Shown here: one piece after another, positions 1 to 64,000 of the stretch
Layout: each line of letters begins with the position of its first letter
Position numbering within the stretch: the stretch's first letter is position 1
NCBI GenBank assembly: GCA_964394405.1
Contig: CAYMVY010000001.1
Coordinates: 102,546-166,545, forward strand
DNA: 64,000 nucleotides
Reading direction: 5' to 3'
Origin: an uncultured Gammaproteobacteria bacterium
GTDB lineage: Bacteria > Patescibacteriota > Patescibacteriia > Magasanikbacterales > UBA922
The notes under the pieces: generated by a model
Database searches by the model: none
Told to the model about the DNA's origin: nothing
The model's input: the letters and a program-made list of their open reading frames with translations, nothing else
Translations under genes and position numbers: made by a program

Positions 1-926
1 TTTCCTAGTTTTTCCGCAGCATCAAGTACCCATCTGATACGCTCGAGTTGAGAAGAAAAAGTGCCGATAATTACACGTCCAGGCGCAGTTGAGAGAATAT
101 TCTGGAGATTATTGTACATTTCTTCATAACTTTTTCCTCGAAATTCATGAACCACACCCAAACTTTCGAGCATGAGGACTGTTGGCTTGGTCAATTTTCG
201 AAGTGGGGTATAATCAAGCGTTGGCTTTCCTTCATTATTGCGATCAAGTGTCCAGTCCCCCGGATGAATTGCAGTCCCAGCTGGGGTTTCCACAATTACC
301 CCGACCGCATCCATAATTGAATGTTCAACCTGGAAAAATTTAATCTTAAATTTTCCAAACGTAAACACATCGTCAATACCTTTGATGCGAATAGTCTTCA
401 ATTTATTAGCGCTCCCCTTCTGATAATCTTCTTGTTTGTGCTTGAGAAGTGCAAGTGTCAAATCTCGGCCTACGATGACTGGATTTCCCAATTGTTCGAG
501 CAAAATTGGAGCTGCCCCGATATGATCAAGGTGTCCGTGACTAAAGATAACCGCTCGGATATTCTTTTTCTTATCCTGTAAATACTTAGTATTCGGAACA
601 ATATAATCAATACCTGGCATGTCTTCTTCGGGAAACTGAATTCCCATATCAAGAATAACGATATCATCGCCATATTCAAATACCGTCATATTTCGCCCCA
701 CCTCTTCACATCCACCAATCGGGATAATTCGAAGTGCTGCTGGATTTTTCTCATATTTCCCTTCATCACGACGCTCATAATGTTGCGTCGACTGGGGAGA
801 CATGCGCGGAGTTCCGCGTCGCGGCCTTGGTGATCGTCCTCCACTTTGAGGTCGAGAATTACGTGGACCACTCCCGCCTGAATTTCTCTGTGTGTGCGGT
901 CTCGTCTGCAAACTTTGTGCATTCAT
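1..926 (-). CDS. rnj: Ribonuclease J (metallo-beta-lactamase/beta-CASP RNase), 3' end beyond window; N-terminal Arg/Gly/Pro-rich extension
   Basis: Minus-strand frame (no complete ORF in track because it runs off the window) translates to ...LRIIPIGGCEEVGRNMTVFEYGDDIVILDMGIQFPEEDMPGIDYIVPNTKYLQDKKKNIRAVIFSHGHLDHIGAAPILLEQLGNPVIVG. This carries the HxHxDH MBL motif and the typical RNase J N-terminus. ATG at 924-926 is preceded by a low-complexity tail MNAQSLQTRPHTQRNSGGSGPRNSRPQSGGRSPRPRRGTPRM. Confidence 0.8.
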   Translation of the reverse strand, partial: MNAQSLQTRPHTQRNSGGSGPRNSRPQSGGRSPRPRRGTPRMSPQSTQHYERRDEGKYEKNPAALRIIPIGGCEEVGRNMTVFEYGDDIVILDMGIQFPEEDMPGIDYIVPNTKYLQDKKKNIRAVIFSHGHLDHIGAAPILLEQLGNPVIVGRDLTLALLKHKQEDYQKGSANKLKTIRIKGIDDVFTFGKFKIKFFQVEHSIMDAVGVIVETPAGTAIHPGDWTLDRNNEGKPTLDYTPLRKLTKPTVLMLESLGVVHEFRGKSYEEMYNNLQNILSTAPGRVIIGTFSSQLERIRWVLDAAEKLG

Positions 927-1001
927 ACTACAAATAAACATTAATTAACATTACATAGAGTAATAAGTACTGACACTAAAATGCGTCATAAGTACGAGAT
1001 A

Positions 1002-1072
1002 ATAAACTCAAAACGTAAAATTCAAAAGTAAAAACTATAACTAAAAACTAAAATTTGAACGTTACGTTTTGA
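1002..1072. repeat. Perfect 15-bp inverted repeat (aaactcaaaacgtaa ... ttacgttttgagttt) flanking about 41 nt; member of the TTTTGAGTTTT dispersed repeat family
   Basis: Read directly from the sequence. Related motifs occur at 20867-20920, 30750-30788, 36374-36490 and 59044-59083. Confidence 0.7.
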
Positions 1073-1085
1073 GTTTATCTGTTCG

Positions 1086-1167
1086 TGCCGATGGTGGGAC
1101 TCGAACCCACAAGCCGTGAAGCATGCGCACCTGAAGCGCACGTGTCTACCAATTTCACCACATCGGC
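1086..1167 (-). tRNA. tRNA-Leu (anticodon CAG), long variable arm
   Basis: Reverse complement GCCGATGTGGTGAAATTGGTAGACACGTGCGCTTCAGGTGCGCATGCTTCACGGCTTGTGGGTTCGAGTCCCACCATCGGCA folds as a cloverleaf. Anticodon loop is TTCAGGT with a 5-bp stem TGCGC/GCGCA; the T-arm is GTGGG-TTCGAGT-CCCAC. Confidence 0.8.
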
Positions 1168-1235
1168 ATTCATATTTCAATTTACTTCTCACTACGTGTC
1201 CCATGCACCACAAGAGTGAATGGCCGTAAACCCTT

Positions 1236-1270
1236 GTGGTTTACGGTACCAATTTCACCACATCGGCCCT
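1236..1270 (-). pseudogene. Duplicated 5' fragment (acceptor plus D-arm, about 22 nt) of the adjacent tRNA-Leu, followed by a non-tRNA hairpin; tRNA remnant
   Basis: accaatttcaccacatcggc at 1148-1167 is repeated at 1249-1268. Downstream of the copy the sequence diverges into CCGTAAACC-ACAAG-GGTTTACGG, which has no canonical anticodon or T arm. Confidence 0.4.
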
Positions 1271-1280
1271 TTTTATAGAA

Positions 1281-3296
1281 CTATCCCCCATCTTTTTTCC
1301 CCCAAATCTTCTTCTCCTCCATATACCATTCACTGATATTAGAAAAACGGTCAGAGGGTTTCGCAATTCGATCAACATCAAAACCTTTAATTTGATCAAC
1401 TACAGCATAGGTATACGTAGGGGTATAGAGAAAAACCGCAGGGACATCAGTCATAATCGCCTTATCAAAATCTTGATATAGAGTAGTCACTTCTTCTAAA
1501 TTAGGGGTTGTCCTGATTTTTTCAAGTATTTGATCCACTGACTTATTGGAATATTGAGATAAATTCAATCCCGGATACCCAATTTGGCTAGAATGCCAGA
1601 ACGGATATTGATCAGGCTCACTTCCAATGATGATACCGTACAAGAGCATATCATAATTTCTCGAACGAAGAACTTCGCGGGTAATATCTTGCGGATCGAC
1701 GAGACGAACCTTAATTCGTATACCCACTTCTTGAAAATAACCAGCAATAATTTCAGCAACTTTTGCATATTCAGGTGTTGCGGCTGTCACTAATTCAAAT
1801 CCAATTACATCTTTTTTATTTCCGCCCTTCTTATGACGATAAAACAATTGAGCAGGGCTAAGTTCACCATCAAGTTCCTTTGCAATTTCCTCCCGTATCA
1901 CAGCTTCTTCAGAAGAAGTACTAGTTGTTGAATCAGAACTCAACTCTGATGCCTCGGTCGAACTCGCAAAATTTTCTTGCAGCTTTTTCTCTTCAAGAAT
2001 CCGCTCTGCAACACGTGCTTCGAGTAATATCGTGCGATAGTCTGCAGCAGAAATTCGATCATAGAGTTTATCCAATTTCTGATTTGCAGTATCAATTGAA
2101 AAAAGTGTAGTCGTGGTAGGTTCGGTAAATCCAGGGAATCCCTGCAGAAGTGGACCCGAGATAATTGAGCCTTCGTTGTCGAGCACATCAGAGAGGATAC
2201 GTTCTTTATCAACTGCAAAAGAAAGCGCTGATCGTACTGACGCATCCTTCAAAATCTCATTTTTTTGATTGAAAAACAGAGCTGAATACTGCGGGAGCCG
2301 TAATGTATGCAAAATCACGTGCTTGCGCAGAACTCGTTCACGATATTCATACGGGACAAAAGAAATTCCATCCACTTTCTGTTCACGCAAAGCTGAAATC
2401 AACCCGGTAGGTCCATCATAATCCCCAAAAAATTGAAAAATCATCTCTTCCAAATAAGGAGGATTACGATAAAAATCAGGAAAACGATCCAGTTGAACAG
2501 ATTCTATAAAACCATCCGCATTTTTCACCAATCGACTGAACCGAAATGGTCCAGTTCCAACTGGTTGCAAATTTCTCTGAGCCAGACGCACCTGTGAGGC
2601 AGGAATTCCTGACCACACATGCTTGGGCACAATCCCGACAGTGAGACTAGGTAAAAAAGAAGTAAAGGGTTCTGCAAGGGTAAATGATACACTGTACGGT
2701 CCAAGAGCAGTGACTACCACTTTCTGAAAAGAAACAATAAGTGGACTCCCCACCTCAGTATCCTGGATAAGCTCAAACGTGTGTACTACATCATCGGCAG
2801 TAAAAGGCTCGCCATCATGCCAACGTACATTCTGCTTGAGTTCGAATGTATACACTTTATTATCCGAAGACACATCATATTTTACCGCCAAATCAGGTAC
2901 CAGACGTCGATCAGAATCATAACGCAACAGTCCTGAATATACCAAAGATACAATATCCTGATCAGCTTCGTTCAATGAAGAAAATAGTGGATTGAGTGAC
3001 TGAGGGGATCCAATAACACCCTCGCGATAACTCCCTGCAATTTTTGGAACCGATACACGGTAGGTATCCGCAACCACCAAACTAGCAAACGCAAGTGAGC
3101 ATACAAAAACCGCACACGCAGTGAAAAAAATAATGCGTTCACGAAATGAAAGTATAGCTCCGATCTGGAACAGTTGGCGGGGTGTTGGGAATTTTCGACG
3201 AGAAAGACGCGAAAGTAGAGTTACCTCATGAGATGTGCGTGATTTCTTTTTTCCCACTCCCCCTCCTGCTGCCCTTATATTTCTAAAAAAAGGCAT
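1281..3296 (-). CDS. ABC transporter substrate-binding protein, family 5 (Opp/Dpp/Nik-like), N-terminal membrane anchor
   Basis: 671-aa ORF. Motifs VSVPKIAGSYREGVIGSPQSLNPLF and DIVSLVYSGLLRYD are typical of SBP_bac_5. A hydrophobic segment sits near the N-terminus. Confidence 0.8.
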   Translation of the reverse strand: MPFFRNIRAAGGGVGKKKSRTSHEVTLLSRLSRRKFPTPRQLFQIGAILSFRERIIFFTACAVFVCSLAFASLVVADTYRVSVPKIAGSYREGVIGSPQSLNPLFSSLNEADQDIVSLVYSGLLRYDSDRRLVPDLAVKYDVSSDNKVYTFELKQNVRWHDGEPFTADDVVHTFELIQDTEVGSPLIVSFQKVVVTALGPYSVSFTLAEPFTSFLPSLTVGIVPKHVWSGIPASQVRLAQRNLQPVGTGPFRFSRLVKNADGFIESVQLDRFPDFYRNPPYLEEMIFQFFGDYDGPTGLISALREQKVDGISFVPYEYRERVLRKHVILHTLRLPQYSALFFNQKNEILKDASVRSALSFAVDKERILSDVLDNEGSIISGPLLQGFPGFTEPTTTTLFSIDTANQKLDKLYDRISAADYRTILLEARVAERILEEKKLQENFASSTEASELSSDSTTSTSSEEAVIREEIAKELDGELSPAQLFYRHKKGGNKKDVIGFELVTAATPEYAKVAEIIAGYFQEVGIRIKVRLVDPQDITREVLRSRNYDMLLYGIIIGSEPDQYPFWHSSQIGYPGLNLSQYSNKSVDQILEKIRTTPNLEEVTTLYQDFDKAIMTDVPAVFLYTPTYTYAVVDQIKGFDVDRIAKPSDRFSNISEWYMEEKKIWGKKDGG

Positions 3297-3326
3297 GAGA
3301 TAAAGAGAATTATAAAACCCAAAAAC

Positions 3327-3545
3327 TTAGACGATAAGATTCACAAGTGCCAAAGAAAAAAACAAGATAGAAAGCGCAATAGTGATATTAAACAACACAC
3401 GATCAACACCTCGACGTGTGGTATAGACTCCACCAGATGCCCCAAAGGCACTACCTAGTCCAGCTCCTTTTTGTTGCAATAAAATTGACACCACAAGAAG
3501 CGCTGCAATAACAAGTTGAATTATAATGAGTACAGTCGATAACAT
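3327..3545 (-). CDS. secG: Preprotein translocase subunit SecG
   Basis: Internal ATG gives MLSTVLIIIQLVIAALLVVSILLQQKGAGLGSAFGASGGVYTTRRGVD..., the SecG signature (LLQ.GKG.GL...G). The longer ORF upstream of that Met is not conserved. Confidence 0.75.
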   Translation of the reverse strand: MLSTVLIIIQLVIAALLVVSILLQQKGAGLGSAFGASGGVYTTRRGVDRVLFNITIALSILFFSLALVNLIV

Positions 3546-3722
3546 AGTAGAAGTAGTTTCAAAAAGTATATCAAAAGTGAAGAATCTACGCCAAATTAGC
3601 AAATTGCAGTGTACCAAAACCAAGAGGAACTGTCAAGATAAACTATTTTAAAGAGTATAGTTGCTCCCCCGTTGCTACTAGCAAAAAAAAATGCTATAGT
3701 GTGCATATTCTAGTCTTTTTGT

Positions 3723-4451
3723 ATGCGCATCCAAGCCCTCAAAACAACGGGATATGTCCTACTTACCCTGGGAGGAATTATTCTGACAATATTTCTTTTT
3801 TTCTTTGTATACTATACCTGGCAGCTCAAATACGGGTCAACAGAAAACCGCCAAAAAATCACACGATCCCTCGAAGGGTCATTTACACAAGCATACAAAA
3901 CCGACGCAACTGCTCCGGCATTTAGAAATGACTGGAGTTCTTTTATTCAACCTACAAACCCGTCTCTCGGCGATCCGAATGCTCCAATAACGATACTTAT
4001 GTTTATCGATTTTGAATGTCCTTATTGCCAGGCGAGTTTCCCCATCTTCAATCAAGTAACCGATACTTTCGGAAGTGCAATTCGAGTAGTATTCAAACAA
4101 TTCCCGATCGAAAGTATCCATCCCCGTGCCAAGGCTGCAGCGATTGCTAGTATGTGCGCAAACCAACAAGGCGCTTTTTGGAAATTTCACAATACAGCAT
4201 TTGAAGAGGGTATGCTTGACGAAAGCTCTCTTTACGCGTATGCTAATGCGTCAAGCATGGATATCACTGCTTTTGACACATGTGTCAAAGGAAATACATT
4301 TGATAATGCCATCAACCAAGATCTCACGGACGGAATAACTCTCGGGGTACGAGGAACTCCCACCTATATCGTAAATGGAAAATTCATCGAGGGAGTACTC
4401 ACCTTTGATGAATGGAAAAACGTTATATTATCTGAACTCAATCAGCCATAA
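3723..4451 (+). CDS. DsbA-family thiol:disulfide oxidoreductase (thioredoxin fold, CPYC active site) with N-terminal TM anchor
   Basis: Motif FIDFECPYCQ plus an N-terminal hydrophobic helix. Confidence 0.75.
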   Translation: MRIQALKTTGYVLLTLGGIILTIFLFFFVYYTWQLKYGSTENRQKITRSLEGSFTQAYKTDATAPAFRNDWSSFIQPTNPSLGDPNAPITILMFIDFECPYCQASFPIFNQVTDTFGSAIRVVFKQFPIESIHPRAKAAAIASMCANQQGAFWKFHNTAFEEGMLDESSLYAYANASSMDITAFDTCVKGNTFDNAINQDLTDGITLGVRGTPTYIVNGKFIEGVLTFDEWKNVILSELNQP

Positions 4452-4464
4452 TTTCCTCTAAAAA

Positions 4465-5955
4465 ATGCCTGCCATGTCACCCTCATGTATAAAAAAAATA
4501 TTTTTTCTCTGCCTCATCGTGGCAGGTATTTTTCCTGTAACTACGCATGCCCAAATTGATCAGCGCTGCTGGCTCGAACAAGAATGCTATGATGCGCGCG
4601 CAGCACTTTTTGGAGGCGAGAAACCAAAAATAGGTGAAGTGGGATGGGACAAAGTATTCCGCCAAGACAATACTACCAAAAAACTGTGTGGAGGTGATAA
4701 AGATGCGTTGAACAAAAAAATTGGTTTTTGTCTTCCAGCAACTACCGCAAAAACAAAAATCTCTATCGGCGGACAAACAGAATTTACCGGACTTACTGAA
4801 TTTGTATCATTTATCTATACGTATGGACTCAGTGTTGCGTCTCTTCTGGCGATACTGGTGATTATTGTGGCTGGTGTACAATGGACACTATCTGGAGGGA
4901 ATACCGAAGCAATTAGCGGAGCACAACACAAAATATATGGGGCAGTGATAGGACTTGTCATACTAGCAGCCGCGTATACGATCCTCTACACCGTGAACCC
5001 CGACCTCGTCAATCTACGACCTCCCAATGCATGGATGATTAATACCCAGACAATAGGTGCCCCCTATTGCAGTGATATTACAGATAGCATGATTTCAAAA
5101 GATCCCTCAAATGCAACAGGAGAAATATTGACTAGTGAAGAGAAGCAAGCAGGTTTTGCCCTGGTTTCAGCGACAGACTGGGTATCGACTTCGACTGCTG
5201 CCTGTGGCAATGATTATTATGTACAAAAAACTGGCGCACTCACCTGTAGCGGGGATTATTGTCCAAGAACTGATGATAACAAAACACAGGTATGTTTTGA
5301 TAAAAATAGAGACGGTCGGAAAGAATGCGCAGAAGCGAGTATCGCAGGCACGATATATAATAGAGACCTGGGAGCTGAAATTTTTATCCAGCTAGGCGGT
5401 CTAGCAAGAATGTTTGCTGGCGAAGGATGGACATGGATTTGGGTAGAAGATTTCGATGTATATGTTGTATGTAATAATGGCAAACATTCAACCATCGAGG
5501 CACAGGCCAGTAATCCAGAAGATTCACTAAACGAGTCAAAAAAAGAACAACAATACTGGATATCTATCGAGGATAAAACACTGGACGCTGCAACAAAGTA
5601 TTGTGAAGATAAAGGACTGGTAAAAGGAATAGCGCTGGGGCCAGATATGAACGAATCTGGTGATATTTTTGGAGCACGAGAAAGACATATTGTGGGTCGA
5701 CACCCAGGATTCAACGCTGAAGGAGGCGCGGGTCGAAGTGTCGCTGCAGATCTAGGAGACGAGTCAAATAGTGACGATGAATGTCTTCTTAAACTAGTAC
5801 CTGCAAACTATCTAATATCAATCGAAGACTTGAAAAAAAATGGTGTGCTCCTGGATATCAATGCTCAACTTATTTTTGACATTGATGATGAGCGAGACAG
5901 AATAAAACATTATGATAAACCATTTGGATATAGCCAACATTGCTTAAACAGATAA
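4465..5955 (+). CDS. Large cysteine-rich secreted/surface protein with signal peptide and an internal VirB2/TrbC-like (T4SS pilin-like) double-TM hairpin
   Basis: Signal peptide [29 protein letters not shown] and about 20 Cys. Segment [59 protein letters not shown] matches the helix-GG(N/D)-loop-helix pattern of conjugative pilins and CPR pilin-like domains. Confidence 0.45.
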
Positions 5956-5962
5956 ATCGAGT

Positions 5963-8836
5963 ATGAAACAAAATGACACCATAAAAATTGTTAATGCACG
6001 GGTACACAATCTCAAAAATGTATCGCTTGAAATTCCAAAAAACAAATTAGTCGTTATTACCGGTCTCTCTGGTTCGGGTAAATCTTCCCTCGCATTCGAC
6101 ACCATCTACGCCGAAGGACAGAGAAGATATGCCGAGAGTCTGAACGCGTATGCCCGCCAATTTATGGATATGCAGGATAAGCCAGACGCAGATGAAATTT
6201 CCGGCCTCTCTCCAACCATTGCAATAAATCAAAGAAATACGACCCAAAACCCACGTTCCACCGTGGGTACTGCAACTGAAATCTATGATTATCTCCGCCT
6301 ATTATTCGCGCGAATTGGAGTACAGTGGTGCCCTGCATGCAATATTCCCGTAACATCCTACAAACCCGGGGTCATCGTAGAAAAAATAAGAACATTGGGT
6401 AAAAAATCTCCCAACGCAGTATTACTCTCCCCTATTATCAGACAAGAGTCTATTACTACTAAGGAGCTGAAACATCGAGTAGAAAAGACCGGGTATCCTT
6501 CAGTACGATTAAACGGAATTGAAACTTCAGTAAAACAAATCCCCTCAGTCACACTCAACCCCTCGTACACCTATGATGTTGAAATTATTATCGGGGAACT
6601 CAAAAATCTACTCAAAGAATCATTTACCAAGCACGTACTCAAAGCACTCGACTTCTCAAACGGCTATATCACTCTCTATGATCCAGACACGGAAAAAGAA
6701 ATTTCTTTTTCCGAAGTACCCATGTGCAGTTCATGTAGCAGAACATTTTCGCATATTGAACCACGGTCTTTTAGCTTCAATAGCCCCTACGGCGCATGTC
6801 CGCGTTGTACTGGACTAGGGAAAACACTTGAAGTTGATCCAGAACTCGTCATTCCAAATCAAAAACTCACGATTAGCGAAGGGGCGGTACAGCCATGGAC
6901 ACGACTGGTCGGAAATAATACTGGACTCATGGAAATCCTGACCGAAGTGGCAGGAGTACATGGATTTTCACTCGATCGACCAATTGAGGAATTACCCCAG
7001 GCAACCATGGATATTATTCTCTATGGTACCGATGGACAGGAATACATAGTCAAAGGTAAAAAAACAAATTACGAGGGTGTAATCCCAAATCTCACTGCGC
7101 GGTATATTGAAACCAAATCAGAATATGTAAAAAAAGAAATCGAAGTATACATGCGTGAAAAACCATGCTCAGTCTGTGACACCAAACGTCTCAAAGAAGA
7201 TAGTCTAAATATCAAAATCACCGACTACTCAATAGCAGATGTAGCCGAAATGAGTCTCGAGGAATCATACGAAATATTCAAATCCCTTGAAACCCAAAAC
7301 TCAGCACTTGCAAAAAAACTCTCCAGCGATGAACGAACCATCGCAAAACCTATCGCGCTTGAAATCAGACGACGTATTGAACATCTACTCGATGTCGGTC
7401 TCGCCTATCTCACACTCGATCGATCACTGAATACACTCTCGGGTGGAGAATCACAGCGTGTCCGACTCTCGACACAGCTCTCAGCAGGGCTCTCAGGACT
7501 CATCTATATCCTTGACGAGCCTTCAATTGGACTTCATCCAAAAGATAATGGAAAACTCATCAATACGCTGATTTCACTTCGTGATGCCGGAAATACCGTA
7601 ATCGTGGTTGAACACGACAAGGCAATTATGCAGGCTGCCGATTATCTGATTGATATTGGCCCTGGAGCCGGAGAGTATGGTGGAGTGGTCATGGCTTCAG
7701 GTACTCCTGAACGAGTGATCAAGTCAGACAAATCTCTCACAGGCAGATATCTCTCCGGAGCTGAAGAAATAAAGCCGTTGGGAAAATTACGCAAAGGTAG
7801 TGGGAAAAAACTGACTATTCTTGGTGCAAAGGCTAACAACCTCAAAAATATTGATGTTGATATTCCGCTAGCCATGTTTGTGAGTATTACCGGTGTGTCT
7901 GGTTCAGGAAAATCAACACTCATTCTCGATATCTTAGGAAAAACACTTGAAAAGAAATTTTATCGCGCAAAAGATGAACCTGGTGAGCACAAAGATATCA
8001 AAGGACTATCAAATATTGATAAAGTCATTGCAATTGATCAAACCCCAATTGGACGAACTCCACGTAGTAACCCAGTTACCTATACTGGTATATTTACCAT
8101 GATTCGCGATCTCTACGCAGAGCTTCCAGAATCAAAAATGCGCGGATACCAGGCAGGCACATTTAGCTTCAATGTAAAGGGCGATGGGCGCTGTGAAGCA
8201 TGTGGCGGAGAAGGATATGTCACTATTCCCATGCATTTCTTGAACGATGTATTTGTCGAGTGTGGTGAATGTCATGGTACCCGCTATACGAGAGATGTAC
8301 TCGAGATCCACTACAAAGAAAAAAACATTGCTGAAGTCCTCAAAATGACCGTAGAAGAAGCATTCAAATTTTTCCAAGGAAAGACCCCAATCACTGATAA
8401 GCTCCAAATACTTCGAAATGTAGGTCTTGGATACGTCCAGCTGGGACAACCTGCCACCACCCTCTCGGGTGGAGAAGCGCAGAGAATCAAACTCGCAACC
8501 GAATTATCACGTCGATCAACTGGTAAAACTATCTATATTCTTGATGAACCTTCAACTGGTCTTCATTTCGAAGATATCAAAAAACTCCTACATGTGCTTC
8601 ACCAACTCGTGGATAAGGGAAATACCGTATTAGTGATCGAACACAATCTCGACATTATCAAATGTTCTGACTGGATTATTGATTTGGGCCCTGGAGGCGG
8701 AAAACATGGTGGTCGCGTAGTTGGATCAGGAACTCCAGATCAGATTCTCAAATCAAAAGAAAGTCTCACTGCAGAATATCTCAAAAAAGAACTAACCCAG
8801 CAAAGTAAAAAGGGGAAAGTAAAAAGGGGAAAGTAA
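5963..8836 (+). CDS. uvrA: Excinuclease ABC subunit A
   Basis: 957 aa. Two ABC modules ([23 protein letters not shown]; second Walker [11 protein letters not shown]), zinc-finger CxxC pairs and the LSGGE signature twice. Confidence 0.95.
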
Positions 8837-8851
8837 AAAATCAAGAAATAA

Positions 8852-8890
8852 AAAATGCACGGGAAATTTTCACGTGCATTTTCTTTTAAC
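8852..8890. terminator. Bidirectional rho-independent terminator between convergent uvrA and rplS
   Basis: Hairpin atgcacg-ggaaattttca-cgtgcat flanked by A-run and T-run. Confidence 0.5.
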
Positions 8891-8900
8891 TTTTTCGTTT

Positions 8901-9233
8901 TTACTTTTTACCTTCTTTTACTTCTTTAAGTTTCTTCTTATAGTCTCGGAGGAAGTAAGGTCGAGATTTTCGTACATGCATAGCACGTACGAGTTCAATT
9001 TTTTCTACCACTGGGGAATTAATTGGGAAAATCTTTTCCACGCCGATACCGTCTGAAACTTTGCGAACGGTAATGGTTGCTCCAGTCTCAGCACCATGTT
9101 TGACCGCAAGTACAATTCCTTCAAAGATCTGAATACGTTCCTTTTCTTCGCCTTTAGTATTCAATTCTTTAATTTTTTGATGAACTTTGACGATCATTCC
9201 TGACTTAACTTCATGTCTAATATCTGTTGACAT
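8901..9233 (-). CDS. rplS: 50S ribosomal protein L19
   Basis: [26 protein letters not shown] matches the L19 signature. Confidence 0.9.
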
Positions 9234-9310
9234 AGATAAATGTTTAATCGAGAGGTTGGATATAGAAGTACCAACGTCGGAATATAATATACTGTAGTGG
9301 CAACACTGTA

Positions 9311-9913
9311 CTATACAGAGGACGACTTGTCAAGAGAGAGATCCCCTTTACGGGCCTCTGTAATAACGTCCACCAATTTCTCTACTGTTTTATCAAATTT
9401 ACCCTGTTTATTCACAATTTGGAGGTCATAGATACCAGCTTCTGCAATCTGTTGGCGAGCGATCTCAAGGCGCTCTTCCACATCTTCGAGGGTAATCCCA
9501 CCTCGAGCAATGATACGACTACGGAGCACATCCAAATTTTCCGGCATGAGAAAGATCGCTAAATGAGGGATATGGAGACGATCAAAAGACCGTTTACCGT
9601 TTATTTCGACTTGTGTGTAGACCACATCATATTCCCTTAACGCGCGGTCTAGTACAGCTTTTTCAGTGCCATAATAATTACCTGCATATCGATTGTATTC
9701 GACAAATTCCCCTTGAGAGATCTTTTCCTTAAATTCACTCTCTGATACAAAATGGTAATCAACTCCCTCAATATTACCAGGTCGAGGAGGACGTGACGTA
9801 GTCGTGAGACATCGAGCTGAATGGGGTATTGCCTTACACAATGCCTTGATCACTGAATCTTTCCCTCCTCCAGAAGGAGAAGAGATAACCACAAGCAGAC
9901 TCTTATGTTTCAT
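9311..9913 (-). CDS. gmk: Guanylate kinase
   Basis: P-loop [10 protein letters not shown] and [34 protein letters not shown]. Confidence 0.9.
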
Positions 9914-9918
9914 ACAGA

Positions 9919-10881
9919 CTAACTTAATTTCTCAAGATACGTAACGAGCTCCTGAGGTAAAGGGCACTCATAACACGCTCGCTCATCTGCGAGTGTGTTA
10001 AAACATAATTTTGATGAATGGAGAAACAAACGATTCAAAGGAATATTATTCTTTTTTATATTTCGTTTATGCTCATAAAGTGTATCCCCTACCACAGGAT
10101 GATTATAAGCATGCATATGTACTCTGATCTGATGCATGCGTCCTGTATGGAGTTTAACCGAAAGCAGGGTATATCGCGCAAACCTTTGTATCACATCAAA
10201 CTCAGTCATTGCATCTTTTCCACTTCGATCTTCTTTGACATTTCGAAGGGTCATCGTAGTACTCGGTCGTGCAATCATTCTCCCCTCTTTACCTCGATCA
10301 ATAATAAAAGTAATCGTGTCATGTTCAGCAGACGTAGATCCGTAAACTAGTACGGTATACGTTTTTTCTACTGTACGAGCCTTAAACTGTTCTTTCAAAT
10401 ACTCGAACATTTTTTGTGTTCGCGCAACCACGAGTACTCCAGACGCATCCTTATCAAGACGATGCACAATGCCCGGACGAACCTCTGAGTCACCCACCTG
10501 TGCCACTTCAGGGTATTTTGCCACAATCCACGAAGCGAGGGTCACTTTTTCTTTTGCTTCAGTAGGGTGTACGATTAGCCCGGCTGGTTTTTCTACCACC
10601 AGATAGTCCTTATCTTCATGGATAATACGTATTTTTTCTAATAATTCCTCAGATTCTTGAACCTCTGCTTGAGTAACTATTTTCACTTCCTCCACGTCAT
10701 CAACTTCAATCTCATCTCCGGTTTGCACTCGATATGAAGATTTGGCACAAACTACTCCATTAACTACCACAAGACCACGATCAATTAATCGCTGTACATG
10801 AGTACGAGTTCCGCATCCATTCTCGGCAAGAAATGCATCAATTCGCTGTTTTTGAAGTTGTTCAGAAACCGTTATAATCAT
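9919..10881 (-). CDS. rluD: RluA-family pseudouridine synthase with N-terminal S4 domain (RluD-like)
   Basis: HRLDKDASGVLVVAR catalytic motif plus an S4-like N-terminus. Confidence 0.85.
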   Translation of the reverse strand: MIITVSEQLQKQRIDAFLAENGCGTRTHVQRLIDRGLVVVNGVVCAKSSYRVQTGDEIEVDDVEEVKIVTQAEVQESEELLEKIRIIHEDKDYLVVEKPAGLIVHPTEAKEKVTLASWIVAKYPEVAQVGDSEVRPGIVHRLDKDASGVLVVARTQKMFEYLKEQFKARTVEKTYTVLVYGSTSAEHDTITFIIDRGKEGRMIARPSTTMTLRNVKEDRSGKDAMTEFDVIQRFARYTLLSVKLHTGRMHQIRVHMHAYNHPVVGDTLYEHKRNIKKNNIPLNRLFLHSSKLCFNTLADERACYECPLPQELVTYLEKLS

Positions 10882-10895
10882 ACTAGAATATAGTG

Positions 10896-10969
10896 TAGGC
10901 CTAGATGGACTCGAACCATCGACCCCAACGTTATAAGCGTTGTGCTCTAACCACCTGAGCTATAGGCCC
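10896..10969 (-). tRNA. tRNA-Ile with anticodon UAU
   Basis: Reverse complement GGGCCTATAGCTCAGGTGGTTAGAGCACAACGCTTATAACGTTGGGGTCGATGGTTCGAGTCCATCTAGGCCTA. Anticodon arm is CAACG-CTTATAA-CGTTG; the body closely resembles bacterial tRNA-Ile. Confidence 0.75.
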
Positions 10970-11054
10970 ATGTAAATGTATCCATACTAACAAAAAAAGG
11001 GGTTAAAATCAAGGACTTGAGTAAAACAAGATTTTGATATATACTTGTCATCAT

Positions 11055-11780
11055 ATGACTGATTCCAAACATAAATTCATGGTACAAAAAGCGCAGGAAC
11101 TCATGAAACTATCGAAAGACCCTATTCATGACCTGTCTCATGTAACACGTGTAGTTGCAAATGTACAAAAAATTGCACCTTCACTAAACCTTTCAAAAGA
11201 AGAAACAGACGCAATTGAGCTTGCAGCCTGGTGGCATGATGTTGCCCGAGTGCTCACCAAACAACCCTCATTTGTATGGATGGCATGCATTGATGACGCA
11301 GTATCTGCTCTCATGCTCTGTCTCCACAGTATCCGGTATGGTTTCTGGAGACACAGTGGTGGAATTGCAACAAAACTAATACTCTCAAAGACATTTGCCA
11401 CCGGAGCCGTATTCACCAAACTTCTCCTGTCAAAAAAAGAAAGATTAATGATGCATGTGTTACGGGATGCAGACCAGCTAGATGTGATGAATGCAGAGCG
11501 CCTTGCTCTCGTATGCGAGCTCTCAAAAACATCAAAAAAATATTTCTGGGGTCTGCAGTGTCTCATATTCTACAATACACGCCAATCTTCGTTAAAAATG
11601 AAAACCCCTGTTGCCAACACATATCTAGCTGAAGCAGTCGATGGAATCTACTACTGGATATGCGAGCGAAGATCTGATCCTTCCTATATAAATTTCTTTG
11701 GCCAAACTTGGATCGACAACTCAATAAAAAAATTTACAAGACTTCGTCAAAAATTAAATCCAATAAAAGAAGTGGCATAA
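11055..11780 (+). CDS. HD-domain phosphohydrolase family protein
   Basis: H...HD motif (LSHVTRV ... WWHDVARV). The ORF in the track begins with TTG at 11034; the first ATG is at 11055. Confidence 0.7.
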   Translation: MTDSKHKFMVQKAQELMKLSKDPIHDLSHVTRVVANVQKIAPSLNLSKEETDAIELAAWWHDVARVLTKQPSFVWMACIDDAVSALMLCLHSIRYGFWRHSGGIATKLILSKTFATGAVFTKLLLSKKERLMMHVLRDADQLDVMNAERLALVCELSKTSKKYFWGLQCLIFYNTRQSSLKMKTPVANTYLAEAVDGIYYWICERRSDPSYINFFGQTWIDNSIKKFTRLRQKLNPIKEVA

Positions 11781-11789
11781 GACATAATA

Positions 11790-12231
11790 AAAAAAAGAAG
11801 CGAAAAGCTTCTTTTTTGTTTTGTGAATCACAAAATTAATCATACAGAACTTATCCTGAATTTATCGAGAGAACGAAAAGCTAATTTTAGTTTCACCAAA
11901 ATTATAAGATAATTAATTAAATTTAATTTGTGATTTTCCATTTTTATTTCACAGTTGTATTATTTCTGTTATCTGTGTTTAAAAAATCTGTGCTAAAAGT
12001 TATTCACAGGTAAAAAGAAAAAAAACTTGTTTACTATTCAATAAAATAATAAAACAAAGTATACTTGTATCACAAAGGTCGTTTGTATTTGCAAATAGAT
12101 TTTTACGTCAATGCTTGTCATGTAAAAACTTTTGCACTACTGTGTTTGCGTGATCACTTGGTGTGCACCATGGTCACATCATCATTAACAAACACACACA
12201 TCTTAAATTAGAGAGGAGGTGTACAATAAGT
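11790..12231. promoter_or_regulatory. Unusually long (about 440 bp) very AT-rich intergenic region with many TGTGA/TCACA motifs, ending in a strong SD (GAGAGGAGGTG) for the small basic ORF
   Basis: At least 8 TGTGA/TCACA occurrences, including tgtgaatcaca, ttattcaca, gtgatcac and ggtcaca. SD is 8 nt upstream of ATG at 12232. Confidence 0.35.
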
Positions 12232-12357
12232 ATGCCAGCAAAAAGAAAACGCAAGGCAGCAGCTCCAAAAAAGCGCAAAGCAGCTAAAAGAAAGCCAGCT
12301 AAACGCAAAGCTGCTCGAAAGCCAGCTAAACGCCGCAAAGCCTCAAAGAAAAGATAG
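12232..12357 (+). CDS. 41-aa lysine/arginine/alanine-rich basic protein (histone H1/Hc1-like PAKRK repeats)
   Basis: MPAKRKRKAAAPKKRKAAKRKPAKRKAARKPAKRRKASKKR. Consensus SD upstream and a perfect terminator immediately downstream. Confidence 0.55.
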   Translation: MPAKRKRKAAAPKKRKAAKRKPAKRKAARKPAKRRKASKKR

Positions 12358-12371
12358 TCTTTTCTAGAGTT

Positions 12372-12404
12372 AAAACCCTGCACCATATATGGTGCAGGGT
12401 TTTT
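12372..12404. terminator. Rho-independent terminator (shared by convergent genes)
   Basis: aaaaccctgcaccatatatggtgcagggttttt: perfect 9-bp stem with A/T runs on both sides. Confidence 0.85.
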
Positions 12405-12422
12405 GTATATAAAATTATCTGT

Positions 12423-13709
12423 TTATTCCAAACCTAGGCTCACTTGGGTTGACAGGCCTCGAGATTCACTCTCCCCAAACACTTTGACAATACCAAACTC
12501 ACCGTCATACCCAGGACGGATATAGATATTTCCTTTTCTTACCCGATCAATGGCAGTGGCAATCATTTCGCTTGATGCATTCTGTATTTCTTGAAGTCCT
12601 GCATGGAGTAAAATAAAAAATTCACTGCCGAATTTTTCAACCAGCGAATTATACTCAGTAATCACTTTTTTTGAAGAAACACCAACCTGGTACACATCTG
12701 CAATAATCTCTGGAAGTGGAACAAGAGATTTAAACGGAATACGTTTTGTCTGAAACGCATGCTCTCTCGCTTCATCACTCGTTCGATCAGCAAGTTCGTG
12801 CACTCGATATTCCACTCCAATCGTTAACTGTTTCCCACACACCGGGCATACACCTTTTCTTTTTCTCGTTTCTTCAGGATTACAATAGAACTTACAATCT
12901 CGATGACCATCATAATGATATTTCCCCTCTTCGGGATAAAATTCAATCGTATACGCAAACTTGTTTGTATCCTGTTCTTCAATAATACGAAATATTTCAC
13001 TATACGTAGCTTCTTCTGCTGAATTGAATTGTAGAACATTCGCCTCTCGACCCAACTTCTGCAAACTATGTGCATCAGAACTTGAAACAAGCGCAATATT
13101 ATCAAGATGTGACCACCTCCAATTCATGAGGGGATCACTTGAAAGCCCAGTCTCAATCGCACGAATATATGGTGCGAGGTCTTCGAATGCTTCGTTAATC
13201 GAATTATACCCGCCTTTAGAGCCAAAAATTCCAAACCAAGGAGTCCAGGCATGTGCCGGGATCATTTTCATCCGAGGATCGACTTCGAGCATGAGTTCAA
13301 GAATCTGTTTTGACGTAAGCCCGATAATTGGTCGACCGTCTGAGCGAATATTGAACCCTCTGGTTTCCAAAACATGATTAAACTTTTCTGCAGACTCCAA
13401 ATTAGGAGCAAAAACAAGCAAATGAACACGCCGTGTCTGGTCCCCATGCTTTTTAATTGACGCAATCTCAGTGCCAATAATAAATCGCGTCTTACTTTCA
13501 TGATTTTTGAGCTTATAAATGCCCTCAATATCCGGGATAAGCTCACTCTTCATATGGTCAAACCATTTTGGATGAGTGAAGTCACTAGTAACCATGATAT
13601 CAACACCACGAACTTCGCAGGCTCTAGCAATTTTGGGCAACTCAAGATCTTTTGAGCAAGCTCGTGAATATTTGGAATGTGCATGCAAGTCGAGGACCTT
13701 CTGAATCAT
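12423..13709 (-). CDS. Endonuclease Q-like PHP-domain nuclease with C4 zinc finger
   Basis: From internal ATG: MIQKVLDLHAHSKYSRACSKD... Motifs VTSDFTHPKW, RVHLLVFAP, IPAHAWTPW, SSSDAHS..LGREANVL, GVCPVCGKQ, ELAD and LPEIIADV, in the order and spacing I recall for archaeal EndoQ. Length about 428 aa. Confidence 0.6.
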   Translation of the reverse strand: MIQKVLDLHAHSKYSRACSKDLELPKIARACEVRGVDIMVTSDFTHPKWFDHMKSELIPDIEGIYKLKNHESKTRFIIGTEIASIKKHGDQTRRVHLLVFAPNLESAEKFNHVLETRGFNIRSDGRPIIGLTSKQILELMLEVDPRMKMIPAHAWTPWFGIFGSKGGYNSINEAFEDLAPYIRAIETGLSSDPLMNWRWSHLDNIALVSSSDAHSLQKLGREANVLQFNSAEEATYSEIFRIIEEQDTNKFAYTIEFYPEEGKYHYDGHRDCKFYCNPEETRKRKGVCPVCGKQLTIGVEYRVHELADRTSDEAREHAFQTKRIPFKSLVPLPEIIADVYQVGVSSKKVITEYNSLVEKFGSEFFILLHAGLQEIQNASSEMIATAIDRVRKGNIYIRPGYDGEFGIVKVFGESESRGLSTQVSLGLE

Positions 13710-13753
13710 AAAATGAAGTATAGTTCTCCCCCTAGTCACAAGTAATAGGAAAA

Positions 13754-14110
13754 TTAGGTAAGAGAAGTGAGATGCAAACAAATAACAAATATCTTGTCTG
13801 TCACTTTTTCTCGTTCTTCTAAAATTTGAATGCGAGTAAATTTGACGATCGTATAACCTCGACCAAGTAGCCAATCCTCACGATACCCATCGCGTTCTCC
13901 CTCTACTACCTCTTCAACCACTTCTACAATAAGCTTCAACTCAGAACAATAAAAATCCACGCTATATGGCCCCAATGAAACCTGCGACTTGAACTTATAC
14001 CGCACACTATTTTTTGCAAGTTCCTGCCAAAGTACACAAAATGCGGCAGAAAGAGAAAAAGAGCCTTCGCGATGTTCCAAGGTTTTGTCGTAGAATTGTA
14101 CTTTTTTCAT
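13754..14110 (-). CDS. DUF559 / Vsr-like (very-short-patch-repair-type) endonuclease-fold protein
   Basis: From internal ATG MKKVQFYDK...; core YSVDFYCSELKLIVEVVEE is typical of DUF559. Confidence 0.65.
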   Translation of the reverse strand: MKKVQFYDKTLEHREGSFSLSAAFCVLWQELAKNSVRYKFKSQVSLGPYSVDFYCSELKLIVEVVEEVVEGERDGYREDWLLGRGYTIVKFTRIQILEEREKVTDKIFVICLHLTSLT

Positions 14111-14179
14111 ACCCCTCCAATTATACGTAATATAAATTACTGTATACCCTTTAGACACGTTGTTCAATGATCCGTACAA

Positions 14180-15127
14180 TTACCATCTTCCAGAAGCTCC
14201 GCCACCACCAGATGAACCACCGCCAAATCCTCCAAAACCACCACTTGATTTTCCCCCACCTCCACCAAACCCGCCACCGCCAAATCCTCCACCAGTCCAT
14301 CCACCAGATCGAGGTGGCCAATTTTTCTTCCCCTCCTTGCTTATTTTTTCTGCACTCTCACGAAATTTTCTGAATTGTGGAAGCCGTGAGACAGCCCAAT
14401 CCACCAACAAACCAAAACCAAAACCAAACACTCCGCCGAGAAGTACAGTATTGGTAATCATACCCACCAGAGCTCCGAGTCCCCCGCCGACAATACCTCC
14501 GGCTACAAATGATCTTGAGCGAGAAAGTTGTAAAAATACTTGAGAAAAAACGGTAAATATGATACTTCCTGCAATAATTAAAACAAAAATTGCAGCAAAC
14601 CAACCCGCGACTCCGTCATCATATGCGGGAGCGATATATTCCCCTTCAACTGCTTGCGTGATAGCGATCGTAGCCTCCTCAATCCCCGTACTAAAATCTC
14701 CTGTTTTAAAAGCTGGGATAAGAATAGTGTCAATAATCTGTGAAGTTTCAAAATCGGTAAGCGCACCCTCCAATCCATACCCGACCTCAATTCTCACTTC
14801 GCGTTCGTTCGGCGCTACTAATAGCAAGATGCCATTATCTTGTTTTGCTGCGCCAACTCCCCAAAACTCAAACAATCCAATAGCATATTCCTCAATGGTG
14901 AAATCTTCCAGTGAAGAAACTGTAGCTACCGCAATCTCACTTGTAGAAGTTACCGCAAGAGCGCTGAGGCGATCAGTAATGCGCGCCTCAACCATAGCAT
15001 CAATAACCCCTGCATCATCAACTACAAATCCAGTTGGCTGAGGGTAGGTAGGGGCTGTATATGCAGTCTGCACCCATACAAAAGATACTACGATGACAGA
15101 TGTAATCGCATGCAAAATTCGCCGCAT
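14180..15127 (-). CDS. TPM-domain (TLP18.3/Psb32/YgcG-like) membrane protein with glycine-rich C-terminal tail
   Basis: Signal/TM, a TPM-like domain (TGFVVDDAGVI ... LLLVAPNEREVRIEVGYGLEG), a TM segment, then a GGFGGGG-repeat tail. Confidence 0.8.
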   Translation of the reverse strand: MRRILHAITSVIVVSFVWVQTAYTAPTYPQPTGFVVDDAGVIDAMVEARITDRLSALAVTSTSEIAVATVSSLEDFTIEEYAIGLFEFWGVGAAKQDNGILLLVAPNEREVRIEVGYGLEGALTDFETSQIIDTILIPAFKTGDFSTGIEEATIAITQAVEGEYIAPAYDDGVAGWFAAIFVLIIAGSIIFTVFSQVFLQLSRSRSFVAGGIVGGGLGALVGMITNTVLLGGVFGFGFGLLVDWAVSRLPQFRKFRESAEKISKEGKKNWPPRSGGWTGGGFGGGGFGGGGGKSSGGFGGFGGGSSGGGGASGRW

Positions 15128-15133
15128 AGAAAA

Positions 15134-15730
15134 TTATGATCCAATATTAAACTCAACTTTTGGAGCTTGATTAGCGCCCTCTGTTGCTTCAAACAATTGT
15201 CGTTCCTTATCAAATCCGAATAATGAGACAAAGAAAACACCAGGAATAGCTTTGGCACGAACATTATAGGTGCGGACTACCTCATTGTATCTCATACGCT
15301 CAGTTGCAATACGGTTCTCAGTCCCCTCCAGCTGATTCTGCAGGGCCATAAAATTTTCATTAGACTTGAGCACTGGATAATTTTCAGACACCGCGAGCAA
15401 TCGAGATAATGCGCTTGATAGCTCACCCTGAGCTTGCTGGAACTGTTGAAATAACTGCGGATTAGCCAATACCTCTGGAGTTACGGTTAATTGACCCACT
15501 TTTGCTCGAGCTTCTGCAACCCCATTGAACACAGCTTGCTCCTGTTTTGCGATACCCTGTACCGTTGAAACTAAATTAGGAATCAAATCATACCGACGCT
15601 GATACTGATTTTCCACCTGTGCCCATGCAGTTGACACATTCTCGTTCAAATTGACAAATGAATTATATGTCCCCACGAGCCACATTACGACGACGAGGAG
15701 TATCCCCCCTCCAATAAGCCATGACTTCAT
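15134..15730 (-). CDS. lemA: LemA-family protein
   Basis: N-terminal TM plus NSFVNLNENVSTAWAQVENQYQRRYDLIPNLV, the classic LemA signature. It pairs with the TPM gene. Confidence 0.85.
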   Translation of the reverse strand: MKSWLIGGGILLVVVMWLVGTYNSFVNLNENVSTAWAQVENQYQRRYDLIPNLVSTVQGIAKQEQAVFNGVAEARAKVGQLTVTPEVLANPQLFQQFQQAQGELSSALSRLLAVSENYPVLKSNENFMALQNQLEGTENRIATERMRYNEVVRTYNVRAKAIPGVFFVSLFGFDKERQLFEATEGANQAPKVEFNIGS

Positions 15731-15822
15731 AGAATGAAGATAAGAATAAATATGTAATACTTATATATAATACTATACCATACCAATATTTTTTACTAGT
15801 TCCTCTGTCGCCACTACACCAT

Positions 15823-16467
15823 TTACACAAAAATTACAGACTCACTAACTACCACACGTTCCCCGGTAACTGGCTGATCAAACTGCAATGCTACTGCCGC
15901 AAGCGCAATAGCACCTTTTTTGTATTCTTTCTTCGCTCCATACTTGCTATCCCCTACCAGCGGATGCCCGATATGGGCAAATTGTGAGCGTATTTGGTGT
16001 GAACGCCCAGTCCTTAATTCAATTTCAACAAGGGTAGTACCCCCTTTAAATTCAACAACTCGATACGATAATTCAGCTTTTTTTGCATCCCCGTGTGGAG
16101 TATCGTACACGGTTACAAAATTCCGCTCAGTATCTTTCAAAAGATAATTAATCAAAATCCCCTCTTTTTTTTCTAATTTACCTTCAACTAACGCATGATA
16201 TATTTTTCTAACCGTATGTGCTCGAAATTGCTCTGATAATCTCGAAGCCCCCTTACTCGTTTTACCAAAAATGACAATTCCAGCTACCGGCCGATCAAGT
16301 CGATGAATCAATCCCAAAAATACAGCCCCTGGTTTCTGATATTTCTCCTTGAGATATGTTTTTACCATATCCATAAGAGAACTATCGCCCGTCTCATCAC
16401 CCTGCACAGGGACACCAGCATCTTTCCACACCACAATCACATGATTGTCTTCATAAAGAACTTTCAT
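15823..16467 (-). CDS. RluA-family pseudouridine synthase (short form)
   Basis: HRLDRPVAGIVIFGKT catalytic motif. Confidence 0.85.
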   Translation of the reverse strand: MKVLYEDNHVIVVWKDAGVPVQGDETGDSSLMDMVKTYLKEKYQKPGAVFLGLIHRLDRPVAGIVIFGKTSKGASRLSEQFRAHTVRKIYHALVEGKLEKKEGILINYLLKDTERNFVTVYDTPHGDAKKAELSYRVVEFKGGTTLVEIELRTGRSHQIRSQFAHIGHPLVGDSKYGAKKEYKKGAIALAAVALQFDQPVTGERVVVSESVIFV

Positions 16468-16470
16468 AAC

Positions 16471-17346
16471 TTAGAGAGAGCTCCAACGTGAAAATATTCC
16501 GCACGGTAACAATCTTTCTGATTTTGATTCTTCAATCGCAAGTTCACCTTTTTCAAACTTTCCACCAAACTTCTGAAGTAGTTGCTTTAGATTATTTTCA
16601 TACGCGATTGATGAATAACCTGACGCATACCCATTAATGAGAAAAAATACAGGTGTATCTGATAAAATTTCAGCACATAATTTCAATAATTCAGGCAAAT
16701 CGTCTTCAATTTTCCACAATTCTTTCTTTGGCCCATGGCCAAAAGCTGGTGGATCAAGAAGAATCCCCTCATACTTATTCCCCCGCTTAATCTCACGCTT
16801 TACAAAGGTTCGTGCATCATCAAGAATCCATCGTATTGGCTTGTCTTCCAGCCCCGAAGCTTTCGCATTGTCTTTCCCCCATTGTATAGCGACTTTTGAC
16901 CCATCTACATGCACCACAGAGGCACCAGCCTGTGCCGCAGCTAGACTCGCCCCTCCAGTATAGCCAAATAAATTTAAAACGCTTACATCTCGTTTTGCTG
17001 CTGTAATTTTTTCTCTCATCCAATCCCAATTAGATAGTTGTTCAGGAAATAATCCAGTATGTTTAAAAGAGGTTGGACGAATCCACAATTTCAAATTCCC
17101 GAATTCAATCTGCCACTTCTCAGGCATTCCTTTTTTCAAATTCCAATCTCCTTTTTTACCCTCACGATTAAAAGAAGCGTGTGCTTTATTCCACTCTTGG
17201 ATATTCAAACTCCTCGCCCATAATGCTTGAGGATCTGGTCTTCGAAAAATGACGTTCCCATATCGTTCGAGTTTTTCTCCTTCTCCGCTATCGAGTAATT
17301 CATAATCTTTCGACGTTTTTGTAATTGCAAGTGAAATATCGGGCAT
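16471..17346 (-). CDS. Class I SAM-dependent RNA methyltransferase (RlmI/RlmK-like)
   Basis: NLFGYTGGASLAAAQAGA SAM-binding motif. Confidence 0.65.
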   Translation of the reverse strand: MPDISLAITKTSKDYELLDSGEGEKLERYGNVIFRRPDPQALWARSLNIQEWNKAHASFNREGKKGDWNLKKGMPEKWQIEFGNLKLWIRPTSFKHTGLFPEQLSNWDWMREKITAAKRDVSVLNLFGYTGGASLAAAQAGASVVHVDGSKVAIQWGKDNAKASGLEDKPIRWILDDARTFVKREIKRGNKYEGILLDPPAFGHGPKKELWKIEDDLPELLKLCAEILSDTPVFFLINGYASGYSSIAYENNLKQLLQKFGGKFEKGELAIEESKSERLLPCGIFSRWSSL

Positions 17347-17353
17347 AATAATA

Positions 17354-17698
17354 TTAATTCAACTCCATTCTAAATTCATATCCAAATTTTTCAAAACCTT
17401 TTCGCATGTACCATGCATGTACTTCCTCTCGTCCAGTTCGAGAAGTCGCTAAAATCTTATAACATCCTTTATCACGAGCGACTTTAATTACTTCAGACAG
17501 AAGTGCATTCCCCACACCTTTGCTCCGCTGACTCTCAATAACTAACAAATCTTCAAGAAGTGCATACGGCTGCTCATGTAAGTCATTAATAATAAAAAAT
17601 AGATACACATGCCCGATCTCAACACCTTCGGCTCCAGTCAATGAAATACGAATACCTTGAGAGGATATATCAGTATACGAAGTATGATAGTCAGACAT
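17354..17698 (-). CDS. GNAT family N-acetyltransferase
   Basis: QRSKGVGNALLSEVIKVARDKGCYKI acetyl-CoA binding motif. Confidence 0.75.
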   Translation of the reverse strand: MSDYHTSYTDISSQGIRISLTGAEGVEIGHVYLFFIINDLHEQPYALLEDLLVIESQRSKGVGNALLSEVIKVARDKGCYKILATSRTGREEVHAWYMRKGFEKFGYEFRMELN

Positions 17699-17700
17699 AG

Positions 17701-18663
17701 TTATTCCAGTGTCAAAATATATTTGTGAATTAAATCACCCAACTTCTGAGGATCGATAGATCCCAAGTCCCGCTCAAAAGACTGAGCAATCACAGGTACA
17801 GAAACATGCTCAGTATCTACAATAAGTCGCTCCCAATATTTCTTTTCATAGAATGCTTTCTGCTCAGAAGTAAGCTCTACAGTATTTGAAAATACCATAT
17901 CTATCTCACGGGGTAAATAGAACTGTACGGTCGAAACCAACTCACTTGTCGAACGAGGTCCTGTCTCTCCATTACTTTCTATAGTATTACCAGCGACAAA
18001 TACTAATTTTGCTCGTGATCGCTCGATCGCTTCTTTCATACCTTGTGGCAGAAGAGTGGCGACAATGCTCGTGTAGCAACTTCCTGGCCCAATAATAAGT
18101 ATATCAGCTTCTTCAATTACTCGCATGGCTTCTGGATACATCTGTGGTGCCGGTTCAAGCCAAGCGCGTGTAATGGTAATTGATCTATCCCATATCGGCC
18201 GATCAATTGCATCTTCTCCTCTTACAATTACTCCATTTGATAATTCCACACACAAATCACTGAGGGAAAGTGTGGCGGGAAATACATGTCCCGCAGAATC
18301 AACCGCGCGCTCAAGTAATTCGATCGGATCGAGAATATTTCCTGAGTAGTGCGTTGTTAGTGCAAAAAATAAATGACCAACCGCAAGTCCATGTAATTTC
18401 CCAACATCTTCAACGCGAACATCATAAAACATTCGTTTGAGAAAATCATAGTCATATGCACTCATGGCCAATATCGCTCGCAGAATATCCGCAGGAGGCA
18501 AGATACCAAATTCTTTTCTAAATTTACCAGACGATCTACCTGAATCACTCATTCCAATCACTGCTGATATCGAATAGTGATCGAGATAGGGTTTCAATGC
18601 TTGAATAGAAATAGCACTTCCATTTCCTCCGCCAATAATTACTACTTTTCTCTTATGATCCAT
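17701..18663 (-). CDS. yvcK: YvcK/CofD-family (UPF0052) gluconeogenesis factor-like protein
   Basis: VVIIGGGNGSAISIQALK ... MSDSGRSSGKFRKEFGILPPAD. Confidence 0.85.
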   Translation of the reverse strand: MDHKRKVVIIGGGNGSAISIQALKPYLDHYSISAVIGMSDSGRSSGKFRKEFGILPPADILRAILAMSAYDYDFLKRMFYDVRVEDVGKLHGLAVGHLFFALTTHYSGNILDPIELLERAVDSAGHVFPATLSLSDLCVELSNGVIVRGEDAIDRPIWDRSITITRAWLEPAPQMYPEAMRVIEEADILIIGPGSCYTSIVATLLPQGMKEAIERSRAKLVFVAGNTIESNGETGPRSTSELVSTVQFYLPREIDMVFSNTVELTSEQKAFYEKKYWERLIVDTEHVSVPVIAQSFERDLGSIDPQKLGDLIHKYILTLE

Positions 18664-18667
18664 AGTG

Positions 18668-19117
18668 TTAAAACAATATTTTGTCTAATTTTGCATCTTC
18701 CAAATCAAAACATTCCAGAATTGCATGAATATTTTTTTCTCCCCTGACCAACACCACATCCATACCAGCACCACGAGCACCCTCTACCCCAGAAAGCGAA
18801 TCTTCAATCACAAGACATGTCGATGGTTCAGAGTTCAAATCTTCTGCAACTCGTAAAAATAAATCAGGCGCAGGCTTACCCATATAATCTACCTGATCAA
18901 TACCTACAATAGTATCAAAATACTCTAATAAGTTATGCTTCTCCAATCTTTCTCTAATTGATGAGGTTGAAGTGTTTGAAGCAATCCCTAGTGCAATTCC
19001 TGATTTTTTGAGTTTAATAATCAACGCTTTTACGTCGTCATACACTTTGTTTCCATGCACAATCGTCCCTTCAAAATCAAAAATTACTGCTTTAAATTTT
19101 GTATTAAATTGATTCAT
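18668..19117 (-). CDS. HAD-superfamily hydrolase (small)
   Basis: AVIFDFEGTIV motif I and a D-rich motif IV. Confidence 0.7.
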   Translation of the reverse strand: MNQFNTKFKAVIFDFEGTIVHGNKVYDDVKALIIKLKKSGIALGIASNTSTSSIRERLEKHNLLEYFDTIVGIDQVDYMGKPAPDLFLRVAEDLNSEPSTCLVIEDSLSGVEGARGAGMDVVLVRGEKNIHAILECFDLEDAKLDKILF

Positions 19118-19145
19118 AAATCAGTGTCATCCGTGTTCTATTGAC

Positions 19146-21011
19146 CTACTCTACCGTAACACTTTTTGCCAAATTCCGTGGCCGATCTACATCCCGACCT
19201 AGTGCAACCGCAATTTCATAGGCAAAAATCTGGAGCGGGAGTGTATTAATCAACGGTTGCAATAATTCCATGGTCTCAGGAACATAGATCACATCGTCTG
19301 CCAATAATTGTGCAGACTCATCTCCCTCAGTCGCAATCAATAATAGCCGTGCTCCCCGGGCGCGAACCTCTTCTACGTTACTCCGCATTTTTTCATACAA
19401 TTGATCCTTGGTCATAATCGCCAAAACTGGAAAATCTTTTGAAAGAAGCGCGATCGGACCATGCTTCATCTCTCCCCCCGGATACCCTTCACTATGAATA
19501 TATGCGATTTCTTTAAGCTTGAGCGATCCTTCCAGAGCTATAGGGTAATTGATCCCTCGACCAAGGAAATACATATTCTTGTAATCCTTATACTGGAGTG
19601 CAAACTGTTTGATTTTTTCACGTTCATTCAATACTTGGTTCATTTTCCGTGGTACTTCAAGCAACGCTTTAAGTATTCGTTGACCCGTAGCCGGGGTAAG
19701 CCGTTTCAGTCGACCAAACTGAAGCGCGTAGAGAGTAAGTATCGCAACCATATTCGTATATGCTTTGGTCGAAGCAACAGCAAGCTCAGGACCTGCATGG
19801 ATATACGTTCCCCCATCTGTCTCTCTTGCAATAGTTGATCCGACCACATTCACAATTCCACGAACAAACGCACCTTTTCGTTTTGCTTCCCGAAGCGCCG
19901 CAAGCGTGTCTGCTGTTTCTCCAGATTGTGAAATACCAAACACCAATGTTTCATTATCAATAATCGGATCTCGATACCGAAATTCGCTTGCAACATCAAC
20001 CTCCGTCGGAATACCTGCAAGGCGTTCAAAGGCATACTTCCCCACCTGACCTGCATACGAAGCAGTACCACACGCGATAAGGATGATACGCTTGATACTA
20101 CGCATCTCCGCGTCAGTCATATTGAGCCCGCCAAGCTTTGCAGTACCTTCAGTTATATCATACCGTCCACGAATCGCGTCTTCAAAAACCGTTGGCTGAT
20201 CAAAAATCTCTTTAATCATAAAATGTGGATACCCGCTCGTCTGAGCTTCAGCTTCGCTCCACTCAATCGTCGTCACCTCTTTGTCAACATGCGCATGGGT
20301 TCGAGAAAATGTTTCAAATGAATTCGAAGTAATGACTGCGAGTTCCCCATCATCAAGAAAAACCATCTGCGAGGTATAGGGTAATATTGGTGTCGCATCA
20401 CTTGCAACAAAATGTTCTCCCTCACCGACACCGATTACCAGCGGACTACCCATGCGAGCAGCAACAATCATATCCGGATGATCCGCATGAATCGCGACCA
20501 ATCCATAAGTCCCACGTACATGTGTGAGCGCTGTCTCAACAGCCGTGGTGAGATTTCCCGAATAGAATGAACCAATCAAATGGGCTAATACTTCAGTATC
20601 AGTTTCAGATACAAAATCAAAACCTTTTTTTTGAAGTTCATCTTTCAATTCACGATAATTTTCAATAATGCCGTTATGACAAATAGCCAGTTTACCACCC
20701 AAAGAAACATGAGGATGCGCATTTTCTTCAGTCACTCCCCCATGTGTCGCCCATCTCGTGTGTGCAATACCCAAAATGCTGGTTAAATCATAATCCTTTA
20801 CCTTTTGTGCAAGGTTCTCAATTTTACCAACTGAACGAACTCTGGTAATTACAGTATCAGTATTTTCGTTTTGAGTTTTGAGTTTTGAGTTTTGACTTTG
20901 CAGGACTGCAAGTCCTGCACTATCATACCCTCGATATTCGAGACGACGCAGTCCCTGAATAAGGACAGGTAACACTTCCCGCTTTCCAATATACCCGACA
21001 ATACCGCACAT
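19146..21011 (-). CDS. glmS: Glutamine--fructose-6-phosphate aminotransferase
   Basis: MCGIVGYIG N-terminal nucleophile, SIS domains and C-terminal ...KSVTVE. Contains an in-frame repeat-derived insertion (see repeat at 20867-20920). Confidence 0.95.
   Translation of the reverse strand: MCGIVGYIGKREVLPVLIQGLRRLEYRGYDSAGLAVLQSQNSKLKTQNENTDTVITRVRSVGKIENLAQKVKDYDLTSILGIAHTRWATHGGVTEENAHPHVSLGGKLAICHNGIIENYRELKDELQKKGFDFVSETDTEVLAHLIGSFYSGNLTTAVETALTHVRGTYGLVAIHADHPDMIVAARMGSPLVIGVGEGEHFVASDATPILPYTSQMVFLDDGELAVITSNSFETFSRTHAHVDKEVTTIEWSEAEAQTSGYPHFMIKEIFDQPTVFEDAIRGRYDITEGTAKLGGLNMTDAEMRSIKRIILIACGTASYAGQVGKYAFERLAGIPTEVDVASEFRYRDPIIDNETLVFGISQSGETADTLAALREAKRKGAFVRGIVNVVGSTIARETDGGTYIHAGPELAVASTKAYTNMVAILTLYALQFGRLKRLTPATGQRILKALLEVPRKMNQVLNEREKIKQFALQYKDYKNMYFLGRGINYPIALEGSLKLKEIAYIHSEGYPGGEMKHGPIALLSKDFPVLAIMTKDQLYEKMRSNVEEVRARGARLLLIATEGDESAQLLADDVIYVPETMELLQPLINTLPLQIFAYEIAVALGRDVDRPRNLAKSVTVE
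20867..20920. repeat. Tandem gttttga x4 followed by palindrome tgcaggactgcaagtcctgca, embedded in-frame in glmS (encodes ...LQSQNSKLKTQNEN...)
   Basis: Read directly from the sequence. Same motif family as the intergenic repeats at 1002, 30750, 36374 and 59044. Confidence 0.75.
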
Positions 21012-21022
21012 ATCAGAAGATA

Positions 21023-22210
21023 TTAAGAAATAATTCCGTACTTTTTACCCAGTTTTATAAATGCAGAAACCAGGATATCAATCTGCTCTTTCGTATGAAT
21101 CGCAGAAATCTGTACTCGAATCCGGGCTTTCCCCATCGGAACGACCGGATAGCTGAATCCAATTACATAAATCCCCTCATCCATCATGTCACGTGCCATG
21201 TCACTCGCAACTTTACCGTCTCCCAACATGATTGGCACAATCGGGTGTACTGATTCAGAAACCGTAAACCCACCTTGTGTCATTTGTTCGCGGAAGTAGC
21301 GTGTATTCTCCCATAATTTTTCTCGTAATTCAGGATGATTCTCAATATATTCAAGTACAAACATGGTAGTCGATGCAACAACCAGAGGTAATGTGTTGGT
21401 AAAAAGAGTGGTCCGTGCACGCTGATGCAATAATCCAATCACTTCTGTCGATCCAGCAATAACCCCACCATTTGCTCCACCAAGCGCTTTGCCGAACGTA
21501 GTCGTGATGATATCAACCCGATCTAATACTCCGCATGCCTCAACAGCTCCTCGCCCAGTATCACCCATGAATCCAGTAGCATGTGAATCATCGACTACGA
21601 CAAATGCATTATATCTTTCTGCTAGATCACATACTTCCTTGAGTGGTGCAATGTGGCCATCCATACTAAACACCCCATCAGTCACAACACAACGCAATCG
21701 CTTACTTTGTGTTGCCTTGAGCTGTTCCTCAAGATCAACCATATCCATATGCTTGTATACATGTCGCTCAGCTTTACAGAGACGGACACCATCAATAATA
21801 CTTGCATGATTCAGTTCATCAGAAATAATTGCATCTTGATCAGTAAGTAATGTCGCAAATACTGCTTCATTCGCATCCCAGCACGAGGTAAAAACAATCG
21901 CCGATTCTTTGTGTAAAAATTCAGCACATTTTTTTTCCAAATCAATATGCACCTGATGAGTTCCGCAGATAAAGCGGACCGACGACATTCCATATCCGTA
22001 TTTTTCAAGCGCATCTTTCCCTGCATCGACTAATTCTTGACGACCAGCAAGACCAAGATAATTGTTTGCACAAAAATTAATCAGAGTTTTCCCATCAGCT
22101 TCAATCACTGCACCTTGTCGGGTCGTAATTATACGCTGTTTTTTGGTCAGACCATTAGCTACAATCTCATCAAGTATACCTTGTGCAACAGTAGTAAGTA
22201 ACTGATTCAT
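21023..22210 (-). CDS. kbl: Glycine C-acetyltransferase (2-amino-3-ketobutyrate CoA ligase)
   Basis: PLP-dependent aminotransferase class I/II fold; FCANNYLGLAG ... VVVDDSHATGFMGDTGRG. Confidence 0.9.
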   Translation of the reverse strand: MNQLLTTVAQGILDEIVANGLTKKQRIITTRQGAVIEADGKTLINFCANNYLGLAGRQELVDAGKDALEKYGYGMSSVRFICGTHQVHIDLEKKCAEFLHKESAIVFTSCWDANEAVFATLLTDQDAIISDELNHASIIDGVRLCKAERHVYKHMDMVDLEEQLKATQSKRLRCVVTDGVFSMDGHIAPLKEVCDLAERYNAFVVVDDSHATGFMGDTGRGAVEACGVLDRVDIITTTFGKALGGANGGVIAGSTEVIGLLHQRARTTLFTNTLPLVVASTTMFVLEYIENHPELREKLWENTRYFREQMTQGGFTVSESVHPIVPIMLGDGKVASDMARDMMDEGIYVIGFSYPVVPMGKARIRVQISAIHTKEQIDILVSAFIKLGKKYGIIS

Positions 22211-22215
22211 ATAGA

Positions 22216-23400
22216 TTAGTGTTGGATATCAAATAATAATTTCGGGTATTGCTTCATCCGCTCTTCCATGAGCTCAGGTGTATATTCGGAAAATTTGATA
22301 ATAGTACCCGTACCTTCTTTGAGGACAGTTTTCCATATCGCCTCTTGAATACCATTAGTTTTATCAGAAAGTACTCGTTGTGCAATCTGCCAGGTTTTGA
22401 AAATCTGACGACCAATGACATTATGGAGAGTAAAACCTTTGACTACCATACGAGAAAAATGTGGAATCATAAAATCACCGTCTTTAATACCAAAGAGGAT
22501 AATATGACCTCCGTATCGTGTTGCCTCAATGCAATTATTGACCGAAGAATTAAATCCAGCCATTTCAAGACTCACGTCCACTCCTTTTCCATACGTCAAT
22601 TTCTTGATTTGTTCAATAACATCAACATCAATATCGTAACTATTCTTTTTCTGTGCCTTGATGTCGATCAAAATAGTCTCATGTGCACCAAGTTCTTTTG
22701 CAATATTCAAATTATCCTGATTCGTATCAATCGCAATTACTTTTGCGGCGCCAAAATGTCGTGCCAAAAGTACAGCAAACATACCGATCTGTCCGCAACC
22801 AAAAATGGCAACTCGGCTACCACGCATATCGACCTTGGTAAGTGCATGTACTGCATTGCCAAATGGATCATAAATCGCGCAAATTTCCGGGCGCACCCGA
22901 TTAAAATCTACTGCCCATAAATTTTTGACAGGAATTTTTACATATTCGGCAAAAATTCCATCAATACTGATTCCCAAAATTGCCTGATCCTGGCACACCT
23001 CTTCTTCCCCCAGTCGACATTGATAACATTTTCCGCACGTTACATGAGAATCTCCAGAAACCATACTCCCGACTCGAATATCATATGCAGTTGTTTCAAC
23101 GAGTGACCCTACTTCAACCACTTCCCCCACAAATTCATGTCCGAGAACCCGCAAAGTTTTACCTTCTCTCTCAAGAGCTCCTTTAAACATCTCGGTAAAA
23201 GCACTCCTGGTCCAGATTCCCCGATCAGACCCGCACACACCAGCATACTGAACCTTAACAATCACTGATAGTGCGTCACGAACATCTTTTTTTTCATCAA
23301 GTGTTGGCCGATGTATCTGTCTCTTAAAAAATCCTCGAGAATTTTCCCATCCTTCCTGTGCCAAATCGATAGTCAATGCATTGATAGTATTCATAGACAT
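22216..23400 (-). CDS. tdh: L-threonine 3-dehydrogenase-like zinc alcohol dehydrogenase
   Basis: GVCGSDRGIW ... GHEFVGEVVEVG zinc-binding MDR motifs. Lies directly downstream of kbl. Confidence 0.85.
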   Translation of the reverse strand: MSMNTINALTIDLAQEGWENSRGFFKRQIHRPTLDEKKDVRDALSVIVKVQYAGVCGSDRGIWTRSAFTEMFKGALEREGKTLRVLGHEFVGEVVEVGSLVETTAYDIRVGSMVSGDSHVTCGKCYQCRLGEEEVCQDQAILGISIDGIFAEYVKIPVKNLWAVDFNRVRPEICAIYDPFGNAVHALTKVDMRGSRVAIFGCGQIGMFAVLLARHFGAAKVIAIDTNQDNLNIAKELGAHETILIDIKAQKKNSYDIDVDVIEQIKKLTYGKGVDVSLEMAGFNSSVNNCIEATRYGGHIILFGIKDGDFMIPHFSRMVVKGFTLHNVIGRQIFKTWQIAQRVLSDKTNGIQEAIWKTVLKEGTGTIIKFSEYTPELMEERMKQYPKLLFDIQH

Positions 23401-23406
23401 AAAAAA

Positions 23407-24171
23407 TTATAGACTCCGAGCAGTTTGTAAATCATCCGCGGTATTTATCCCAATAGCTTCTTTCGGCTCAATCGAGATGGAGGAAATTTTTTCCCCTTCT
23501 TCAATCCCCATACCGATAAGATCAGTCAGATAGTATTCTTTTTGCGCATTATCACTCCTCAATTTTTTCAAACTTTCCCATAACCACTCTGTATTAAAAC
23601 AAAAGAATGAAGGATTAAGTTCTAAAATTCCTAACTCAGATTCAGTAGCATCCTTTTTTTCGACAATCTTTTCAATATGTCCGTCTACATCGCGACGAAC
23701 CACTCGACCAAAATTATAAAATGGCTGGTACACACCTTTGAAATGCGGAACCATGAAAGTCAAAAGGGTGATTGTATTATCACGCTCCAAATGTCGAGAA
23801 ACCAAACGAGTAATTGATTCAGTAGAAACAAACGGCATATCTCCATACAAGACAACCACATGATCTACACGCCCCTTGAGAAGAGGTTCGGTAACAGACA
23901 CTGCATGCCCAGTGCCTAGTTGTTCGTGCTGAACTACATATTCTGCCCGATCTTTCAGCCAATCCTGCACCATCGTGTGTTTTGGGGACACGACAATCAG
24001 TGGCTTATGTGCCAATCCCAAAGCCTCTGCATGCTCTACTACATGCTCAATCAGCGGCTTGCCATGGAGTTCATGCATAACCTTGGGTAAAGTACTGTTC
24101 ATTCGTTTGCCATCACCGGCAGCCAATATTATCACTCCAACGTTATCCAATTTTTTGTCCGATATACTCAT
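23407..24171 (-). CDS. Sugar-phosphate nucleotidyltransferase (GlmU N-terminal-domain-like)
   Basis: From internal ATG MSISDKKLDNVGVIILAAGDGKRM... (G-x-G-x-R nucleotidyltransferase motif). Confidence 0.7.
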   Translation of the reverse strand: MSISDKKLDNVGVIILAAGDGKRMNSTLPKVMHELHGKPLIEHVVEHAEALGLAHKPLIVVSPKHTMVQDWLKDRAEYVVQHEQLGTGHAVSVTEPLLKGRVDHVVVLYGDMPFVSTESITRLVSRHLERDNTITLLTFMVPHFKGVYQPFYNFGRVVRRDVDGHIEKIVEKKDATESELGILELNPSFFCFNTEWLWESLKKLRSDNAQKEYYLTDLIGMGIEEGEKISSISIEPKEAIGINTADDLQTARSL

Positions 24172-24781
24172 ATATTTCTGTAAGTGTTTTGAAATAGGGT
24201 AATTTACTTTGTATATATTCTTCTTCACTGATTGATTCTGATTGTTTGAGCACCACGTGTAATTTCGAAAATTTATTTTTGATAAGTAGACTCTCACCTA
24301 CCTTATCATTGATAAACCACATTTCATCTTCCTTCTCACCCACATCAATAAGTTCTTGAATAATATGTTCTTTGCTATCAGCAACCATAAACATTCGGTC
24401 AAAATACTCTGAAACTCCCGAGCCTTTTACTTTCAATTCTTGAAAACTTGCATCCCCGAGACTCAGAAGAACCATAGGTAATCCACTTTCCTTGAGTTTA
24501 GAAATAAACTCTACGGTATCAGGAAACAAAAACTCACGCAAACGTTCCCCAGTAGTTTCTTTCAAAGCGGCGAGTACCGTATCTTTTGAATACCCTCGGA
24601 GAGAAAGAAGTTCAGCGTGACGGTCATTGGAATAACTAAACAAATCATTCTTTTTCTGCGCTTCGGCATAGGTCTCGTAATAATCATTCTCGGAAACTCC
24701 AGCCAAAAGAAGTGTTCGAAGACGTGTCTGTTTGAATGCATGGGTATTAAAAATTGTATCATCAAAATCAATAATAAACAT
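24143..24781 (-). CDS. HAD-superfamily hydrolase
   Basis: From internal ATG MFIIDFDDTIF (motif I DxDxT). Confidence 0.65.
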   Translation of the reverse strand: MFIIDFDDTIFNTHAFKQTRLRTLLLAGVSENDYYETYAEAQKKNDLFSYSNDRHAELLSLRGYSKDTVLAALKETTGERLREFLFPDTVEFISKLKESGLPMVLLSLGDASFQELKVKGSGVSEYFDRMFMVADSKEHIIQELIDVGEKEDEMWFINDKVGESLLIKNKFSKLHVVLKQSESISEEEYIQSKLPYFKTLTEIYEYIGQKIG

Positions 24782-24785
24782 ATGT

Positions 24786-25520
24786 CTAAATACTATCCCA
24801 CAAGGTATCAAAAATATGTTTTTGAGTCTGATAGACCCCCTCATTCTGGATCACTACCCCAACAGGCTGATCTTTGGCATCAAGAGAAATAAATGCTGTT
24901 TTTCCTGGATAGATAATAATATACGTAGATAGTCGTTCGCGCGCAGGAAGCCATTTTCGCTGATCGAGCCCACGCAATTCTCCACCATCCCCCAGTGCGA
25001 TGGCTTTCACTGAAATCCCCTTTGCAATACGCACATCACTAAATGTTGGAAATTCTTCATACAAAAATTCACGCACACTCTCCGTTGAATAAATGCGATA
25101 CATTTTTTCCTCACTATACTCACAGGTCAAAAGCACATCCTCAAGAACCGTATTGAGTTCACGCGCAGATACATACTGAGCAACCGGTCGTTCTCCACCC
25201 TTATGATGGAGCGCCATAAATTCTGGTAGACTACGTTCAACCTCTCGTTCAAGACGTTCGGTTTCAAACTTTTTCTCACGAACCAAGGATAGAAGTCGAT
25301 CAGGATGTTCTGCAACAAAATATTGCTTGGTATCTTTATGATAAAAAGTAACCAACCCCTTATCCTCAAGCCATTTGAGCGCATCATAGGTACTACCCCT
25401 GTTTAACCCGCTATGAAGAGCAATAGAACGTACTGAGCTAGGGCCCAAAGACAGCAAAGACTGATAGATCTGTGCTACTTTGTCAGACATTCCTAATTTT
25501 TTAAATATTTCAATATTCAT
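24786..25520 (-). CDS. TrmB-family transcriptional regulator
   Basis: N-terminal wHTH KVAQIYQSLLSLGPSSVRSIALHSGLNRGSTYDALKWLEDKGLV. Confidence 0.75.
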   Translation of the reverse strand: MNIEIFKKLGMSDKVAQIYQSLLSLGPSSVRSIALHSGLNRGSTYDALKWLEDKGLVTFYHKDTKQYFVAEHPDRLLSLVREKKFETERLEREVERSLPEFMALHHKGGERPVAQYVSARELNTVLEDVLLTCEYSEEKMYRIYSTESVREFLYEEFPTFSDVRIAKGISVKAIALGDGGELRGLDQRKWLPARERLSTYIIIYPGKTAFISLDAKDQPVGVVIQNEGVYQTQKHIFDTLWDSI

Positions 25521-25648
25521 AAAGACAATAGATTTAGCATAATTTATTATAAAAAACTTGTCAACTTTCTACCGACAAATATGTGCATATATTGTGAATG
25601 AAAACAAAAAACAGCTTTATTTAGCTGTTTTTACCCTATTCTTAACTG

Positions 25649-26725
25649 TTAAGCAACCGTCACATCCTTACACAAATACACATCCTGAATCGCGTTCAAT
25701 ATCTCAACACCCTCTTTGAGTGGTTTCTCAAATGCTTTGCGACCAAGAATTAACCCCATCCCCCCAGCGCGCTTATTGATCACCGCCATACGTACAGCTT
25801 CTGCCAAATCTGCGGCTCCATTACTCTCTCCGCCAGAATTAATAAGCCCGATTCTACCCATATAACAATTGGCAACTTGATACCGAACAAGATCAATAGG
25901 ATGATCACTTGAGAGTTCAGTATACATTCGCTCATCATACTTGCCATACATACTTTTTCCTTTGTTAAGCGCCTTATACGCGCCATTGAGTGTAGGAAAC
26001 TTCTGTTTGATAATATCAGCCCCAATAGTTGCGCCCAGATAATTGGCCTGGCCAGTCAAATCAGCCGAAGAATGGTAATCTACTTTGCCAACTTTAAATC
26101 CAGGATTTCGCACATAGCACCAGAGGACGGTAAACATTCCTTTTTCATGTGCGAGAGCAAATGCTTCAGACACTTCAGTAATCTGACGCTTTGACTCAGG
26201 AGAACCAAAATAAATTGTCGCTCCTACACCACGCGCACCCATCTCATACGCCTTTTTCACAGTTGTAAACATGGTTTGGTCATAATCATTGGGAAAACGA
26301 AAAAGATCATTGTGATTAAGTTTTACAATAAATGGAATTCGATGCGCGTATTTCTTACTCAGAATTGCAAGTGTCCCGTACGAAGAAGCGACCGCATTAC
26401 ATCCACCCTCAATCGCGAGTGTGACAATGTTTTCGGGATCAAAATAACCAGGATTTGCAGCAAATCTAGCTCCTGCGGTGTGTTCAATGCCCTGATCTAC
26501 AGGCAAAATAGATAGGTATCCTGTTTTTCTCAGTCGTCCACTCGCCCGCAACCTAATAAGATTATGTATTACCCGAGGGTGTCGATCAGAAATAGAAAAA
26601 ATTTTAGGAAAAAAATTCTTTGAAGGAAGAAATAATTTTTCTTTTGGGATTTTTGGGGTGGAAAAATGTAGGATACTTTCAGCCTCACCACCCAATAATT
26701 CCGAAATACGCGTGATATCAAGCAT
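25649..26725 (-). CDS. fbaB: Class I fructose-bisphosphate aldolase (DhnA/FbaB archaeal-type)
   Basis: [28 protein letters not shown] ... VKLNHND ... catalytic Lys region. Start is taken at the internal ATG; the longer ORF reaches 26770. Confidence 0.8.
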
Positions 26726-26777
26726 AAAAAATGATAGTACATATATACTATCATTTTTTGAGTCTGACACAAAATAA

Positions 26778-27365
26778 TTATTCTACTTTCTTTACCTGCT
26801 GCATCTTTTCTTTATAATGTTCTTCTATTTCTTTTTTAATTTGAGGCCATTGCGGAATCCATTCCACCCCATTTCCCATAGGCTTTATGTCTCGATCATT
26901 GGTTATTTCTATCCGCATACAAAAACCTGCCTTATTGGAACCAAGATGTAAAAATTGTTTCTGTGCATCCGATAGATTTCTTAAATACTCATCAGAAAAA
27001 TACGGCCACGAGTACTGTCCATCACGTATAGGACGTAGTTCAGTTCCATGCGGAGCTTTAATATACGGTCTACTATGAATATTAAAACGATATACCCCAG
27101 GAGCCCAATTCTTCGTATTAACTTCAAACCAATTAGGAAAACGAGTACTTTGAGAAAGGTTAACAGCCTCAATACCTGATATCCGCCAACCTGCCTGCAT
27201 CTTTTCCAATTCCGCACGCGCCCGATCTCTCAACACTCTTTCATCATCATTATCAGTAGGACTATCTGGAGTAGTCCCAATCCAGAGCTGTGCTTCTGGT
27301 ACACCCAAAAGGTCAGTATGAAGAAGAAATAAATCTTTATCTTGTATCTTAATAAATTCTTCCAT
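26778..27365 (-). CDS. Hypothetical protein (195 aa)
   Basis: Complete ORF with ATG and no recognisable motif. Co-directional and adjacent to the small acidic ORF upstream. Confidence 0.6.
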
Positions 27366-27384
27366 ACCAATACAGAGTGAAAAA

Positions 27385-27651
27385 CTAAATGCCTTCCTCT
27401 ACACGAGCTACTGCGTGCATCCACATTTCTTCAAGTTCGTATTCAAGTTCAAGATCTTCTGAATGATCGGCAAACCACTGTTCAAATGCTACCTTCAACT
27501 CAGGAACATCTGAAGCATTTTCCAGTGCGTCTTCGAGAAGAGCGTACTTTTCTTCATGTGATCTTGCAAGTGTACCTTCAATTTCTTCAAACGTCTCACG
27601 CACGTGATCGAGAATCGCTGTTTTAACCAGATCGTACTGTTCTTGTGACAT
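27385..27651 (-). CDS. Small acidic hypothetical protein (88 aa)
   Basis: Very acidic (E/D-rich) ORF with ATG immediately upstream of 26778-27365. Confidence 0.55.
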   Translation of the reverse strand: MSQEQYDLVKTAILDHVRETFEEIEGTLARSHEEKYALLEDALENASDVPELKVAFEQWFADHSEDLELEYELEEMWMHAVARVEEGI

Positions 27652-27766
27652 AGATATTTTTTAGATGAACAAAGCAGGTCACAATATATCACATTGTCCG
27701 AACTTTGCAAGAGCCTAATAATTGTGGATAATAATTAAAAAAATTAAATAACATATGACAAGTAAT

Positions 27767-27800
27767 AAACAAAATTCCTCCCCCTAGCAGGGGGAGGTGA
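27767..27800. repeat. Palindromic repeat TCCTCCCCCCTAGCAGGGGGAGG-TGAGGTGGGGGTC (family B)
   Basis: Near-identical element at 47344-47386 and a half copy at 44373-44395. Confidence 0.7.
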
Positions 27801-27809
27801 GGTGGGGGT

Positions 27810-28691
27810 CTACCTATCTTGATTCTCCACAATCGTTTGCACATTATAATCCATCATTTCAATATATCCTACCCTCTCCTGAGAACCCTCTGGATCGAGC
27901 GTTGCAATCGTAAGATTAGTATCTTTTGCAAAAGTTTCAAACGAGCTTGGCGAAAGTTGTGGTTCCAGATATAGTGTGCGAACATTGTGTTCGTCAATTC
28001 CCTGCTTCAATTGTATAAGATACTGTGGCGATGGCTCTCGACCTGGAAAAGGTTCAAATGTTGCAACCACCGTAAGACCAAAATGATCAGCAAAATACAT
28101 AAAAGAATCGTGGAACGTAATAATATTTTTATTTCTCACTTGAGCCATCTTCTGTTGCCATTCAAAATCTTTCTTCTTAAGTTCCTCTTTAAACCTCTCT
28201 GCTCGAATGTTGAAATCTACTGCATGCTCTGGGGCACGTAGTGATAATTCTTCTACAATCGTATCGACCATACTAAGAGCATTCGTGGGGTCCATCCAAT
28301 AATGTGGGTCAAAAGAACCGCTGTCATGCTCATCACTATCAGTAGCAGCTCTCAGTTGAATATTTTTATCCATCCCCACAAACACGACAGTATCGACAGG
28401 GTTCTCTAGAAATAAAAACCAATTATCAAGACCATGTCCAATTTCAAAAATAACTGATACCCCCTGCAATTGCTTCATAGTAGAAGCAGTCGGTTCAAAC
28501 GTATGAGGGCTGGCCCCCGGCGGAAGTATAAGAACAGTATCAACATCATCGCCGGCTATAGTTCGGACCAAATCATACAGAGGAGGAATAGTTGCAGCCA
28601 CCTTTAGCTTATCCGGCGTAGCAACTGTGCAACCAGCACCAGTGAGTAACAAGGCGATACTCAAAACTAAAAAAATACGTACCCTACTCAT
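27810..28691 (-). CDS. znuA: Metal (zinc) ABC transporter substrate-binding protein, ZnuA/TroA family
   Basis: Lipoprotein-like signal plus LILPPGASPHTFEPT motif. Confidence 0.85.
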   Translation of the reverse strand: MSRVRIFLVLSIALLLTGAGCTVATPDKLKVAATIPPLYDLVRTIAGDDVDTVLILPPGASPHTFEPTASTMKQLQGVSVIFEIGHGLDNWFLFLENPVDTVVFVGMDKNIQLRAATDSDEHDSGSFDPHYWMDPTNALSMVDTIVEELSLRAPEHAVDFNIRAERFKEELKKKDFEWQQKMAQVRNKNIITFHDSFMYFADHFGLTVVATFEPFPGREPSPQYLIQLKQGIDEHNVRTLYLEPQLSPSSFETFAKDTNLTIATLDPEGSQERVGYIEMMDYNVQTIVENQDR

Positions 28692-28726
28692 ATAATTAAA
28701 AGATTAGATAGTTATCCGACTAAGTC

Positions 28727-28743
28727 ATCATAATGCAAATGAT
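28727..28743. promoter_or_regulatory. Candidate Zur/Fur-type operator (imperfect palindrome ATCATaatgcaaATGAT) in the znuA / zur-znuCB divergent intergenic region
   Basis: AT-rich palindrome between divergent zinc-uptake genes. Confidence 0.3.
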
Positions 28744-28815
28744 TTTCAATTGCAAATAAATTACTGTGGACAAATACTTGATTTATCTCCATATTCTGGT
28801 ATACTGACACATACT

Positions 28816-29217
28816 ATGAAACAAAATTGGCTGCTTACAAAATTGGTAGAAAACGGCTACAAAGCGACAACACCTCGTCGAGTGATCACCGAATATTTGG
28901 CAAAACAGGAAGGATTATTCTGTCCACTCACGATAGCAAAAAAACTTCGAACAATTGATAAGGTCTCGATTTATCGTACGCTTGAATCTCTCAAAGACTT
29001 AGGATTGATCAACCCAGTCATCAATATCGACGGACAACAATTCTACGAAAAAAATGATGAATCAAACCATCACCACCACGTAATCTGCACACGATGCAAA
29101 AAAACCAAATGTATCGACTGTGACCATATTGCATTTCCCAAAGTCCAAGGTTTTTCAGATGTAAAACATTCGATGATTTTAACCGGTCTCTGCACCGTAT
29201 GCAAAAAAAAGAAATGA
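28816..29217 (+). CDS. zur: Fur-family transcriptional regulator (Zur-like)
   Basis: TTPRRVITEYLAKQ ... HHHHVICTRCKKTKCIDC metal-binding motifs. Start is taken at the internal ATG. Confidence 0.8.
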   Translation: MKQNWLLTKLVENGYKATTPRRVITEYLAKQEGLFCPLTIAKKLRTIDKVSIYRTLESLKDLGLINPVINIDGQQFYEKNDESNHHHHVICTRCKKTKCIDCDHIAFPKVQGFSDVKHSMILTGLCTVCKKKK

Positions 29218-29933
29218 AAAAGACATATATCGAAGTAAAAGGAGTCACCCATCGCTACAATCAAGTAGTCGTGCTTGATGATGTATCATGTGCGATAGAA
29301 AAGGGATCAATCACCGCAATTATCGGACCAAACGGCTCGGGCAAAACAACCTTGATCAAAGCTATTATCGGACTTCTCGCACCAAACAAAGGAACCATCA
29401 CGATTGCAGGCAAAAGCCCAGCTCTCGCTCGGACGACGATCGGTTATGTGCCACAGCAATTAGAATTTGATAGATCTCTCCCTATTACCGTTGAAGAGTT
29501 CTTAAAAGTCTACCAATGCAAAGGTCAAGATCATCGGTATAAAAACATCATGAGTGTATTAGAAGAAGTAGGTCTGGAGCATGAAGTGCATCAAAAACTA
29601 GGCACCCTCTCGGGTGGACAATTTCAACGCGCCTTAATTGCACGCGCAATTTTTCATGAAAAAAATATTCTGGTACTTGACGAACCTTCTGCTGGAATTG
29701 ATATTGAGGGAGAAGAAACTCTCTACCACCTGATTGAAAAATTAAACCAGAAACACAAGACAACCTGTATTATTATCTCCCACGATATTTCAATCGTACA
29801 TCGATTTGCAGATAATGTGATTTGTTTGAACAAACGAAAAATTTGTCAGGGGATCCCATCAACCGCTATTACACCCGAAGTTTTAAAAGAATTATACGGT
29901 ACTGAAGCTGGGGTCTACCACCATCATCACTAA
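29199..29933 (+). CDS. znuC: Zinc ABC transporter ATP-binding protein, C-terminal His tail
   Basis: Walker A GPNGSGKTT, LSGGQFQR signature and C-terminal VYHHHH. Confidence 0.9.
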   Translation: MQKKEMKKTYIEVKGVTHRYNQVVVLDDVSCAIEKGSITAIIGPNGSGKTTLIKAIIGLLAPNKGTITIAGKSPALARTTIGYVPQQLEFDRSLPITVEEFLKVYQCKGQDHRYKNIMSVLEEVGLEHEVHQKLGTLSGGQFQRALIARAIFHEKNILVLDEPSAGIDIEGEETLYHLIEKLNQKHKTTCIIISHDISIVHRFADNVICLNKRKICQGIPSTAITPEVLKELYGTEAGVYHHHH

Positions 29934-29939
29934 TACAGT

Positions 29940-30752
29940 ATGTTAGATATTCTTACCTATCCATTCATGCAGAGGGCATTACTCTCAGGAGTAATCATCT
30001 CGCTCGTTTTGGGTTGGCTCGGGACATTCATCGTATCTCGAAAAATGAGCTTTATCGGGGACGGGATCGCACATGCATCACTCGGCGGTATCGCGCTTGC
30101 ACTGCTCGTCGGATGGGCGCCCCTTCCAACTGCGCTTGTATTCGGAGTAATCCTAGCATTGATACTTTTTTTTCTTGAACGAAAAACTAATGTGAGCCAG
30201 GACATGGCAATCGGGCTCATGTTCACGACCTCAATGGCGATCGGAATTATACTCATGCATTTCCATAATGGATACCAGCCAGAACTCGTAAGCTATCTCT
30301 TTGGTAATATTCTCGCGATCAACACGACTGATGTCTGGATCATCGGGGCAATTGGACTGGGAGTCCTCACATTACTTTCAATCTTCAACCGACAACTTAC
30401 CTTCATCACATTTGATAAAGACGGGGCATATCTCTCAGGAATTTCTCCTGCACGCTATGACCTTGCCCTGTACATCATCGCTGCACTCGCCATAATTGCA
30501 AGTGTAAAACTGGTAGGAATCATCCTGGTGAGTGCGCTCATCATCACACCAAGCGCAGCAGCAAAACTCATCGCACCATCATTCTTTTCATTTCAAAAAA
30601 TCGCCATGAGTATTGCTTTTTTCATGACGGTAGCCGGTCTTGTTCTTTCGTATTATCTCGACCTTCCTTCAGGAGCTCTCATTATTCTTGTTGGCTCTGC
30701 AATTTTTATATTGTTCACCATGTTGCAAAAATTTATCAGATTTAAGTTGTAG
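29940..30752 (+). CDS. znuB: Zinc ABC transporter permease
   Basis: ABC-3 family membrane protein with 8-9 hydrophobic segments. Confidence 0.9.
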   Translation: MLDILTYPFMQRALLSGVIISLVLGWLGTFIVSRKMSFIGDGIAHASLGGIALALLVGWAPLPTALVFGVILALILFFLERKTNVSQDMAIGLMFTTSMAIGIILMHFHNGYQPELVSYLFGNILAINTTDVWIIGAIGLGVLTLLSIFNRQLTFITFDKDGAYLSGISPARYDLALYIIAALAIIASVKLVGIILVSALIITPSAAAKLIAPSFFSFQKIAMSIAFFMTVAGLVLSYYLDLPSGALIILVGSAIFILFTMLQKFIRFKL

Positions 30753-30788
30753 TTTTGAGTTTTGAAATTTTAGTTTTGAATTTGAAAT
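30750..30788. repeat. tagttttgagttttgaaattttagttttgaatttgaaat (family A repeat)
   Basis: Read directly from the sequence. Confidence 0.65.
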
Positions 30789-31571
30789 ATGTTCATCAAT
30801 AATCTCAATCCAATACTCCTAGAATTCGGACCATTCACCATTCGCTGGTATGGAGTAATGCTTGGGGTTGGCGTACTAGCATGTCTTATCGTCTATTACT
30901 GGCTAGCCAAAAAAGACAAAGAAAAACTAAACACCGTGTACGACTTGTCAGTCTGGTTGATTGTCGGGGGACTTATTGGAGCACGTTTAGGGCACATCAT
31001 GTTCTACAATTTACCCTATTTTTTAGCTCATCCCAGCGAAATAATATTTATCAATCACGGTGGACTTTCCAGTCATGGACTCACGATTGGACTACTCGCA
31101 ACCGCTTGGCTATATCAAAAAATAAAGAAAATAGACCTGAGAAATTATCTTGATCTCATGGTCGTGCCTATTCCCCTTCTCGCCGGATGTATTCGCATCG
31201 GAAATTTTTTTAACTCAGAGATTATTGGAAAAATAACTGATGTTCCGTGGGGTGTATATTTTGCTCAAGTTGATGGAGTGGACCATCTACCTATTTTTCG
31301 CCACCCACAACAACTATACGAAGCTCTTACCTGCTTTGCAATTTTTTTATTCATACTTTTCATCTATAAAAAAATTCAACCAAGCAAAAAACAACTATTC
31401 ACCTTTTTTATATTTCTCTTCTCCTATTTCACGACAAGGTTTTTATTGGAATTTACCAAAGAGCCTTTGAACTCCTTTGACTCTTTTCTTTCAACCGGTC
31501 AACTCCTCAGTATTCCCTTTATTATGTGGAGTGCATGGTGGCTTTTGAAAAAATTAAAAGTAAAAAAATAA
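30789..31571 (+). CDS. lgt: Prolipoprotein diacylglyceryl transferase
   Basis: MFINNLNPILLEFGPFTIRWYGVMLGVGV ... HGGLSSHGLTIGLL, the Lgt signature. Confidence 0.9.
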   Translation: MFINNLNPILLEFGPFTIRWYGVMLGVGVLACLIVYYWLAKKDKEKLNTVYDLSVWLIVGGLIGARLGHIMFYNLPYFLAHPSEIIFINHGGLSSHGLTIGLLATAWLYQKIKKIDLRNYLDLMVVPIPLLAGCIRIGNFFNSEIIGKITDVPWGVYFAQVDGVDHLPIFRHPQQLYEALTCFAIFLFILFIYKKIQPSKKQLFTFFIFLFSYFTTRFLLEFTKEPLNSFDSFLSTGQLLSIPFIMWSAWWLLKKLKVKK

Positions 31572-31572
31572 A

Positions 31573-31600
31573 TCCGCTTCATAGCGGATTTTTTATAAGA
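31573..31600 (+). terminator. Rho-independent terminator after lgt
   Basis: aatccgcttcatagcggatt followed by a T-run. Confidence 0.75.
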
Positions 31601-31664
31601 AGGAGACAGCGGGCTCGAGGTAGCAATGCAACAGATCGCCAACCAAGAACCCACTAACAGGACG

Positions 31665-32023
31665 AACAGCTTCACGGAGCACCAACAAGCTCACCGAGTG
31701 CGCTGTGGAGCTCACTCGGCGTCTCATCAGGCACCACTCCAACACGCGCCTCGAAGTGGAAAGGACACCTAGTCAGAGGGTACGTGCGCTTCTGGCCGTA
31801 CCAGTTGGCAGCACCACACTCGCTACCTTCTGGCCCACTGCTGCGAGGGCAGGCTTCCGGGGCGACGAAAATGCGATCGAAACCCTCAGGACGCAGAAGC
31901 ACCACTTTTATGGAGAGTGCCGTAACTGCCGGATGGGTTTTCTGACCGTGACAGGAAATGAACACAACTCGCTCGGACATACAATCACACACCTTTGTCT
32001 GAATGAACAGACGTGAAGTTGAT
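31665..32023 (+). ncRNA. rnpB: GC-rich structured RNA, probably RNase P RNA
   Basis: About 58% GC in a 40% GC genome. A P1-like terminal pairing exists: CAGCUUCACGG at 31667-31677 pairs with CGUGAAGUUG at 32012-32021. An internal P3-like hairpin is CCGAGUG-N-CACUCGG. Motifs GUGGAAAGGACACC, CAGAGGGUA, AGGGCAGG, GACGAAAAUGCGAUCGAAACCC, GGAGAGUGCCGUAACUGCC and GAAUGAACAGA resemble the CR-I to CR-V regions of bacterial RNase P RNA. The overlapping ORFs on both strands are probably artefacts. Confidence 0.45.
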
Positions 32024-32115
32024 ATGCAGAGCCTAACACAATTTTTCCCATAACGTCAAACAAAAAATCCGCGTTGAGCGGAAAATTTTGGCAAACAAAA
32101 AACTGAGTACAGAAT

Positions 32116-32221
32116 CTAGGCGCCGACCTACTCTCGCCTTGCGACTACCATTGGCGCTGAAGGGCTTAACTGCCGTGTTCGGGATGAGAACGGGTGGACC
32201 CCCTTCGCAAAAAGCACCTAG
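32116..32221 (-). rRNA. rrf: 5S rRNA
   Basis: Minus-strand sequence ...GGTCCACCCGTTCTCATCCCGAACACGGCAGTTAAGCCCTTCAGCGCCAATGGTAGTCGCAAGGCGAGAGTAGGTCGGCGCCTAG matches the 5S consensus (CCGAAC, GGTAGT, AGAGTAGG). Confidence 0.8.
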
Positions 32222-32284
32222 ATTCTATACTCAGTCTATATTGTAAAGTAACAAAGTTGTTGCAAGCAAGCATTCTTCATAAAC

Positions 32285-35650
<3,366 letters not shown>

Positions 35651-36090
35651 TGTGTTTCATGTATATTCAAAGATGCTAACTTACAATTAGATTGCGTATC
35701 TCAACCGTAGCCGAGACATACGCAATTTGCTTTATTACTTTCATTGGTTAAATTGTGAACGATCACTTATCGCGAGTACCTTTCGGCGCGCAGTCTATGC
35801 AATAGTGTTTATTGTGCAGACTGCGATCTAAAAGTGTGAATGATTTTTTTGATAAAAAAAGAACCGCTACAAGCGGTCCTAAACATTGGCATGTTTATAT
35901 CCGCCTGGATACTCAGAGTAACAACGAGTTGTATCTTGTGTACACCATGTGTTCAGGATGTAGAAGTACGTATGTTGTGTTACCCAGAGGTCCAAACTGA
36001 ATTGCGTGTGTTTTTGGACATGGTCCGAAGATTCTTCGGGACTTGTTCACGCTCGCACATAGTACAGTTTTTTATATCCCCTGTCAAGCT

Positions 36091-36369
36091 TTATCTGTGT
36101 GGATAAAAACGCACGGTCGTAGAACCTCCATGAGAGTCCAAAAAAAAGGCTTCAATCAGCGGATTTTGACTCAGTTCTTCTTCGATAATCCCTGCCAAAA
36201 CCCCTTCCCCAACCCCATGTACAATGCGACAAAAATCGCACTTATTCACAACTAGTCTATTCAGTTCAAAATTTAATTTTTCTCGCACTTCACTAGCCTG
36301 AAAACCATGCAGATCAATCACGGGAATATTTTGTAAGTGTTCAAAGAATTGTGTGTCGATGCGAGACAT
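36091..36369 (-). CDS. Smr-domain protein
   Basis: IDLHGFQASEVREKL...VVNKCDFCRIVHGVGEGVL, the Smr signature. A minus-strand hairpin plus T-run at about 35860-35890 lies downstream. Confidence 0.7.
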   Translation of the reverse strand: MSRIDTQFFEHLQNIPVIDLHGFQASEVREKLNFELNRLVVNKCDFCRIVHGVGEGVLAGIIEEELSQNPLIEAFFLDSHGGSTTVRFYPHR

Positions 36370-36373
36370 GTTA

Positions 36374-36490
36374 CAAAATCAAAAGTTACTGTAATTCAAA
36401 ACTCAAATGTCAAAACGCAAAACCAAAATTCAAATCTTAAAACTTTTAGTTTCAGTTTTGAGCTTTGAGTTTTTACTTTTGAGTTTAATA
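36374..36490. repeat. Extended block of family A repeats (caaaactcaaatgtcaaaacgcaaaaccaaaattcaaatc ... cagttttgagctttgagtttttacttttgagttt)
   Basis: Read directly from the sequence. Both orientations of the aaactcaaa/tttgagttt unit occur in about 115 nt. Confidence 0.7.
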
Positions 36491-36600
36491 TATGTCTACT
36501 GAAAACCATTGTAAAAATGATTTACATGAGACAGTTGGGGACTCCGGCGCGAACGCTGGAATCCCCACCCCCCATCATGCGCGTAGTCGCGCAGACCTGA

Positions 36601-37395
36601 TTACTCGAGACCGGCGCTTTCCGGTCTGTAGTGAATCGCGATGGCTTCGCTTATGAATTCCTCGTAGAGGTTTTCACTGCGTACACCACCGTCTTTTTCA
36701 TCGACGGCTTCGACGTCAACAAGCTGAGTCCTGATCTTCGCCATCCCGATACGTTCAGGAATGCGAATGGTGCCCATGAGCTTGAGGACTAGTCCACGTT
36801 CAGACAGAACCAAACCGGCTTCTTTTCCGGAAGTGCCGTCCTCCTCGACGACAGTGAATATCACCGTGGTCTGGTTGAGACTATCCCACATGGGGTCAGC
36901 CTTGAAGGTCGCAGCGACACTGAAACGATTCGTCGTGATGTCGAAGTCGGTCACGAACGGGAGCTCAGTTTCAGGATTGTAGAACGTGCGAAGTACATCT
37001 TCATTCCCCTGGGCCGGAGGAACGAAAAGCCGGTAGGTCAGCGAAGTGATTCGCTTACCCTTGAAGTGGTCACCACAGGGGATGATGCGGGCGTAATGAA
37101 ACGCCTGCTCCTGCCCCACATACGCGACCTCGGACTCGAGCGAGAGCGGTAGAACGAGGAAATCGTTGGAACCACAGCGCTCGACCACCAGCTGAGGGAG
37201 GGTTTTAACCTCCTTGACCTGACACGTTTCGATGGAACCCTGAGCCAGGGGCATCTCAGTCGACGAGTCGACAGCCGAGACGGACGACAGCCGAGGATGC
37301 TCGGGAGGCGATGGATTATCGCATCCGGCGTACAGGTTGAACGCGAAGATGTAGATGGCGATGCAGATGAACTGTGACGGAAACTTCTTAGACAC
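36601..37395 (-). CDS. GC-rich hypothetical lipoprotein (GTG start, SD AGGAGCAACCACC, lipobox LYAGC)
   Basis: VSKKFPSQFICIAIYIFAFNLYAGCDNPSPPEH... Region is about 55-60% GC against a 40% background. The alternative-frame ORF 37038-37424 is a GC artefact. Confidence 0.6.
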   Translation of the reverse strand: MSKKFPSQFICIAIYIFAFNLYAGCDNPSPPEHPRLSSVSAVDSSTEMPLAQGSIETCQVKEVKTLPQLVVERCGSNDFLVLPLSLESEVAYVGQEQAFHYARIIPCGDHFKGKRITSLTYRLFVPPAQGNEDVLRTFYNPETELPFVTDFDITTNRFSVAATFKADPMWDSLNQTTVIFTVVEEDGTSGKEAGLVLSERGLVLKLMGTIRIPERIGMAKIRTQLVDVEAVDEKDGGVRSENLYEEFISEAIAIHYRPESAGLE

Positions 37396-37614
37396 GGTGG
37401 TTGCTCCTGATTGCGTGTGATCACTCGAGATGTGTCTATCTCGAAGCTGCAAGAGTATAGAGTAAATAATGAATTTTGTCAATATAATATATAAATAAAA
37501 CAACCGTCATTAGCGGTTGTCATATACTCTTGCAATATAAAAATAATCATTTTTTTATGTACTCACCATACTACAAAATAGTGTATTCTGTACTATACAG
37601 TAACATACAACAAA

Positions 37615-38229
37615 TCATATAGTATCTTTTCTCAATACTGCATGTTCGGCTACATGCATAATAACATCAACAAACGTTTTAACTAACAAAAACAATAAAA
37701 GCCCTCCACCAAACGCACCGAACATAAGAGTAAGATGCATCGGAATAATGCGGGTGTACGGACGAGCCATCACTGATCCAATTTTTTGTTTTTGAGTATC
37801 ACGATGACGATAAAAAAGATAGGAAAAAAAGTGAGTAATCAAAAAAAGCCCTGTAGTAAATAATATATAACGAAATTCAGTAACACTTGGCTTTTCCCCA
37901 AAAGTTTCCATCAAAATAAAACCTAAATAAATTAAATGGAATACACCGTAGTGAAATAAAAAGAAAAAAGCAGAAAACAATCGTGTAGTCGAGGTGGGTT
38001 TAGCGGGGTGACCATTGAACCCAAATCCTTCAGTAGAAAATTCAGTGAGCTGAAGTATACGAATAAAATTAAATAATCCAATAATGACACTCTGAAACCA
38101 GTAAATTAATAATACCGTCGCTATGTTCCATTGTCCAACAATTGCAAAATAAATGGTGACAATATTTGAAGTAAATAATAACCACAAGGAAGGATCTCTT
38201 AATACACCCCTACTAAGAAGTTTGAGCAT
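37615..38229 (-). CDS. Hypothetical polytopic membrane protein
   Basis: 5-6 hydrophobic helices. The ORF N-terminus in the track overlaps tRNA-Leu(UAG), so the start is placed at the internal ATG 38229. Confidence 0.55.
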   Translation of the reverse strand: MLKLLSRGVLRDPSLWLLFTSNIVTIYFAIVGQWNIATVLLIYWFQSVIIGLFNFIRILQLTEFSTEGFGFNGHPAKPTSTTRLFSAFFFLFHYGVFHLIYLGFILMETFGEKPSVTEFRYILFTTGLFLITHFFSYLFYRHRDTQKQKIGSVMARPYTRIIPMHLTLMFGAFGGGLLLFLLVKTFVDVIMHVAEHAVLRKDTI

Positions 38230-38262
38230 AGTTATAACAAGTACTAAACGAAAACATTGATT

Positions 38263-38347
38263 TGGTGCCGCAGGAGAGACTCGAACTCTCACACCTTTCG
38301 GTACGTGCTCCTAAGGCACGCGTGTATACCAATTTCACCACTGCGGC
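38263..38347 (-). tRNA. tRNA-Leu (anticodon UAG), CCA encoded
   Basis: GCCGCAGTGGTGAAATTGGTATACACGCGTGCCTTAGGAGCACGTACCGAAAGGTGTGAGAGTTCGAGTCTCTCCTGCGGCACCA. Anticodon loop is CTTAGGA and the variable arm is long. Confidence 0.85.
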
Positions 38348-38388
38348 ATGGCACCTATTCAACCACACCTAGCAAAAAAAGACAATGA

Positions 38389-39153
38389 TTATGATTCGAT
38401 AATAGTTTTTTCAATCCGTTCCCGAGTTTCACGTAGAAGAAAAAGGCTGATATCGTCATAGGTTGGTTGTACTGCATGAAATGGAGTCTCAATTACCTTG
38501 AGGAGTTTGAGTAAGAAGATAAAAAAATAGGAAATAATCGCGGTAACGATTATACCTTCAACATGAGGTTCGATATTGGTAAAAACCAGAAGACCGATAA
38601 TTAATACCACAATTGAACGAGCAAGAATATACGAGGAGGGCAAGAACCAAATTTTCTGAATATGATGAATACGCAAAATATACTTCTTAAGAAAACTCTG
38701 TTCTTGTTTCAGTCTGACAATAAAGTTAGCCGGAGTACCGAGGCGTTCCATTTCCAAAAAAGACGTAGACAATTCTGATACATAGACAAGACACTTCTCA
38801 GTCTTCTGTGCAGGAATATCGAGGCCAAGCTGATGCAGCAATGCAACCAATTTTTTCTGAATACTTACTAGATCAAACTGGGGAAATTGCTGCTTGAGAT
38901 ATCGTGCATCTTCGTGGATAGAATCCACCGCAGCTGCTATTTCTGCAGGCAACTTCTCACTCTCCTTATAATCAGCCATAATACTCGAGAGGATAAAACC
39001 GATAATAAAAATACCACCTGCAATAATGCTCGTGTACAGTGAATTAATATTCATAAACTCCCACGAAAACAAGATACTACCAATCTTCAGTGCAACAACA
39101 AGCAATACAAGGACCAGGGAATCAATCATGCGTTTATATTTGCTCAAAAACAT
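38389..39153 (-). CDS. Hypothetical membrane protein
   Basis: The ORF in the track starts at TTG 39276. The first ATGs are at 39153 and 39129. Two N-terminal TM helices plus a C-terminal TM pair. Confidence 0.55.
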   Translation of the reverse strand: MFLSKYKRMIDSLVLVLLVVALKIGSILFSWEFMNINSLYTSIIAGGIFIIGFILSSIMADYKESEKLPAEIAAAVDSIHEDARYLKQQFPQFDLVSIQKKLVALLHQLGLDIPAQKTEKCLVYVSELSTSFLEMERLGTPANFIVRLKQEQSFLKKYILRIHHIQKIWFLPSSYILARSIVVLIIGLLVFTNIEPHVEGIIVTAIISYFFIFLLKLLKVIETPFHAVQPTYDDISLFLLRETRERIEKTIIES

Positions 39154-39373
39154 AATACAAATACTACATAAGTTATACAGCGCGTGTATTTTCTCACACA
39201 AAAATTTCCAAAACAAGGATGAGTGGGGTGGAGCATCCTGCATACAGTTTGAGAGCCATTCGGCTCCCACAACCAACTATGCCATAGACACTCCACCCCA
39301 CCTTCACCCTACAAAAAAAGTAATAGAAAGTCAAAACCCGGTCACATGACCGGGTTGATTCTATACAAGTTGT

Positions 39374-41599
39374 TTACGGTCTTCGAGGCCGAGGACTTCC
39401 TCCGCGAAATCCACCTCGATCATTACCACGAGGACGAGGGGCAAAACTTCGCTCTTCACGTGGTTGTTCTACATATCCTTCTGGCTTAGGAAGAAGTGCT
39501 TTCATCGAAAGATTTACACGACCGAGATTGTCAATTTCTTTTACTTTTACTTTTACCATATCGCCAAGCTTCAATACATCAGCAGGCTTATTGGTTCGCT
39601 CCCATGCGATCTCACTTACGTGTACCAACCCGTCTTTGCCTGGAAGAATTTCTACAAATGCTCCAAAATCTTCAAGCCGACTCACTTTCCCTTCATATTC
39701 TTCCCCAGCAGTGATTTCATGTGTCAATTGTTCGACAATTGCGACAGCCTTCTTCATTGCTTCACCATCGTTTGAAGTGATCATGACACGACCATCCTGT
39801 TCAATATCAATCTGTACACCAGTTTCATCAATAATTTTATTAATAGTTTTTCCACCAGGACCAATCACATCACGGATGCGTTCTGGATTAATAGTAATCG
39901 TCACAATACGAGGAGCAAATGGAGACAAATCAGGTCGAGGAGTAGAAATCTTCTGAGCCATCACCTCAAGAATTTTCAAACGCGCATCACGAGCTTGTGC
40001 AATGGTTTGATCAACGATATCCCATGACAAACCTTGAGTTTTGGTATCCATCTGAATTGCAGTAATACCATCTGCGGTACCTGCAATTTTGAAATCCATT
40101 CCACCAGGACCGTCTTCCACATCTTGCAAATCAGTGAGCACTTTCCAGTCTCCCTTGTCATTTGATGCAAGACCCATGGCAATTCCAGCCACTGCTTTTT
40201 TGATTGGAACTCCTGCTGCCATAAGAGACATAGTAGATCCACAGGTCGAAGCCATTGAACTTGATCCATTTGATCCCATGACTTCAGACACCACACGAAT
40301 AGTGTATGGGAAATCAGCTTGTGCAGGTAATACTGGCTCGAGTGCTCGCTCAGCGAGTGCACCGTGTCCGATGGCTCTGCGCCCTGGCCCACGAATCGGA
40401 GAAACTTCTCCATAAGTGTAAGGCGCATCATTATAATGATGCATGTAGCGCTTGGTCCCCACTTCTTCCATACTATCGAGTGTCTGCACATCTCCTGGAG
40501 CCCCGAGTGTCACAATTGAGAGTACTTGAGTATCTCCGCGCATAAACATAGCTGAACCATGCACACGAGGAATCAGATCAATATCAGTTTGTAATTCACG
40601 AATTTCAGTGAGTTTTCGTCCATCAAGACGAGTACCATTTTTGAGAATGGTGGCAGTTACCTCTTCAGCAACATACGACTTTACTTGATTGAGAGCTTTC
40701 TTAATCGTATCAGCCTCAAACCCAAGAGAAAGCAAATGCTCTTTTCCCCCATTTTTCAATGCATCAAGAGCGCCGTATCGATCAGCGCGGGTAATTTTTG
40801 GAGAATTAAATACCACACTCTCAACATGTGAATGTATGTATTCTTTAAATGCTTGCTTCGCTCGATCAGCATCACTCATCTCCCCTGGAATGGGCATTTC
40901 TTTTTCTTTCCCAACTTCTTTTTGAATTTTTGAAATAAGATCAACTACGGGTTTCAATTCAGCACTCCCCCATTTCATAGCTTCAAACACGACTGATTCA
41001 GGAACTTCACGCGCCGCAGCTTCCACCATTACTAGTTTTTCTGGAGTTCCTGCGACAAACAGATCAAGCATTGAGTTTGCTTCCATTTGTGTTGAGGTAA
41101 CATTCAAAATAAATGTACCAGCCTCGTCCATACCAATACGCGCTCCTGCAATCGGCCCGTTCCAAGGTACGCTCGAAAGAGAAAGTACAGCTGAAGCTCC
41201 AATCATACCTACAATTGCAGCATCATGTTCCCCATCAACTGAAAGAGGGGTAATGACTACCTGTACATCAGTGCGAGTAGCGTCATTGAAAAGCGGTCGA
41301 ATCGCGCGATCAATTAATCGCGCTGTAAGAATTGAATCATCACTTGGTCTACCTTCTCGCTTGATAAAACGAGAACCTTTAATTCTTCCTGCCGCATATA
41401 ATTTTTCTTCGAAATCCACCATGAGAGGAAAATAATCAATTCCATCACGTGGTTCAGTGCTCTTCATGACAGTCGCAAGAATAAGTGTGTCACCGTATTT
41501 CACGGTACATGAGGCGAGTGCCTGAAGTGCGAATCGTCCGGTCTCAATCGTGAGGGTTCGATTACCCCACTCAATTGACCATTGCTTTGGCTGTAACAT
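39374..41599 (-). CDS. pnp: Polyribonucleotide nucleotidyltransferase (PNPase) with C-terminal Arg/Gly/Pro-rich tail
   Basis: Two RNase PH domains, KH and S1 domains. Tail ...SFAPRPRGNDRGGFRGGSPRPRRP. Confidence 0.95.
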   Translation of the reverse strand: MLQPKQWSIEWGNRTLTIETGRFALQALASCTVKYGDTLILATVMKSTEPRDGIDYFPLMVDFEEKLYAAGRIKGSRFIKREGRPSDDSILTARLIDRAIRPLFNDATRTDVQVVITPLSVDGEHDAAIVGMIGASAVLSLSSVPWNGPIAGARIGMDEAGTFILNVTSTQMEANSMLDLFVAGTPEKLVMVEAAAREVPESVVFEAMKWGSAELKPVVDLISKIQKEVGKEKEMPIPGEMSDADRAKQAFKEYIHSHVESVVFNSPKITRADRYGALDALKNGGKEHLLSLGFEADTIKKALNQVKSYVAEEVTATILKNGTRLDGRKLTEIRELQTDIDLIPRVHGSAMFMRGDTQVLSIVTLGAPGDVQTLDSMEEVGTKRYMHHYNDAPYTYGEVSPIRGPGRRAIGHGALAERALEPVLPAQADFPYTIRVVSEVMGSNGSSSMASTCGSTMSLMAAGVPIKKAVAGIAMGLASNDKGDWKVLTDLQDVEDGPGGMDFKIAGTADGITAIQMDTKTQGLSWDIVDQTIAQARDARLKILEVMAQKISTPRPDLSPFAPRIVTITINPERIRDVIGPGGKTINKIIDETGVQIDIEQDGRVMITSNDGEAMKKAVAIVEQLTHEITAGEEYEGKVSRLEDFGAFVEILPGKDGLVHVSEIAWERTNKPADVLKLGDMVKVKVKEIDNLGRVNLSMKALLPKPEGYVEQPREERSFAPRPRGNDRGGFRGGSPRPRRP

Positions 41600-41763
41600 A
41601 CGTTCTAATTGTGTTAGAACAATGATCAGAAGGCGATAGATCGAGAACGCCTACAAAGAGACGTGACTGACCTAGATGTCTTCCGACCATTATTCGTGAA
41701 TAAATTGTATATTGACTGAGACAGATTAATTCGTAATCTGTCCTTAATCAGTCTCAATCAATA

Positions 41764-42321
41764 TTATCTTTTCTTTCGATTTCGATAATCTGGAATCAAA
41801 AAAGTTTCCTTATTTTCACTCAAATCAATAAAATCATCAACTTCATTTCGGAGAAGAGAAGATGTTGTTTCCCCAAATGCAACAACTTCTACTTGCTTAC
41901 CTGTACTCTGCAAATATTCAACCAGAGGCAAATAATCTCCGTCTCCCGATACAATTACTACTGCATCAAGACTCGGTGAGAGTCGAATTGCGTCAACCGC
42001 TAATCCTACATCCCAGTCTGCTTTCTTCATACCGCTATTAAAAATCTGCAGATCTTTTTCACGGGTCTCAATACCGAGGTTATACAAAGCTTCAAAAAAG
42101 GGTTGCTCGTCCTGAGTTTCAGTTCGAACGACATACGCGATCGCGCGGATAAGCTTTCGATTTCCGACCGCTTCTTTGACAATCGCGCCAAAATTTACTT
42201 TGCGCTGAAACAAGTTCTTGGCAGAATAGTACATATTCTGTACATCAATAAACACCCCAACGCGTTGATCGGGGTGTTTCAAAGGATTATAACTAGGCTG
42301 TTTTTTCTGTGGTGTCTTCAT
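41764..42321 (-). CDS. NYN-domain (LabA-like, PIN-fold) putative RNase
   Basis: [18 protein letters not shown] ... [30 protein letters not shown]. The ORF in the track begins with TTG 42396. ATG 42321 has a GAGGAAG SD-like sequence upstream. Confidence 0.7.
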
Positions 42322-42646
42322 GTGATTCTGCTTCCTCTTCCTCATCTTCATCAACTTTTTCAAGTTCGATGAATTGTTTTGCCTGTTTGAGGTCAAGTTT
42401 CTTTACGAGTTCTTCGTATGACGCCATATTTTCTCGCTGCAAATACTTGAGCAATCTTCGGCGTTCTCCTACTTTGCGAAGCAACCCTCGACGACTCGAG
42501 TGATCTTTTGCATGAGTTTTAAGGTGTCCTGACAATTCTTCGATCTCTGCGGTAAGAATTGCGATCTGTACCTCAGTTGATCCAGTATCTCCCTCGTGAG
42601 TCTGATACTTTTTAATTAAACGCTGCTTTTTCAATTTTGATAGCAT
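42293..42646 (-). CDS. rpsO: 30S ribosomal protein S15 with acidic C-terminal extension
   Basis: [50 protein letters not shown] matches S15. An extra roughly 30-aa acidic tail overlaps the NYN gene start. Confidence 0.85.
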
Positions 42647-42825
42647 ACATGCATTCATTATCGGGCGCGCAGCAGGCATGTCTTTTGCGGTCCGGTCTGG
42701 CCAGGCCAGATGAATTAATATAAACTCAGTCTACCACAAAAAGGTCAATCCGTCAAGGTAGAGTTATTGGTATAAAAAGCGAATGCCGACCGAACCCCTC
42801 GAGGGTAGCGGCCGGCACATATTCC

Positions 42826-43581
42826 TCAATTCCCTGCGGTTGCGACAGCGTAAAACGCCATAGAACCAGACAAGGGAGCGAGAAAATTGTCATCGAAAAG
42901 TTCAGCAAAAAGAGTAGTGCCCTTCTCACACAAACTCTCGAAGTATCCACTGACCAATGTTGCCGCAACAACCGCGCACGCAACAGACAGGTCCGAATAC
43001 GAGGACGGATACAACGGGAACCACCAGTCGAGCACGACCGTGATAAGCCCAGTAATCACCCCGGTGTAGAAGTAACCGATGGCACCGATCCACGTCTTGG
43101 TTCCACCCTTCCACACTGGCTTTTTGCCCCAGGCAATGCCCGAGAGCCGAGCAGCCGGGTCACCAAATGCGAATATCACCACCGCAGGAACCACTGCCCA
43201 CAGCGGAACACCGATCGCAAGCGGAATGATGATCCCCACAGTGAAATGAATCGCAGTAGCAGGCTTCCCGCGTTCACTCGACCTAATGACACCAGTCTGT
43301 ATGAGGAGCCATTTCTCGAGAAAGAGGAATGTCCGTGACAGCCACGGTACACGAAAATACGGCTGTCCCGTGTCCTTCCAGTTGCGTACGAAGAAGTGGT
43401 AGAGAGGAATGCGAATGCAGATGTCGAAGGCGGAGATACCCCCGCCAAAGATGAGTGCAGCAGCGACCTTTTCGTCATCACGAAACGGGAGAATCATCCC
43501 GAAGATGATGGCGATGACACCGATCGAAGCGTGAAAGACTGCTCGCCCCACCTGAGACGTAATCTTATGATGAGCTTCCAT
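42826..43581 (-). CDS. GC-rich CTP-transferase-1 family (CdsA/dolichol-kinase-like) integral membrane protein
   Basis: FAFGDPAARLSGIAWGKKPVWKGGTKTWIGAIGYF resembles the CdsA/polyprenol kinase signature. Region is about 55-60% GC. A hairpin plus T-run lies downstream at about 42770-42812. Confidence 0.55.
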   Translation of the reverse strand: MEAHHKITSQVGRAVFHASIGVIAIIFGMILPFRDDEKVAAALIFGGGISAFDICIRIPLYHFFVRNWKDTGQPYFRVPWLSRTFLFLEKWLLIQTGVIRSSERGKPATAIHFTVGIIIPLAIGVPLWAVVPAVVIFAFGDPAARLSGIAWGKKPVWKGGTKTWIGAIGYFYTGVITGLITVVLDWWFPLYPSSYSDLSVACAVVAATLVSGYFESLCEKGTTLFAELFDDNFLAPLSGSMAFYAVATAGN

Positions 43582-43688
43582 GATAGACCTCCAGAGCCAG
43601 AGAAGCCTTGCCTCTTGTATCATTTCCAAAACAAAAAAGCAAGGGAAACCTTGCTTTTTATAATCTTCAATTTTTGATCTTTCTTTAA

Positions 43689-44339
43689 TTACGCACCCAT
43701 CTGCTCCTGTACTTCTGCGACAAAATCAGTTTGTTTCTTTGCAATTCCCTCTCCTACTTCAAATCGCGCAAAACGTCTGAGACTGATTTTTTCTCCGATT
43801 TCTCCGGTTGCAGCAGTGAGCAATTGTTCAATCGTTTTGTCTTCATCTTTGATAAATGCCTGTTCGAGCAAGCATACCTCAGAATAATAGCGTCCCATTT
43901 TACCCACCAAAATCTTCTCAATCATTTCCGCTGGCTTTCCCTCAGCTACGAGCTGATCACGATACACAGCTGATTCACGATCCAGATCAGCCTGAGATAC
44001 TTCATCTCGAGACAAATATTTTGGGTTCATCGCAGCAATATGGAGCGCAATGTTTTGTCCAAGTTCAATGAATTTTTCATTACCTGCAACAAAATCAGTT
44101 TCAGAGTTGAGTTCAAGCATGACACCAATTTTGCCTGCGCCATGAATATAGGTAAAAATTTTTCCTTCAGCCGCAATTTTGTCTGCACGTTTGGCAGCTT
44201 TTGCAGCGCCTTTCTTGCGCAACCAGTCAACTGCAGCATCAAAATTTCCATTTGATTCTTCAAGAGCTTTTTTACAATCAAGAATTCCGGCACCTGTCTG
44301 CGCGCGGAGTTTTGCAATGTCAGAAGCGGTAATAGACAT
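43689..44339 (-). CDS. tsf: Elongation factor Ts
   Basis: ITASDIAKLRAQTGAGILDCKKALEESNGNFDAAVDWLRKKG, the UBA-like N-terminus of EF-Ts. Confidence 0.9.
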   Translation of the reverse strand: MSITASDIAKLRAQTGAGILDCKKALEESNGNFDAAVDWLRKKGAAKAAKRADKIAAEGKIFTYIHGAGKIGVMLELNSETDFVAGNEKFIELGQNIALHIAAMNPKYLSRDEVSQADLDRESAVYRDQLVAEGKPAEMIEKILVGKMGRYYSEVCLLEQAFIKDEDKTIEQLLTAATGEIGEKISLRRFARFEVGEGIAKKQTDFVAEVQEQMGA

Positions 44340-44372
44340 ATGATATAAAACGAAGAAGTTAGAATTAATTGT

Positions 44373-44414
44373 ATTCCTCCCCTTTTTAGGGGGAAGTCCC
44401 CTGCCATCAGGCAG
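44373..44414. repeat. Half copy of family B palindrome (TTCCTCCCCTTTTTAGGGGGAAG) plus second hairpin CCCCTGCCATCAGGCAGG between tsf and rpsB
   Basis: Read directly from the sequence. Confidence 0.6.
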
Positions 44415-44465
44415 GTACGGAGATTAGGAAAGTATACACTAAAATTGTACACTACCGAAGAAGAA

Positions 44466-45245
44466 TTACGCACTCGCAATAACTACAGGCTGTGCCTCAG
44501 CTTCTACTTTTTTAGGAGCAACTTTTGGCTGCGCAGCAATTTTTGCAGCATTTCGTTTTTCAAATTCAATATTTCCTTCTTTGACGGCCTGAGCAACGAG
44601 TCCCACCATGAGCTGAATTGATTTTACCGCGTCATCATTTGCAGGGATCACATAGGTTGCCTTCAGAGGATTGGCATTGGTATCGCACACTCCGATAATT
44701 TCGATACCCATTCTATTTGCCTCAGTCACTGCAGTTTTTTCTCGCTGCATCGATGGGATAAAGAGTGCATCAGGCATGCGAGTAAGAGACGCAAGACCAG
44801 CAAGATATCCATCTTTCTTTTCAAGATCTTTTGAAATTTCAAGCTGTTCCTTCTTGGTATAGTGTCCGAGCTCGCCTTTGGTTTGTTTTTCTTTCATTTC
44901 TACGTAGCGTCGGATGAGTTTTTTGATTTCAGAAAAGTTAGTAAGCATTCCACCAAGCCATCGTTCAGTAAGATAAGGCATACCACAATCAATTGCAGCA
45001 GCTTTCACGATTTCTCGCGCCTGAGGCTTGGTTGAGACAAACAAAATCTTTTTACCTTCAGCGACCATTGCAGTAATTGCAGGTAACACAGATTTCAACT
45101 GTTTCTCAGTCTCTTCGAGATTAATAATGTGCACTCGATTACGCTCGGTAAAGATATATGGCTTCATCTTTGGATGCCAGCGTGAATCTTTGTGTCCGAA
45201 GTGAACTCCGGACTGAAGCATTTCGAGAATGCTAGGGTATTTCAT
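44466..45245 (-). CDS. rpsB: 30S ribosomal protein S2
   Basis: MLQSGVHFGHKDSRWHPKMKPYIF..., the S2 signature. Confidence 0.95.
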   Translation of the reverse strand: MKYPSILEMLQSGVHFGHKDSRWHPKMKPYIFTERNRVHIINLEETEKQLKSVLPAITAMVAEGKKILFVSTKPQAREIVKAAAIDCGMPYLTERWLGGMLTNFSEIKKLIRRYVEMKEKQTKGELGHYTKKEQLEISKDLEKKDGYLAGLASLTRMPDALFIPSMQREKTAVTEANRMGIEIIGVCDTNANPLKATYVIPANDDAVKSIQLMVGLVAQAVKEGNIEFEKRNAAKIAAQPKVAPKKVEAEAQPVVIASA

Positions 45246-45345
45246 AAAACATTTTCCTTTAACCTCGCCAGAGACGTCCCACTCCGACGTAACGTCGGAG
45301 CAGAGGAAAATATGTCTCGGCTAAGGGATTAATAAAAGTGTGTAG

Positions 45346-45374
45346 AGTGTACGTGATTAGTTGTTTTTTGTCAA
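45346..45374 (-). promoter_or_regulatory. Sigma70-like promoter for rpsB-tsf (TTGACA-17-TACACT) followed by a leader hairpin CTCCGACGTTACGTCGGAG
   Basis: Minus-strand sequence ttgacaaaaaacaactaatcacgtacact. Leader hairpin at 45281-45299. Confidence 0.5.
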
Positions 45375-45398
45375 GACAAAAGGTGTACTAACCCACTC

Positions 45399-45427
45399 TT
45401 GACAACTACAGACCCTACTGCTATACT
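45399..45427 (+). promoter_or_regulatory. Sigma70-like promoter for rpmE-prfA-prmC (TTGACA-17-TATACT)
   Basis: ttgacaactacagaccctactgctatact, 31 nt upstream of the rpmE ATG. Confidence 0.55.
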
Positions 45428-45458
45428 CCGGCTTACTATTATTTGACTTGAAAAAGGT

Positions 45459-45797
45459 ATGAAACAAAAAACTCATCCAGACGTACATCCAGTGGTATTT
45501 ATCGATAATTCAGGAAATGCTGAATTTGTGACCACCTCAACCCTCAAATCGGAAAAAACCCGAGAGATTGATGGTATCAAACATTACGAAATCAATATTG
45601 AAATCTCATCAGCAAGCCACCCATTCTTCACCGGTAAGCAGGTATTTGTAGACACTGCCCGCCGTGTAGAAAAATTCAAAGAGAAGGCTGAAAAGCAGAA
45701 AAATGCTGCTGAAACTCGCAAAGGAAAGAAAGTAAAAACTGCTGCGCGAGCAACCGCTAAAAAAGCAAAAGAAGACGCAAAACCAAAAGCAGCCTAG
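45459..45797 (+). CDS. rpmE: 50S ribosomal protein L31 (type B, no zinc ribbon) with Lys-rich C-terminal tail
   Basis: MKQKTHPDVHPVVFID...SASHPFFTGKQVFVDTARRVEKFKEK. Confidence 0.85.
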   Translation: MKQKTHPDVHPVVFIDNSGNAEFVTTSTLKSEKTREIDGIKHYEINIEISSASHPFFTGKQVFVDTARRVEKFKEKAEKQKNAAETRKGKKVKTAARATAKKAKEDAKPKAA

Positions 45798-45925
45798 CTA
45801 CAGTAATCAAACAAACAGGTCATCTTAGGCCTGTTTTTGTTTACTAATTACCGCTATACTGAAGCTTAATGGAACACGGATTAAACAGAATCCCACAGAA
45901 TCGAAACTGAATTAAAATTCCTTTT

Positions 45926-45953
45926 GACTTTATAGACTTTCCGACTTTCGACG
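45926..45953. repeat. Family C repeat GACTTTATAGACTTTCCGACTTTCGACG
   Basis: Other copies at 47791-47827 and 48541-48572. Confidence 0.7.
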
Positions 45954-45961
45954 TATCTACT

Positions 45962-47026
45962 ATGATTCAAAAATATCAGGACCTCAAAACAAAATACCTC
46001 TCCCTCGAAACAGATCTGCAAAATCCTGTGATTCTTGGTGATCAACAAAAATTAAAATCAGTATCTCAGGAATATAATGAACTGAAATCCGTAGTTGAAT
46101 ATATTACTGAATTAGAAAAGATTGAATCGACTATCAGTGAATACGAAGCATTGATCAAGGCCGAAGAGGACAAAGATCTCACCTCTCTTGCAGAATCAGA
46201 ACTTCCCGGGCTTATTGCACAAAGAGAGTCTCTCGAAAAAACACTCGCAGAGCTCACCCGACCAAGCGATCCAATGGACAAAAAAAATGTAATTATTGAA
46301 ATCCGTGCAGGAGCTGGTGGAGACGAAGCAGCACTATTCGCAGGAGATTTACTCCGCATGTACATGCGCTATGCAGAAAATAAAAAATGGAAAACAGCTC
46401 TTATCAGTGAGCACCAAATTGGAATCGGTGGATACAAAGAAGTAGTATTTTCAATCGAAGGGAGCGGTGTGTACAAGGACATGAAATATGAAATGGGCGT
46501 ACACCGCGTACAGAGAATCCCAGAAACAGAAAAAAGTGGACGAATCCACACCTCGACTGCAAGTGTAGTGGTGCTTCCTGAAGTAGAAGAAACTGAAATC
46601 GAAATCAATCCAAAAGATCTTCGTATTGACACCTTCATGGCAGGAGGAAAAGGTGGACAGAGTGTCAACACCACCTACTCTGCCGTACGTATCGTACATA
46701 TCCCAAGTGGCATGGTAGTACAATGCCAGGATGAACGATCTCAAACACAAAACAAAATTAAAGCCATGAACGTGCTGCGCGCACGACTCTATGAAATGGA
46801 GCGAGAGAAAAAACAAGCAGCAATTGACGCCAAACGCAAAAACCAAATTGGTTCTGGCGACCGCAGTGAAAAAATCCGCACCTACAATGTTCCCCAGGAT
46901 CGGATTACTGACCACCGAATTCACCAAAGTTGGAACAACATTCCGGAAATCCTCAATGGAAAATTGGACCCAGTAATCGAGGCACTGAGAGTTGCTGATT
47001 ATGCGGAAAAAGATGGTGAAATCTAA
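45962..47026 (+). CDS. prfA: Peptide chain release factor 1
   Basis: GGQ motif ([35 protein letters not shown]). Confidence 0.95.
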
Positions 47027-47033
47027 AAAATCT

Positions 47034-47960
47034 ATGCCCCTGCAGTCAATACAACAGTTGCAAAAATGGGGGAAGAATTATATCGACCGAGCCGAGGTCG
47101 ATATTCTTATTGCGCATGTACTTAAAAAAACAAAAGAATTTATTATTGCGCATCCGGAATATAAAATTTCGAAATTCAAAGAGTGGAAAATTAAAAGATT
47201 AATTACAAAGCGAGCGAAAGGAATTCCAATCGCTTACCTAACAGGTTACAAAGAATTCTTTGGACTCGATTTTTTGGTAAACAAACATACCCTGATCCCA
47301 CGACCAGAGACTGAACTAATAGTTGAAGCTGTTCTTAGTGCGTTCCCTCCCCTCTTAGGGGAGGGACAGGGTGGGGTTGAGGGTCAAAGAAAAATAATCC
47401 TGATTGACATCGGCACCGGTTCCGGCTGCATACCTATCTCGATTCTCAAATCTTCCAATCTTCAATCTTCAATCTTGACCTACGCTACAGACATCTCCAA
47501 ACCAGCTCTTAAAATCGCTCGCAAAAACGCACAAATACACAACGTCGACATCACTTTTCTTCACGGCAATCTTCTCGAACCCTTCTTAAAAAACTATGAA
47601 CTATTGCCTGCCCGCCGTAGCTTAAGCGAAGGAGGGGCTACTGGGTACGAACTAGTCATTACTGCCAATCTCCCCTATCTTACCCAAGAACAATTTGATA
47701 CCGAGTCTACAATCCAGCACGAACCAATCGGAGCTCTCGTTACTGACGATGATGGATTACAACTATATAAAGAATTACTTGGTCAAATTAAAAAATTACT
47801 TTCGACTTTCGACTTTATAGACTTTACGACTTTTTTTGAAATCGACCCTTCTCAAACTGAAAAGCTTTCAAATTATATCCAAACAATTTTTCCAAACTCA
47901 AAAATAGAAATCATCAAAGATGGAATGAAAAATGATCGAGTAGCAAAGATCTCACGATAA
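47034..47960 (+). CDS. prmC: Release factor glutamine N5-methyltransferase PrmC/HemK, carrying two in-frame repeat insertions
   Basis: IDIGTGSGCI SAM motif and NLPY (NPPY-type) catalytic motif. The ORF in the track starts at TTG 46992, overlapping prfA. ATG 47034 (MPLQSIQQ...) aligns with the canonical PrmC N-terminus. Confidence 0.85.
   Translation: MPLQSIQQLQKWGKNYIDRAEVDILIAHVLKKTKEFIIAHPEYKISKFKEWKIKRLITKRAKGIPIAYLTGYKEFFGLDFLVNKHTLIPRPETELIVEAVLSAFPPLLGEGQGGVEGQRKIILIDIGTGSGCIPISILKSSNLQSSILTYATDISKPALKIARKNAQIHNVDITFLHGNLLEPFLKNYELLPARRSLSEGGATGYELVITANLPYLTQEQFDTESTIQHEPIGALVTDDDGLQLYKELLGQIKKLLSTFDFIDFTTFFEIDPSQTEKLSNYIQTIFPNSKIEIIKDGMKNDRVAKISR
47344..47386. repeat. Family B palindromic repeat (TTCCCTCCCCTCTTAGGGGAGGGACAGGGTGGGGTTGAGGGTC) inserted in-frame in prmC (encodes ...FPPLLGEGQGGVEGQ...)
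   Basis: Near-identical to 27767-27800. Confidence 0.75.
47791..47827. repeat. Family C repeat (TTCGACTTTCGACTTTATAGACTTTACGACTTTTTT) inserted in-frame in prmC (encodes ...STFDFIDFTTFFE...)
   Basis: Read directly from the sequence. Confidence 0.7.
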
Positions 47961-48048
47961 TTGACAAAGACTTACTGATGATTTACAGTGTTATACCACT
48001 CTGAAAGACTCGAATCAGAATGGACAAACCCACCCACATGAGGTAACA

Positions 48049-48423
48049 ATGACAGATCGAAGAGCAATAATCAACATCAAGCCCGAGGGCGACCATGCGG
48101 TCAAGTTCGAGACCAGCACGACCGTGAGTCAGCTACCGATCCAGATCTTCCGATTCCCGCTCACCAAGCAGGAACAGGCTCGACTGTTCAGACTCCGCAA
48201 GACCGACCCGATCGGCGCCGCGCTCATCTCCGACCTCTCCAAGGTCGAGGGCATCGCAACAGCTGAAGTGCCAATGGTACACGAGGTACACATCACCCTC
48301 AACAAGACGCACTTCTGGGAAGACCTCGCTGTCCAAAACGCGATCATCCCGCTACTGAAGCTAGCTGTCGGGAGGTCTCTCGAGACCGACGCCGAACACG
48401 TGACGATCGCAACCTTGGGATAA
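48049..48423 (+). CDS. GC-rich hypothetical protein (124 aa)
   Basis: About 58% GC; SD GAGGT 5 nt upstream of the ATG. No recognisable domain. Confidence 0.55.
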   Translation: MTDRRAIINIKPEGDHAVKFETSTTVSQLPIQIFRFPLTKQEQARLFRLRKTDPIGAALISDLSKVEGIATAEVPMVHEVHITLNKTHFWEDLAVQNAIIPLLKLAVGRSLETDAEHVTIATLG

Positions 48424-48456
48424 TGTGGTGGGGTATTCCCTACCACGATCCCAACA

Positions 48457-48531
48457 AAGCCGCGGTTTCGAGTCAACCGCGGCTTCCATTTAAAAACAAA
48501 ATACCCTCGATAAATCAAGGGTATTTTTTAT
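48457..48531 (+). terminator. Tandem hairpins (aagccgcggtt-N-aaccgcggctt; ataccctcgataaatcaagggtat + T-run) terminating the GC-rich ORF
   Basis: Read directly from the sequence. Confidence 0.65.
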
Positions 48532-48540
48532 TTCTTTTTA

Positions 48541-48572
48541 CTTTCGACTTTATAGACTTTGCGACTTTTTAC
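48541..48572. repeat. Family C repeat CTTTCGACTTTATAGACTTTGCGACTTTTTAC
   Basis: Read directly from the sequence. Confidence 0.7.
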
Positions 48573-49642
48573 TTATATTCGACATCCCCCAACTGATTCA
48601 CCACTTCTATCCAAATTTTACCTGCAGTAAACGGAATTTCAACTCCATTTGAATCATAAAATCTCGTCTTACTATCCCCACTTGTTTTCTTCCACACTCC
48701 TTCAACGACATTTCCCTTAGTAAACACTCGTGCTTCACCACTTCCAATCGTATCCATTTCAATTCTGAGCTCAGCATCTAAAACTTTCGTCTCTACATAT
48801 TGCACAACAATCGTATCAGCACCTATCTGCGTGCCATCCTGATCAACATGCGGTTTTTTTAATTGATATCGAAGATATTTTTCAGTCGAGCTCGAGTATC
48901 TCCATTCCGCCTGATAGATGGGCGGCAAAAATGACACCACAATAAGTTCGGCACAATCGATAGTACACGATGTCACGTCGCCAAATACCCAGCTCTCATC
49001 TGACATAGTGTAAGTATCTTTTCCAAAATCTTCCCAGCCTTTGGTCCAATTCTCACTCGAAGTATAGGAATTATGTGGCGCGTATCGATCAGTACTCCGC
49101 CAAAAATAATTTCCACGCCAAAATTCATTAAAATCAAAATAATTTCCATTTTTTAATATATCGAGCGCATCAGCAGAACCCCCGACATGCATATACATAG
49201 GTATACCAAATTCACGAACCCAATCAAGAAAATATGGGCGAGCGCTCCGCACTGGACCTGCTTTTGGCACATCCGCATCAATAGGAAATACTGCCATAAA
49301 CCGAGAATAATTCGCTTCAACCGGTGCTTCATACACGATAGACGCTTTAGACAGTCCAGATTGTGGGCGAGCATCCAGATGATTCTCAATCATAACAGCA
49401 ACTAGCCGTGGTTTCTTTTCCTCAGCACTCACACACACTCCGTCGAGAATCCGTGGCACACAGGGTGTCGAGACTTCATCTGAAACAAATACAGTGTCAT
49501 CAAAAAAATGTGAAGTCCAGTAATTTGCACGTGCAAAAAACCACACAAGCAGAATAATTCCTGAGACAATCAGAGCTGCAGATGCGATATGTAGAATCGT
49601 AATTTCTTTTTTCCGAATAAAAAATTGGATATTTTTTTTCAT
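48569..49642 (-). CDS. DUF3048 (YerB-like) domain protein with N-terminal TM anchor
   Basis: PRLVAVMIENHLDARPQSGLSKASIVYEAPVEANYSRFMAVF matches the DUF3048 core. Start is at the internal ATG (MKKNIQFF...). Confidence 0.75.
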   Translation of the reverse strand: MKKNIQFFIRKKEITILHIASAALIVSGIILLVWFFARANYWTSHFFDDTVFVSDEVSTPCVPRILDGVCVSAEEKKPRLVAVMIENHLDARPQSGLSKASIVYEAPVEANYSRFMAVFPIDADVPKAGPVRSARPYFLDWVREFGIPMYMHVGGSADALDILKNGNYFDFNEFWRGNYFWRSTDRYAPHNSYTSSENWTKGWEDFGKDTYTMSDESWVFGDVTSCTIDCAELIVVSFLPPIYQAEWRYSSSTEKYLRYQLKKPHVDQDGTQIGADTIVVQYVETKVLDAELRIEMDTIGSGEARVFTKGNVVEGVWKKTSGDSKTRFYDSNGVEIPFTAGKIWIEVVNQLGDVEYK

Positions 49643-49674
49643 AGACACCCAGTATAACACAAAGATATTAAGGA

Positions 49675-49705
49675 CAAAAAAACCCTGCACTCATGTTGTG
49701 CAGGG
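49675..49705 (-). terminator. Rho-independent terminator after rplY
   Basis: Minus-strand sequence ccctgcacaacatgagtgcaggg followed by a T-run. Confidence 0.75.
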
Positions 49706-49716
49706 TTGTCTCTCGA

Positions 49717-50400
49717 TTACTTTTTCTCTCCAGCAGAATCCGATCCAGGAGCCTCATCTTCCTCTTTCTTCCCTTTCTTTTCAACTTCAATTTCATCAAG
49801 GGTAGGCGCAGCGACAGGAACTTCTTCCATAGCTTTGAGCTGATCTTCAGATAATGGAGGAGTAACTTTCGCAATCAATTGCTCTTTATTATCAATCGCA
49901 ACCATTCCTGAAGGAAGTTTCAAATCACCTACATGGATTGCATCTTCAAAAGTTTTCAAACTAGACAAATCTATCTCAATTTCACCAACCAAATCTTTTG
50001 GAAGACATTTAACTTCAATTGAAGAAAGTTGTTTCATGAGCGTACCTCCCAATTCTTTTACTGCAGGAGCTTCTCCCACAAATACCAGATGGATATCAGC
50101 ATGCATTTCTTCATTCATATTAATCTGTCGAAGATCAAAATGAATCATTGACCCCTTGACTGGATCATACTGAATATCCTGAATCAGAGCTTTTACTGAC
50201 TCTTTGGTTCCATCGATAGTTACATCAACGAGACTCGAATCACCCGCCTGTTCATAGAGTTTACTAAATTCAACTGCAGGAACAACAATAGGCTTAGGCG
50301 TACTGTCAGCTCCATACATAACACCAGGGATCTGTCCGCTCTTTCGGAGTTCCTCGAGTTTTTGTGCAGTTCTTGATTTTACAATAAGTGAATACGGCAT
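49717..50400 (-). CDS. rplY: 50S ribosomal protein L25 / general stress protein Ctc
   Basis: The two-domain L25/Ctc form: N-terminal L25 domain plus Ctc-type C-terminal domain, followed by an acidic tail. Confidence 0.85.
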   Translation of the reverse strand: MPYSLIVKSRTAQKLEELRKSGQIPGVMYGADSTPKPIVVPAVEFSKLYEQAGDSSLVDVTIDGTKESVKALIQDIQYDPVKGSMIHFDLRQINMNEEMHADIHLVFVGEAPAVKELGGTLMKQLSSIEVKCLPKDLVGEIEIDLSSLKTFEDAIHVGDLKLPSGMVAIDNKEQLIAKVTPPLSEDQLKAMEEVPVAAPTLDEIEVEKKGKKEEDEAPGSDSAGEKK

Positions 50401-50436
50401 ATTTTGATAACGTCCAATTTTAGAAAAACGATTTAA

Positions 50437-50799
50437 TTATTTTTGTAAGGTAGTGGTAAGTAATTGATGAAGTGCCGAAGGGCTGGTAATTGCCTGATAA
50501 CACTCTATCATCTGATCATCAGTAATCGCTTCCTTACGACGAAAACGCAATGCATCATCGTAGGTAAGATCTGATATCATCCCAATGAGACCAATCCCTA
50601 CCTGCGTAGTCCCTACAAGGAAAATAAGGGAGTTGCTACACGCAGGGCAACGGGCATGAAGAACATGGGATCCTTCGCGACTTTCAACGGTGCGAATATG
50701 CTCTGCAACAAGTTCATGAGTACACAGCGGACATTCTCGCATTACCTTAAAATGGGAACGCAGCGACTCAAGTGAAAATTGTGGTTGACTGTGACCCAT
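50437..50799 (-). CDS. Hypothetical zinc-ribbon protein (CxxC...CxxC)
   Basis: ECPLCTHEL ... ARCPACSNSL. Confidence 0.5.
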   Translation of the reverse strand: MGHSQPQFSLESLRSHFKVMRECPLCTHELVAEHIRTVESREGSHVLHARCPACSNSLIFLVGTTQVGIGLIGMISDLTYDDALRFRRKEAITDDQMIECYQAITSPSALHQLLTTTLQK

Positions 50800-50832
50800 A
50801 CAAAGCTGAAATACTATAGCAAAACAAATGAA

Positions 50833-51942
50833 TTACGTCAAGAGAGTACGACGGCTTGAACGGGCCGCACTCTCAGCTATGCCAATAAGGAGAAAATTCG
50901 CAATAAGAGAAGATCCACCATAGCTCACCAATGGTAATGTAACACCAGTGACAGGGAGAAGTCCAATCGCAGCACCTACATTGACACACACCTGGATCAA
51001 AAAAATAAGTGCGATACCAAGTGAGATATACGACGTAAACTCCCCTCTCGCTCGATATGCAATGAGCGCGAGACGAAAAATAAGCAGTGAGTAAAGGATG
51101 AGGATAAGAGAGGTGCCCACAAACCCCAATTCTTCGCCTATAACCGAAAATATAAAGTCTGTTTGCGCTTCAGGGAGAAAATGCAGCTGACTCTGAGATC
51201 CGAAGCCGAGTCCACGCCCCATAATCCCTCCTGCACCAATCGCAATAATAGATTGTGTCACATTATACCCAGAGCCAAGCGGATCTCGCTCAGGATCAAG
51301 AAACGTCAATACACGATCCTTTTGATAATCTTTAAACAGAAAAAACCACGAACACACAACCGTGATAATCCCAATCGCAACCAATCCAAACGTATAACGT
51401 TTCGGTATCCCTGCAAGAAGCATCATCCCAAACCACACTCCAACAAAAATTATCGCAGAACCCAAATCAGGTTGTAACATAACCAACCCTGCCAAGATGC
51501 CTGTGAGAAATGCCATTACTAGGACAAACTGCCATGTCTGAAAGAGCCGTGCCTGCCGATCAATACGCCAAGCAAGAAATACCACCAGCGCGATTTTTGC
51601 AAATTCTGCAGGTTGAAATGAAAAGCCCGCAATATGAAACCACCCAGTAGTTCCGCGAATCGTGACACCAAAAAAGAGGACGAGGATAAGAAGAATCAAA
51701 GCAACCACATAAATCAATTTTGCATGTGCTTCATAAAATGTCACATGAAGACGAGAACATGCGAGCAGTACTGCAAGCCCGATACCAAAAGCTAATACTT
51801 GACGAGAAAAAAAACTCAGCCCCTCTCCGCGCGAAAGATCAACACTATAAATCGCCGCAAGACCAATACACGAGAGGATAATCGTCGTAAACAATAATAT
51901 AATATCGTAGCCTCTGAATGTTTTGGTGAAGAAATCAATCAT
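50833..51942 (-). CDS. ftsW: SEDS-family peptidoglycan glycosyltransferase FtsW/RodA
   Basis: 10-TM protein with conserved C-terminal ...SYGGSSLIANFLLIGI. The ORF in the track starts at GTG 51969; the first ATG is at 51942. Confidence 0.85.
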   Translation of the reverse strand: MIDFFTKTFRGYDIILLFTTIILSCIGLAAIYSVDLSRGEGLSFFSRQVLAFGIGLAVLLACSRLHVTFYEAHAKLIYVVALILLILVLFFGVTIRGTTGWFHIAGFSFQPAEFAKIALVVFLAWRIDRQARLFQTWQFVLVMAFLTGILAGLVMLQPDLGSAIIFVGVWFGMMLLAGIPKRYTFGLVAIGIITVVCSWFFLFKDYQKDRVLTFLDPERDPLGSGYNVTQSIIAIGAGGIMGRGLGFGSQSQLHFLPEAQTDFIFSVIGEELGFVGTSLILILYSLLIFRLALIAYRARGEFTSYISLGIALIFLIQVCVNVGAAIGLLPVTGVTLPLVSYGGSSLIANFLLIGIAESAARSSRRTLLT

Positions 51943-52083
51943 ACGAATAAAAAACGATACACGATACACGGAACAATATACACGATCAATTCAAATTTTA
52001 TTGTATATCGTATCCCATGTATGTTGTATCGTACTACCCTAAAAAATGCAAACGTTTTGGTTGAAAAACCCTATATAAATCAA

Positions 52084-52974
52084 TTATCGTGTCATGTACA
52101 CCCCATCATCAAACACATTGACGAGCGGAAGAAACTCGACTGAGTCGATAGCTAGATTGGTTGAGACAACCCCGAGTGACACTTCTCTCGTTTCCCCACC
52201 TTTGAATTGAGAAATGGTAAGTGGTGCAATACCAACGGTTTCTGAACCCCGTTTAAGAAGCACAATACCTGAAAATTCCCAAAAATCAAATAATGAATTG
52301 TTAGTGACAGAAAACTGTACAACCGGCAAACCGCTTACCGACCCTTCAGAACTCGAAAGATAGGTTGGCTCACTCGTTGAAATATCAATACGCTGGGCTA
52401 TAAATGCAGCGGGGTCAAAAACATCATGCGGATCTACCCGTTTCCAAGTTATGAAAACTGGTTTGAAGTTCATAGTTTCTGGTCTACTTGAAGACTCATA
52501 CCCAAATACCGCAAGTGGCTGAGTATGTCCTGGCAATATCACTGCAGTCTTGTTCTCTGTAGCGCCAAGAGAATTCTCAAATTGGTAGACCACTGTCGCA
52601 ATCCACGAAGTATTTGGATTGGCAGCTTGTACCAGTAGATCATACCGATCAGCAATACCTGAAAACAGTTGTGGCGAAGAAAAAGAAAGTTCTTGAGGTC
52701 TCAAATTTCGTACTGCTTCAGAAGAAATATATGAATAAGAAAGATTCTGAAGATTAATCCGATCCTGGCTATACTCAAAAATAAAATATTTCCCAACAAC
52801 AAACAGTGTGGTACCCAGAGTCACGACACTCCATACAATAAGAAAATACACGAACACTCTCCGAAGAGTCTCATGGTGTTTGGCATACCACGTAGCCATC
52901 TTGAGACTATGATTCGAAAATTCTCCGGTGGGATCTTCGTAACGGCTCAAGAGAGATTGTTTTTTATCATTCAT
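52084..52974 (-). CDS. Hypothetical membrane-anchored protein
   Basis: One TM helix (VFVYFLIVWSVVTLGTTLFVV) followed by a roughly 230-aa extracytoplasmic domain. Start is at the internal ATG; the ORF in the track begins with TTG. Confidence 0.55.
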   Translation of the reverse strand: MNDKKQSLLSRYEDPTGEFSNHSLKMATWYAKHHETLRRVFVYFLIVWSVVTLGTTLFVVGKYFIFEYSQDRINLQNLSYSYISSEAVRNLRPQELSFSSPQLFSGIADRYDLLVQAANPNTSWIATVVYQFENSLGATENKTAVILPGHTQPLAVFGYESSSRPETMNFKPVFITWKRVDPHDVFDPAAFIAQRIDISTSEPTYLSSSEGSVSGLPVVQFSVTNNSLFDFWEFSGIVLLKRGSETVGIAPLTISQFKGGETREVSLGVVSTNLAIDSVEFLPLVNVFDDGVYMTR

Positions 52975-53156
52975 AATGGATATAAGTATAGCACAATAAA
53001 AAGGCAAAAGGAAAAAGTAAAACTTGTCCTGAGCGAGGTCGAAGGAAGCAAAAGAACAAGCTTGCTTTTCATATATACGTATGCTAAACTAGTCACCGAA
53101 AGTGTGTGTTTTTAATCTGTATAATCCTGTATTTCAATCAGTGAAATCAATGTGAT

Positions 53157-55214
53157 ATGGCAAAAACAGCAAAAGTAAATTCATCGTATAGTGCAAAAAA
53201 TATTCAGGTTCTGGAAGGTCTTGCTGCAGTCCGCAAACGTCCTGGTATGTATATCGGTTCCACTGGTGCTGCAGGTCTTCACCACCTCATTTGGGAAGTC
53301 GTTGACAACTCAATTGATGAAGCAATGGCAGGTCACTGTGATGAAATCACGATAAAACTCCTCCCCGATCATTGGATCGAGGTTACCGATAATGGACGTG
53401 GTATCCCTGTCGATCCTCATCCTGTAAAAAAGGTAAGCGCACTCGAGCTCGTACTCTCTACCCTCCATGCCGGAGGTAAATTTGGCGAAGAAGATGGCGG
53501 ATACAAGGTATCCGGAGGTCTCCATGGTGTGGGTGTATCAGTAGTAAACGCCCTCTCAACTGATCTCACCGCTACCGTTCACCGTGAAGGAAAAATCTGG
53601 GAGCAAAAATATAAAATTGGTAACCCTCAAGGCAAAGTAAAAGCAGTAGGAACTACCAAAACAACAGGAACCACTATTGCGTTCCGCCCTGATAATAGCA
53701 TTTTTGAAACCATTGATTTTGAATGGAAATATATTATCGATCACTTGCGCCAACAGACGTATCTCAATAAGGGGGTGCGCATTGTGATTATTGATGAACG
53801 AAGTGAAGAAGAAAAAAAGAAAGACAAAACTGCGCTTCCTTTCAAAAAAAATACGCATCAATTCTTTTTTGAAGGTGGAATCGAGAGCTATATTCGTCAT
53901 ATCAACAAAAATCGCGAACCAAAGCATGAAACTATTTTTTATACAGAAAAAAAAGTAGAAGATGTTGTAGTAGAAATTGCACTTCAATACACCGGCGACT
54001 TCACTGAATCACTGCACGCATTTGCAAATAATATTATCAACCCCGATGGGGGTATGCATGTGTCTGGATTCAGAACCGCGCTTACGAGAACCCTCAACAC
54101 CTATGCGAGGAACAAAGGAATGCTCAAAGAAAAAGATGGAAATCTCTCAGGAGAAGATGTTCGCGAAGGATTATCTGCAATAATTTCAGTAAAAATTCCC
54201 AATCCGCAATTCGAAGGACAGACCAAAGCAAAATTGGGAAATCCAGAAGTGAAGCCTGCAGTAGAATCAGTCTTCGGTGAACAATTCACCATCTTCCTCG
54301 AAGAGAATCCCAAAGATGCTGAAGCAATCATCGGCCAATGTATGATTGCCGCAAAAGCTCGTGCTGCGGCAAAAATGGCTCGAGATACTGTACTTCGCAA
54401 AAGCGCACTGGAAGGATTCACTCTCCCAGGAAAACTTGCAGATTGTTCCAGTAGAAAACCAGAAAACTGCGAACTCTACATCGTAGAGGGAGATTCTGCA
54501 GGAGGTTCTGCAAAGCAAGGTCGTGATCGAAATACACAAGCGATTTTGCCACTCCGAGGAAAGGTATTGAATGTAGAGCGCGCCAGACTCGACAAAATTC
54601 TTACCAACAATGAATTGAAATCACTGATTATCGCCATGGGAACCAATATTGGCGAAATGTTTGAAATCGGAAAACTCCGCTATCACAAAATCATTATCAT
54701 GACCGATGCGGACGTCGACGGGTCTCACATCCGCACACTCCTTCTCACTCTCTTCTTCCGGTATTTCCCAGATCTCATTTATCAGGGACACATCTTTGTA
54801 GCGCAGCCTCCCCTGTTCAGTATTAAAAAAGGGAAAGAAGTCACCTGGATTTACAATGAGACAGCACTTGCAACGTACAAAGAAAAATATGGTATTACTG
54901 AAGAAGATTTGCAAGTGGTAGAAGAAGAAACTGATGTAGAAGGTGCTGCAGTACCCGTAGTAGAAACTCCAAAAGAAGAAAAAACTGGAAAGTCAAAATT
55001 GAATGTGCAGCGATATAAAGGTTTGGGAGAAATGAATCCAGAACAGCTCTGGGAAACCACCATGAATCCTGAAAACCGAGTATTGAAACGCATCACGATT
55101 GAGGATGCAGAGAAAGCCGCCGAAACATTCGATATTCTCATGGGTTCAGAAGTCGCTCCTCGCAAAAAATTCATTCAAACACATGCGAAAAATGTAAAAA
55201 ATCTCGATATATAA
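53157..55214 (+). CDS. gyrB: DNA gyrase subunit B
   Basis: GHKL ATPase (GLHHLIWEVVDNSIDEAMAG), TOPRIM (EGDSAGGSAKQGRDR) and C-terminal tail. 685 aa, so it lacks the long insert of proteobacterial GyrB. Confidence 0.9.
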   Translation: MAKTAKVNSSYSAKNIQVLEGLAAVRKRPGMYIGSTGAAGLHHLIWEVVDNSIDEAMAGHCDEITIKLLPDHWIEVTDNGRGIPVDPHPVKKVSALELVLSTLHAGGKFGEEDGGYKVSGGLHGVGVSVVNALSTDLTATVHREGKIWEQKYKIGNPQGKVKAVGTTKTTGTTIAFRPDNSIFETIDFEWKYIIDHLRQQTYLNKGVRIVIIDERSEEEKKKDKTALPFKKNTHQFFFEGGIESYIRHINKNREPKHETIFYTEKKVEDVVVEIALQYTGDFTESLHAFANNIINPDGGMHVSGFRTALTRTLNTYARNKGMLKEKDGNLSGEDVREGLSAIISVKIPNPQFEGQTKAKLGNPEVKPAVESVFGEQFTIFLEENPKDAEAIIGQCMIAAKARAAAKMARDTVLRKSALEGFTLPGKLADCSSRKPENCELYIVEGDSAGGSAKQGRDRNTQAILPLRGKVLNVERARLDKILTNNELKSLIIAMGTNIGEMFEIGKLRYHKIIIMTDADVDGSHIRTLLLTLFFRYFPDLIYQGHIFVAQPPLFSIKKGKEVTWIYNETALATYKEKYGITEEDLQVVEEETDVEGAAVPVVETPKEEKTGKSKLNVQRYKGLGEMNPEQLWETTMNPENRVLKRITIEDAEKAAETFDILMGSEVAPRKKFIQTHAKNVKNLDI

Positions 55215-55220
55215 AAAATA

Positions 55221-55243
55221 ACCGCGCAAGCGGTTATTTTACT
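55221..55243 (+). terminator. Rho-independent terminator after gyrB
   Basis: aaccgcgcaagcggtt followed by a T-run. Confidence 0.7.
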
Positions 55244-55249
55244 AGAAAT

Positions 55250-56077
55250 ATGTTTGAAATAGCAAGTTCAACAGAATTCATATTCAAATGGCAAACATTA
55301 ATCGGCAGCGCGTTAGGTCCTTTCCTTGCTGTGATACTTTCGGCTATCGGTTTTTGGATTAAATCCACTATTAAAAACAAAAAAGAACGGAAGGAATCTC
55401 TAAGGAGAATAGAAATTAGTGTTACAAAAAGTCTCAACGACGCTTTCACTGTTTGCGAACAACTCAAGTGGTTTTCGCAACGAATAAAAAATTTAATAAT
55501 TGAATCAAAATCTATAGTGGATAACAAAATCTTTTTCTTAAACCGAATAAATTTCCCAACAACAAGAGAGATCTATCGAGATATTGATATGTCTATCTTC
55601 AAAGTCAAAAGCTATTATTTGCACAACAAGCTTATGTGGATAGATGCGGGAATAAAAGAAACCAATGAAACTATATTAAACCTAAAAAAAGATTTTGAAG
55701 ATTTAATACGACAAAATGAAATACTAATTGCTGTGATGAGAGATAATCCGAATCCCCTCCTCCAAAGAGAAGCATACGAAAGAAACTTAGAATCATTTTC
55801 AAAAGCAATGGACGACTATGTTTCAAAAAGTATCAAGTTAGGTATCGAAGTCATGACACAAATAAAAATCTACAACGAAAAATTGCGAAAAAAATATGGC
55901 TTTTGGTTTTTATGGAAACAAGAAGGAACCAAACTTAAATATTTCCACAATAAGACAGAGCAGAGGACATTTGCTCGAAATCTTGATTCCTTAGATCGTA
56001 TTGATAATGCAATAAAAAAAGACGTGGAATCTTTGATAAACAAAATGGAAGAAAGAGCTAAAAAATTAGCTCAGTAA
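55250..56077 (+). CDS. Hypothetical membrane-anchored coiled-coil protein
   Basis: N-terminal TM (LIGSALGPFLAVILSAIGFWI), then a K/E-rich predicted coiled coil. Confidence 0.55.
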   Translation: MFEIASSTEFIFKWQTLIGSALGPFLAVILSAIGFWIKSTIKNKKERKESLRRIEISVTKSLNDAFTVCEQLKWFSQRIKNLIIESKSIVDNKIFFLNRINFPTTREIYRDIDMSIFKVKSYYLHNKLMWIDAGIKETNETILNLKKDFEDLIRQNEILIAVMRDNPNPLLQREAYERNLESFSKAMDDYVSKSIKLGIEVMTQIKIYNEKLRKKYGFWFLWKQEGTKLKYFHNKTEQRTFARNLDSLDRIDNAIKKDVESLINKMEERAKKLAQ

Positions 56078-56176
56078 AAAAACCAATTTTAATTCAAAAA
56101 CCGCCTCAAGCAGTTGTTTTATTGTTATAAAAAAGATGAAGTCGGATCCGCATAGCGCGAACCCGACTCATAACGG

Positions 56177-56524
56177 TCAGCTCCTCCAGGGGATCGGAAC
56201 TCCGTGCCTCTTCATCCGTTTTTCCCACAACTCGTCGAGGTGGGAACTCCGGCAATTAGGGCACTGGAACATCAACTTCATACAGAATCCATAGAAGAAC
56301 TCAGTTCCCCACGAGGACTTGGACGAGGGATTGATCTTCCTCTTCACGAAGTTGATCGTGCCCCAGAACACGAACTCCTCGAGGAAGCTTGGAATGTAGA
56401 AGACGAACCCCCAGAGCGGTCTCCAAAAGTACCAGAAGAACTTGTCAACGAACAGGTACCAGGGACTGCAGACGTACCAGAGCCAAGAGGGTCGCTTAAT
56501 GGTCTTCGGCTTAGTCTTGCCCAT
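56177..56524 (-). CDS. GC-rich islet gene: small Trp/Phe-rich membrane protein with C-terminal zinc ribbon (CPNC)
   Basis: From the ATG with consensus SD (TAGGAGGTAGCGAC-ATG): MGKTKPKTIKRPSWLWYVCSPWYLFVDKFFWYFWRPLWGFVFYIPSF...QCPNCRSSH. A hairpin plus T-run lies downstream at about 56130-56165. Confidence 0.55.
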   Translation of the reverse strand: MGKTKPKTIKRPSWLWYVCSPWYLFVDKFFWYFWRPLWGFVFYIPSFLEEFVFWGTINFVKRKINPSSKSSWGTEFFYGFCMKLMFQCPNCRSSHLDELWEKRMKRHGVPIPWRS

Positions 56525-56696
56525 GTCGCTACCTCCTAAAATTGATTGCGACAAACTAGGAATATCACAGCTAAAAGGAAAGGTCAATATAAAAACACAA
56601 AAATCCCATTCAGGGATTATTTTTTATTTTAAGTTAGTTCGAAGGCCGGACGCGATGAAGCGATCCGGCCCCGTTCGTCAGGGTACTTCCCCACTA

Positions 56697-57485
56697 CTAC
56701 CGAAGCAGCTCATCTTTCAGTTTAAGCAGATTCGGTACATAAGGAAGACCAGTCTCGAGGAGCCGACGATGGAGCTCGCGTTTCATTCCACCCACACCAT
56801 CTTTCTTATAGATGGTGCAAACATCAAAGAAACACTCCCACCCCTGCTTCACCGCAAACGAACACTCCTGCTCGTACGCATCAATCTCTGTATTGAACCA
56901 GACACGAACATGATCTTCACTCGGTACGTCATCGCGGTTCTTCACGGTGAACATTTCGAGAGGTGCGTGTTTGAGCTCATACTGCTTGTAGTGGACAAAC
57001 TCGTGCAGTAGAACCATTTGCAGGAACTGTGGACTCTCTTGAGGGTTGAGGAGGTTGCTCAGGGAGACATTCATGACAGGGGTCATGCCCCTACCATGGA
57101 TATCAAGAACCATAAACTGGGCGACAGATGCCCCTCTCTGAAGGTCATTGTCCTGTAGATTCAGAAAGAGATCGCCTTTCACAATGAGCTTATGCATCTC
57201 GACACTGATCTCAGGGGCCGGATGCGAGAGTACCAGATCCTTGAGGACTAGACTTGCGTCCTGGCTCACGATCCTGCGAGGCACGCTGGCTACTACCAGA
57301 GCTTCACATGAGTTCATGGGCCGGCTCACGTGGGGGCTAGTACTGACACCACCACCCTTCGTCGTGCTCTGAGTGGGTGTCGCCACTTTGACCACGACGA
57401 GCGCGACCACGATGCCGAGGACGACGAGTAACCACTTCCACCAGTCATGGGTGCGAACAGTTTTGACGTTGGTACGACGAGCCAT
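56697..57485 (-). CDS. GC-rich islet gene: membrane-anchored protein with HExxH zinc-metallopeptidase motif
   Basis: From the ATG with SD AGGAGAG: MARRTNVKTVRTHDWWKWLLVVLGIVVALVVV (TM) ... MVLLHEFVHYKQYE. Downstream hairpins at 56595-56625 and 56644-56670. Confidence 0.55.
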   Translation of the reverse strand: MARRTNVKTVRTHDWWKWLLVVLGIVVALVVVKVATPTQSTTKGGGVSTSPHVSRPMNSCEALVVASVPRRIVSQDASLVLKDLVLSHPAPEISVEMHKLIVKGDLFLNLQDNDLQRGASVAQFMVLDIHGRGMTPVMNVSLSNLLNPQESPQFLQMVLLHEFVHYKQYELKHAPLEMFTVKNRDDVPSEDHVRVWFNTEIDAYEQECSFAVKQGWECFFDVCTIYKKDGVGGMKRELHRRLLETGLPYVPNLLKLKDELLR

Positions 57486-57582
57486 GGAACACTCTCCTGT
57501 GTATGAGAAGGAACACCTCAGTAAAGACCGTTCTTTAAAGAGACTAGAGTTTATACCATTTCTTACCGGTTTTGTCAACCGT

Positions 57583-57611
57583 ATTGACATATGTTATATC
57601 ATGTGGTATAG
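57583..57611 (+). promoter_or_regulatory. Consensus sigma70 promoter (TTGACA-17-TATAGT) for secE-nusG-rplK
   Basis: ttgacatatgttatatcatgtggtatagt, about 50 nt upstream of secE. Confidence 0.6.
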
Positions 57612-57662
57612 TGTTTTCATCAAATCGGCTCAAGGCCGTTTTTAAAATAGCGAAGATTTTGT

Positions 57663-57839
57663 ATGAAATTAGTCACCTACGTCAAAGACTCAATCAGTGA
57701 ATTAAAAAAAGTTACCTGGCCTACCAAAAAACAGGTAATCTCCTATACCATTATTGTAATCGTAATGAGCTTTGGTATGGCGATACTCTTTTCAGTACTA
57801 GACCAAATTTTCAATCTTGGTCTTGGACAACTTATTTAA
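57663..57839 (+). CDS. secE: Preprotein translocase subunit SecE (58 aa; below the length cutoff of the ORF track)
   Basis: MKLVTYVKDSISELKKVTWPTKKQVISYTIIVIVMSFGMAILFSVLDQIFNLGLGQLI. It has the SecE KKVxWP motif plus a single TM and sits immediately upstream of nusG. Confidence 0.8.
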   Translation: MKLVTYVKDSISELKKVTWPTKKQVISYTIIVIVMSFGMAILFSVLDQIFNLGLGQLI

Positions 57840-57878
57840 AACACTTATTTGGCCACCCAGGCCTCTCAGATACTGTAT

Positions 57879-58424
57879 ATGGCAAAGCAGCAAAGCAATC
57901 TAGGTAAACGCTGGTACGTGATTCACACGTATAGTGGTTACGAAGAAAATGTAAAGCACAATCTCGAACAGCGTATCGAATCTTTTGATATGCAGGACAA
58001 GATTTACCAAGTGTTGGTACCAAAAGAAAAGAAAATCAAAATTAAAAATGGCAAACGAAATGTGGTTGAAGAAAAAATCTTCCCAGGATATGTACTCGTG
58101 GAGATGATCGTAACCGATGATTCATGGTACGTAGTACGAAATACCCCAAATGTAACTGGATTTATCGGAACTGGAACCACTCCTACTCCGATCGATGCCA
58201 AAGAAATGATGTCACTGACAAAGAGAATGAACGTTGAAGATCCGACTCACAAGATCGATCTCGAAATCAATACTCCTGTCAGAATCGTTGATGGTCCATT
58301 CAAAAACTTTGAAGGAAAGGTAAGTGAAGTAGATAGTTCACGTGGAAAAATCAAAGTACTGGTCAACATGTTTGGCCGTGAAACTCCGGTAGAACTCGAT
58401 GCATTGCAGGTCAAAAAAATATAA
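57879..58424 (+). CDS. nusG: Transcription termination/antitermination factor NusG
   Basis: NGN domain (KRWYVIHTYSGYEENV) and KOW (VRIVDGPFKNFEGKVSEVD). The ORF in the track starts at TTG 57849 and overlaps secE; the ATG is at 57879. Confidence 0.9.
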   Translation: MAKQQSNLGKRWYVIHTYSGYEENVKHNLEQRIESFDMQDKIYQVLVPKEKKIKIKNGKRNVVEEKIFPGYVLVEMIVTDDSWYVVRNTPNVTGFIGTGTTPTPIDAKEMMSLTKRMNVEDPTHKIDLEINTPVRIVDGPFKNFEGKVSEVDSSRGKIKVLVNMFGRETPVELDALQVKKI

Positions 58425-58544
58425 TTGAACATAAGCTTAAAAGGCAGAAAATGCCTGGGAAGGCGGGATAGGGCTTCTACCTCTCCATTCGCTTCTAGCC
58501 TCTCAAGCATTTCAAGCCTTTTAAGCATTCTAAGCACTAACTCT

Positions 58545-58970
58545 ATGGCAAAAAAGATAACCACCCAAATCAAACTCCAAATCGTTGGTGGAGCTGCAAA
58601 TCCAGCACCTCCAGTAGGTCCAGCTCTTGGACAGCACGGCCTGAATATCCAGGACTTCTGCAGCAAATTCAATGCAGCAACCCAGGATAAAAAAGGTGAA
58701 GTCGTACCAGTCATCATCAATGTGTACGAAGACCGCACCTTCAGCTTTATCATGAAAGTGGCTCCAGCGAGTGAATTGATCAAAAAAGCAGCAAAAATCG
58801 GCAAAGGAGCCGGCAATCCACTCAAAGATAAGGTAGGAAAAATTACCCGAGCACAGCTCCGTGAAATCGCAGAAAAAAAGATGCCCGACCTCAATGCAAA
58901 CGATGTAGAGGCAGCGATGAAAACCATCGAAGGAACTGCGCGACAAATGGGAGTTACCATTGAAGGATAA
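58545..58970 (+). CDS. rplK: 50S ribosomal protein L11
   Basis: [35 protein letters not shown], the canonical L11 N-terminus. A 120-nt leader is upstream. Confidence 0.9.
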
Positions 58971-58990
58971 AAACACTAGAATTATATAAA

Positions 58991-59030
58991 ACACTTGGGC
59001 TAACCCGAGTGTTTTTGTTTTATAAAAAAC
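58991..59030 (+). terminator. Rho-independent terminator after rplK
   Basis: acacttgggctaacccgagtgt followed by a T-run. Confidence 0.7.
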
Positions 59031-59043
59031 CTAAGTCAAAACG

Positions 59044-59083
59044 AAAAACTCAAAAGTAAAAACCGAGAACTCACATACAAAAA
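59044..59083. repeat. Family A repeat (gtcaaaacgaaaaactcaaaagtaaaaaccgagaactcac)
   Basis: Read directly from the sequence. Confidence 0.6.
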
Positions 59084-59153
59084 AATATATTTGGTTTAAA
59101 GTTTTGAATTAATGCTGTAAATGAGCTATACTAGTGGAAAATAATACCTTCAT

Positions 59154-60551
59154 ATGAAAAAGATTATCTTATTAAGTACACTTCTTGTTCTTGCTACGAT
59201 TCTATTTCCGCACACAGGCAATGCAGCAGAGACCTCCTGCGCCTTGAAGAAAAAAAATGCGTATAAATCATCGGTGAATGCTGATGTGTACTACATTACT
59301 GAGAACTGCACCAAACAAATTTTTCCCAATGAATCAGTTTTTTTCATGTACTTCAATTCGTGGAATAAAGTTATCTTGACTGACGATCTCACTCTCAGAT
59401 TTATACCAAACGATCCACAAAAATACGTGCCAGGAGAGGGATCGGCGCGACCAGGTGAAGATACCGGGGATCCCGAACACAATTCATCATCCGGCTCAGG
59501 TTCTTCAGGAGATACTGAACGATCATCAACACTAATTGTACGCGATGGATCAATTATCAAAACACGTACATCAGGTGATATTTATGTAGTCATCAATAAT
59601 GTAAAATTCCATATTGAAAACATGGAAACACTTCAGGAATTAAACATCCCTATACGCTGGGTAGAAATAGTATCTCAAAAAACTATTGATTCAATCCCAA
59701 GCGGAGCATCGCTCAACGTACACCCAAACAAAAGTCTCATGAGCCAGGCAACACCTGATTTTATACTCTTGAAGGATAAAAACAGTTCATCCGTATATCG
59801 TGTAGAACCAAGTACCAAAGATCCCAAATATCAGGTGCTCAGAAAAATTTCCAATGAAACAGCGCTTCGAAAAACCGGTTATCGTCTGGATCGTTTACCA
59901 CAAGTAAGTATTGAAGAAATACCCGAATTATCACTCATTGGCGTAGGGTCAAAAACAATATTCCGCAAAGGCACAGACCTCTCTTCAAATGCAACTATTT
60001 CATACCAAGGGGCATTCGCAAAAATTATTGAAGAAAAACGCAGTGCAAAAAATGAAGGTGCATACCTACGCAATGAAAAATACGACGGAGTCTCCTATGA
60101 ATACCCCTGGCAATACAAAGTAGTCCGCGGATTCTCCTATAGCGGAGCATTCAGAGACGAGTACACCGCAGTATTCTTCCCACCAAACAATACAAGCGTC
60201 TCACTTGATCTAAAAGTTGCTCCACTACCACACAAAAATTCTTCGTACAACACGAGTGAATTGGATGAACTGATCAAGAATACTCACGATGATGCGCTCA
60301 AAACACGTCTTCCCAATGCGACAACAGTTCGCAGATCTTCGACCGAATGGAAGAGGCAATCAACCTACGGATACACACGCACCACCAATCTGGAATTCTA
60401 CGATGGTACACTCGAGCGTCGTATAACATTTATCTACAAAAACCAAATTTTTTCTGGCGTTATTCACTATAGTTTATACGCATCTTCTGGAGTCGAGACT
60501 GATCTCGAGAACGTTCTCTATTTCGTCGCGAGTACGTTTAAAAAAAGCTAA
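59154..60551 (+). CDS. Hypothetical secreted protein (signal peptide, 465 aa)
   Basis: MKKIILLSTLLVLATILFPHTGNA signal peptide plus a Ser/Gly-rich linker. No known domain. Confidence 0.6.
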   Translation: MKKIILLSTLLVLATILFPHTGNAAETSCALKKKNAYKSSVNADVYYITENCTKQIFPNESVFFMYFNSWNKVILTDDLTLRFIPNDPQKYVPGEGSARPGEDTGDPEHNSSSGSGSSGDTERSSTLIVRDGSIIKTRTSGDIYVVINNVKFHIENMETLQELNIPIRWVEIVSQKTIDSIPSGASLNVHPNKSLMSQATPDFILLKDKNSSSVYRVEPSTKDPKYQVLRKISNETALRKTGYRLDRLPQVSIEEIPELSLIGVGSKTIFRKGTDLSSNATISYQGAFAKIIEEKRSAKNEGAYLRNEKYDGVSYEYPWQYKVVRGFSYSGAFRDEYTAVFFPPNNTSVSLDLKVAPLPHKNSSYNTSELDELIKNTHDDALKTRLPNATTVRRSSTEWKRQSTYGYTRTTNLEFYDGTLERRITFIYKNQIFSGVIHYSLYASSGVETDLENVLYFVASTFKKS

Positions 60552-60575
60552 CCCTCCAACTATCCCCCGCCTGTT

Positions 60576-61574
60576 ATGAATCATGTTATTCGACTTACGA
60601 GCATTGATCCAGAATACCACTCACGAATCATGGAAATTCTCCAACCCCATGACGTTGGTATTTCTGATACCACCCTTGAATTTACCGCAACTGATCCTGA
60701 AACAACAATTCTCGGGGTATTTGTAGATTCACCGGTGACCAAAGAGGTAATTGCTTCGATGCCCCGTCTCTCTCATATCGTCACATTTTCCACCGGGTTT
60801 GATCACATAGACCTCGCTGCAGCAAAAAAGAAAAAAATCTCAGTATCAAACGTTCCTTCCTACGGAGAAAATACAGTCGCAGAACATGCGCTTGCACTCT
60901 TACTCGCACTATCCCGCAAATTATACCCTTCTATCAAACGAGTAAAAGAAGGAATGTACGACTATCACAATCTGCAGGGCTTTGACCTCAAAGAAAAAGT
61001 AGTGGGTATTATTGGAACAGGACATATCGGAACTCATGTGATAAAAATGTTGAAAGGTTTTGAAGCGCATATCCTGGCATTTGATGCATTTCCAAATACA
61101 GCGCTTGCACGTGAATATGGGTTTTCATACGAAACACTCGATAGAATATACCGTGAATCAGATATCATCTCTCTTCATGTACCTCTTCTCCCTTCGACAA
61201 CACACCTTATCAATATGCAGGCGGTCAAAAAAATGAAACCAGGAAGTTACCTGATAAATACTGCACGAGGAGCGCTTATTGATCCTGAGGCGCTTCTTTT
61301 TGGACTTCAAAGTGGAATTATCGCAGGTGCCGGTCTTGATGTACTCGAAGAAGAATTGGTGTTCAAAACTCCCGAAACAATTCTTACGCTTACAGACGCA
61401 AAATCCATACGCCGATGCTTGATTGAAAATGCAATTATTGACCACCCACACACGATTATCACTCCCCACAATGCTTTCAATAGTATTGAGGCAATTTATC
61501 GTATTATCGATACTGCCGCAGGTAATATCAAAAACTTCATTGCCGGTTCGCCTACAAATTTAGTAAAACTATAA
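60576..61574 (+). CDS. D-isomer-specific 2-hydroxyacid dehydrogenase (NAD-binding)
   Basis: VGIIGTGHIGTHVIKMLKGFEAHILAFD Rossmann motif and catalytic R/E/H positions. Confidence 0.8.
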   Translation: MNHVIRLTSIDPEYHSRIMEILQPHDVGISDTTLEFTATDPETTILGVFVDSPVTKEVIASMPRLSHIVTFSTGFDHIDLAAAKKKKISVSNVPSYGENTVAEHALALLLALSRKLYPSIKRVKEGMYDYHNLQGFDLKEKVVGIIGTGHIGTHVIKMLKGFEAHILAFDAFPNTALAREYGFSYETLDRIYRESDIISLHVPLLPSTTHLINMQAVKKMKPGSYLINTARGALIDPEALLFGLQSGIIAGAGLDVLEEELVFKTPETILTLTDAKSIRRCLIENAIIDHPHTIITPHNAFNSIEAIYRIIDTAAGNIKNFIAGSPTNLVKL

Positions 61575-61610
61575 ATCTTAGTGTTCGATAAATAGCACCT
61601 TCGGGGGTTC

Positions 61611-61690
61611 GGGGGTCAAAACTGTCTGAGCTACGAGTGCAATATGGTAAAATAAACTTAGCGAGGCGAGTTTTTTGACCCCCGAAAATT
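61611..61690. terminator. Long hairpin (gggggtcaaaa ... ttttttgaccccc, about 50-nt loop) plus T-run
   Basis: Read directly from the sequence. Confidence 0.45.
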
Positions 61691-61727
61691 TTTGGTACTT
61701 TTTGGTTACAAAAAGTACGTAGAACTC

Positions 61728-61756
61728 TTGACAATTATACTAAAATTAGGTACTAT
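61728..61756 (+). promoter_or_regulatory. Sigma70-like promoter (TTGACA-17-TACTAT) for rplA, followed by a roughly 70-nt structured leader
   Basis: ttgacaattatactaaaattaggtactat. The leader gggacctttagctcttaacctagagggtttgtacc may mimic the L1 binding site. Confidence 0.5.
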
Positions 61757-61826
61757 ACGCCCATTATTCACGTGGGACCTTTAGCTCTTAACCTAGAGGG
61801 TTTGTACCACTAACAATCGACAGTAT

Positions 61827-62510
61827 ATGTCAAAACGAATGAAGGACCTAAAATCCAAGGTCAACGCAGACAAGCTCTATCCGCTTGAAGAAGCATTAGC
61901 GCTCGTCAAAAGTACGAGTACCGTTAAATTCGATGCCTCAGTTGAGGTGCACGCTCGCCTCGGTATCGATGTAAGTAAAAGTGACCAGCAAATCCGCTCG
62001 ACCGTTGCACTCCCTCATGGAACCGGAAAAAAGACTATTATCGCAGCATTTGTGGGGGCAAACGATGAAAAAGCGGCAAAAGATGCAGGAGCAGACTTCA
62101 TCTACAGTGAACCAGATATCAAAGGAATACAGTCTGGAACCACCAAAATCGCATTCGATATCGCAGTTGCAACTCCTGAAATGATGCCTAAGCTTGCGAT
62201 CGCAGCTAAGGTGCTCGGTCCAAAAGGACTCATGCCTAATCCAAAAACCGGAACCGTAGACAAGGATGTGGCAAAAATGGTGTCTGAACTCAAAAAAGGT
62301 AAGGTTGCCTTCAAAAACGATGATACCGGAAATGTGCACGCATCAATTGGTAAAGTAAGCTTTGATACTGAAAAACTGAAAGAAAACTTCGAGAGTCTCA
62401 TGGAGGCACTACGAAAAGCAAAACCAAACTCTGCAAAAGGTACATACCTCAAAGGTGTATACCTGACCAGTAGTATGGGTCCGAGTGTCAAAGTGGAAAT
62501 TGCTCAGTAA
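61827..62510 (+). CDS. rplA: 50S ribosomal protein L1
   Basis: ALPHGTGKKTIIAAF ... KVLGPKGLMPNPKTGTV, the L1 signature. Confidence 0.9.
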   Translation: MSKRMKDLKSKVNADKLYPLEEALALVKSTSTVKFDASVEVHARLGIDVSKSDQQIRSTVALPHGTGKKTIIAAFVGANDEKAAKDAGADFIYSEPDIKGIQSGTTKIAFDIAVATPEMMPKLAIAAKVLGPKGLMPNPKTGTVDKDVAKMVSELKKGKVAFKNDDTGNVHASIGKVSFDTEKLKENFESLMEALRKAKPNSAKGTYLKGVYLTSSMGPSVKVEIAQ

Positions 62511-62609
62511 ATGATTCTAAAAAACTGCCCGAAAGGGTGGTTTTTTGTTTATAAAATTTTCCTTGCCCTATACCCTTTTTTCTGTTACGATTCTACCAAT
62601 TCACTTCCT

Positions 62610-63173
62610 ATGATACTCTCAGACAAAGACATCAAAATTTCGCTAGAAAAAGGAGAAGTAACTATAACTCCTTATAGCGAACAATATCTACAGCCCGCAT
62701 CAGTTGATCTGCACCTTGATAAACATTTTCTGATATTCGATACACACAAATATTCAGTAATTGATCCGAAACTCCCCATTGATGAAATGATGCGCCCGAT
62801 AGAAATCACTGATGACGGATATTTCGTTCTCCATCCCGGAGAATTTGCGCTTGGTCTTATCTACGAAACCACCGGTGTATCAGATTCATATGTGGGAAGA
62901 CTGGAAGGAAAAAGTTCAGTAGGACGATTAGGGTTATTGATCCACGTAACAGCAGGTTTTCTCGATCCGGGTAACTCACTCAAGATGACACTCGAACTTC
63001 ACAATACCGCAAATATGCCAATCAAACTGTATTACAAAATGCCCATCGCGCAAATCGCTTTTGAAAAAATAAGTTCACCTGCAGAAAAACCATACAATCA
63101 AATGGGTAATGCCAAATATATTGGCGATATGAAACCAAAAGCGAGTCAGATGTGGAAAAATTTTTCTAAATAA
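62610..63173 (+). CDS. dcd: dCTP deaminase
   Basis: From internal ATG MILSDKDIKISLEKGEVTITPY...SVDLHLD ... GRLEGKSSVGRLGL, the Dcd signature. Confidence 0.85.
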   Translation: MILSDKDIKISLEKGEVTITPYSEQYLQPASVDLHLDKHFLIFDTHKYSVIDPKLPIDEMMRPIEITDDGYFVLHPGEFALGLIYETTGVSDSYVGRLEGKSSVGRLGLLIHVTAGFLDPGNSLKMTLELHNTANMPIKLYYKMPIAQIAFEKISSPAEKPYNQMGNAKYIGDMKPKASQMWKNFSK

Positions 63174-63175
63174 AT

Positions 63176-63649
63176 ATGCCGACAGAAGCTAGACAAGAAT
63201 ACATCTCATGGGACGAATGCTTTATGCGCATGGCGCATGTGATTGCTGAGCGTTCAAAAGACCCCTCTACCCAGGCTGGGTCAGTAATTGCAGACGCAAA
63301 AAACGTTGTCGTAGGCCTGGGATATAACGGGTTTCCACGAAGTATTGATAATGACGCATTCCCCTGGGACCGGGAAGGTGGATTTCTTGAGACCAAATAC
63401 GCCTATGTGTGTCATGCTGAAGAAAACGCAATATACAATGCCAATAAAGCGACTCATGGATGCAAACTCTACTGCACACTTTTCCCCTGTAATGAATGCG
63501 CAAAAACCATTGTACAAAACGGAATTACTGAAATAATTTATGAGAGCGATAAATATCATGATACTGATAGTTGTATCGCCTCACGTAGAATTCTTGAGGC
63601 AGCAGGTGTTACGTATCGACAATATATATCTGACTGGGCAGACAAATAA
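63176..63649 (+). CDS. dCMP (deoxycytidylate) deaminase, CDA-fold zinc enzyme
   Basis: CHAEENAI ... PCNECAKTI zinc-binding motifs. Confidence 0.85.
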   Translation: MPTEARQEYISWDECFMRMAHVIAERSKDPSTQAGSVIADAKNVVVGLGYNGFPRSIDNDAFPWDREGGFLETKYAYVCHAEENAIYNANKATHGCKLYCTLFPCNECAKTIVQNGITEIIYESDKYHDTDSCIASRRILEAAGVTYRQYISDWADK

Positions 63650-63658
63650 ATAAACATT

Positions 63659-64000
63659 ATGCAAAAAACAATACTCGGCTTTGTAGGTGACTTAGCAAGT
63701 GGCAAAGGCACTGCAGCAAAATACTTAAGTGAAAAATATGGAGCAACCACCTATCGATTTTCAACCATGCTCCGAGATATCTTGAAACGCGTGTACGTAC
63801 CAGAAACCAGAGAAAACCTACAAAACCTCTCTACCTTTTTGCGCCAATCATACGGACAAGACGTAATGAGCAGAGTCATCGCCGAAGATGTTGCACGAGA
63901 CGAAAATAATCTGGTCATTGTCGAAGGAATCAGACGCCCGAGTGATATTGAATATCTAAAAAAATTGGAAGGATTTCATCTCATATACCTTACGGGAAAC
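63659..64000 (+). CDS. P-loop nucleotide/nucleoside kinase-like protein, 3' end beyond window
   Basis: MQKTILGFVGDLASGKGTAAKYL Walker A. Not in the ORF track because it is truncated by the window edge. Confidence 0.5.
   Translation, partial: MQKTILGFVGDLASGKGTAAKYLSEKYGATTYRFSTMLRDILKRVYVPETRENLQNLSTFLRQSYGQDVMSRVIAEDVARDENNLVIVEGIRRPSDIEYLKKLEGFHLIYLTGN

Follow-up and report, generated by a model that had tools for sequence, protein, structure and literature searches.

A 64,000-nucleotide stretch of DNA (hereafter the window) from a monoderm Patescibacterium (Magasanikbacteria, class ABY1) contains two adjacent genes that, with a probability we put at about 0.6, act as a unit to produce a surface protein stabilised by disulfides. 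Gene 1 encodes a DsbA-like protein that would be the folding catalyst, and gene 2 encodes a cysteine-rich protein with a pilin-type hairpin that would be its client.

The gene pair and its two products

The features of the pair, all on the forward strand, are as follows.

3672..3700, +, promoter-like site (TTGCTA, 17 nt, TATAGT, with TG); from a consensus scan alone, which is no evidence of function
3723..4451, +, gene 1, DsbA/BdbD/MdbA-type thioredoxin-fold protein, membrane-anchored, 242 aa; from Pfam and PDB sequence relatives
3753..3821, +, predicted N-terminal transmembrane anchor of the DsbA-like protein, residues 11-33; from hydropathy (segment ~8-35)
4017..4028, +, CPYC active-site motif, residues 99-102; from the sequence
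4465..5955, +, gene 2, Cys-rich pilin-hairpin protein, 496 aa; from the ORF, hydropathy and an alignment of relatives
4465..4551, +, predicted signal peptide, residues 1-29 (...THA/QIDQR), with 2 of the 16 Cys; from hydropathy and the conserved junction
4552..4791, +, N-terminal ectodomain, residues 30-109, with C35, C41, C75 and C89; from the alignment of relatives
4792..4995, +, VirB2/TrbC-like (PF18895) hairpin, residues 110-177, no Cys; from Pfam and AF2 helices
4993..5043, +, strongly conserved 17-residue juxtamembrane motif just after helix 2; from the alignment
5044..5952, +, C-terminal ectodomain, residues 194-496, 10 Cys, mixed beta/alpha; from AF2 and the alignment

Both ORFs lie where the earlier note had placed them, and gene 2 begins 13 nt downstream on the same strand, so that the spacing and orientation claimed there for the CPYC thioredoxin-fold gene are confirmed. 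The start of uvrA at 5963 is 8 nt past the stop codon of the hairpin gene, which places the pair within a tightly packed co-directional run. No terminator-like site separates the DsbA-like gene from the hairpin gene or the latter from uvrA, and the promoter-like site falls in the 99-nt divergent gap between secG (minus strand) and the DsbA-like gene. The 64-kb window holds no second hairpin gene, VirB4-like ATPase, VKOR/DsbB or type IV pilus gene, and no DsbB, BdbC or VKOR re-oxidant was found among its membrane proteins. The remaining content of the window is housekeeping.

The gene 1 product matched the Pfam families Thioredoxin_4 (PF13462; 3.1e-23, 83.2 bits against a cut-off of 23.2) and DSBA (PF01323; 1.2e-16, 61.5 bits against 25.6). 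Its sequence relatives in the PDB, at 1e-14 to 1e-10, include the DsbA-like 27-kDa protein 3gyk, ScsC-type proteins, 4pwp/4pwo (deposited as DsbA) and BdbD 3eu3. Besides the CxxC active site it has a cis-Pro loop, seen as a GTP motif at residues 211-213. The protein has a single N-terminal hydrophobic segment, in agreement with the earlier description of a membrane-anchored thioredoxin-fold protein with a CPYC motif. Arg2 and Lys7 precede this segment, and by the positive-inside rule the predicted orientation is N-in with an extracytoplasmic catalytic domain. A homologue search returned 622 proteins at E<=1e-10; all matches were orthologues from the same lineage, so that this sample covers the pairing within that lineage.

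The gene 2 product has hydrophobic segments at residues 4-31, 113-146 and 156-179, the last two of which include exactly the sequence quoted in the earlier note; the ORF and the hydropathy profile agree with its 496-aa protein carrying a signal peptide and an internal hydrophobic hairpin. The HAQ(V/I)D junction is conserved across the alignment of relatives, suggesting that the signal peptide is cleaved. A signal peptide followed by two hydrophobic helices with a short loop is the layout of a pilin-type protein, and the AF2 model places the helices at residues 110-142 and 147-177, about 30 residues each, with a 4-residue turn between them. In the juxtamembrane motif N178, P179, L181, V182, L184, P187 and W190 are invariant or near-invariant, and the region is modelled as disordered (pLDDT <50 for residues 175-195).

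No Pfam family was found for the N-terminal ectodomain, in which all four cysteines are invariant in alignment A1. The C-terminal ectodomain was modelled with a pLDDT of 82 and a pTM of 0.79; it is represented by 400 cluster representatives, and the architecture is identical in all 150 of those listed. Its conserved acidic motifs, NE..D..ERH.VGR, DLGD and DIDD, suggest a metal- or ligand-binding ectodomain. Foldseek at E<=1e-3 gave no match for the full model (PDB, BFVD) or for the C-domain alone (PDB). The top matches, AcrA-type adaptors and Ig-like sandwiches, were discarded (probability <0.5, TM-score <0.2). A PDB sequence search with the family profile gave no match even at E<=10.

Even cysteine counts and the proposed route of folding

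We then considered the cysteines. The hairpin protein has 16 cysteines, 2 in the signal peptide and 14 in the mature protein, fewer than the approximately 20 counted previously. Its cysteine content is 3.2%, against 1.09% in the other ORFs of the window. Twelve of the 14 mature cysteines are invariant or at least 90% conserved among 96 relatives, while C440 and C493 are conserved in the closer clade only. Among 148 representative relatives, the N-domain has four cysteines in 139, the hairpin is cysteine-free in 142, and the C-domain count is even in 146 (p = 6e-41). Among 67 syntenic orthologues the overall number is even in 65, and paralogues with just 2-12 mature cysteines likewise have even numbers. 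On these counts, both ectodomains are very probably disulfide-bonded.

In the reading that we favor, gene 1 encodes a thiol-disulfide oxidoreductase from the BdbD/MdbA/ScsC branch of the DsbA proteins, which a single N-terminal transmembrane helix would tether so that the CPYC domain faces outward. The gene 2 product would be exported by Sec and its signal peptide removed. The VirB2/TrbC-like hairpin would remain in the membrane with its short basic loop (..AQHK..) in the cytoplasm, which would put both flanking domains outside: the N-side domain of 80 aa has 4 Cys, and the C-side domain of about 300 aa has 10. As these ectodomains emerge, the oxidoreductase would form or proof-read seven disulfides, and the finished protein would be displayed on the cell surface with the hairpin as its anchor. 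What the data show is the identity of both domains, the conservation and even number of the cysteines, and the repeated adjacency of the two gene types described below; the topology, the action of gene 1 on gene 2 and the surface display are our inferences. That no DsbB or VKOR re-oxidant was found in the window counts against this reading.

Recurrence of the pair and variation at the active site

The gene pairing is real and recurrent. In all orthologous loci whose upstream DNA is long enough (L002-L067), a thioredoxin-fold gene lies directly upstream of the hairpin gene, with an intergenic gap of -56 to +43 nt in most loci and frequent overlap. Across 1.29 Mb of related loci, which were collected around hairpin genes and so sample only the DsbA-like genes in their vicinity, 76 of 77 DsbA-like ORFs had a pilin-hairpin ORF of the same strand just downstream. 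The pairing, whose absence in related genomes would have counted against the earlier note, therefore held, both in the orthologous loci and in other genomic contexts.

Alternatively, the thioredoxin-fold gene might be a general housekeeping oxidase for all exported proteins, with no dedicated relationship to the hairpin gene and its position a matter of conserved gene order alone. The eight-gene block SBP-secG-dsbA-hairpin-uvrA-rplS-gmk-rluD is syntenic across the lineage, the unrelated uvrA and rplS included, so that adjacency at the uvrA locus could reflect a gene order passed down in the lineage and not a functional link. Moreover, the gene is the sole DsbA-like gene of the 64-kb window, and the MdbA-like family is broad in CPR, where its commonest reported neighbour is VKOR (10.1101/335083). 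However, the pairing was found in at least four neighbourhoods, the uvrA locus and at least three further, non-homologous ones (beside radA/recG, beside pyruvate:ferredoxin oxidoreductase genes and in a paralogue array), and in related genomes there are at least two DsbA-like genes, each adjoining its own hairpin gene. Exported proteins encoded elsewhere in the window contain 0-2 Cys each, which would leave an oxidase scant further work, and a repeated loss of the resolving cysteine, described below, is not expected for a general oxidase. We consider a housekeeping oxidase unlikely.

The active site of the partner is variable. Among 64 orthologous partners, 36 have CxxC and 28 (~40%) have CPx[S/T], keeping the first Cys and the Pro; on a neighbour-joining tree of these partners the state switched at least 16 times. 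A related partner type, L074/L080 (two contigs of a single MAG), lacks both active-site cysteines but still matches Thioredoxin_4 (7e-18) and overlaps its own hairpin gene by 4 nt. With CPx[S/T] in 28 of 64 orthologues, "oxidase" is an incomplete description, and the monothiol and Cys-less types together rule out the classic dithiol oxidase role as a general rule for the partners. The dedicated disulfide-forming partner of the earlier note was thus too simple an idea.

The same variation suggests that the partner might serve hairpin proteins less as an oxidase than as a chaperone or assembly factor, redox-independent or monothiol, in the manner of TraF and TrbB in the F-type T4SS, where TrbB is a CXXC isomerase/chaperone and TraF, which lacks CXXC, is needed for pilus extension (PMC11315126). 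We regard this as rather improbable for the pair described here: the protein of the window has an intact CPYC and cis-Pro motif, the ectodomain cysteines are even in number (at least 2) in all hairpin partners, as fits oxidation, and clients of monothiol partners show no odd "free" cysteine.

The last point also bears on a further idea, that a monothiol CPx[S/T] partner is disulfide-linked to an odd free cysteine of its client. We rejected it, as the client cysteines were even in 26 of 28 cases, and a stable mixed disulfide is not implied. The two odd-count clients are probably an artefact of a crude signal-peptide boundary. We likewise rejected the idea that the partner tracks Cys-richness as such, since L077 and L079, with 2 mature cysteines, also have an upstream DsbA-like gene, immediately adjacent in L077 and at a distance of about 700 nt in L079.

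The pilin-type hairpin and known secretion systems

We examined the family of the hairpin using profile searches. The protein of the window scored 22.4 bits against T4SS_pilin (PF18895), below the gathering cut-off of 26.6 (E = 1.3e-4, residues 117-176), whereas 93 of 96 family members matched this profile at E<=0.01, the best at 1.9e-10. The Uhrbacteria orthologue L075 scored 51.6 bits and the paralogues L076 and L077 29 bits each. TrbC/VirB2 (PF04956) was additionally matched by 13 of the 96, and the other recurrent matches of the family were to TrbC and DUF6112, pilin-like families only. Paralogues that pass the cut-off share with the protein of the window the extended signature AG.QW..SGGN.E.I..AK..I ... 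SY.IL.T.NP.LV.L, and a 68%-identical homologue is named 'pilin' by NCBI. A second homologue search using the alignment, limited by its word index, gained just one protein. Judged by these sequence matches, the hairpin most probably belongs to the T4SS_pilin domain family, and the profile check supports the pilin-type hairpin of the earlier note at the level of the family, with a score under the cut-off for the protein itself. If the hairpin were instead a generic two-helix membrane anchor, its pilin matches would be due to hydrophobic composition. The sub-cut-off score would fit this, as would the absence of a PDB sequence match and of any tblastn match of the hairpin in 72,556 plasmids, but neither the consistent and specific matches across the family nor the shared extended signature would be expected, and we think such an anchor very improbable.

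Membership in a pilin family raises the possibility that the 496-aa protein serves in a T4SS as a minor pilin or tip pilin. Its hairpin would be extracted from the membrane by a VirB4-driven machine with genes elsewhere in the genome, and its two disulfide-rich domains would serve as a host-binding adhesin on the filament. In F-type pilins the two termini are exposed on the filament surface, which makes terminal fusions geometrically conceivable. The hairpin most probably falls in PF18895/TrbC. Patescibacteria widely possess VirB2-like pilins, which are essential there, and ABY1 T4SS loci contain radA/recG (PMC12102498, PMC10633639); in related genomes a paralogous DsbA-hairpin pair lies beside radA/recG. 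VirB4 is present in 7 of 7 Magasanikbacteria genomes that contributed loci here and are listed in Table S1 of PMC12102498.

Against such a pilin, VirB4/VirB6-like genes, which the earlier note had proposed as a check, did not turn up near the pair: no VirB4, VirB3, VirB6 or other T4SS gene was found in the 64-kb window, nor did any lie within 10 kb at over 60 orthologous loci, which are flanked by genes for SBP, SecG, UvrA, RplS, Gmk and RluD. The Uhrbacteria genome with the pair, a draft, is listed without VirB4 in the same Table S1. The mature protein of about 466 aa is far from the small, hairpin-only form of known VirB2 pilins (~70-120 aa), and a 35-kDa domain per subunit is estimated to be incompatible with a homopolymer. 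Finally, paralogous hairpin proteins of related genomes bear VanY/M15 or GH18 domains, and enzymes on the same hairpin look like membrane anchoring rather than filament building. A T4SS pilin is therefore doubtful. The analysis gave no support to the surface-appendage, adhesin and host-attachment roles suggested in the earlier note.

The VanY and GH18 paralogues, which also contain the '(I/V)NPxLVxL' motif, suggest that the hairpin is a modular carrier. A weak 'EB module' match in the L068 paralogue (E = 0.0035) was dismissed as a Cys-pattern artefact. Extending this suggestion, we speculate that the ABY1 VirB2-like hairpin carries swappable ectodomains (the Cys-rich fold, VanY/M15 or GH18), each with its own thioredoxin-fold biogenesis factor, which would more than once have changed from a dithiol oxidase into a chaperone that is monothiol or redox-dead; a TraF/TrbB-like helper would then have arisen independently in monoderms, and the carriers, on the surface or on a T4SS-derived filament, might bind or cut the host cell wall. 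As a whole this is unlikely.

Relation to known systems and significance

The DsbA-hairpin pair varies themes that are already known. In Bacillus, BdbD/BdbC with ComGC is a similar oxidative folding system. The MdbA/VKOR systems of Actinobacteria (PMC5478893, PMC9974433) likewise have, in a monoderm, an N-terminally anchored DsbA-type enzyme that oxidises Sec-exported pilus proteins, and the DsbA-like protein of the window aligns to 4pwp/4pwo and BdbD. The oxidation of pilins by MdbA in Actinomyces (PMC5478893) is a precedent for the catalyst-client reading, and the CPR-enriched MdbA-like family 3.6k.fam00998 was earlier proposed by Meheust et al. to fold pilins (bioRxiv 10.1101/335083; PMC6744442). 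The proposed clients of MdbA systems are, however, sortase or type IV pilins and not VirB2-type hairpin proteins. VKOR, a frequent reported neighbour of the MdbA-like CPR family, was not found in the window, and CxxC occurs in 92% of CPR members in that report against 36 of 64 orthologues at the uvrA locus.

The VirB2-like pilins of Patescibacteria, an array of which is essential in Southlakia epibionticum (PMC10633639; PMC12102498), belong to the same Pfam family (signal peptide and two-helix hairpin) in the same phylum, also with several divergent paralogues per genome. In contrast, the hairpin described here sits between disulfide-rich ectodomains of 80 aa and 300 aa, is encoded by a single-copy syntenic gene by uvrA outside any virB4 cluster, and is always preceded by a thioredoxin-fold gene. 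PMC10633639 and PMC12102498 make no mention of DsbA, disulfides or such hairpin fusions.

The F-type TrbB/TraF proteins resemble the partners in being secretion-system-linked thioredoxin-fold helpers, with redox-active and redox-dead versions, that go with Cys-rich envelope proteins of a VirB2-type pilus system, but they are periplasmic proteins of diderm plasmids, and their Cys-rich clients TraN, TraU and TraH are not pilin-domain proteins (PMC11315126). The DsbA-like protein scored below the cut-off against TraF PF13728 (E = 0.014, 15.7 bits, cut-off 23) and gave E = 0.12 with TIGR02740; the likeness is an analogy only, with no demonstrable homology beyond the fold. Gram-positive T4SSs have the membrane-anchored, VirB1-like cell-wall hydrolases TraG, PrgK and CwlT, and the VanY/M15 and GH18 hairpin paralogues could fill the 'missing VirB1' role noted for Patescibacteria (PMC12102498), although the C-domain of the hairpin protein described here is not a recognisable hydrolase and known VirB1-like enzymes are not on a VirB2-like hairpin.

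If the pair is an oxidase beside its main substrate, it is an ordinary, neat case of monoderm oxidative folding. The repeated change from CxxC to CxxS/T in a DsbA-type protein that is exported amounts to a small natural experiment on disulfide catalysis, set in organisms where quinone-linked re-oxidation may be missing. Patescibacteria live in dependence on other cells. For growth on its host, the one species open to genetic work requires its T4SS and its VirB2-like pilins, and surveys of the phylum report no adhesin and few cell-wall hydrolases. Should the modular-carrier reading be true, it would supply the VirB1-like and adhesin functions missing from the Patescibacteria T4SS surveys. If the hairpin proteins are part of the host interface, they would be concrete candidates, single-copy, lineage-wide and easily recognised. 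They would also offer experiments a ready entry point, since a CxxC-to-CxxS partner is able to trap the client, and 'pilin' annotations in Patescibacteria genomes would then hide multi-domain surface proteins.

A DsbA-like gene beside a gene for a pilin-like hairpin

Both open reading frames of the pair lie exactly where the earlier note had placed them:

3723-4451, forward strand: DsbA-like protein, 242 aa (ORF, Pfam)
4465-5955, forward strand: hairpin protein, 496 aa (ORF), 13 nt after the DsbA-like gene
4993-5043, forward strand: 17-residue linker after helix 2 of the hairpin protein, residues 177-193

The 242-aa protein has a single hydrophobic segment at its N-terminus (about residues 8-35), a CPYC motif at residues 99-102 and a cis-proline-type G-T-P at 211-213. 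It matched the Pfam families Thioredoxin_4 (3.1e-23, 83 bits, cut-off 23) and DSBA (1.2e-16), and its relatives of solved structure are DsbA-like, of the ScsC, DsbA (4pwp/4pwo) and BdbD kinds.

The 496-aa protein has a signal-peptide-like N-terminus (...THA/QIDQR) and two hydrophobic stretches, 113-146 and 156-179. Taken by itself, it gives weak evidence of a pilin domain: PF18895 (T4SS_pilin) matched at E = 1.3e-4 with 22.4 bits, under the 26.6-bit cut-off, and the NCBIfam Mycoplasma ICE pilin-like model at 0.008. At the family level the evidence is good. When 96 relatives were scanned individually, 93 matched PF18895 (best 1.9e-10), 26 matched DUF6112 and 13 TrbC/VirB2 (PF04956), with no other recurrent family among these scans; an Uhrbacteria orthologue reached 51.6 bits against PF18895. 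In the AlphaFold model a four-residue turn connects helices at 110-142 and 147-177, and the signature AG.QW..SGGN.E.I..AK..I...SY.IL.T(I/V)NP.LV.L is shared with paralogues above the Pfam cut-off. A homologue 68% identical to the 496-aa protein is already named 'pilin' by NCBI. We place the hairpin in the VirB2/TrbC-like PF18895 family, as a divergent member, though the window's protein itself falls under the cut-off.

Classical T4SS pilins are small and are encoded with T4SS genes, whereas the mature product of this gene has about 466 aa and no T4SS gene was found in the 64-kb window or near any orthologue. VirB2-like pilins detected with the same Pfam models have been reported from 1,948 Patescibacteria assemblies; Southlakia has arrays of pilins that are essential, and radA and recG often lie within ABY1 T4SS loci (PMC12102498, PMC10633639, PMC12857230). 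A T4SS is probably present in the window's organism, because all seven listed Magasanikbacteria genomes from the fetched loci are VirB4-positive in Table S1 of PMC12102498; an Uhrbacteria genome with the pair is VirB4-negative there, but is a draft.

Genomic setting and conservation of the pair

The window, from a small genome (42% G+C), is housekeeping DNA. The 496-aa protein has an identical copy on an NCBI contig of 596,879 bp, and its close relatives all come from Candidatus Magasanikbacteria, of the Patescibacteria class ABY1 (Table S1, PMC12102498). Upstream of the DsbA-like gene, on the opposite strand, lie secG and an SBP_bac_5 gene; uvrA starts 8 nt past the stop codon of the hairpin gene.

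Eighty related loci (numbered with the prefix L) were fetched on contigs from one genome per species. The search patterns were taken from the hairpin and linker region, so the upstream gene played no part in their selection. Every orthologous locus whose upstream DNA was long enough (L002-L067) had a DsbA-like gene immediately ahead of the hairpin gene and on its strand, with 62% down to 26% identity to the window's protein and gaps mostly of -56 to +43 nt. This is not decisive alone, because the whole block of SBP, secG, dsbA, hairpin gene, uvrA, rplS, gmk and rluD is syntenic. The pair also occurs in other neighbourhoods. Related genomes have, adjoining radA and recG, a second and shorter DsbA-like gene (CAAC/CSAC) that runs into the start of a gene for a 664-702-aa hairpin protein; the pair in L076 sits among pyruvate:ferredoxin oxidoreductase genes; further pairs were found in a paralogue array (L074/L080) and on a Falkowbacteria contig (L081). 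In the 1.29 Mb fetched, 76 of 77 DsbA-like ORFs had a hairpin ORF downstream within 4.5 kb on the same strand, the sole exception lying at a locus edge; the sample is centred on hairpin genes and is therefore no measure of DsbA-like genes elsewhere in these genomes. These data show that hairpin genes in this sample are almost always accompanied by a DsbA-like gene, and the pairing first seen in the window is conserved at the orthologous locus and beyond it.

Many contigs with clear Magasanikbacteria-type synteny (L002, L005-L007, L009-L011 and others) are titled 'uncultured Gammaproteobacteria bacterium', and one (L044) was deposited as 'Candidatus Udaeobacter sp.'; these titles look wrong. 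The window also carries 23S and then 5S rRNA genes (32115-35639, reverse strand), with no 16S gene adjacent or anywhere in the 64 kb. The 23S gene matched over 3,343 nt against a 2,925-position model, about 400 nt extra. Two small Cys-rich 'ORFs' (33004-33369 and 35840-36106) were rejected as artefacts inside or beside the rRNA. A 482-aa protein (12423-13874, reverse strand) matched NCBIfam TIGR00375 at 5e-51, under the equivalog cut-off, and no Pfam family at 1e-3; it has an N-terminal HAHSKYS PHP-type motif and a CxxxC...CxxC cluster, and presumably resembles repair enzymes of the endonuclease Q type. Six ORFs of 270-465 aa had no Pfam or NCBIfam match: 59154-60551 and 55250-56077 on the forward strand, and 36601-37503, 52084-53007, 56697-57590 and 42826-43629 on the reverse strand. 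Some have N-terminal signal or transmembrane segments, and the 465-aa one looks secreted and has only 2 Cys.

Probable disulfides and the variable active site of the partner

The 496-aa protein contains 16 Cys, two of them within the signal peptide; the earlier note's 'about 20' was an overcount, and the rest of its observation was correct. Cys make up 3.2% of this protein vs 1.09% across the window's other ORFs, with 0-2 in each of its other exported proteins. Among 96 relatives, 12 of the 14 mature Cys are invariant or at least 90% conserved, and C440 and C493 are kept only within the closer clade. In 148 full-length cluster representatives, the N-terminal ectodomain had exactly 4 Cys in 139, the hairpin was Cys-free in 142, and in 146 the count for the C-terminal ectodomain was even, between 6 and 18 (p = 6e-41, binomial). 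Counts were even in 65 of 67 syntenic orthologues, and also in paralogues with as few as 2 mature Cys. Because the counts are even, conserved and confined to the segments flanking the hairpin, the pattern is what one expects if both ectodomains lie outside the cell and are fully disulfide-bonded. A cleaved signal peptide and a basic loop (AQHK) between the helices would likewise give a predicted topology with both flanks outside.

No Pfam or NCBIfam family covers either ectodomain. An exhaustive profile search with the C-terminal domain found 400 cluster representatives at E<=1e-3 and 250 at 1e-10. The domain appears tied to one architecture, since among the 150 matches listed it always spans about residues 175-480 of proteins of 450-550 aa. 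Model confidence is reasonable: in the full model most of the C-terminal domain has pLDDT 85-95, and the domain modelled alone has pLDDT 82 and pTM 0.79. Conserved non-Cys positions are few (H408, D429, Y483) and there are conserved acidic motifs (NE..D..E.H.IG, DLGD, DIDD), which would be compatible with metal or ligand binding. Within the protein, conservation is highest in the linker that follows helix 2, although the model shows it as disordered. The core of this linker, NPxLVxL, is common to all paralogues, whatever their ectodomain; one possibility is that it may serve as a recognition or processing site.

The active site of the partner varied among 64 orthologous loci, being CxxC in 36 (the window's CPYC included) and CPx[S/T] in 28, where the first Cys and the Pro are retained and the resolving Cys alone is replaced:

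Loci with a CPx[S/T] partner: L016, L018, L020, L021, L023, L025, L030, L032-L034, L036, L038, L039, L041-L047, L049, L050, L052, L056, L057, L062-L064

The two forms are interleaved on a rough neighbour-joining tree, with at least 16 changes by parsimony, and the flanking sequence classes make several independent switches evident. In L074 (4651-5406) and L080 (695-1450), two contigs of one MAG, the partner is a clear Thioredoxin_4 protein (7e-18) with NPDL at the CxxC position and no active-site Cys; its gene shares 4 nt with the start of a gene whose product is a hairpin protein with 11-15 Cys and a length of about 400 aa. A thioredoxin fold that is monothiol or Cys-less is unable to go through the cycle of a standard dithiol oxidase. 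We considered a monothiol partner held covalently to a client with an odd number of Cys, and this fails, the clients being even-numbered in 26 of 28 cases. In F-type T4SS, TrbB (CXXC) is an isomerase/chaperone, TraF has lost its CXXC and is still needed for pilus extension, and the Cys-rich TraN, TraU and TraH are presumed clients (PMC11315126). The partners here, with and without an intact CxxC, are reminiscent of TrbB and TraF, and the redox-dead L074/L080 protein may be comparable to F-plasmid TraF. For the window's CPYC protein, oxidase or isomerase activity would be the most economical reading.

The hairpin as a possible carrier of extracellular domains

Paralogues on related ABY1 contigs carry enzymes on the predicted extracellular side of the PF18895 hairpin:

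L076:9374-10612: hairpin with VanY/Peptidase_M15, 412 aa (Pfam)
L078:2081-4489: hairpin with VanY/Peptidase_M15, 802 aa (Pfam)
L068:9068-11062: hairpin with VanY/Peptidase_M15 (by motif, L068 type)
L077:9812-11380: hairpin with Glyco_hydro_18, 522 aa (Pfam)

Their genes lie dispersed between housekeeping genes (those for PFOR subunits, and radA/recG). This suggests that the VirB2-like hairpin is, in this lineage, a general module by which extracellular domains are kept at the membrane, or else on a filament, and for the large hairpin proteins the name 'pilin' is misleading. Ahead of the Cys-less DsbA and hairpin pair in L074 are three tandem genes (905-4627; 406-409 aa), one with PF18895 and two without a Pfam match, perhaps a paralogue array of the sort described, for pilins, in other Patescibacteria.

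Both halves of the pair are of known kinds, and VirB2-like pilins in Patescibacteria are established. Meheust et al. described a CPR-enriched, membrane-anchored MdbA/BdbD-type oxidoreductase, proposed to fold (type IV) pilins; they report that 92% of members have CxxC and that the commonest neighbour is VKOR (10.1101/335083; PMC6744442). In the searchable literature we did not find the recurrent pairing of a thioredoxin-fold gene with a PF18895 hairpin, a hairpin embedded between disulfide-rich or enzymatic ectodomains, or repeated loss of the resolving Cys at this locus, and the T4SS survey PMC12102498 does not mention DsbA or disulfides.

Taken together, we favour, at a probability of roughly 0.6, a reading in which the DsbA-like protein would act as folding catalyst for the product of the adjacent gene, a client that would be anchored at the surface by its hairpin and held by seven disulfides. 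The earlier note's interpretation, a dedicated disulfide-forming partner for a surface appendage or adhesin possibly used in host attachment, is supported in part, namely in its pilin-family domain and its conserved pairing. A recognisable VirB1 hydrolase is missing from most Patescibacteria that have VirB2 homologues, and adhesins went undetected (PMC12102498); a carrier role of the hairpin may bear on this. A wider and rather unlikely proposal is that hairpin carriers form a modular system, served by dedicated biogenesis factors of thioredoxin fold, and would arm the cell surface or a T4SS filament with domains for binding and lysis directed at the host.

Follow-up and report, generated by a model that had tools for sequence, protein, structure and literature searches.

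A bacterial-type endonuclease Q gene and its neighbours in a Patescibacteria genomic window

Genes and features at the locus

The window (the whole stretch of DNA analysed here, 64,000 nt) carries on its minus strand a gene for an endonuclease Q (EndoQ) of 428 amino acids. A gene of the DUF559 family lies directly upstream of it, a hairpin and a small convergent ORF lie downstream, and two genes of nucleotide metabolism are found at a distance. The features are as follows.

12423..13709, minus strand: gene for a bacterial-type endonuclease Q (EndoQ), 428 codons and a stop
12936..13709, minus strand: PHP catalytic domain, residues 1-258, from residue mapping onto PfuEndoQ
12720..12935, minus strand: Zn-binding domain, residues 259-330, from the alignment with PfuEndoQ
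12477..12719, minus strand: C-terminal helical domain, residues 331-411, including LPEIIADV; aligned with PfuEndoQ 304-383
12426..12446, minus strand: tail motif Q422-V-S-L-G-L-E428, beta-clamp-motif-like by sequence and disordered in the model
13754..14110, minus strand: DUF559-domain gene, 118 aa (Pfam PF04480, E 3.4e-16), 44 nt upstream of EndoQ
12372..12403: intrinsic terminator for both strands; stem of 14 perfectly paired bp and 4-nt loop with flanking A-run and T-run
12232..12357, plus strand: highly basic ORF of 41 aa (MPAKRKRKAAAPKKRK...), 59% K+R, convergent with EndoQ
62511-63173: ORF for dcd (TIGR02274, 180.5 bits vs. a cutoff of 92.8), the match beginning at residue 35 (MILSDKDI)
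63176-63649: dCMP-deaminase-like gene

The EndoQ ORF has an ATG start codon at MIQKVLDLHAHS, and the N-terminus that it gives agrees with the consensus of 73 homologues. The hairpin is a perfect 16+16-nt palindrome (100% complementary), with a minimum free energy of -23.8 kcal/mol on the minus strand (z -7.1) and -23.7 kcal/mol on the plus strand (z -5.5); none of 200 shuffles was as stable. It is shared by EndoQ and the convergent basic ORF as a bidirectional terminator. A permissive Rfam scan of positions 11700-14300 gave chance-level matches only, all on this hairpin. The basic ORF is preceded by a ribosome binding site (GAGGAGG). In each of the related loci L001-L008, L010 and L012, an orthologue of 33-42 aa (54-64% K+R) occupies this position; the exact sequence of the ORF in the window was absent from a collection of 15 billion proteins. 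It is a conserved neighbour, and nothing was found that links its function to EndoQ. The first-pass annotation had described a perfect terminator and a tiny histone-like ORF upstream of the gene pair; both are present, but they lie 3' of the minus-strand EndoQ gene.

Sequence, fold and conserved residues of EndoQ

To identify the 428-aa protein we compared it with sequence profiles and solved structures. A phmmer search of the PDB matched it to PfuEndoQ (5zb8/7k30) at E 2.8e-46, with query residues 7-411 on chain residues 6-383 and ∼30% identity over the full length. The match runs end to end through the PHP, Zn-binding and C-terminal helical domains, the three-domain architecture of EndoQ (PMC5961232), and bears out the first-pass identification of the protein. 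NCBIfam TIGR00375, a hypothetical equivalog model that takes in MJ0043/EndoQ, was matched at profile positions 3-372 of 374 (E 3.4e-51); though full-length, this match scored 174.8 bits and did not reach the trusted cutoff of 326.6 bits. Judged by these scores, the protein is a member of the EndoQ family from a diverged bacterial subfamily, and not a TIGR00375 equivalog. Our local Pfam scan gave sub-threshold matches only (HMBD; PHP_C, E 0.012; RAG1_imp_bd). The Pfam model MJ0043_C (PF27218), which was not part of that scan, is carried as a precomputed assignment without a score by the identical public protein and by all 120 listed homologues. Relatives with 62-82% identity bear the NCBI name "endonuclease Q family protein".

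The AF2 model of the protein (pLDDT 92, pTM 0.90) has the EndoQ fold. Foldseek returned 5zb8_A as the best PDB match (E 9e-36, TMq 0.82, TMt 0.88; rmsd 2.6 Å over 411 columns), and the EndoQ chains in the PDB reached TMq 0.79-0.83, vs. 0.27-0.35 (E ≥ 5.6e-7) for the non-EndoQ PHP structures RNase AM, TM0559 and BAD_1165. EndoQ came out best in both the sequence and the structure comparison, with the other PHP structures at TMq 0.35 or less, and the outcome that the first-pass annotation had named as refuting its call did not occur. The PfuEndoQ domain boundaries 238/239 and 303/304 fall at 258/259 and 330/331 in the window protein, and the C-terminal domain is modelled as helices 332-340, 347-360, 363-368, 372-378 and 381-392.

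The sequence motifs singled out earlier all found their counterparts in PfuEndoQ. DLHAHSKYS, IPAHAWTPW and SSSDAHS align with DLHIHSHYS, GPAHAFTPW and SNSDAHS, and HELAD and LPEIIADV with LELAD and LAEIIAMV. We then mapped the residues to which roles have been assigned (PMC5961232; review PMC8307549). The metal and catalytic residues H9, H11, E81, H96, R126, H153, D212 and H214 correspond to PfuEndoQ H8, H10, E76, H84, R114, H139, D193 and H195; the lesion pocket residues T156, E186, G188, L189 and S190 to T142, E167, G169, L170 and S171; and the wedge W158 to W144. All 14 are identical to PfuEndoQ and invariant among 73 Patescibacteria homologues, and in 108 distant helicase-fused homologues the same residues are invariant except W158 (99 of 108). 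The pocket positions L168 and N191, which contribute their main chain only in PfuEndoQ, are T187 and S210 in the window protein.

The Zn-binding domain contains a knuckle of the form HxxC...CxxC (H-R-D-C ... C-P-V-C; nt 12837-12905), in which H269, C272, C288 and C291 align with PfuEndoQ C249, C252, C268 and C271. All four predicted ligand positions are occupied by zinc-competent residues (HC3); a strict C4 is a feature of the archaeal reference only. H269, C272, C288 and C291 do not vary among the 73 homologues, and His stands at ligand position 1 in 146 of the 150 nearest representatives of 50%-identity clusters. An extra Cys276, which forms a CxxxC, is not conserved across the wider family. 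Of the zinc finger that had been read as CxxC...CxxC, the second half is correct; the first half is HxxC, with H269 at ligand position 1.

The last residues of the protein (421-428) are modelled at pLDDT < 50 and hold QVSLGLE. A Q-x-x-L-x-[LFIM] motif occurs within the last 10 residues of 43 of the 73 homologues, further ones have F, M or I at the fourth position, and a tail of the type Q-x-x-[LFMI]-x-[LIF] is common to most of them. Tails of standalone bacterial homologues read QLGLF, QASLF or QTTIF. Compared with the canonical QL[SD]LF and QLxLxL, QVSLGLE resembles the latter, position 2 not being Leu. EndoQ has been described with a sliding-clamp motif, a PIP box in Archaea and a beta-clamp motif in bacterial homologues (PMC4858679), and by this analogy the disordered tail probably tethers the window enzyme to the beta sliding clamp.

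Overall, PfuEndoQ (PF1551; PDB 5ZB8, 7K30-7K33) and the window EndoQ have in common the three-domain plan, the metal, catalytic, pocket and wedge residues, and a disordered C-terminal tail, which in PfuEndoQ carries a sliding-clamp motif and in the window EndoQ a sequence that resembles one. They differ in His269 for Cys249, in a short PHP insertion (residues ∼82-88, ASIKKHG..) and a few small indels in the window protein, and in the tail motif, which is beta-clamp-like (QVSLGLE) in the one and a PIP box (QRTLLQYI) in the other. PfuEndoQ comes from a hyperthermophilic archaeon, whereas the host of the window EndoQ is a mesophile-type Patescibacteria bacterium.

The DUF559 neighbour and the surrounding locus

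The 118-aa protein matches DUF559 at 59.5 bits vs. a gathering cutoff of 20.6, and PDB entry 3hrl at E 2.2e-8 over residues 19-110. Its gene is also called in the public assembly, and its ATG is preceded by a ribosome binding site (GGAGGGG). The putative active-site signature of the family is D ... E-x-D-G-x-x-H. With 3HRL (VDF ... IVEADGGQH), one solved member, as the reference, the window protein reads VD52F ... IVE63VVEEVVE, and ExDGxxH is reduced to E63 alone. The DG..H part is missing in all eight DUF559 orthologues, and four of these (L003, L006, L007 and L012) have I, L or F in place of the motif Glu. Seven orthologues match Pfam DUF559 (E 6e-7 to 5e-19); the orthologues are fast-evolving (32-48% identity) and their ORF is kept open. 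A word-index search with the protein found two homologues among 5.8 billion proteins. A profile search of the PDB with the DUF559 alignment was circular, as the alignment included 3HRL, and added nothing.

For this DUF559 protein the label Vsr-like holds only at the clan or fold level (PMC3424549). Relative to the PD-(D/E)XK nucleases of the DUF559/Vsr clan (PF04480; 3HRL; E. coli Vsr), the window protein keeps the VDF aspartate but is extremely divergent; it has no DG..H, its Glu is unconserved among orthologues, and neither the Pfam nor the NCBIfam scan matched it to a Vsr model (PF03852) at E ≤ 0.1. The DUF559 gene stands beside EndoQ in eight of the nine closest related genomes, L004 having EndoQ without it, and a profile search of 16 other loci found none within ∼6 kb of EndoQ. 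In a relative with 66% EndoQ identity, a 143-aa protein upstream of EndoQ was considered as a diverged DUF559 and rejected, as it had neither similarity nor a Pfam match. We also looked for an EndoQ promoter embedded under the DUF559 C-terminus (conserved DNA, VCLHLSS) and found no convincing -35/-10 pair. The DUF559 gene is likely co-transcribed with EndoQ, and it would be dispensable for EndoQ function. We read the protein as a fast-evolving, clade-restricted remnant of the Vsr fold that is probably non-catalytic. The neighbouring gene and its DUF559 assignment stand; its reading as a Vsr-like endonuclease partner is unsupported, given the missing DG..H and its absence beside EndoQ outside the immediate clade.

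We compared gene order in nine related Magasanikbacteria loci, which have methyltransferase-RluA ... LemA-TPM ... DUF559-EndoQ-basic ORF-HD-RluD. The order is complete in most of them; besides L004 (no DUF559), the exception is L002, which ends before RluD. A wider frame, GlmS-HAD-CofD-GNAT ... EndoQ ... HD-RluD ... UvrA, is kept even at 66% EndoQ identity. The GC content at the EndoQ locus is normal, no direct repeats on either side of the EndoQ-DUF559 pair turned up in a repeat search, and there were no integrase, transposase or other mobile genes near the locus. The pair had been said to resemble an inserted deamination-repair module; because synteny is conserved and GC normal, and flanking repeats and mobile genes are absent, this idea is unsupported.

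The dcd and dCMP-deaminase-like genes, which had been cited as fitting a need to deal with uracil, are indeed in the window, but at 49 kb from EndoQ they have no positional tie to it. They are standard dTMP-synthesis genes and belong to ordinary nucleotide metabolism. A motif-level scan of the 64-kb window gave nothing convincing for UDG, EndoV, Nfo or Xth signatures.

Proposed mode of action, alternative readings and distribution

We consider it very probable that the 428-aa gene is a functional, vertically inherited, bacterial-type EndoQ of a Magasanikbacteria-like Patescibacteria (CPR) bacterium. It is a conserved housekeeping gene of a known family for which an annotation already exists. 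Archaeal enzymes and that of Bacillus pumilus are known to have EndoQ activity (PMC6202378); the bacterial enzymes that have been characterised are those of B. pumilus / B. subtilis (Shiraishi et al., 2017, as cited in PMC6202378). The Bacillus EndoQ is a standalone bacterial form like that of the window and nicks 5' of dU, dI, dX and AP sites; the two come from different phylum-level lineages. By analogy with such enzymes we infer the activity and substrate range of the window EndoQ.

Modelled on the characterised archaeal and Bacillus enzymes, the window EndoQ would bend duplex DNA in the positively charged cleft of its three domains. With W158 acting as a wedge in the helix, the lesion, be it dU, dI, dX or an AP site, would flip out of the duplex and enter a rigid pocket (H153, T156, E186, G188, L189 and S190) that would sterically shut out T and A. 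The PHP Zn site (H9, H11, E81, H96, H153 and D212, with R126 and H214) would then hydrolyse the phosphodiester directly 5' of the lesion. The QVSLGLE tail probably holds the enzyme on the beta clamp, as the PIP box does on PCNA for archaeal EndoQ, and the nick may be resolved by nick translation or by strand displacement and ligation. For genome-reduced CPR bacteria, as an idea only, one clamp-tethered nuclease for U, Hx and AP sites could economically replace several glycosylases.

We weighed this reading against several others. Were EndoQ and DUF559 a horizontally acquired, self-contained deamination-repair module, with DUF559 as an active Vsr-like enzyme on T:G or U:G mismatches, their shared strand, the 44-nt spacing with no terminator between them, the adjacency in eight of nine closest relatives, the DUF559 frame kept open despite 32-48% identity, and D52 and E63 of a putative metal site kept in the window protein would all fit. 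The residues across orthologues argue the other way (DG..H gone in eight of eight, Glu replaced in four), as do the relative that has EndoQ alone, the 0 of 16 other loci with a DUF559 gene within ∼6 kb, the unrelated 143-aa protein in the upstream position at 66% EndoQ identity, and a syntenic locus of normal GC with no repeats, integrase or transposase nearby; such a module is very unlikely and is largely refuted. In another reading, the DUF559 protein, co-transcribed with EndoQ, would be a non-catalytic partner specific to this Magasanikbacteria lineage, for example a Vsr-fold subunit that binds mismatches or lesions or regulates. This is unlikely too; if true, it would be a case of a dead Vsr-like domain recruited to a nucleotide-incision repair enzyme.

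The view that EndoQ serves mainly as an anti-phage nuclease against uracil-containing or otherwise base-modified phage DNA, and not in host repair, could point to a weak NCBIfam match between the PHP part of the enzyme and Ppl, an anti-phage protein (E 0.006). That match is far under its cutoff (14.5 vs. 1000 bits), PADLOC had no match for EndoQ, DUF559, TPM or LemA and only a weak one of the HD domain of the neighbouring 248-aa HD protein to Cas3g, the surroundings are stable housekeeping genes (rRNA-modification enzymes, GlmS, UvrA) and not a variable defence island, and a clamp-binding-like tail suits replication-coupled repair; we hold this role to be quite improbable. A superficial likeness to EndoQ in some other PHP phosphoesterase (an RNase AM/TrpH-like nucleotidase or a PolX-type PHP exonuclease) might have explained why the local Pfam scan matched no EndoQ model and went no further than the sub-threshold PHP_C, and why the TIGR00375 score stayed under its trusted cutoff. 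This reading is refuted, since by sequence as well as by structure nothing matches better than EndoQ, and its residual probability is minute: RNase AM, TM0559 and BAD_1165 superpose far worse than the EndoQ chains, the EndoQ-specific pocket and wedge residues are complete, and MJ0043_C is assigned in the precomputed Pfam annotation. A functional, vertically inherited EndoQ is the reading that we retain. The result is small by itself: a reading of sequence only can recognise EndoQ, and the speculative "inserted repair module" is removed.

[quoted passage not shown] That is not supported, since at least 8000 clusters at 90% identity match the window EndoQ at E ≤ 1e-5. At E ≤ 1e-3 there are 3452 representatives of 50%-identity clusters. 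Among the best 120 matches, every source name that bears a taxon is from Magasanikbacteria, Parcubacteria or other Patescibacteria, and several of these matches already have the name endonuclease Q family protein. In the literature searched we found no link between EndoQ and Patescibacteria, and, judged by title or abstract, none of the papers returned for an EndoQ-helicase fusion had one as its topic. In the sequence databases, EndoQ homologues from Patescibacteria number in the thousands, and EndoQ-UvrD helicase fusions are numerous in other bacteria.

The nearest other relatives of the window EndoQ are mostly EndoQ-UvrD helicase fusions. These EndoQ-UvrD/PcrA proteins (∼900-1250 aa; Spirochaetota and other bacteria) have an EndoQ domain 44-51% identical to the window protein, with the same HxxC...CxxC knuckle and invariant catalytic residues. 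Unlike the window EndoQ, they continue into a C-terminal SF1 UvrD-type helicase (Pfam UvrD-helicase and UvrD_C), and their Q..LF-type motif lies at the domain junction and not at the C-terminus.

The endonuclease Q gene and its product

The 428-aa protein that the first-pass annotation read as endonuclease Q (EndoQ) is an EndoQ, and a conserved, previously annotated member of this known family. A single long ORF spans 12423-13874 on the minus strand. On sequence grounds, the ATG at 13709 is the biologically sensible start of the gene; the N-terminus from this codon agrees with the consensus MIxKILDLHIHS of 73 homologs. In a public assembly with identical DNA, the EndoQ and DUF559 genes were called at the same lengths.

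Features of the EndoQ locus (window positions)
5963-8836: UvrA, besides EndoQ the sole clear DNA-repair gene in the vicinity
11783-11825: hairpin terminator of a 248-aa HD-domain protein gene
12232-12357, plus strand: basic ORF, 41 aa, 59% Lys+Arg (MPAKRKRKAAAPKKRKAAKRK...), RBS GAGGAGG
12372-12403: perfect palindrome, 16+16 nt, downstream of the EndoQ stop codon
12423-13709, minus strand: EndoQ gene, 428 aa, start ATG at 13709 (MIQKVLDLHAHS...)
13754-14110, minus strand: DUF559 ORF, 118 aa, 44 nt upstream of EndoQ, preceded by GGAGGGG

A phmmer search against all PDB sequences returned P. furiosus EndoQ (PfuEndoQ; 5zb8, 7k30-33) at E 2.8e-46, with one alignment joining query residues 7-411 to chain residues 6-383. 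An AlphaFold2 model built from the 73-sequence alignment reached a mean pLDDT of 92 and a pTM of 0.90, and disorder was confined to residues 421-428. The top Foldseek match in the PDB was 5zb8_A (E 9e-36, TMq 0.82, TMt 0.88, rmsd 2.6 Å), spanning 411 columns at 30% identity. The best sequence and structure matches are thus both EndoQ, with the Zn-binding and C-terminal domains aligned. An identical database protein carries the precomputed Pfam annotation PF27218 MJ0043_C; the Pfam copy used for scanning the 428-aa protein contains no EndoQ model.

Catalytic residues defined by experiment in the structural study of PfuEndoQ (PMC5961232) were transferred through the alignment. H8, H10, E76, H84, R114, H139, D193, and H195 correspond to the identical residues H9, H11, E81, H96, R126, H153, D212, and H214. 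The pocket residues T142, E167, G169, L170, and S171, as given in PMC8307549, where S171 is the discriminating residue of the lesion pocket, are likewise identical (T156, E186, G188, L189, and S190), as is the wedge W144 (W158). All of these residues are invariant across the 73 homologs at 64-82% identity and in 108 distant fused homologs, except that W158 is Trp in 99 of the 108.

The CxxC...CxxC finger claimed earlier had to be redrawn. PfuEndoQ C249/C252/C268/C271 align with H269/C272/C288/C291, so that the true motif is H-R-D-C ... C-P-V-C. The His at zinc ligand 1 is invariant in the 73 close homologs, and among the 150 50%-cluster representatives nearest to the query 146 have it; it also occurs in Zixibacteria, Spirochaetota, other Patescibacteria, and one archaeal MAG homolog. 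The additional Cys276, though nearly invariant among close homologs, is an unlikely zinc ligand, since fused proteins have L, W, M, or F in its place.

The disordered tail terminates in Q422-V-S-L-G-L-E428. The pattern Q-x-x-L-x-[LFIM] was found within the last 10 residues of 43 of the 73 homologs, and in further ones the fourth position is F, M, or I. Standalone bacterial EndoQ proteins end in DQLGLFG, KQASLF..., or KQTTIF. The tail is similar to the penta- and hexapeptides QL[SD]LF and QLxLxL that bind the bacterial beta clamp, and parallels the C-terminal PIP box of archaeal EndoQ. The archaeal PIP box binds PCNA, which stimulates the enzyme, and a beta-clamp consensus at the C-termini of bacterial homologs was noted in the same work (PMC4858679); our observation therefore agrees with the literature and is not new.

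Distribution of EndoQ and its fusions to helicases

EndoQ in Bacteria has been described as confined to some limited groups (PMC6202378), and the first-pass annotation called it rare. The counts do not support rarity: a word-indexed homolog search gave at least 8000 matches at E ≤ 1e-5 (8000 of 8000 candidates scored), and an exhaustive phmmer search of 1.84 billion 50%-cluster representatives counted 3452 with E ≤ 1e-3, of which 921 reached E ≤ 1e-30. In this bacterial lineage, then, EndoQ is no rarity. The best 120 of the at least 8000 homologs are all 410-449 aa long and mostly unnamed; taxon-bearing source names among these 120 are all Magasanikbacteria, Parcubacteria, or "Patescibacteria group", and where a product name is given it reads "endonuclease Q family protein" or has the earlier form "DNA helicase UvrD". 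NCBI lists the identical protein on a contig of 596,879 bp. Contig matches at 73-83% EndoQ identity are Magasanikbacteria MAGs, some with titles mislabeled "uncultured Gammaproteobacteria". Our literature search found no publication naming both EndoQ and Patescibacteria.

Of the 150 50%-cluster representatives closest to the query (43-54% identity), 122 reach 700 aa or more, so that most of the nearest relatives outside Patescibacteria have the EndoQ domain fused to a C-terminal extension. Four such database homologs were scanned (P0123, P0127, P0129, and P0211), and in all four the extension is a complete UvrD/PcrA-type SF1 helicase: Pfam UvrD-helicase lies C-terminal to EndoQ in each, and UvrD_C in all except P0129. 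Two Spirochaetota loci (L016:6001-9165 and L017:5983-9288) encode fusions of 1054 and 1101 aa with GQDELF at the junction. Across the 108 fusions no EndoQ catalytic residue varies, and 101 of them have a Walker A motif. Such fusions explain why standalone 428-aa proteins can bear the outdated name "DNA helicase UvrD", and they suggest that a nick-then-unwind excision pathway may operate in those bacteria. No publication on an EndoQ-helicase fusion was found by title or abstract. In another homolog, P0134 (834 aa), an intein with a LAGLIDADG homing-endonuclease domain sits at about residue 152, inside the active-site motif PAHAWTPW; the archaeal homolog MJ0043 is likewise described as bearing an intein.

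The DUF559 neighbor and the surrounding genes

The terminator and tiny ORF that were placed upstream of the EndoQ-DUF559 pair lie at lower coordinates of a minus-strand gene, and are therefore 3' of EndoQ. The hairpin at 12372-12403 has a 14-bp stem, a 4-nt loop, and A and T runs flanking both sides; it folds at -23.8 kcal/mol, with a z of -7.1 for the minus strand and -5.5 for the plus strand. The 41-aa basic ORF, with its strong RBS, converges on this hairpin. Ten related loci, with EndoQ identities as low as 62%, have orthologous basic ORFs of 33-42 aa at this position. A collection of 15 billion proteins does not contain the exact sequence of the 41-aa product, and the ORF is therefore probably an unannotated small basic protein gene, whose product might be nucleoid- or histone-H1-like.

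The first-pass annotation saw in the pair a resemblance to an inserted deamination-repair module, a reading that found no support. In nine loci of the closest relatives the order methyltransferase-RluA ... LemA-TPM ... DUF559-EndoQ-(basic ORF)-HD protein-RluD is complete in most, the exceptions being L004, which lacks DUF559, and L002, where RluD lies past the end; neighbor genes are 54-92% identical. The frame GlmS-HAD-CofD-acetyltransferase ... EndoQ ... HD-CE-RluD-guanylate kinase-L19 ... UvrA is recognizable at 66% EndoQ identity, and its elements also occur in the window. A repeat search of the locus found no direct repeats bracketing the pair, and no integrase or transposase lies nearby. 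GC over 12-14 kb is 0.38-0.41, in the lower part of the window range (0.34-0.51). The sole rearrangement seen concerns two genes between TPM and DUF559 in relatives (L001:3982-5610 and equivalents in L002-L007 and L012), succinyl-CoA-ligase-alpha-like (298 aa) and citryl-CoA-lyase-like (240 aa), which are absent from the window (compare 14110-14180).

Approximately 1.6 kb between RluA and LemA of relatives is also missing in the window. The convergent EndoQ neighbor at 11034-11780 (plus strand) encodes the 248-aa HD-domain protein, with weak HD-CE/HD matches (E 1e-3); the gene is conserved, since close relatives have it at 62-86% identity and it persists where EndoQ identity is 66%. The TPM_phosphatase-family protein has a Gly-rich repeat C-terminal tail (14180-14330, minus strand; GGFGGGGFGGGGGKSSGGFGGFGGGSSGGGGASG) encoded by imperfect direct repeats of 24-36 nt; in relatives the matching part of this protein stops at about residue 273.

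The neighbor does carry a DUF559 domain (Pfam 59.5 bits vs. a 20.6 cutoff; E 2.2e-8 to the solved family member 3hrl in the PDB), but its degenerate motif, fast evolution, dispensability, and clade-restricted range speak against an active Vsr-like nuclease coupled to EndoQ. Orthologs lie directly upstream of EndoQ in eight of nine close relatives and were Pfam-positive in each one tested. In alignment with 3hrl (VDF ... IVEADGGQH), the Asp (D52) is retained throughout the clade, DG..H is missing from every member, and four of the eight orthologs have I, L, or F in place of the Glu (window E63). The DUF559 proteins are 32-48% identical among genomes whose EndoQ proteins are 73-83% identical. 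Word-sharing homologs number only 2 among 5.8 billion clustered proteins, and a profile search of 16 other EndoQ loci found no DUF559 within the flanks examined. The 143-aa gene upstream of EndoQ at 66% identity, considered as a DUF559 candidate, encodes an unrelated protein. The ORF is kept open, with its last 11 codons conserved (K-I-F-x-V-C-L-H-L-S-S). The DNA under this C-terminus (13754-13800, minus strand; alignment of loci L001-L012) is conserved too; it directly precedes the EndoQ start and could overlap a promoter or 5' element of EndoQ, although no convincing -35/-10 pair was found in this region. The DUF559 protein is probably a non-catalytic, clade-restricted remnant co-transcribed with EndoQ; a role as an EndoQ accessory subunit seems improbable and has no positive support.

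Deaminases, proposed role, and alternative readings

Two deaminase genes are present in the window, as the first-pass annotation stated.

62511-63173: ORF containing a dCTP deaminase (dcd); TIGR02274, 180.5 bits vs. a cutoff of 92.8, matching from residue 35, MILSDKDI
63176-63649: CMP/dCMP-deaminase-fold protein, ComEB-like, under cutoff

The suggested link to EndoQ is not supported: the genes lie 49 kb from it, and it is by way of such deaminases that dUMP is ordinarily made for thymidylate synthesis. Having both genes does not set this genome apart. A motif scan of the 64-kb window gave no UDG-type motif, a weak negative.

The 428-aa gene is very probably a functional, vertically inherited bacterial-type EndoQ of a Magasanikbacteria-like bacterium; what was observed is homology to EndoQ and its fold, an active site, pocket, and wedge that are all intact, conservation, and a stable genomic setting. 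By analogy with characterized EndoQ enzymes, as described in the literature (PMC4357722, PMC5961232, PMC6202378, PMC8307549), the protein would bend DNA, flip the lesion (an AP site, dU, dI, or dX) into the pocket beside the Zn site, and cut the phosphodiester bond directly on its 5' side. It would probably be tethered to the beta-clamp via its C-terminal tail. Repair would presumably be completed by strand displacement or a 5'-3' exonuclease, then ligase; these enzymes were not identified in the window.

That EndoQ serves in anti-phage restriction of U-DNA seems improbable; defense-system matches at the locus came to none, save a weak HD-domain match of the neighboring HD protein to Cas3g. 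An acquired EndoQ-DUF559 module with an active Vsr-like partner is more improbable still: adjacency of the two genes in most close relatives would suit it, but the missing DG..H, fast evolution, dispensability (L004 has EndoQ without it), and clade restriction argue against an active, coupled nuclease. Hardly credible is that the 428-aa protein is another PHP phosphoesterase. Its score with the NCBIfam hypothetical-equivalog model TIGR00375, which includes the M. jannaschii homolog MJ0043, is 174.8 bits, below the trusted cutoff of 326.6, with a match over 370 of 374 profile positions (E 3.4e-51). Other PHP enzymes (PsfC, TM0559, RNase AM, and BAD_1165) reached a TMq of only 0.27-0.35, far under the EndoQ chains; phmmer and Foldseek both favor EndoQ, and thus no other PHP subfamily matched better.

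Elsewhere in the window, a 23S rRNA match (32297-35639, minus strand) covers 3343 nt vs. the 2925 positions of the bacterial LSU model, indicating insertion(s) of approximately 400 nt in the gene. Insertions in rRNA genes are frequent in Patescibacteria.

Follow-up and report, generated by a model that had tools for sequence, protein, structure and literature searches.

Heptameric simple-sequence repeats (SSRs) form an over-represented SSR class in bacteria, exemplified by the STRR of Calothrix/Nostoc and GGGAATC of Xanthomonas; most lie between genes, their lengths differ among close relatives and some are arranged as inverted pairs, and period 7 is over-represented in bacteria generally (PMC4692102). 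A coding example is the 5'-AAGACTC-3' repeat of neuO (phage CUS-3, E. coli K1), which ranges from 3 to 53 units and leaves about two thirds of genomes phase-OFF (PMC13001214). The TAACTGA repeats of Beggiatoaceae, cyanobacteria and Bacteroidetes occur as 2–7 forward copies a few nucleotides upstream of start codons; as forward repeats stop all three frames, they are found within ORFs only in “reverse”, usually at tolerant positions (MacGregor 2015, PMC4679880). Two further systems place repeats in proteins: Rickettsia palindromic elements (RPEs), which are ~150-bp elements of defined families that each encode a conserved peptide (PMC10969869), and the tandem repeats of Borgs, which evolve fast, arise independently in ORFs and add disordered peptide segments (PMC9879509).

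We analysed a 64,000-nucleotide stretch of DNA from a CPR bacterium of the Magasanikbacteria (hereafter the window), in which a heptamer array lies inside glmS (Table 1). The gene is normally essential and encodes a housekeeping enzyme. Our results suggest that this array is probably a coding heptanucleotide SSR, i.e. a small VNTR, and not an inserted mobile element. Its closest analogue is the neuO repeat: both are head-to-tail heptamers located towards the 5' end of a coding sequence; neuO is full length only at unit numbers divisible by three, with 7-aa steps (PMC13001214), and the in-frame glmS alleles also differ by three-unit multiples (7 aa); and the neuO unit is one base from the AAAACTC of glmS, the encoded heptads being almost identical (KTQDSRL in neuO, KTQNSKL in GlmS). 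Unlike neuO, the glmS tract has 4.6 units, belongs to a housekeeping enzyme and is internal to a hairpin of a folded domain, and none of the glmS homologues recovered is an OFF allele. The STRR and GGGAATC repeats and the TTTTGAT heptads of the V. cholerae ctxAB promoter, which are one base from TTTTGAG and act in promoter regulation (10.1101/2021.05.14.444153), are non-coding, whereas glmS is notable for its coding copy and its 7-aa ladder. Borg repeats resemble the glmS array as independently arisen ORF tandem repeats that yield disordered segments, but they belong to an archaeal extrachromosomal element and not to a small CPR chromosome, and the 7-bp unit of glmS, not being a multiple of three, imposes a three-unit filter.

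The heptamer array and the first hairpin of GlmS

The homologues of the window gene go by the name GlmS of Candidatus Magasanikbacteria and have the Pfam GATase/SIS domains, and E. coli GlmS structures match the window protein (E 2.5e-69). On the plus strand, TRF reports GTTTTGA x4.6 at 20868-20899 (96% matches, score 57). On the coding strand, three ACTCAAA units stand between the degenerate units AGTCAAA and ACGAAAA, and the whole is translated in frame as QSQNSKLKTQNEN; the lag-7 periodicity is significant against codon-order shuffles (P<2e-4). The in-frame tandem repeat claimed in the original prediction is therefore real, with the frame kept. The array is not confined to a single assembly: a Logan contig that was assembled independently codes for exactly the same protein.

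Table 1. Positions of the repeat-bearing features in the window
Feature	Position	Strand	Location or basis
heptamer array region with 17-nt perfect inverted repeat	1004..1076	.	tRNA-Leu 3' end to next minus-strand gene
glmS (glutamine--fructose-6-phosphate transaminase), 621 aa	19146..21011	minus	ORF; Pfam GATase/SIS homologues
codons for residues 38-54, extended tip of first beta-hairpin	20850..20900	minus	HMMER + AlphaFold2
heptanucleotide tandem array in glmS	20868..20899	minus	TRF period 7, lag-7 test, codon layout
perfect palindrome, 9-bp arms, 3-nt loop, not part of insert	20899..20919	.	SAGLAVL codons
T4N3 heptamer array	30753..30788	plus	entire 36-nt znuB-lgt spacer
imperfect palindrome of heptamer arrays	36374..36486	.	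divergent intergenic region; 43-nt arms, 72% complementary
41-nt CGACTTT-type repeat, copy 1 of 3	45910..45950	plus	ends ~10 nt before prfA (RF1) ATG
41-nt CGACTTT-type repeat, copy 2 of 3	47795..47835	plus	within prmC, in frame = LLSTFDFIDFTTFF
41-nt CGACTTT-type repeat, copy 3 of 3	48530..48570	plus	intergenic, 90% identical to copy 2
heptamer arrays TCAAAACGAAAAAC x2 and GTTTAAAGTTTTGA	59033..59107	.	divergent intergenic region

HMMER alignment to E. coli GlmS (1xff, 4amv) places a 12-residue insertion between G40 and H41, the extra residues being N41-D52 of the window protein (20856-20891); relative to the 606-608-aa Magasanikbacteria homologues the insertion is 13 residues, so the insert amounts to 36-39 bp. 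It lies at the tip of the first β-hairpin of the glutaminase domain. The AlphaFold2 model has strands at 31-37 and 55-61 and coil at 38-54, with pLDDT <50 at 45-50; together with the alignment, this puts the inserted residues at the surface of the protein and at a distance from the active site. These data agree with the earlier description of a short loop added in frame by a repeat: 12-13 residues at the hairpin tip, repeat-derived, variable among lineages and at a permissive surface position.

The same description joined the tandem to a palindrome. The tandem stands; the palindrome, TGCAGGACT gca AGTCCTGCA, sits in the codons for the conserved S-A-G-L-A-V-L, outside the insert. Its arms shrink to 5 bp in L001, 6 bp in L005 and 3-4 bp in L002 and L081 among the other long-loop genomes compared, and it is missing from L166 and L003 in the comparison of glmS DNA. 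Nor does the array fold as a palindromic element would: it is unpaired in the predicted mRNA, in both the minimum-free-energy and the centroid folds, and the sole predicted hairpin there is the 9-bp one within the SAGLAVL codons.

Loop lengths and repeat units among Magasanikbacteria

GlmS loop lengths form a ladder. Among the 120 Magasanikbacteria homologues listed, 94 have loops of 22-24 aa, 12 of 28-30 aa and 11 of 35-39 aa, with peaks at 23, 30 and 37 residues and none at 31-34 aa; the step of 7 aa equals 21 bp, or three heptamers. A metagenome scan with universally conserved GlmS peptides retrieved almost only relatives at ≤53% identity and added no Magasanikbacteria alleles. In eight of 12 long-loop genomes (the window, L001, L081, L082, L084, L007, L165 and L168) the loop DNA is significantly 7-periodic against codon-order shuffles, with units that differ from genome to genome; in short loops lag-7 periodicity is not significant, bar the borderline L004 (P=0.03) and L006 (P=0.05). 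Units at the loop in relatives include AGTCGAA, CGAATTC, CAACGAA, AAGATAC and CAGATAG, and the loop peptide sequence is not conserved between lineages.

Comparison of individual alleles reveals how these arrays differ. Arrays occupy the matching five-unit position in orthologues that are 84-92% identical; the window and L001 have the first and last units in common, and the inner units have been homogenised differently (ACTCAAA x3 vs AGTCGAA x2), which implies that the exact match of the window array to an intergenic 14-mer arose inside the array. Within the array, exactly CGAAAATCAAAAGTCGAAAAT (21 bp) separates L081 from L002, and the loops of P0004, P0005 and P0006 are of different lengths although the three are 97-98% identical elsewhere. 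In L165, whose loop array was built from local sequence, we find a perfect 14-mer duplication of sequence that is also present in the uninserted L004. Arrays at this position persist across lineages that are only ~70% identical.

No insert is present in P0003/L166, which outside the loop is the closest relative (96.3% identical). At the DNA level, the gene of the window matches that of L166 at 88-98% in most 100-column blocks and at 78-84% in five blocks, but at only 62-75% over the loop segment, where the window and L001 are 85% identical. These identities show that a segment of ~200 bp around the loop is mosaic; the gap coincides with it, which would account for the missing insert, and relatives at 92% identity carry the orthologous array. 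Loop haplotype and the helix that follows the hairpin vary together.

The in-frame ladder and the state of the tracts also bear on the possibility that the array is a contingency locus, at which slips of one or two units would switch glmS off and a compensating slip would restore amino-sugar synthesis, an arrangement that could be useful to a host-dependent CPR cell scavenging amino sugars. The architecture is like that of neuO, with a heptamer in the 5' coding sequence that gives ON only if the units are divisible by 3 (PMC13001214). Young perfect tracts are present in several lineages (window x4; L081, a 14-mer x2.5 at 100%; L168 x4 at 90%), which would argue for frequent slippage and therefore frequent frameshift variants. 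However, the glmS tracts have 4-5 units only, vs 3-53 in neuO; all 120 homologues listed have lengths that fit complete proteins, and every loop DNA examined is in frame; glmS is normally essential; and the tracts of many lineages are degenerate (L002, L005, L167), such that slippage is no longer possible. We regard a contingency locus as unlikely.

It is also conceivable that the protein itself was under selection, i.e. that a longer hydrophilic hairpin was favoured for oligomer contacts, regulation or partner binding and that the DNA periodicity was a mere route to it. The recurrence of long loops in many Magasanikbacteria lineages and their persistence at 84-92% identity, the co-varying helix, and the report that neuO activity rises with repeat number (PMC13001214) are in line with such adaptation, but 94 of the 120 homologues listed, including relatives at 96% identity, have the short loop, the peptide shows no conservation across lineages, and the model gives this segment as coil with low confidence; we consider this reading quite improbable.

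Intergenic heptamer arrays and the origin of the coding copy

The motif family was predicted to recur in at least four intergenic spots, and our count supports this: GTTTTGAGTTTTGA, with ≤2 mismatches allowed, has 17 matches in the window vs 1.76 expected (maximum among shuffles 5; 0 of 100 shuffles reach 17), clustered near 1022, 20868-95, 30752, 36396-36482 and 59036-59107, and similar T-rich heptamer arrays occupy at least four intergenic spots of the window. These “copies” are degenerate heptamer arrays with varying units and lengths and without common ends. In a maximum-order Markov analysis of 7-mer over-representation GTTTTGA was not outstanding as a single word, a result that is uninformative as its sub-words carry the same signal.

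The inverted repeat reported at 1002-1072 exists, with a perfect core of 17 nt (ATAAACTCAAAACGTAA / TTACGTTTTGAGTTTAT) instead of 15 bp, within 40-nt arms that are 78% complementary. The array in the znuB-lgt spacer stops 6 nt ahead of the lgt ATG, is without a Shine-Dalgarno-like sequence, holds the only other exact GTTTTGAGTTTTGA of the window and has orthologues in the same spacer of L084 and L081. The region at 36374..36486 consists of TCAAAAC-like x7 followed by GTTTTGA-like x5, each half being “forward” (T-rich) toward the start codon that it faces; the Smr-domain gene (36091..36369) begins 5 nt from the array. At 59033..59107, the second array, GTTTAAAGTTTTGA, overlaps a -35-like TTGAAT.

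These arrays share several traits with TAACTGA repeats: they lie forward near start codons (30753-30788 for lgt, 36374-36444 for the Smr gene and 45910-45950 for prfA), their coding copy occurs only in reverse, and Shine-Dalgarno sequences are rare downstream of them, matches of ≥4 nt to AGGAGGT being found in only 7 of the 67 genes and in none of the array-preceded genes. The unit, however, is not TAACTGA but T4N3 (GTTTTGA, TTTTTAC and CGACTTT types), degenerate and not one fixed heptamer; the host is a CPR bacterium; and the coding copy occupies a conserved enzyme loop and not a protein terminus. The window arrays are an analogue of TAACTGA repeats and not a member of that class. Most likely they are U-rich leader or promoter-proximal elements of a genome that rarely uses Shine-Dalgarno sequences, and what they share with the glmS array is most likely only a general heptamer-slippage bias and A/T richness.

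The identity of the coding unit with that of the intergenic arrays could instead mean that the site functions as DNA or RNA, the antisense GTTTTGA binding a heptamer factor of the intergenic arrays or driving an antisense transcript that regulates glmS. Such a role would be compatible with the binding of a regulator to TTTTGAT heptads in a Vibrio cholerae promoter (10.1101/2021.05.14.444153), with a weak promoter-like TTTGCA-18-TATCAT (9/12) on the plus strand at 20897-20926, and with the Rfam scan of the site, which found neither a glmS ribozyme nor any other RNA. But the promoter match is of chance-level quality, the scan of the glmS 5' region giving only 9-of-12 promoter matches and no terminator; the relatives' loop units are quite different, and several are unlike their own intergenic arrays; and the nearest relative is without the tract. 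A functional site of this kind is very unlikely. We compared loop units with intergenic arrays in 14-kb flanks at ≤2 mismatches, where A-rich 14-mers match everywhere as background and only extended clusters are meaningful (window x4, L007 x1). The L007 unit, CAGATAG, matches a CAGATAA array ~550 bp upstream in its own 5' leader, and the loop units of L082 and L084 have no match to arrays of their own genomes.

The window also holds a different repeat, of the CGACTTT type, in three copies. We considered its prmC copy as a cleaner case of a repeat within an ORF and rejected it: the repeat swaps a variable segment (+1 aa) and is not a clear insertion.

The original prediction likened the glmS insert to Rickettsia palindromic elements. 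On such a reading, a mobile element of the RPE or MITE kind, itself a dispersed palindrome, would have moved into the gene in frame. The motif is indeed enriched and dispersed, with related intergenic sequence; the closest relative is without the insert; the in-frame insert peptide lies in a surface loop of an intact metabolic enzyme, as RPE peptides do; and the 41-nt three-copy repeat has one copy inside prmC. Nevertheless, a mobile element is largely refuted and, in our judgement, exceedingly improbable. Where RPEs are ~150 bp long with a conserved peptide (PMC10969869), here there are 32 bp of 7-mers, a microsatellite without fixed length, consensus, element boundaries or element-wide hairpin; the array is unpaired, the only hairpin being in conserved codons; orthologous arrays at the same site differ in unit; loop lengths follow a 21-bp ladder; and the absence from L166 is accounted for by the mosaic segment.

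Proposed slippage, reading frame and significance

We infer that slippage generated the coding SSR in glmS. Replication slippage or unequal exchange between 7-bp units would repeatedly expand, contract and homogenise the array, and the first-hairpin loop of GlmS, being exposed and disordered, would tolerate extra hydrophilic residues, so that the extension is probably tolerated rather than needed. A 7-bp unit shifts the frame, and GlmS stays intact only when the net gain or loss is three units (21 bp, 7 aa); surviving alleles would therefore form the ladder of 23, 30 and 37 residues. Orientation is constrained in the same manner: TCAAAAC is stop-free in all frames and encodes SKLKTQN, whereas GTTTTGA gives TGA in all three frames, and this accounts for the coding copy being the intergenic type in reverse complement; only the A-rich orientation can code, and the T-rich GTTTTGA is the orientation observed upstream of start codons. 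Homologous recombination may also shift the ~200-bp loop-bearing segment between related lineages.

The propensity for period 7 extends beyond glmS. When one lag-score threshold is applied to all periods, 7 is the commonest tandem period in the window and in Magasanikbacteria loci, but non-CPR loci show the same mode, so the preference does not single out this genome. Of the period 7/14/21 arrays counted in 366 kb of Magasanikbacteria DNA, half are located within coding sequences, and a second gene (MJ0043_C family) has same-site coding arrays with different units in two genomes.

One observation speaks against slippage alone: the coding unit of the window is the exact reverse complement of its own commonest intergenic unit (linker GAG). 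Together with L007, this hints at a genome-specific link of coding and leader units that slippage alone does not predict, and an array that persists in an essential gene across ~70%-identical lineages could be selected rather than merely tolerated. A bolder proposal, to which we give little credence, is that Magasanikbacteria, and perhaps CPR bacteria widely, keep long-lived heptamer loci in housekeeping enzymes (GlmS, MJ0043_C-family, PrmC, Lgt), each at a fixed surface loop, with units that turn over per lineage and tend to match the genome's own 5'-leader arrays; this would imply a unit-specific process, such as templated copying or a heptamer-binding factor, or frameshift switches of core metabolism in host-dependent cells.

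In conclusion, glmS offers a clean natural case of protein evolution being shaped by a repeat unit whose length is not divisible by three: a 7-bp microsatellite in an essential, conserved enzyme gives rise to a quantised ladder of 7-residue loop steps across a candidate phylum. Among simple repeats, heptamer arrays predominate in these small genomes, both upstream of start codons and inside genes, and those who annotate CPR proteins should bear in mind that such inserts probably stem from slippage rather than from mobile elements or faulty assembly. Should the tracts turn out to change frame at appreciable rates, this would be the first hint that core metabolism is phase-variable in CPR bacteria.

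An in-frame heptanucleotide array in glmS

Our analysis confirms a repeat array inside glmS, in frame, as the original prediction had proposed: the coding strand reads AGTCAAA ACTCAAA ACTCAAA ACTCAAA ACGAAAA, the translation is Q-S-Q-N-S-K-L-K-T-Q-N-E-N, and an identical protein is encoded by a second, independently assembled contig. The names under which the closest GlmS homologues are listed point to a Candidatus Magasanikbacteria (CPR) bacterium as host. The palindrome assigned to the same insert does exist beside the array, but it sits within codons of the conserved S-A-G-L-A-V-L and is therefore not inserted sequence; the sole strong hairpin of the predicted glmS mRNA fold is the one in these conserved codons, and the array itself is single-stranded. 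Compared with E. coli GlmS (1xff, 4amv), the insertion comprises 12 residues (N41-D52, between G40 and H41). An AlphaFold2 model (60 homologues as input; mean pLDDT 81) places strands at residues 31-37 and 55-61 and coil at 38-54, with pLDDT below 50 at 45-50; the insert is thus predicted to lengthen the tip of the first β-hairpin of the glutaminase domain.

Loop lengths among the best 120 homologues, measured as the YDSAG-to-VGKI distance, form a ladder with a step of 7 residues, i.e. 21 bp or three heptamers: 22-24 residues in 94 homologues, 28-30 in 12 (peak at 30) and 35-39 in 11 (peak at 37), with no loop of 31-34 residues. We gathered the loop DNA of 21 Magasanikbacteria-like glmS loci and tested 7-periodicity against codon-order shuffles. 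It was significant in 8/12 long-loop genomes, each with a different unit (see table), and was not detected in short loops, bar two borderline cases (loci L004, P = 0.03, and L006, P = 0.05).

Our account, which we consider probable as a whole, is that of a heptanucleotide SSR: slippage and homogenisation would maintain the repeat in a permissive GlmS loop; the reading frame would filter changes to three-unit steps; stop codons would filter the array to its A-rich orientation; and recombination would now and then move it between lineages. The five-unit arrays of the window and locus L001 agree in their outermost units, and it is the homogenised inner units that differ; the exact match between the window tract and the intergenic 14-mer therefore arose within the array. 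The arrays of loci L081 and L002, whose corresponding GlmS proteins are 97-98% identical elsewhere, differ by a block of exactly 21 bp, and the L165 array is a duplication of sequence also found in L004, which is uninserted. Since the peptides are not conserved and relatives at 96% identity have a short loop, selection of the loop for protein function is quite unlikely; the extension is most likely a tolerated passenger.

The closest protein outside the loop, P0003 of locus L166 (96.3% identical), has a short loop. Its glmS DNA is 88-98% identical to that of the window in most 100-column blocks and 78-84% in five; in alignment columns 101-300 (the loop and following helix), identity falls to 62-75%, whereas that to L001, more distant elsewhere in glmS, is 85%. 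The loop-bearing segment is therefore mosaic. It spans window positions 20710-20910 (~200 bp, codons ~35-100), with ~90% identity to L166 outside. These alignments indicate that homologous recombination between lineages, and not excision of an element, would explain presence or absence of the insert. The original prediction of a mobile element like the Rickettsia palindromic elements (RPEs) is not supported: it fails on element definition, palindromy and comparative pattern; RPEs, of about 150 bp with a family consensus (PMC10969869), have only the outcome in common with the glmS array, and we regard this reading as extremely improbable.

Intergenic arrays and known heptamer systems

The 14-mer GTTTTGAGTTTTGA, with at most two mismatches, has 17 matches against 1.76 expected (0/100 shuffles reached 17), and these cluster at the four intergenic places originally named; the inverted repeat reported near 1002-1072 is also present, with a perfect core of 17 nt. 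The arrays consist of T-rich heptamers of T4N3 type (GTTTTGA, TTTTTAC, TTTTGAA); there is also a related type, CGACTTT (in the window, 11 on the plus strand and 0 on the minus strand). Several arrays, those preceding lgt, the Smr-domain gene and prfA, stop ~5-10 nt short of a start codon, with the T-rich strand as sense. A Shine-Dalgarno match of even 4 nt precedes only 7/67 called genes of the window and none of the array-preceded genes. In L084 and L081, the lgt spacer holds an orthologous array with the same ending (TTTGAAATATG) and other linkers; the spacer of L167 lacks it. A forward GTTTTGA run contains TGA in all three frames and the reverse unit TCAAAAC is stop-free in every frame, so a coding copy must be reverse-oriented, as seen.

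The palindrome of the divergent region reaches into both flanking start codons (both ATGTCT), and the plus-strand “gene” called there may do no more than mirror the start of the Smr gene. In L007 (5426-5489), a TATAAT box is followed at once by CAGATAA x3 and an inverted copy, a leader hairpin that leaves 10 nt to the start codon of a PFOR gamma-like gene; its unit also builds the glmS loop of that genome (there CAGATAG).

The closest analogue of the intergenic arrays is the TAACTGA repeats, which lie just upstream of start codons where Shine-Dalgarno sites are rare, with forward copies forming three-frame stops and reverse copies inside ORFs (PMC4679880). As the TTTTGAT heptads in the ctx promoter of V. 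cholerae demonstrate (10.1101/2021.05.14.444153), near-identical heptads can act as regulatory DNA sites. Identical glmS and non-coding units in the window and in L007 would fit a DNA or RNA site shared with the intergenic arrays, but this identity is not upheld in L082 or L084, and the match to an antisense promoter is weak; we judge either role very improbable. The closest analogue of the coding array is neuO, whose 5′ coding region carries AAGACTC repeats and which yields full-length protein only at unit numbers divisible by three (PMC13001214); its unit and that of glmS are one base apart and the encoded heptads nearly the same. Phase variation of glmS, for which this same architecture speaks, is nevertheless unlikely, as the tracts are short and every allele recovered is in frame.

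Heptamers in other genes and genomes

In a census of tandem periods (lag-score test, one threshold for all periods), period 7 was the commonest in 4/4 sequence sets: the window (2 arrays, tied with period 6), other Magasanikbacteria loci (5), other CPR loci (1, tied with several other periods) and non-CPR loci (9, vs. ≤3 for every other period). Across 366 kb of Magasanikbacteria DNA (coding fraction 0.85), 16/32 arrays of period 7, 14 or 21 lie inside coding sequences. Same-site arrays with different units occur in an MJ0043_C family gene of two genomes (orthologues 70% identical), which behaves in this respect just as the glmS loop does; glmS is thus a single case of a pattern general to this group.

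The second coding heptamer array of the window sits in a variable segment of prmC, 3′ of the SAM-binding motif. The 41-nt direct repeat (core CTTTYGACTTTATAGACTTTNCGACTTT; copies 68-90% identical) has its middle copy within prmC, where its in-frame translation is LLSTFDFIDFTTFF; at this site homologues carry LTTYN-LPLTTFF, and the window version is common to homologues P0122 and P0131. At a convergent gene pair (8797-8928), a 957-aa UvrA-like ORF has a C-terminal tail made of the 14-mer AAAGTAAAAAGGGG x2.7, the L19 gene has its C-terminus overlapped by inverted T-rich heptamers of TTTTTAC type, and a hairpin (ATGCACG...CGTGCAT) lies between the two arrays. A 41-aa Lys/Ala/Arg-rich ORF at 12232-12357 (MPAKRKRKAAAPKKRKAAKRKPAKRKAARKPAKRRKASKKR), made from a 21-bp repeat, is preceded by a strong GAGGAGG, among the very few clear Shine-Dalgarno sites of the window.

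Among RNA genes, the length of the 23S rRNA implies ~400 nt of insertion, and no 16S rRNA lies within the 64-kb window. The UAU isoleucine tRNA is unusual and reads AUA without lysidine modification.

Features and repeat arrays (window coordinates unless another locus is named; P values from codon-order shuffles)
Feature	Position	Repeat or content	Remarks
glmS	19146..21011, minus	621 aa	
glmS heptamer tract	20868-20899	GTTTTGA (plus-strand reading), four and a half copies	TRF period 7, 96% matches, score 57
Palindrome adjoining glmS array	20899-20919	9-bp arms	
glmS loop, window		ACTCAAA	P <2e-4
glmS loop, L001		AGTCGAA	P 0.004
glmS loop, L081		perfect 14-mer TCAAAAGTCGAAAA x2.5	P 0.001
glmS loop, L082		CAACGAA	P <2e-4
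glmS loop, L084		AAGATAC	P 0.02
glmS loop, L007		CAGATAG	P 2e-4
glmS loop, L165		perfect ATCAACGAACAATT x1.9	P 0.003
glmS loop, L168		CGAATTC x4	P <2e-4
Array upstream of lgt	30753-30788		fills whole 36-nt znuB-lgt spacer
Array before Smr-domain gene	gene start at 36369		
Divergent region	36364-36497	two T-rich heptamer arrays	long imperfect palindrome
Array before prfA	prfA at 45962		
41-nt direct repeat	45910-45950, 47795-47835, 48530-48570, all plus		three copies within 3 kb
prmC array	47449-47476	AATCTTC x3.9, 95% matches	encodes KSSNLQSSI
MJ0043_C-family array, L008	10735-10765	AACTCAG x4.4, perfect	encodes LRTQNSE
MJ0043_C-family array, L082	15232-15264	GGGAACA x4.7	
23S rRNA	32297-35639	3343 nt	2925-position model
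5S rRNA	32115-32221		adjoins 23S
tRNA-Ile	10895-10969	anticodon TAT	ARAGORN

In conclusion, the mechanism of the glmS array is conventional, and our literature search found no paper tying Magasanikbacteria to tandem repeats. The novelty lies in where the array occurs, within an essential enzyme of a CPR phylum, in the clean ladder of 7-residue steps and in the recurrence of arrays at orthologous sites.

Follow-up and report, generated by a model that had tools for sequence, protein, structure and literature searches.

How does a GC-rich repeat come to lie, in frame, within a housekeeping gene, and is it kept there as DNA or as protein? The question is raised by the prmC gene of the DNA stretch analysed here (64,000 nucleotides; 'the window' in the following). 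A sequence-only reading had described a palindromic element of approximately 40 nt within this gene. The element is real and in frame, namely the segment ttCCCTCCCCtcttaGGGGAGGGacaGGGTGGGGttgagggtc at 47343-47385 of the window, inside the prmC reading frame, although its third arm, GGGTGGGG, had been missed.

The product of the host gene carries the Pfam domains PrmC_N and MTS, matches T. maritima HemK in a phmmer search of the PDB (E=1e-26), and yields an AF2 model (mean pLDDT 86) that superimposes on E. coli PrmC (2b3t) with a TM score of 0.87. The longest reading frame extends from a TTG at 46992 to 47960 (322 codons), and the starts of the orthologues align with the ATG at 47046. The gene and the parts of the element are as follows:

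47046-47960, plus strand: prmC, release-factor N5-glutamine methyltransferase (Pfam, PDB, AF2)
47343-47387, plus strand: fifteen codons reading FPPLLGEGQGGVEGQ, with the element within them
47345-47352, plus strand: Y (pyrimidine) arm, CCCTCCCC
47353-47357, plus strand: loop 1, TCTTA (variants TTTTA and TTTCCCAA in orthologues)
47358-47365, plus strand: R (purine) arm, GGGGAGGG, with full Watson-Crick complementarity to the Y arm
47366-47368, plus strand: loop 2, ACA (TCA in orthologues)
47369-47376, plus strand: RH (reverse-Hoogsteen) arm, GGGTGGGG, the mirror of the R arm

Together, the three arms and two loops make up a GC-rich element of 32 bases, 5'-CCCTCCCCTCTTAGGGGAGGGACAGGGTGGGG-3'. 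The purine-motif (reverse-Hoogsteen) rule for triple helices pairs an antiparallel third arm with a duplex as G∗G:C and as A∗A:T or T∗A:T. In the prmC element, the RH arm runs antiparallel to the R arm, with a G facing each G and a T facing the single A, which gives seven C.G∗G triads and one T.A∗T triad (8/8). Judged by its letters, the element is thus a perfect class II purine-motif intrastrand triplex motif of eight triads. Such motifs are not expected here by chance: the pattern CCTCCCC-N(2-12)-GGGGAGG matches two sites in the 64-kb window, whereas shuffled sequences predict none. Likewise, a generic class II finder (a homopyrimidine arm, an arm exactly complementary to it, and a mirror arm in which one mismatch at most is accepted) returns exactly the prmC site and one site beside the putative znuA gene, compared with none in 30 shuffles, and its outcome does not change with relaxed settings (6-triad stems, one mismatch).

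The sites that the window holds outside prmC are these:

27777-27808, plus strand: second complete triplex motif, CCTCCCCC-tagca-GGGGGAGG-tga-GGTGGGGG
27810-28691, minus strand: putative gene named znuA by the earlier reading, from the open reading frame list
44374-44396, plus strand: imperfect hairpin in the rpsB-tsf spacer, TTCCTCCCC-ttttta-GGGGGAAG

The znuA-side motif, in which the second match to the search pattern spans 27777-27797, had been placed at 27767-27800 and taken for a near-identical copy of the prmC element. It is not: the two are identical at 25 of 36 positions (69%). Both have a homopyrimidine arm within the 6-15 nt range of the class and an exact homopurine complement across a 5-nt loop, followed, after a 3-nt loop (1-6 nt in the class), by an antiparallel third arm that completes 8/8 triads; at the znuA side, the T/A/T position is displaced by one in all three arms. 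What the two copies have in common is architecture and not sequence, and by their predicted pairing both belong to the general class of G/C-rich class II motifs. Their settings differ as well. The znuA-side copy is intergenic, unlike the prmC copy, and lies directly 3' of the znuA stop codon (27810-27812), one base away. On the minus strand, it presents a 9-bp GC hairpin followed by AATTTTGTTT, which matches the consensus of an intrinsic (Rho-independent) terminator, so that it may double as one; the prmC copy, by contrast, is intragenic, has no U-tract and does not match this consensus. The third site had been described as a half-copy between tsf and rpsB. A hairpin does exist there, yet it is imperfect and without a third arm, as no RH arm was found even with the relaxed finder, and it belongs to a spacer insertion of ~58 nt that is absent from relatives. 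With only two complete copies in 64 kb, and with only the prmC copy detected by the class II finder in each of the 5-21 kb loci of insert-bearing relatives, the multi-copy status of the element in this genome is thinly documented.

Is the segment an ancestral part of PrmC or an addition to it? Alignment with T. maritima HemK reveals ~11 additional residues at this site, and the insert is missing from both the T. maritima and the E. coli protein. Among the 120 closest PrmC homologues, all of them Magasanikbacteria/Patescibacteria-like, it is present in 11 (P0001-P0009, P0012 and P0048) and absent from 109. The linker between the RPETE and GTGSG motifs varies from 26 to 51 residues across these homologues and measures 42 residues here, as opposed to 29 in the shortest close relatives (P0010, P0014 and P0015). 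Together with the few carriers, this difference marks the segment, on the alignment, as a derived insertion of ~13 codons in a hypervariable linker, and the earlier proposal of a dispersed repeat inserted in frame into a housekeeping gene is borne out in this respect. Its placement between the substrate-binding and methyltransferase domains has to be corrected, since the insert lies inside the methyltransferase domain, before strand beta1. In the AF2 model, insert residues 115-129 (numbered as in P0001, the matching database protein) form a coil between helix 102-114 and strand 131-138, with pLDDT below 50 at residues 119-127. The insert is thus predicted to be a disordered loop that leads from the first helix of the methyltransferase domain to beta1, just upstream of the DIGTGSG motif. 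Further searches gave little: a 45-residue concatenation of insert-peptide variants, used as a query for other host proteins, returned one candidate, which was no match, and a search of metagenome contigs with a single PrmC protein returned only two distant loci.

To see what is conserved in the insert, we compared prmC DNA from eleven relatives, with ten insert-bearing genes examined at the DNA level. Their arms, in the order Y / R / RH, are as follows:

P0002, P0004, P0007: CCCTCCCC / GGGGAGGG / GGGTGGGG, with the first loop of P0004 longer by 3 nt; T.A∗T at position 4, as in P0001
P0008, P0009: CCTCCCCC / GGGGGAGG / GGAGGGGG; a one-step shift of the triad in all arms, which turns it into T.A∗A at position 3
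P0048 (protein identity 52%): CCCTCTCC / GGAGAGGG / GGGTGAGG; a second T.A∗A triad, at position 6, through matching changes in all arms
P0003, P0006: intact hairpin, third arm with one mismatch
P0012: first loop longer by 27 nt, degraded

The prmC arms co-vary as base triads across species with ~50-70% protein identity. Across the six genes of the CCCTCCCC type, all 8 third-codon positions within the arms are invariant, whereas 217 of 274 vary elsewhere in prmC, in a comparison that is not phylogenetically independent and in which recombination is evident; both loops of the element are variable in the same genes. Part of the arm invariance could be due to recent spread by recombination instead of purifying selection, and the joint changes in three arms could stem either from replacement by other genomic copies or from compensatory mutation, which the present data do not separate.

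These observations bear directly on the possibility that it is the peptide that is selected, as a Pro/Gly-rich linker, with the nucleotide pattern as a by-product. The peptide, FPPLLGEGQGG, is indeed similar across nine close orthologues. Its third-codon positions, however, are frozen on codons that are rare in this genome (GGG 18%, CCC 15%, TTC 26%, GAG 30%), the third arms differ by non-synonymous changes (G to E, G to R), and the region is predicted to be disordered and is dispensed with by close relatives. None of the ten insert-bearing genes examined at the DNA level keeps the peptide with scrambled codons; the peptide always comes with the nucleotide motif, and orthologues free of the motif are without the peptide, so that the condition under which the earlier reading would have been refuted, a segment conserved as protein where the palindrome is lacking, does not occur. 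We therefore regard selection on the peptide as highly improbable. With third positions frozen, rare codons retained and residues altered in the third arm, what is conserved is the complementarity of the three DNA arms and not the peptide.

The surroundings of the insert show how it may come and go. Over the whole gene, P0001 and P0007 share 70% identity, which rises to 88-98% in 45-nt windows around the element and to 83% for the 231 aligned nucleotides surrounding it. Conversely, P0013, which is empty, and P0008, which is filled, are 84% identical overall and 86-97% identical in the flanks, while their identity drops to 12-66% over a block of ~200 nt at the insert site. In this clade, prmC is a patchwork of alleles. 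Presence and absence of the insert therefore change through exchange of allelic blocks rather than through clean insertion or excision, which accounts for its patchy distribution. No target-site duplication is recognizable in the comparison of filled and empty alleles, because their flanks are too diverged.

Among known repeats, the closest counterparts are the BoxC/PIT/TMECO elements of E. coli. The G/C-rich class II intrastrand triplex motifs to which they belong have been treated by Hoyne and Maher (2000), as cited in PMC4666352, and organisms with potential motifs of the BoxC/PIT/TM class include E. coli and cyanobacteria, among others (PMC4666352, PMC5100583). For TMECO, the consensus reads CCCTCNCCC N3-6 GGGNGAGGG N3 GGGNGAGGG, with 3610 occurrences in 262 proteobacterial genomes and 23 in E. 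coli MG1655 (Holder et al., 2015; PMC4666352). In vitro, TMECO forms a stable triplex by CD and NMR, with the NMR data pointing to a triplex and not to a G-quadruplex (G4), whereas DMS footprinting of the E. coli elements in vivo revealed no stable triplex (PMC4666352). These elements were described as 'always located intergenically' in E. coli K-12, with no association with transposons, phages or plasmids found, and were linked to raised local sequence and genomic variability (PMC4666352). According to earlier work as cited there, the E. coli elements have no promoter, terminator or replication effect, and PIT elements no terminator activity in E. coli.

The window copies resemble this class in their order of parts (a Y arm, a loop of 3-6 nt, a complementary R arm, a 3-nt loop and a mirror G-rich arm), in their dispersion on either strand and in the locally variable or mosaic sequence around them. 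Their second loops are ACA, TCA or TGA, in the place of TTA or CCG in E. coli. They differ from TMECO in their 8-nt arms with a single T/A position, instead of the 9-nt CCCTCNCCC consensus, and in their host, a Patescibacteria genome of 41% GC; moreover, the prmC copy is translated in frame, in contrast to the intergenic copies of E. coli K-12. Consequently, the strict TMECO pattern does not match the window copies, and only P0048 comes near it. We know of no dispersal mechanism for the BoxC/PIT/TM class, which we count against the explanation that we favour below.

A second description of related E. coli sequences suggests a different fold. Kaplan et al. (2016) reported HPG1 and HPG2, two exclusively intergenic groups of G4 sequences (16 and 7 members) in which a C-rich 5' flank is conserved, and interpreted them as a 'G-quadruplex-hairpin-duplex switch', with a hairpin or an antiparallel triplex also possible (PMC5100583). 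From these descriptions, we infer that HPG1/HPG2 and BoxC/TMECO are probably the same E. coli loci (16+7 = 23). The prmC element likewise has a C-rich 5' flank followed by a G4-capable tract, GGGGAGGGACAGGGTGGGG, which is a canonical G3-N1-G3-N3-G3-N1-G3. A G4/hairpin switch, in the DNA or in the prmC mRNA, might hence be selected here rather than a triplex; allowing G4 folding lowers the predicted RNA energy from -20 to -33 kcal/mol, and the CD spectra of the E. coli relatives resemble those of a G4 (PMC5100583). In the window, however, four G3 runs are found only in the prmC copy and not in the znuA-side copy, and in terms of the HPG definition (four tracts of at least three G and a C-rich 5' complement), the prmC copy qualifies, while the znuA-side, P0008 and P0048 copies do not. 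The triads of these copies, and of that in P0009, which has no four G3 runs either, are nevertheless perfect. Furthermore, a G4 does not require the third-arm A or T at T:A positions, and the NMR data on TMECO favour the triplex. Such a switch thus appears unlikely to be what is selected.

Whether the third arm follows the second beyond this clade can be judged from other phyla. The pattern CCTCCCC N3-10 GGGGAGG N2-7 GGTGGGG occurs in at least 120 stretches of GTDB species genomes and in at least 120 matches in IMG/VR viral contigs. The matches listed come from Cyanobacteria, Alpha-, Beta-, Gamma- and Deltaproteobacteria, Chloroflexi, Nitrospirae, Planctomycetota, Bacteroidota and other groups, and 20 of the 153 listed are from loci below 50% GC; by a rough estimate, some matches in very GC-rich genomes could be due to chance. 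For the 135 distinct elements among the matches listed, we applied the triplex rule to the positions that the pattern leaves free. An outer C:G pair is accompanied by a G in the third arm in 104 of 105 cases and an outer T:A pair by an A in 8 of 8; for inner pairs, C:G comes with a G in 56 of 62 cases and T:A with an A or T in 22 of 27.

This agreement counts against the alternative proposed by the earlier reading, a plain palindromic, RPE-like mobile element in prmC, of which only the hairpin would be important and the G-rich tail would have no significance. In its favour, no part of the element is more stable or better conserved than the hairpin, which stays intact in P0003 and P0006 despite the mismatch in the third arm, and the relative in the rpsB-tsf spacer consists of a hairpin only. 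But the third arm follows the R arm position by position, in the orthologues as well as in the 135 elements listed from other phyla, and a generic triplex rule finds exactly the sites of the window. In addition, RPEs are Rickettsia-specific repeats of ~100-150 bp without triplex architecture. The prmC element measures 32-39 nt, bears no sequence relationship to them, resides in a Magasanikbacteria-like genome and represents a motif common to many phyla, so that it is no RPE by the criteria of that family. The likeness that the sequence-only reading had drawn holds for the outcome only, as an analogy: a small repeat, in frame in a housekeeping gene, tolerated in a loop or surface region. We consider a plain palindrome of this kind improbable.

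The REP/REPIN elements and their RAYT transposases (PMC3116915) offer another comparison. They, too, are short GC-rich hairpin repeats, and the triplex motif forms doublets in other phyla, with 21 cases of opposite-strand neighbours less than 500 nt apart for the 153 elements among the matches listed. The 64-kb window, however, contains neither a GTAG-type head nor a doublet, and REPs are lineage-specific, whereas a near-identical motif is found here across many phyla.

The prmC copy does not seem to be alone in its coding location. Since the spanning of a motif by an open frame is uninformative as a test above ~60% GC, we checked five cases from genomes of 48-60% GC by Pfam. All five elements lie inside Pfam-confirmed genes, which extends the in-frame copies to at least five other housekeeping genes:

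L028, antisense: T2SSE ATPase, residues 473-485, inside the domain
L049, sense: PurL, between the FGAR-AT_N and linker domains
L083, antisense: MetH, between the pterin-binding and B12-cap domains
L091, sense: PFL-like glycyl-radical enzyme, inside the domain
L121, sense: GltB, inside GATase_2

In-frame coding copies of this motif class are not reported in the literature that we searched, a search of limited scope that is no proof of novelty.

A further alternative is a role in the mRNA, where a stable hairpin just ahead of the Rossmann fold could slow ribosomes for co-translational folding or regulate prmC. The RNA hairpin of the prmC copy folds at approximately -20 kcal/mol, with a z-score of -0.6, although z-scores are uninformative for a sequence of such G and C runs. 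With Rfam gathering thresholds, the whole window matched rRNA and tRNA families only, with nothing at the prmC element. Programmed frameshifting at the element was dropped as a candidate because no slippery heptamer precedes it. In favour of a role in the mRNA, the synonymous sites of the stem are invariant and some of the in-frame copies elsewhere, those of MetH and PurL, fall into inter-domain linkers. It is at odds with the patchy presence in 11 of 120 homologues, with the occurrence of both orientations within coding sequences and with extragenic copies such as those at the znuA side and, invariably, in E. coli. Besides, a hairpin leaves the conservation of the third arm unexplained, and purine-motif triplexes do not form in RNA (PMC4666352). 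A function in the mRNA is accordingly quite unlikely in our view.

Taken together, the prmC element is probably a dispersed repeat like the BoxC/PIT/TMECO elements of E. coli, conserved as DNA and tolerated in a loop of PrmC. On one DNA strand, when it is single-stranded, the Y and R arms would form a hairpin of 8-9 bp, onto whose R arm the G-rich third arm would fold back in antiparallel orientation to form G∗G:C and T∗A:T triads. The complementarity is observed directly, and the folding, known in vitro for the E. coli relatives only, would apply here by analogy. A copy of ~39 nt would have arrived, by insertion or by recombination, in the hypervariable loop that precedes strand beta1 and is predicted to be disordered. 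There it is translated as a Pro/Gly-rich coil, which PrmC would tolerate. Exchange of allelic blocks around the site and decay of the third arm produce the patchy distribution in related Magasanikbacteria, and the folding of non-B DNA during replication or repair could favour local recombination that copies or exchanges the element. What spreads it and whether it acts in vivo we infer from these features; most likely, it is a self-perpetuating structural DNA repeat that is of no benefit to PrmC. A broader reading, which we put forward tentatively and hold to be possible rather than probable, is that PIT/BoxC-type motifs make up a pan-bacterial class of repeats that colonizes genes in frame, and that the co-variation of triads reflects selection for triple-strand complementarity in vivo.

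What is new here is the setting of a known kind of repeat, unusually within a coding sequence. Although they fold in vitro, the E. coli elements have given no clear phenotype in vivo, and a copy that is translated is a natural experiment in this regard, since synonymous codons allow selection on the DNA to be told apart from selection on the peptide. The locus is of interest for its in-frame position in a conserved gene, as the code makes selection on DNA structure visible there. If triads are indeed selected in cells, the structure that forms and matters in vivo would be the triplex rather than just a hairpin or a G4. Since the motifs are translatable, they may also give rise to lineage-specific Pro/Gly-rich loops in conserved enzymes. 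Such motifs explain the odd insertions of the 'PPLLGEGxG' type in metagenomic proteins, and annotators and builders of alignments should treat these segments as repeat-derived.

A second in-frame insert lies in prmC, the release-factor methyltransferase gene. Its coordinates, with those of the other sites considered here, are as follows (positions are those of the window unless a locus is named).

47604-47642: second insert in prmC, LPARRSLSEGGAT, in-frame
47670-47681: NLPY (ANLPY) in place of the catalytic NPPY motif of PrmC, from the alignment
44340-44465: rpsB-tsf spacer; in other loci, L001 7342-7476, L124 7236-7369 and L130 1122-1297
32297-35639: 23S rRNA match, 3343 nt against a 2925-nt model
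L081 7349-7841, L050 5612-6325, L136 and L176: arrays or clusters of the triplex motif, the three-arm repeat that is also carried in-frame by prmC

Centred on GCTTAAGC, the second insert forms an imperfect palindrome; among the PrmC homologues compared it is present only in P0001, the database protein matching this gene, and in P0002 and P0004. A patch of about 60 nt around it is 100% identical to the P0004 gene, as against 72% over the whole prmC genes, and no further copy was found within the 64-kb window. In the AlphaFold2 model, which is of low confidence here, residues 206-208 and 210-212 have a pLDDT below 50, and the block 201-210 averages 59. The NLPY variant is unchanged in 35 of 35 aligned orthologues.

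Between positions 47449 and 47477, prmC also contains three tandem units of the heptamer AATCTTC, preceded at a distance of one base by a fourth. This tract encodes the peptide KSSNLQSSILT, and the homologue P0007 has a different heptamer, CAATCAC, three times at the equivalent site. Gain or loss of one unit in the tract would shift the reading frame.

Other bacteria, and viral contigs too, carry the triplex motif as tandem arrays; examples among the matches listed are four copies about 155 nt apart and three copies about 340 nt apart, along with dense clusters of six copies in 14.8 kb and five in 6.9 kb. In the PurL gene of locus L049, the G-rich arms of the in-frame motif are reiterated, PSPFGEGSGVGSCPGEGSGVGSCPGEGPGVG (ORF residues ~85-120), a pattern suggesting that slippage inside coding sequence can lengthen the third arm.

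Outside protein-coding genes, the rpsB-tsf spacer measures 68 nt in three relatives, whereas it spans 126-176 nt in the window and in others, and each longer spacer has its own distinct inserted small repeat; judged by sequence, it looks like a hotspot of short insertions. The 23S rRNA match exceeds the model length by about 400 nt; an insertion or an intron could account for the excess.

In other Magasanikbacteria, the PrmC loop preceding strand β1, the linker, predicted to be disordered, that holds the triplex-motif insert, contains different peptides of repeat-derived appearance (homologues P0032, P0045, P0072, P0111, P0064 and P0104), for example RITNYELRIT, SFRPKRSEVEES and NSKFKIQNS. Small palindromic inserts may thus generally accumulate at this position of the protein.
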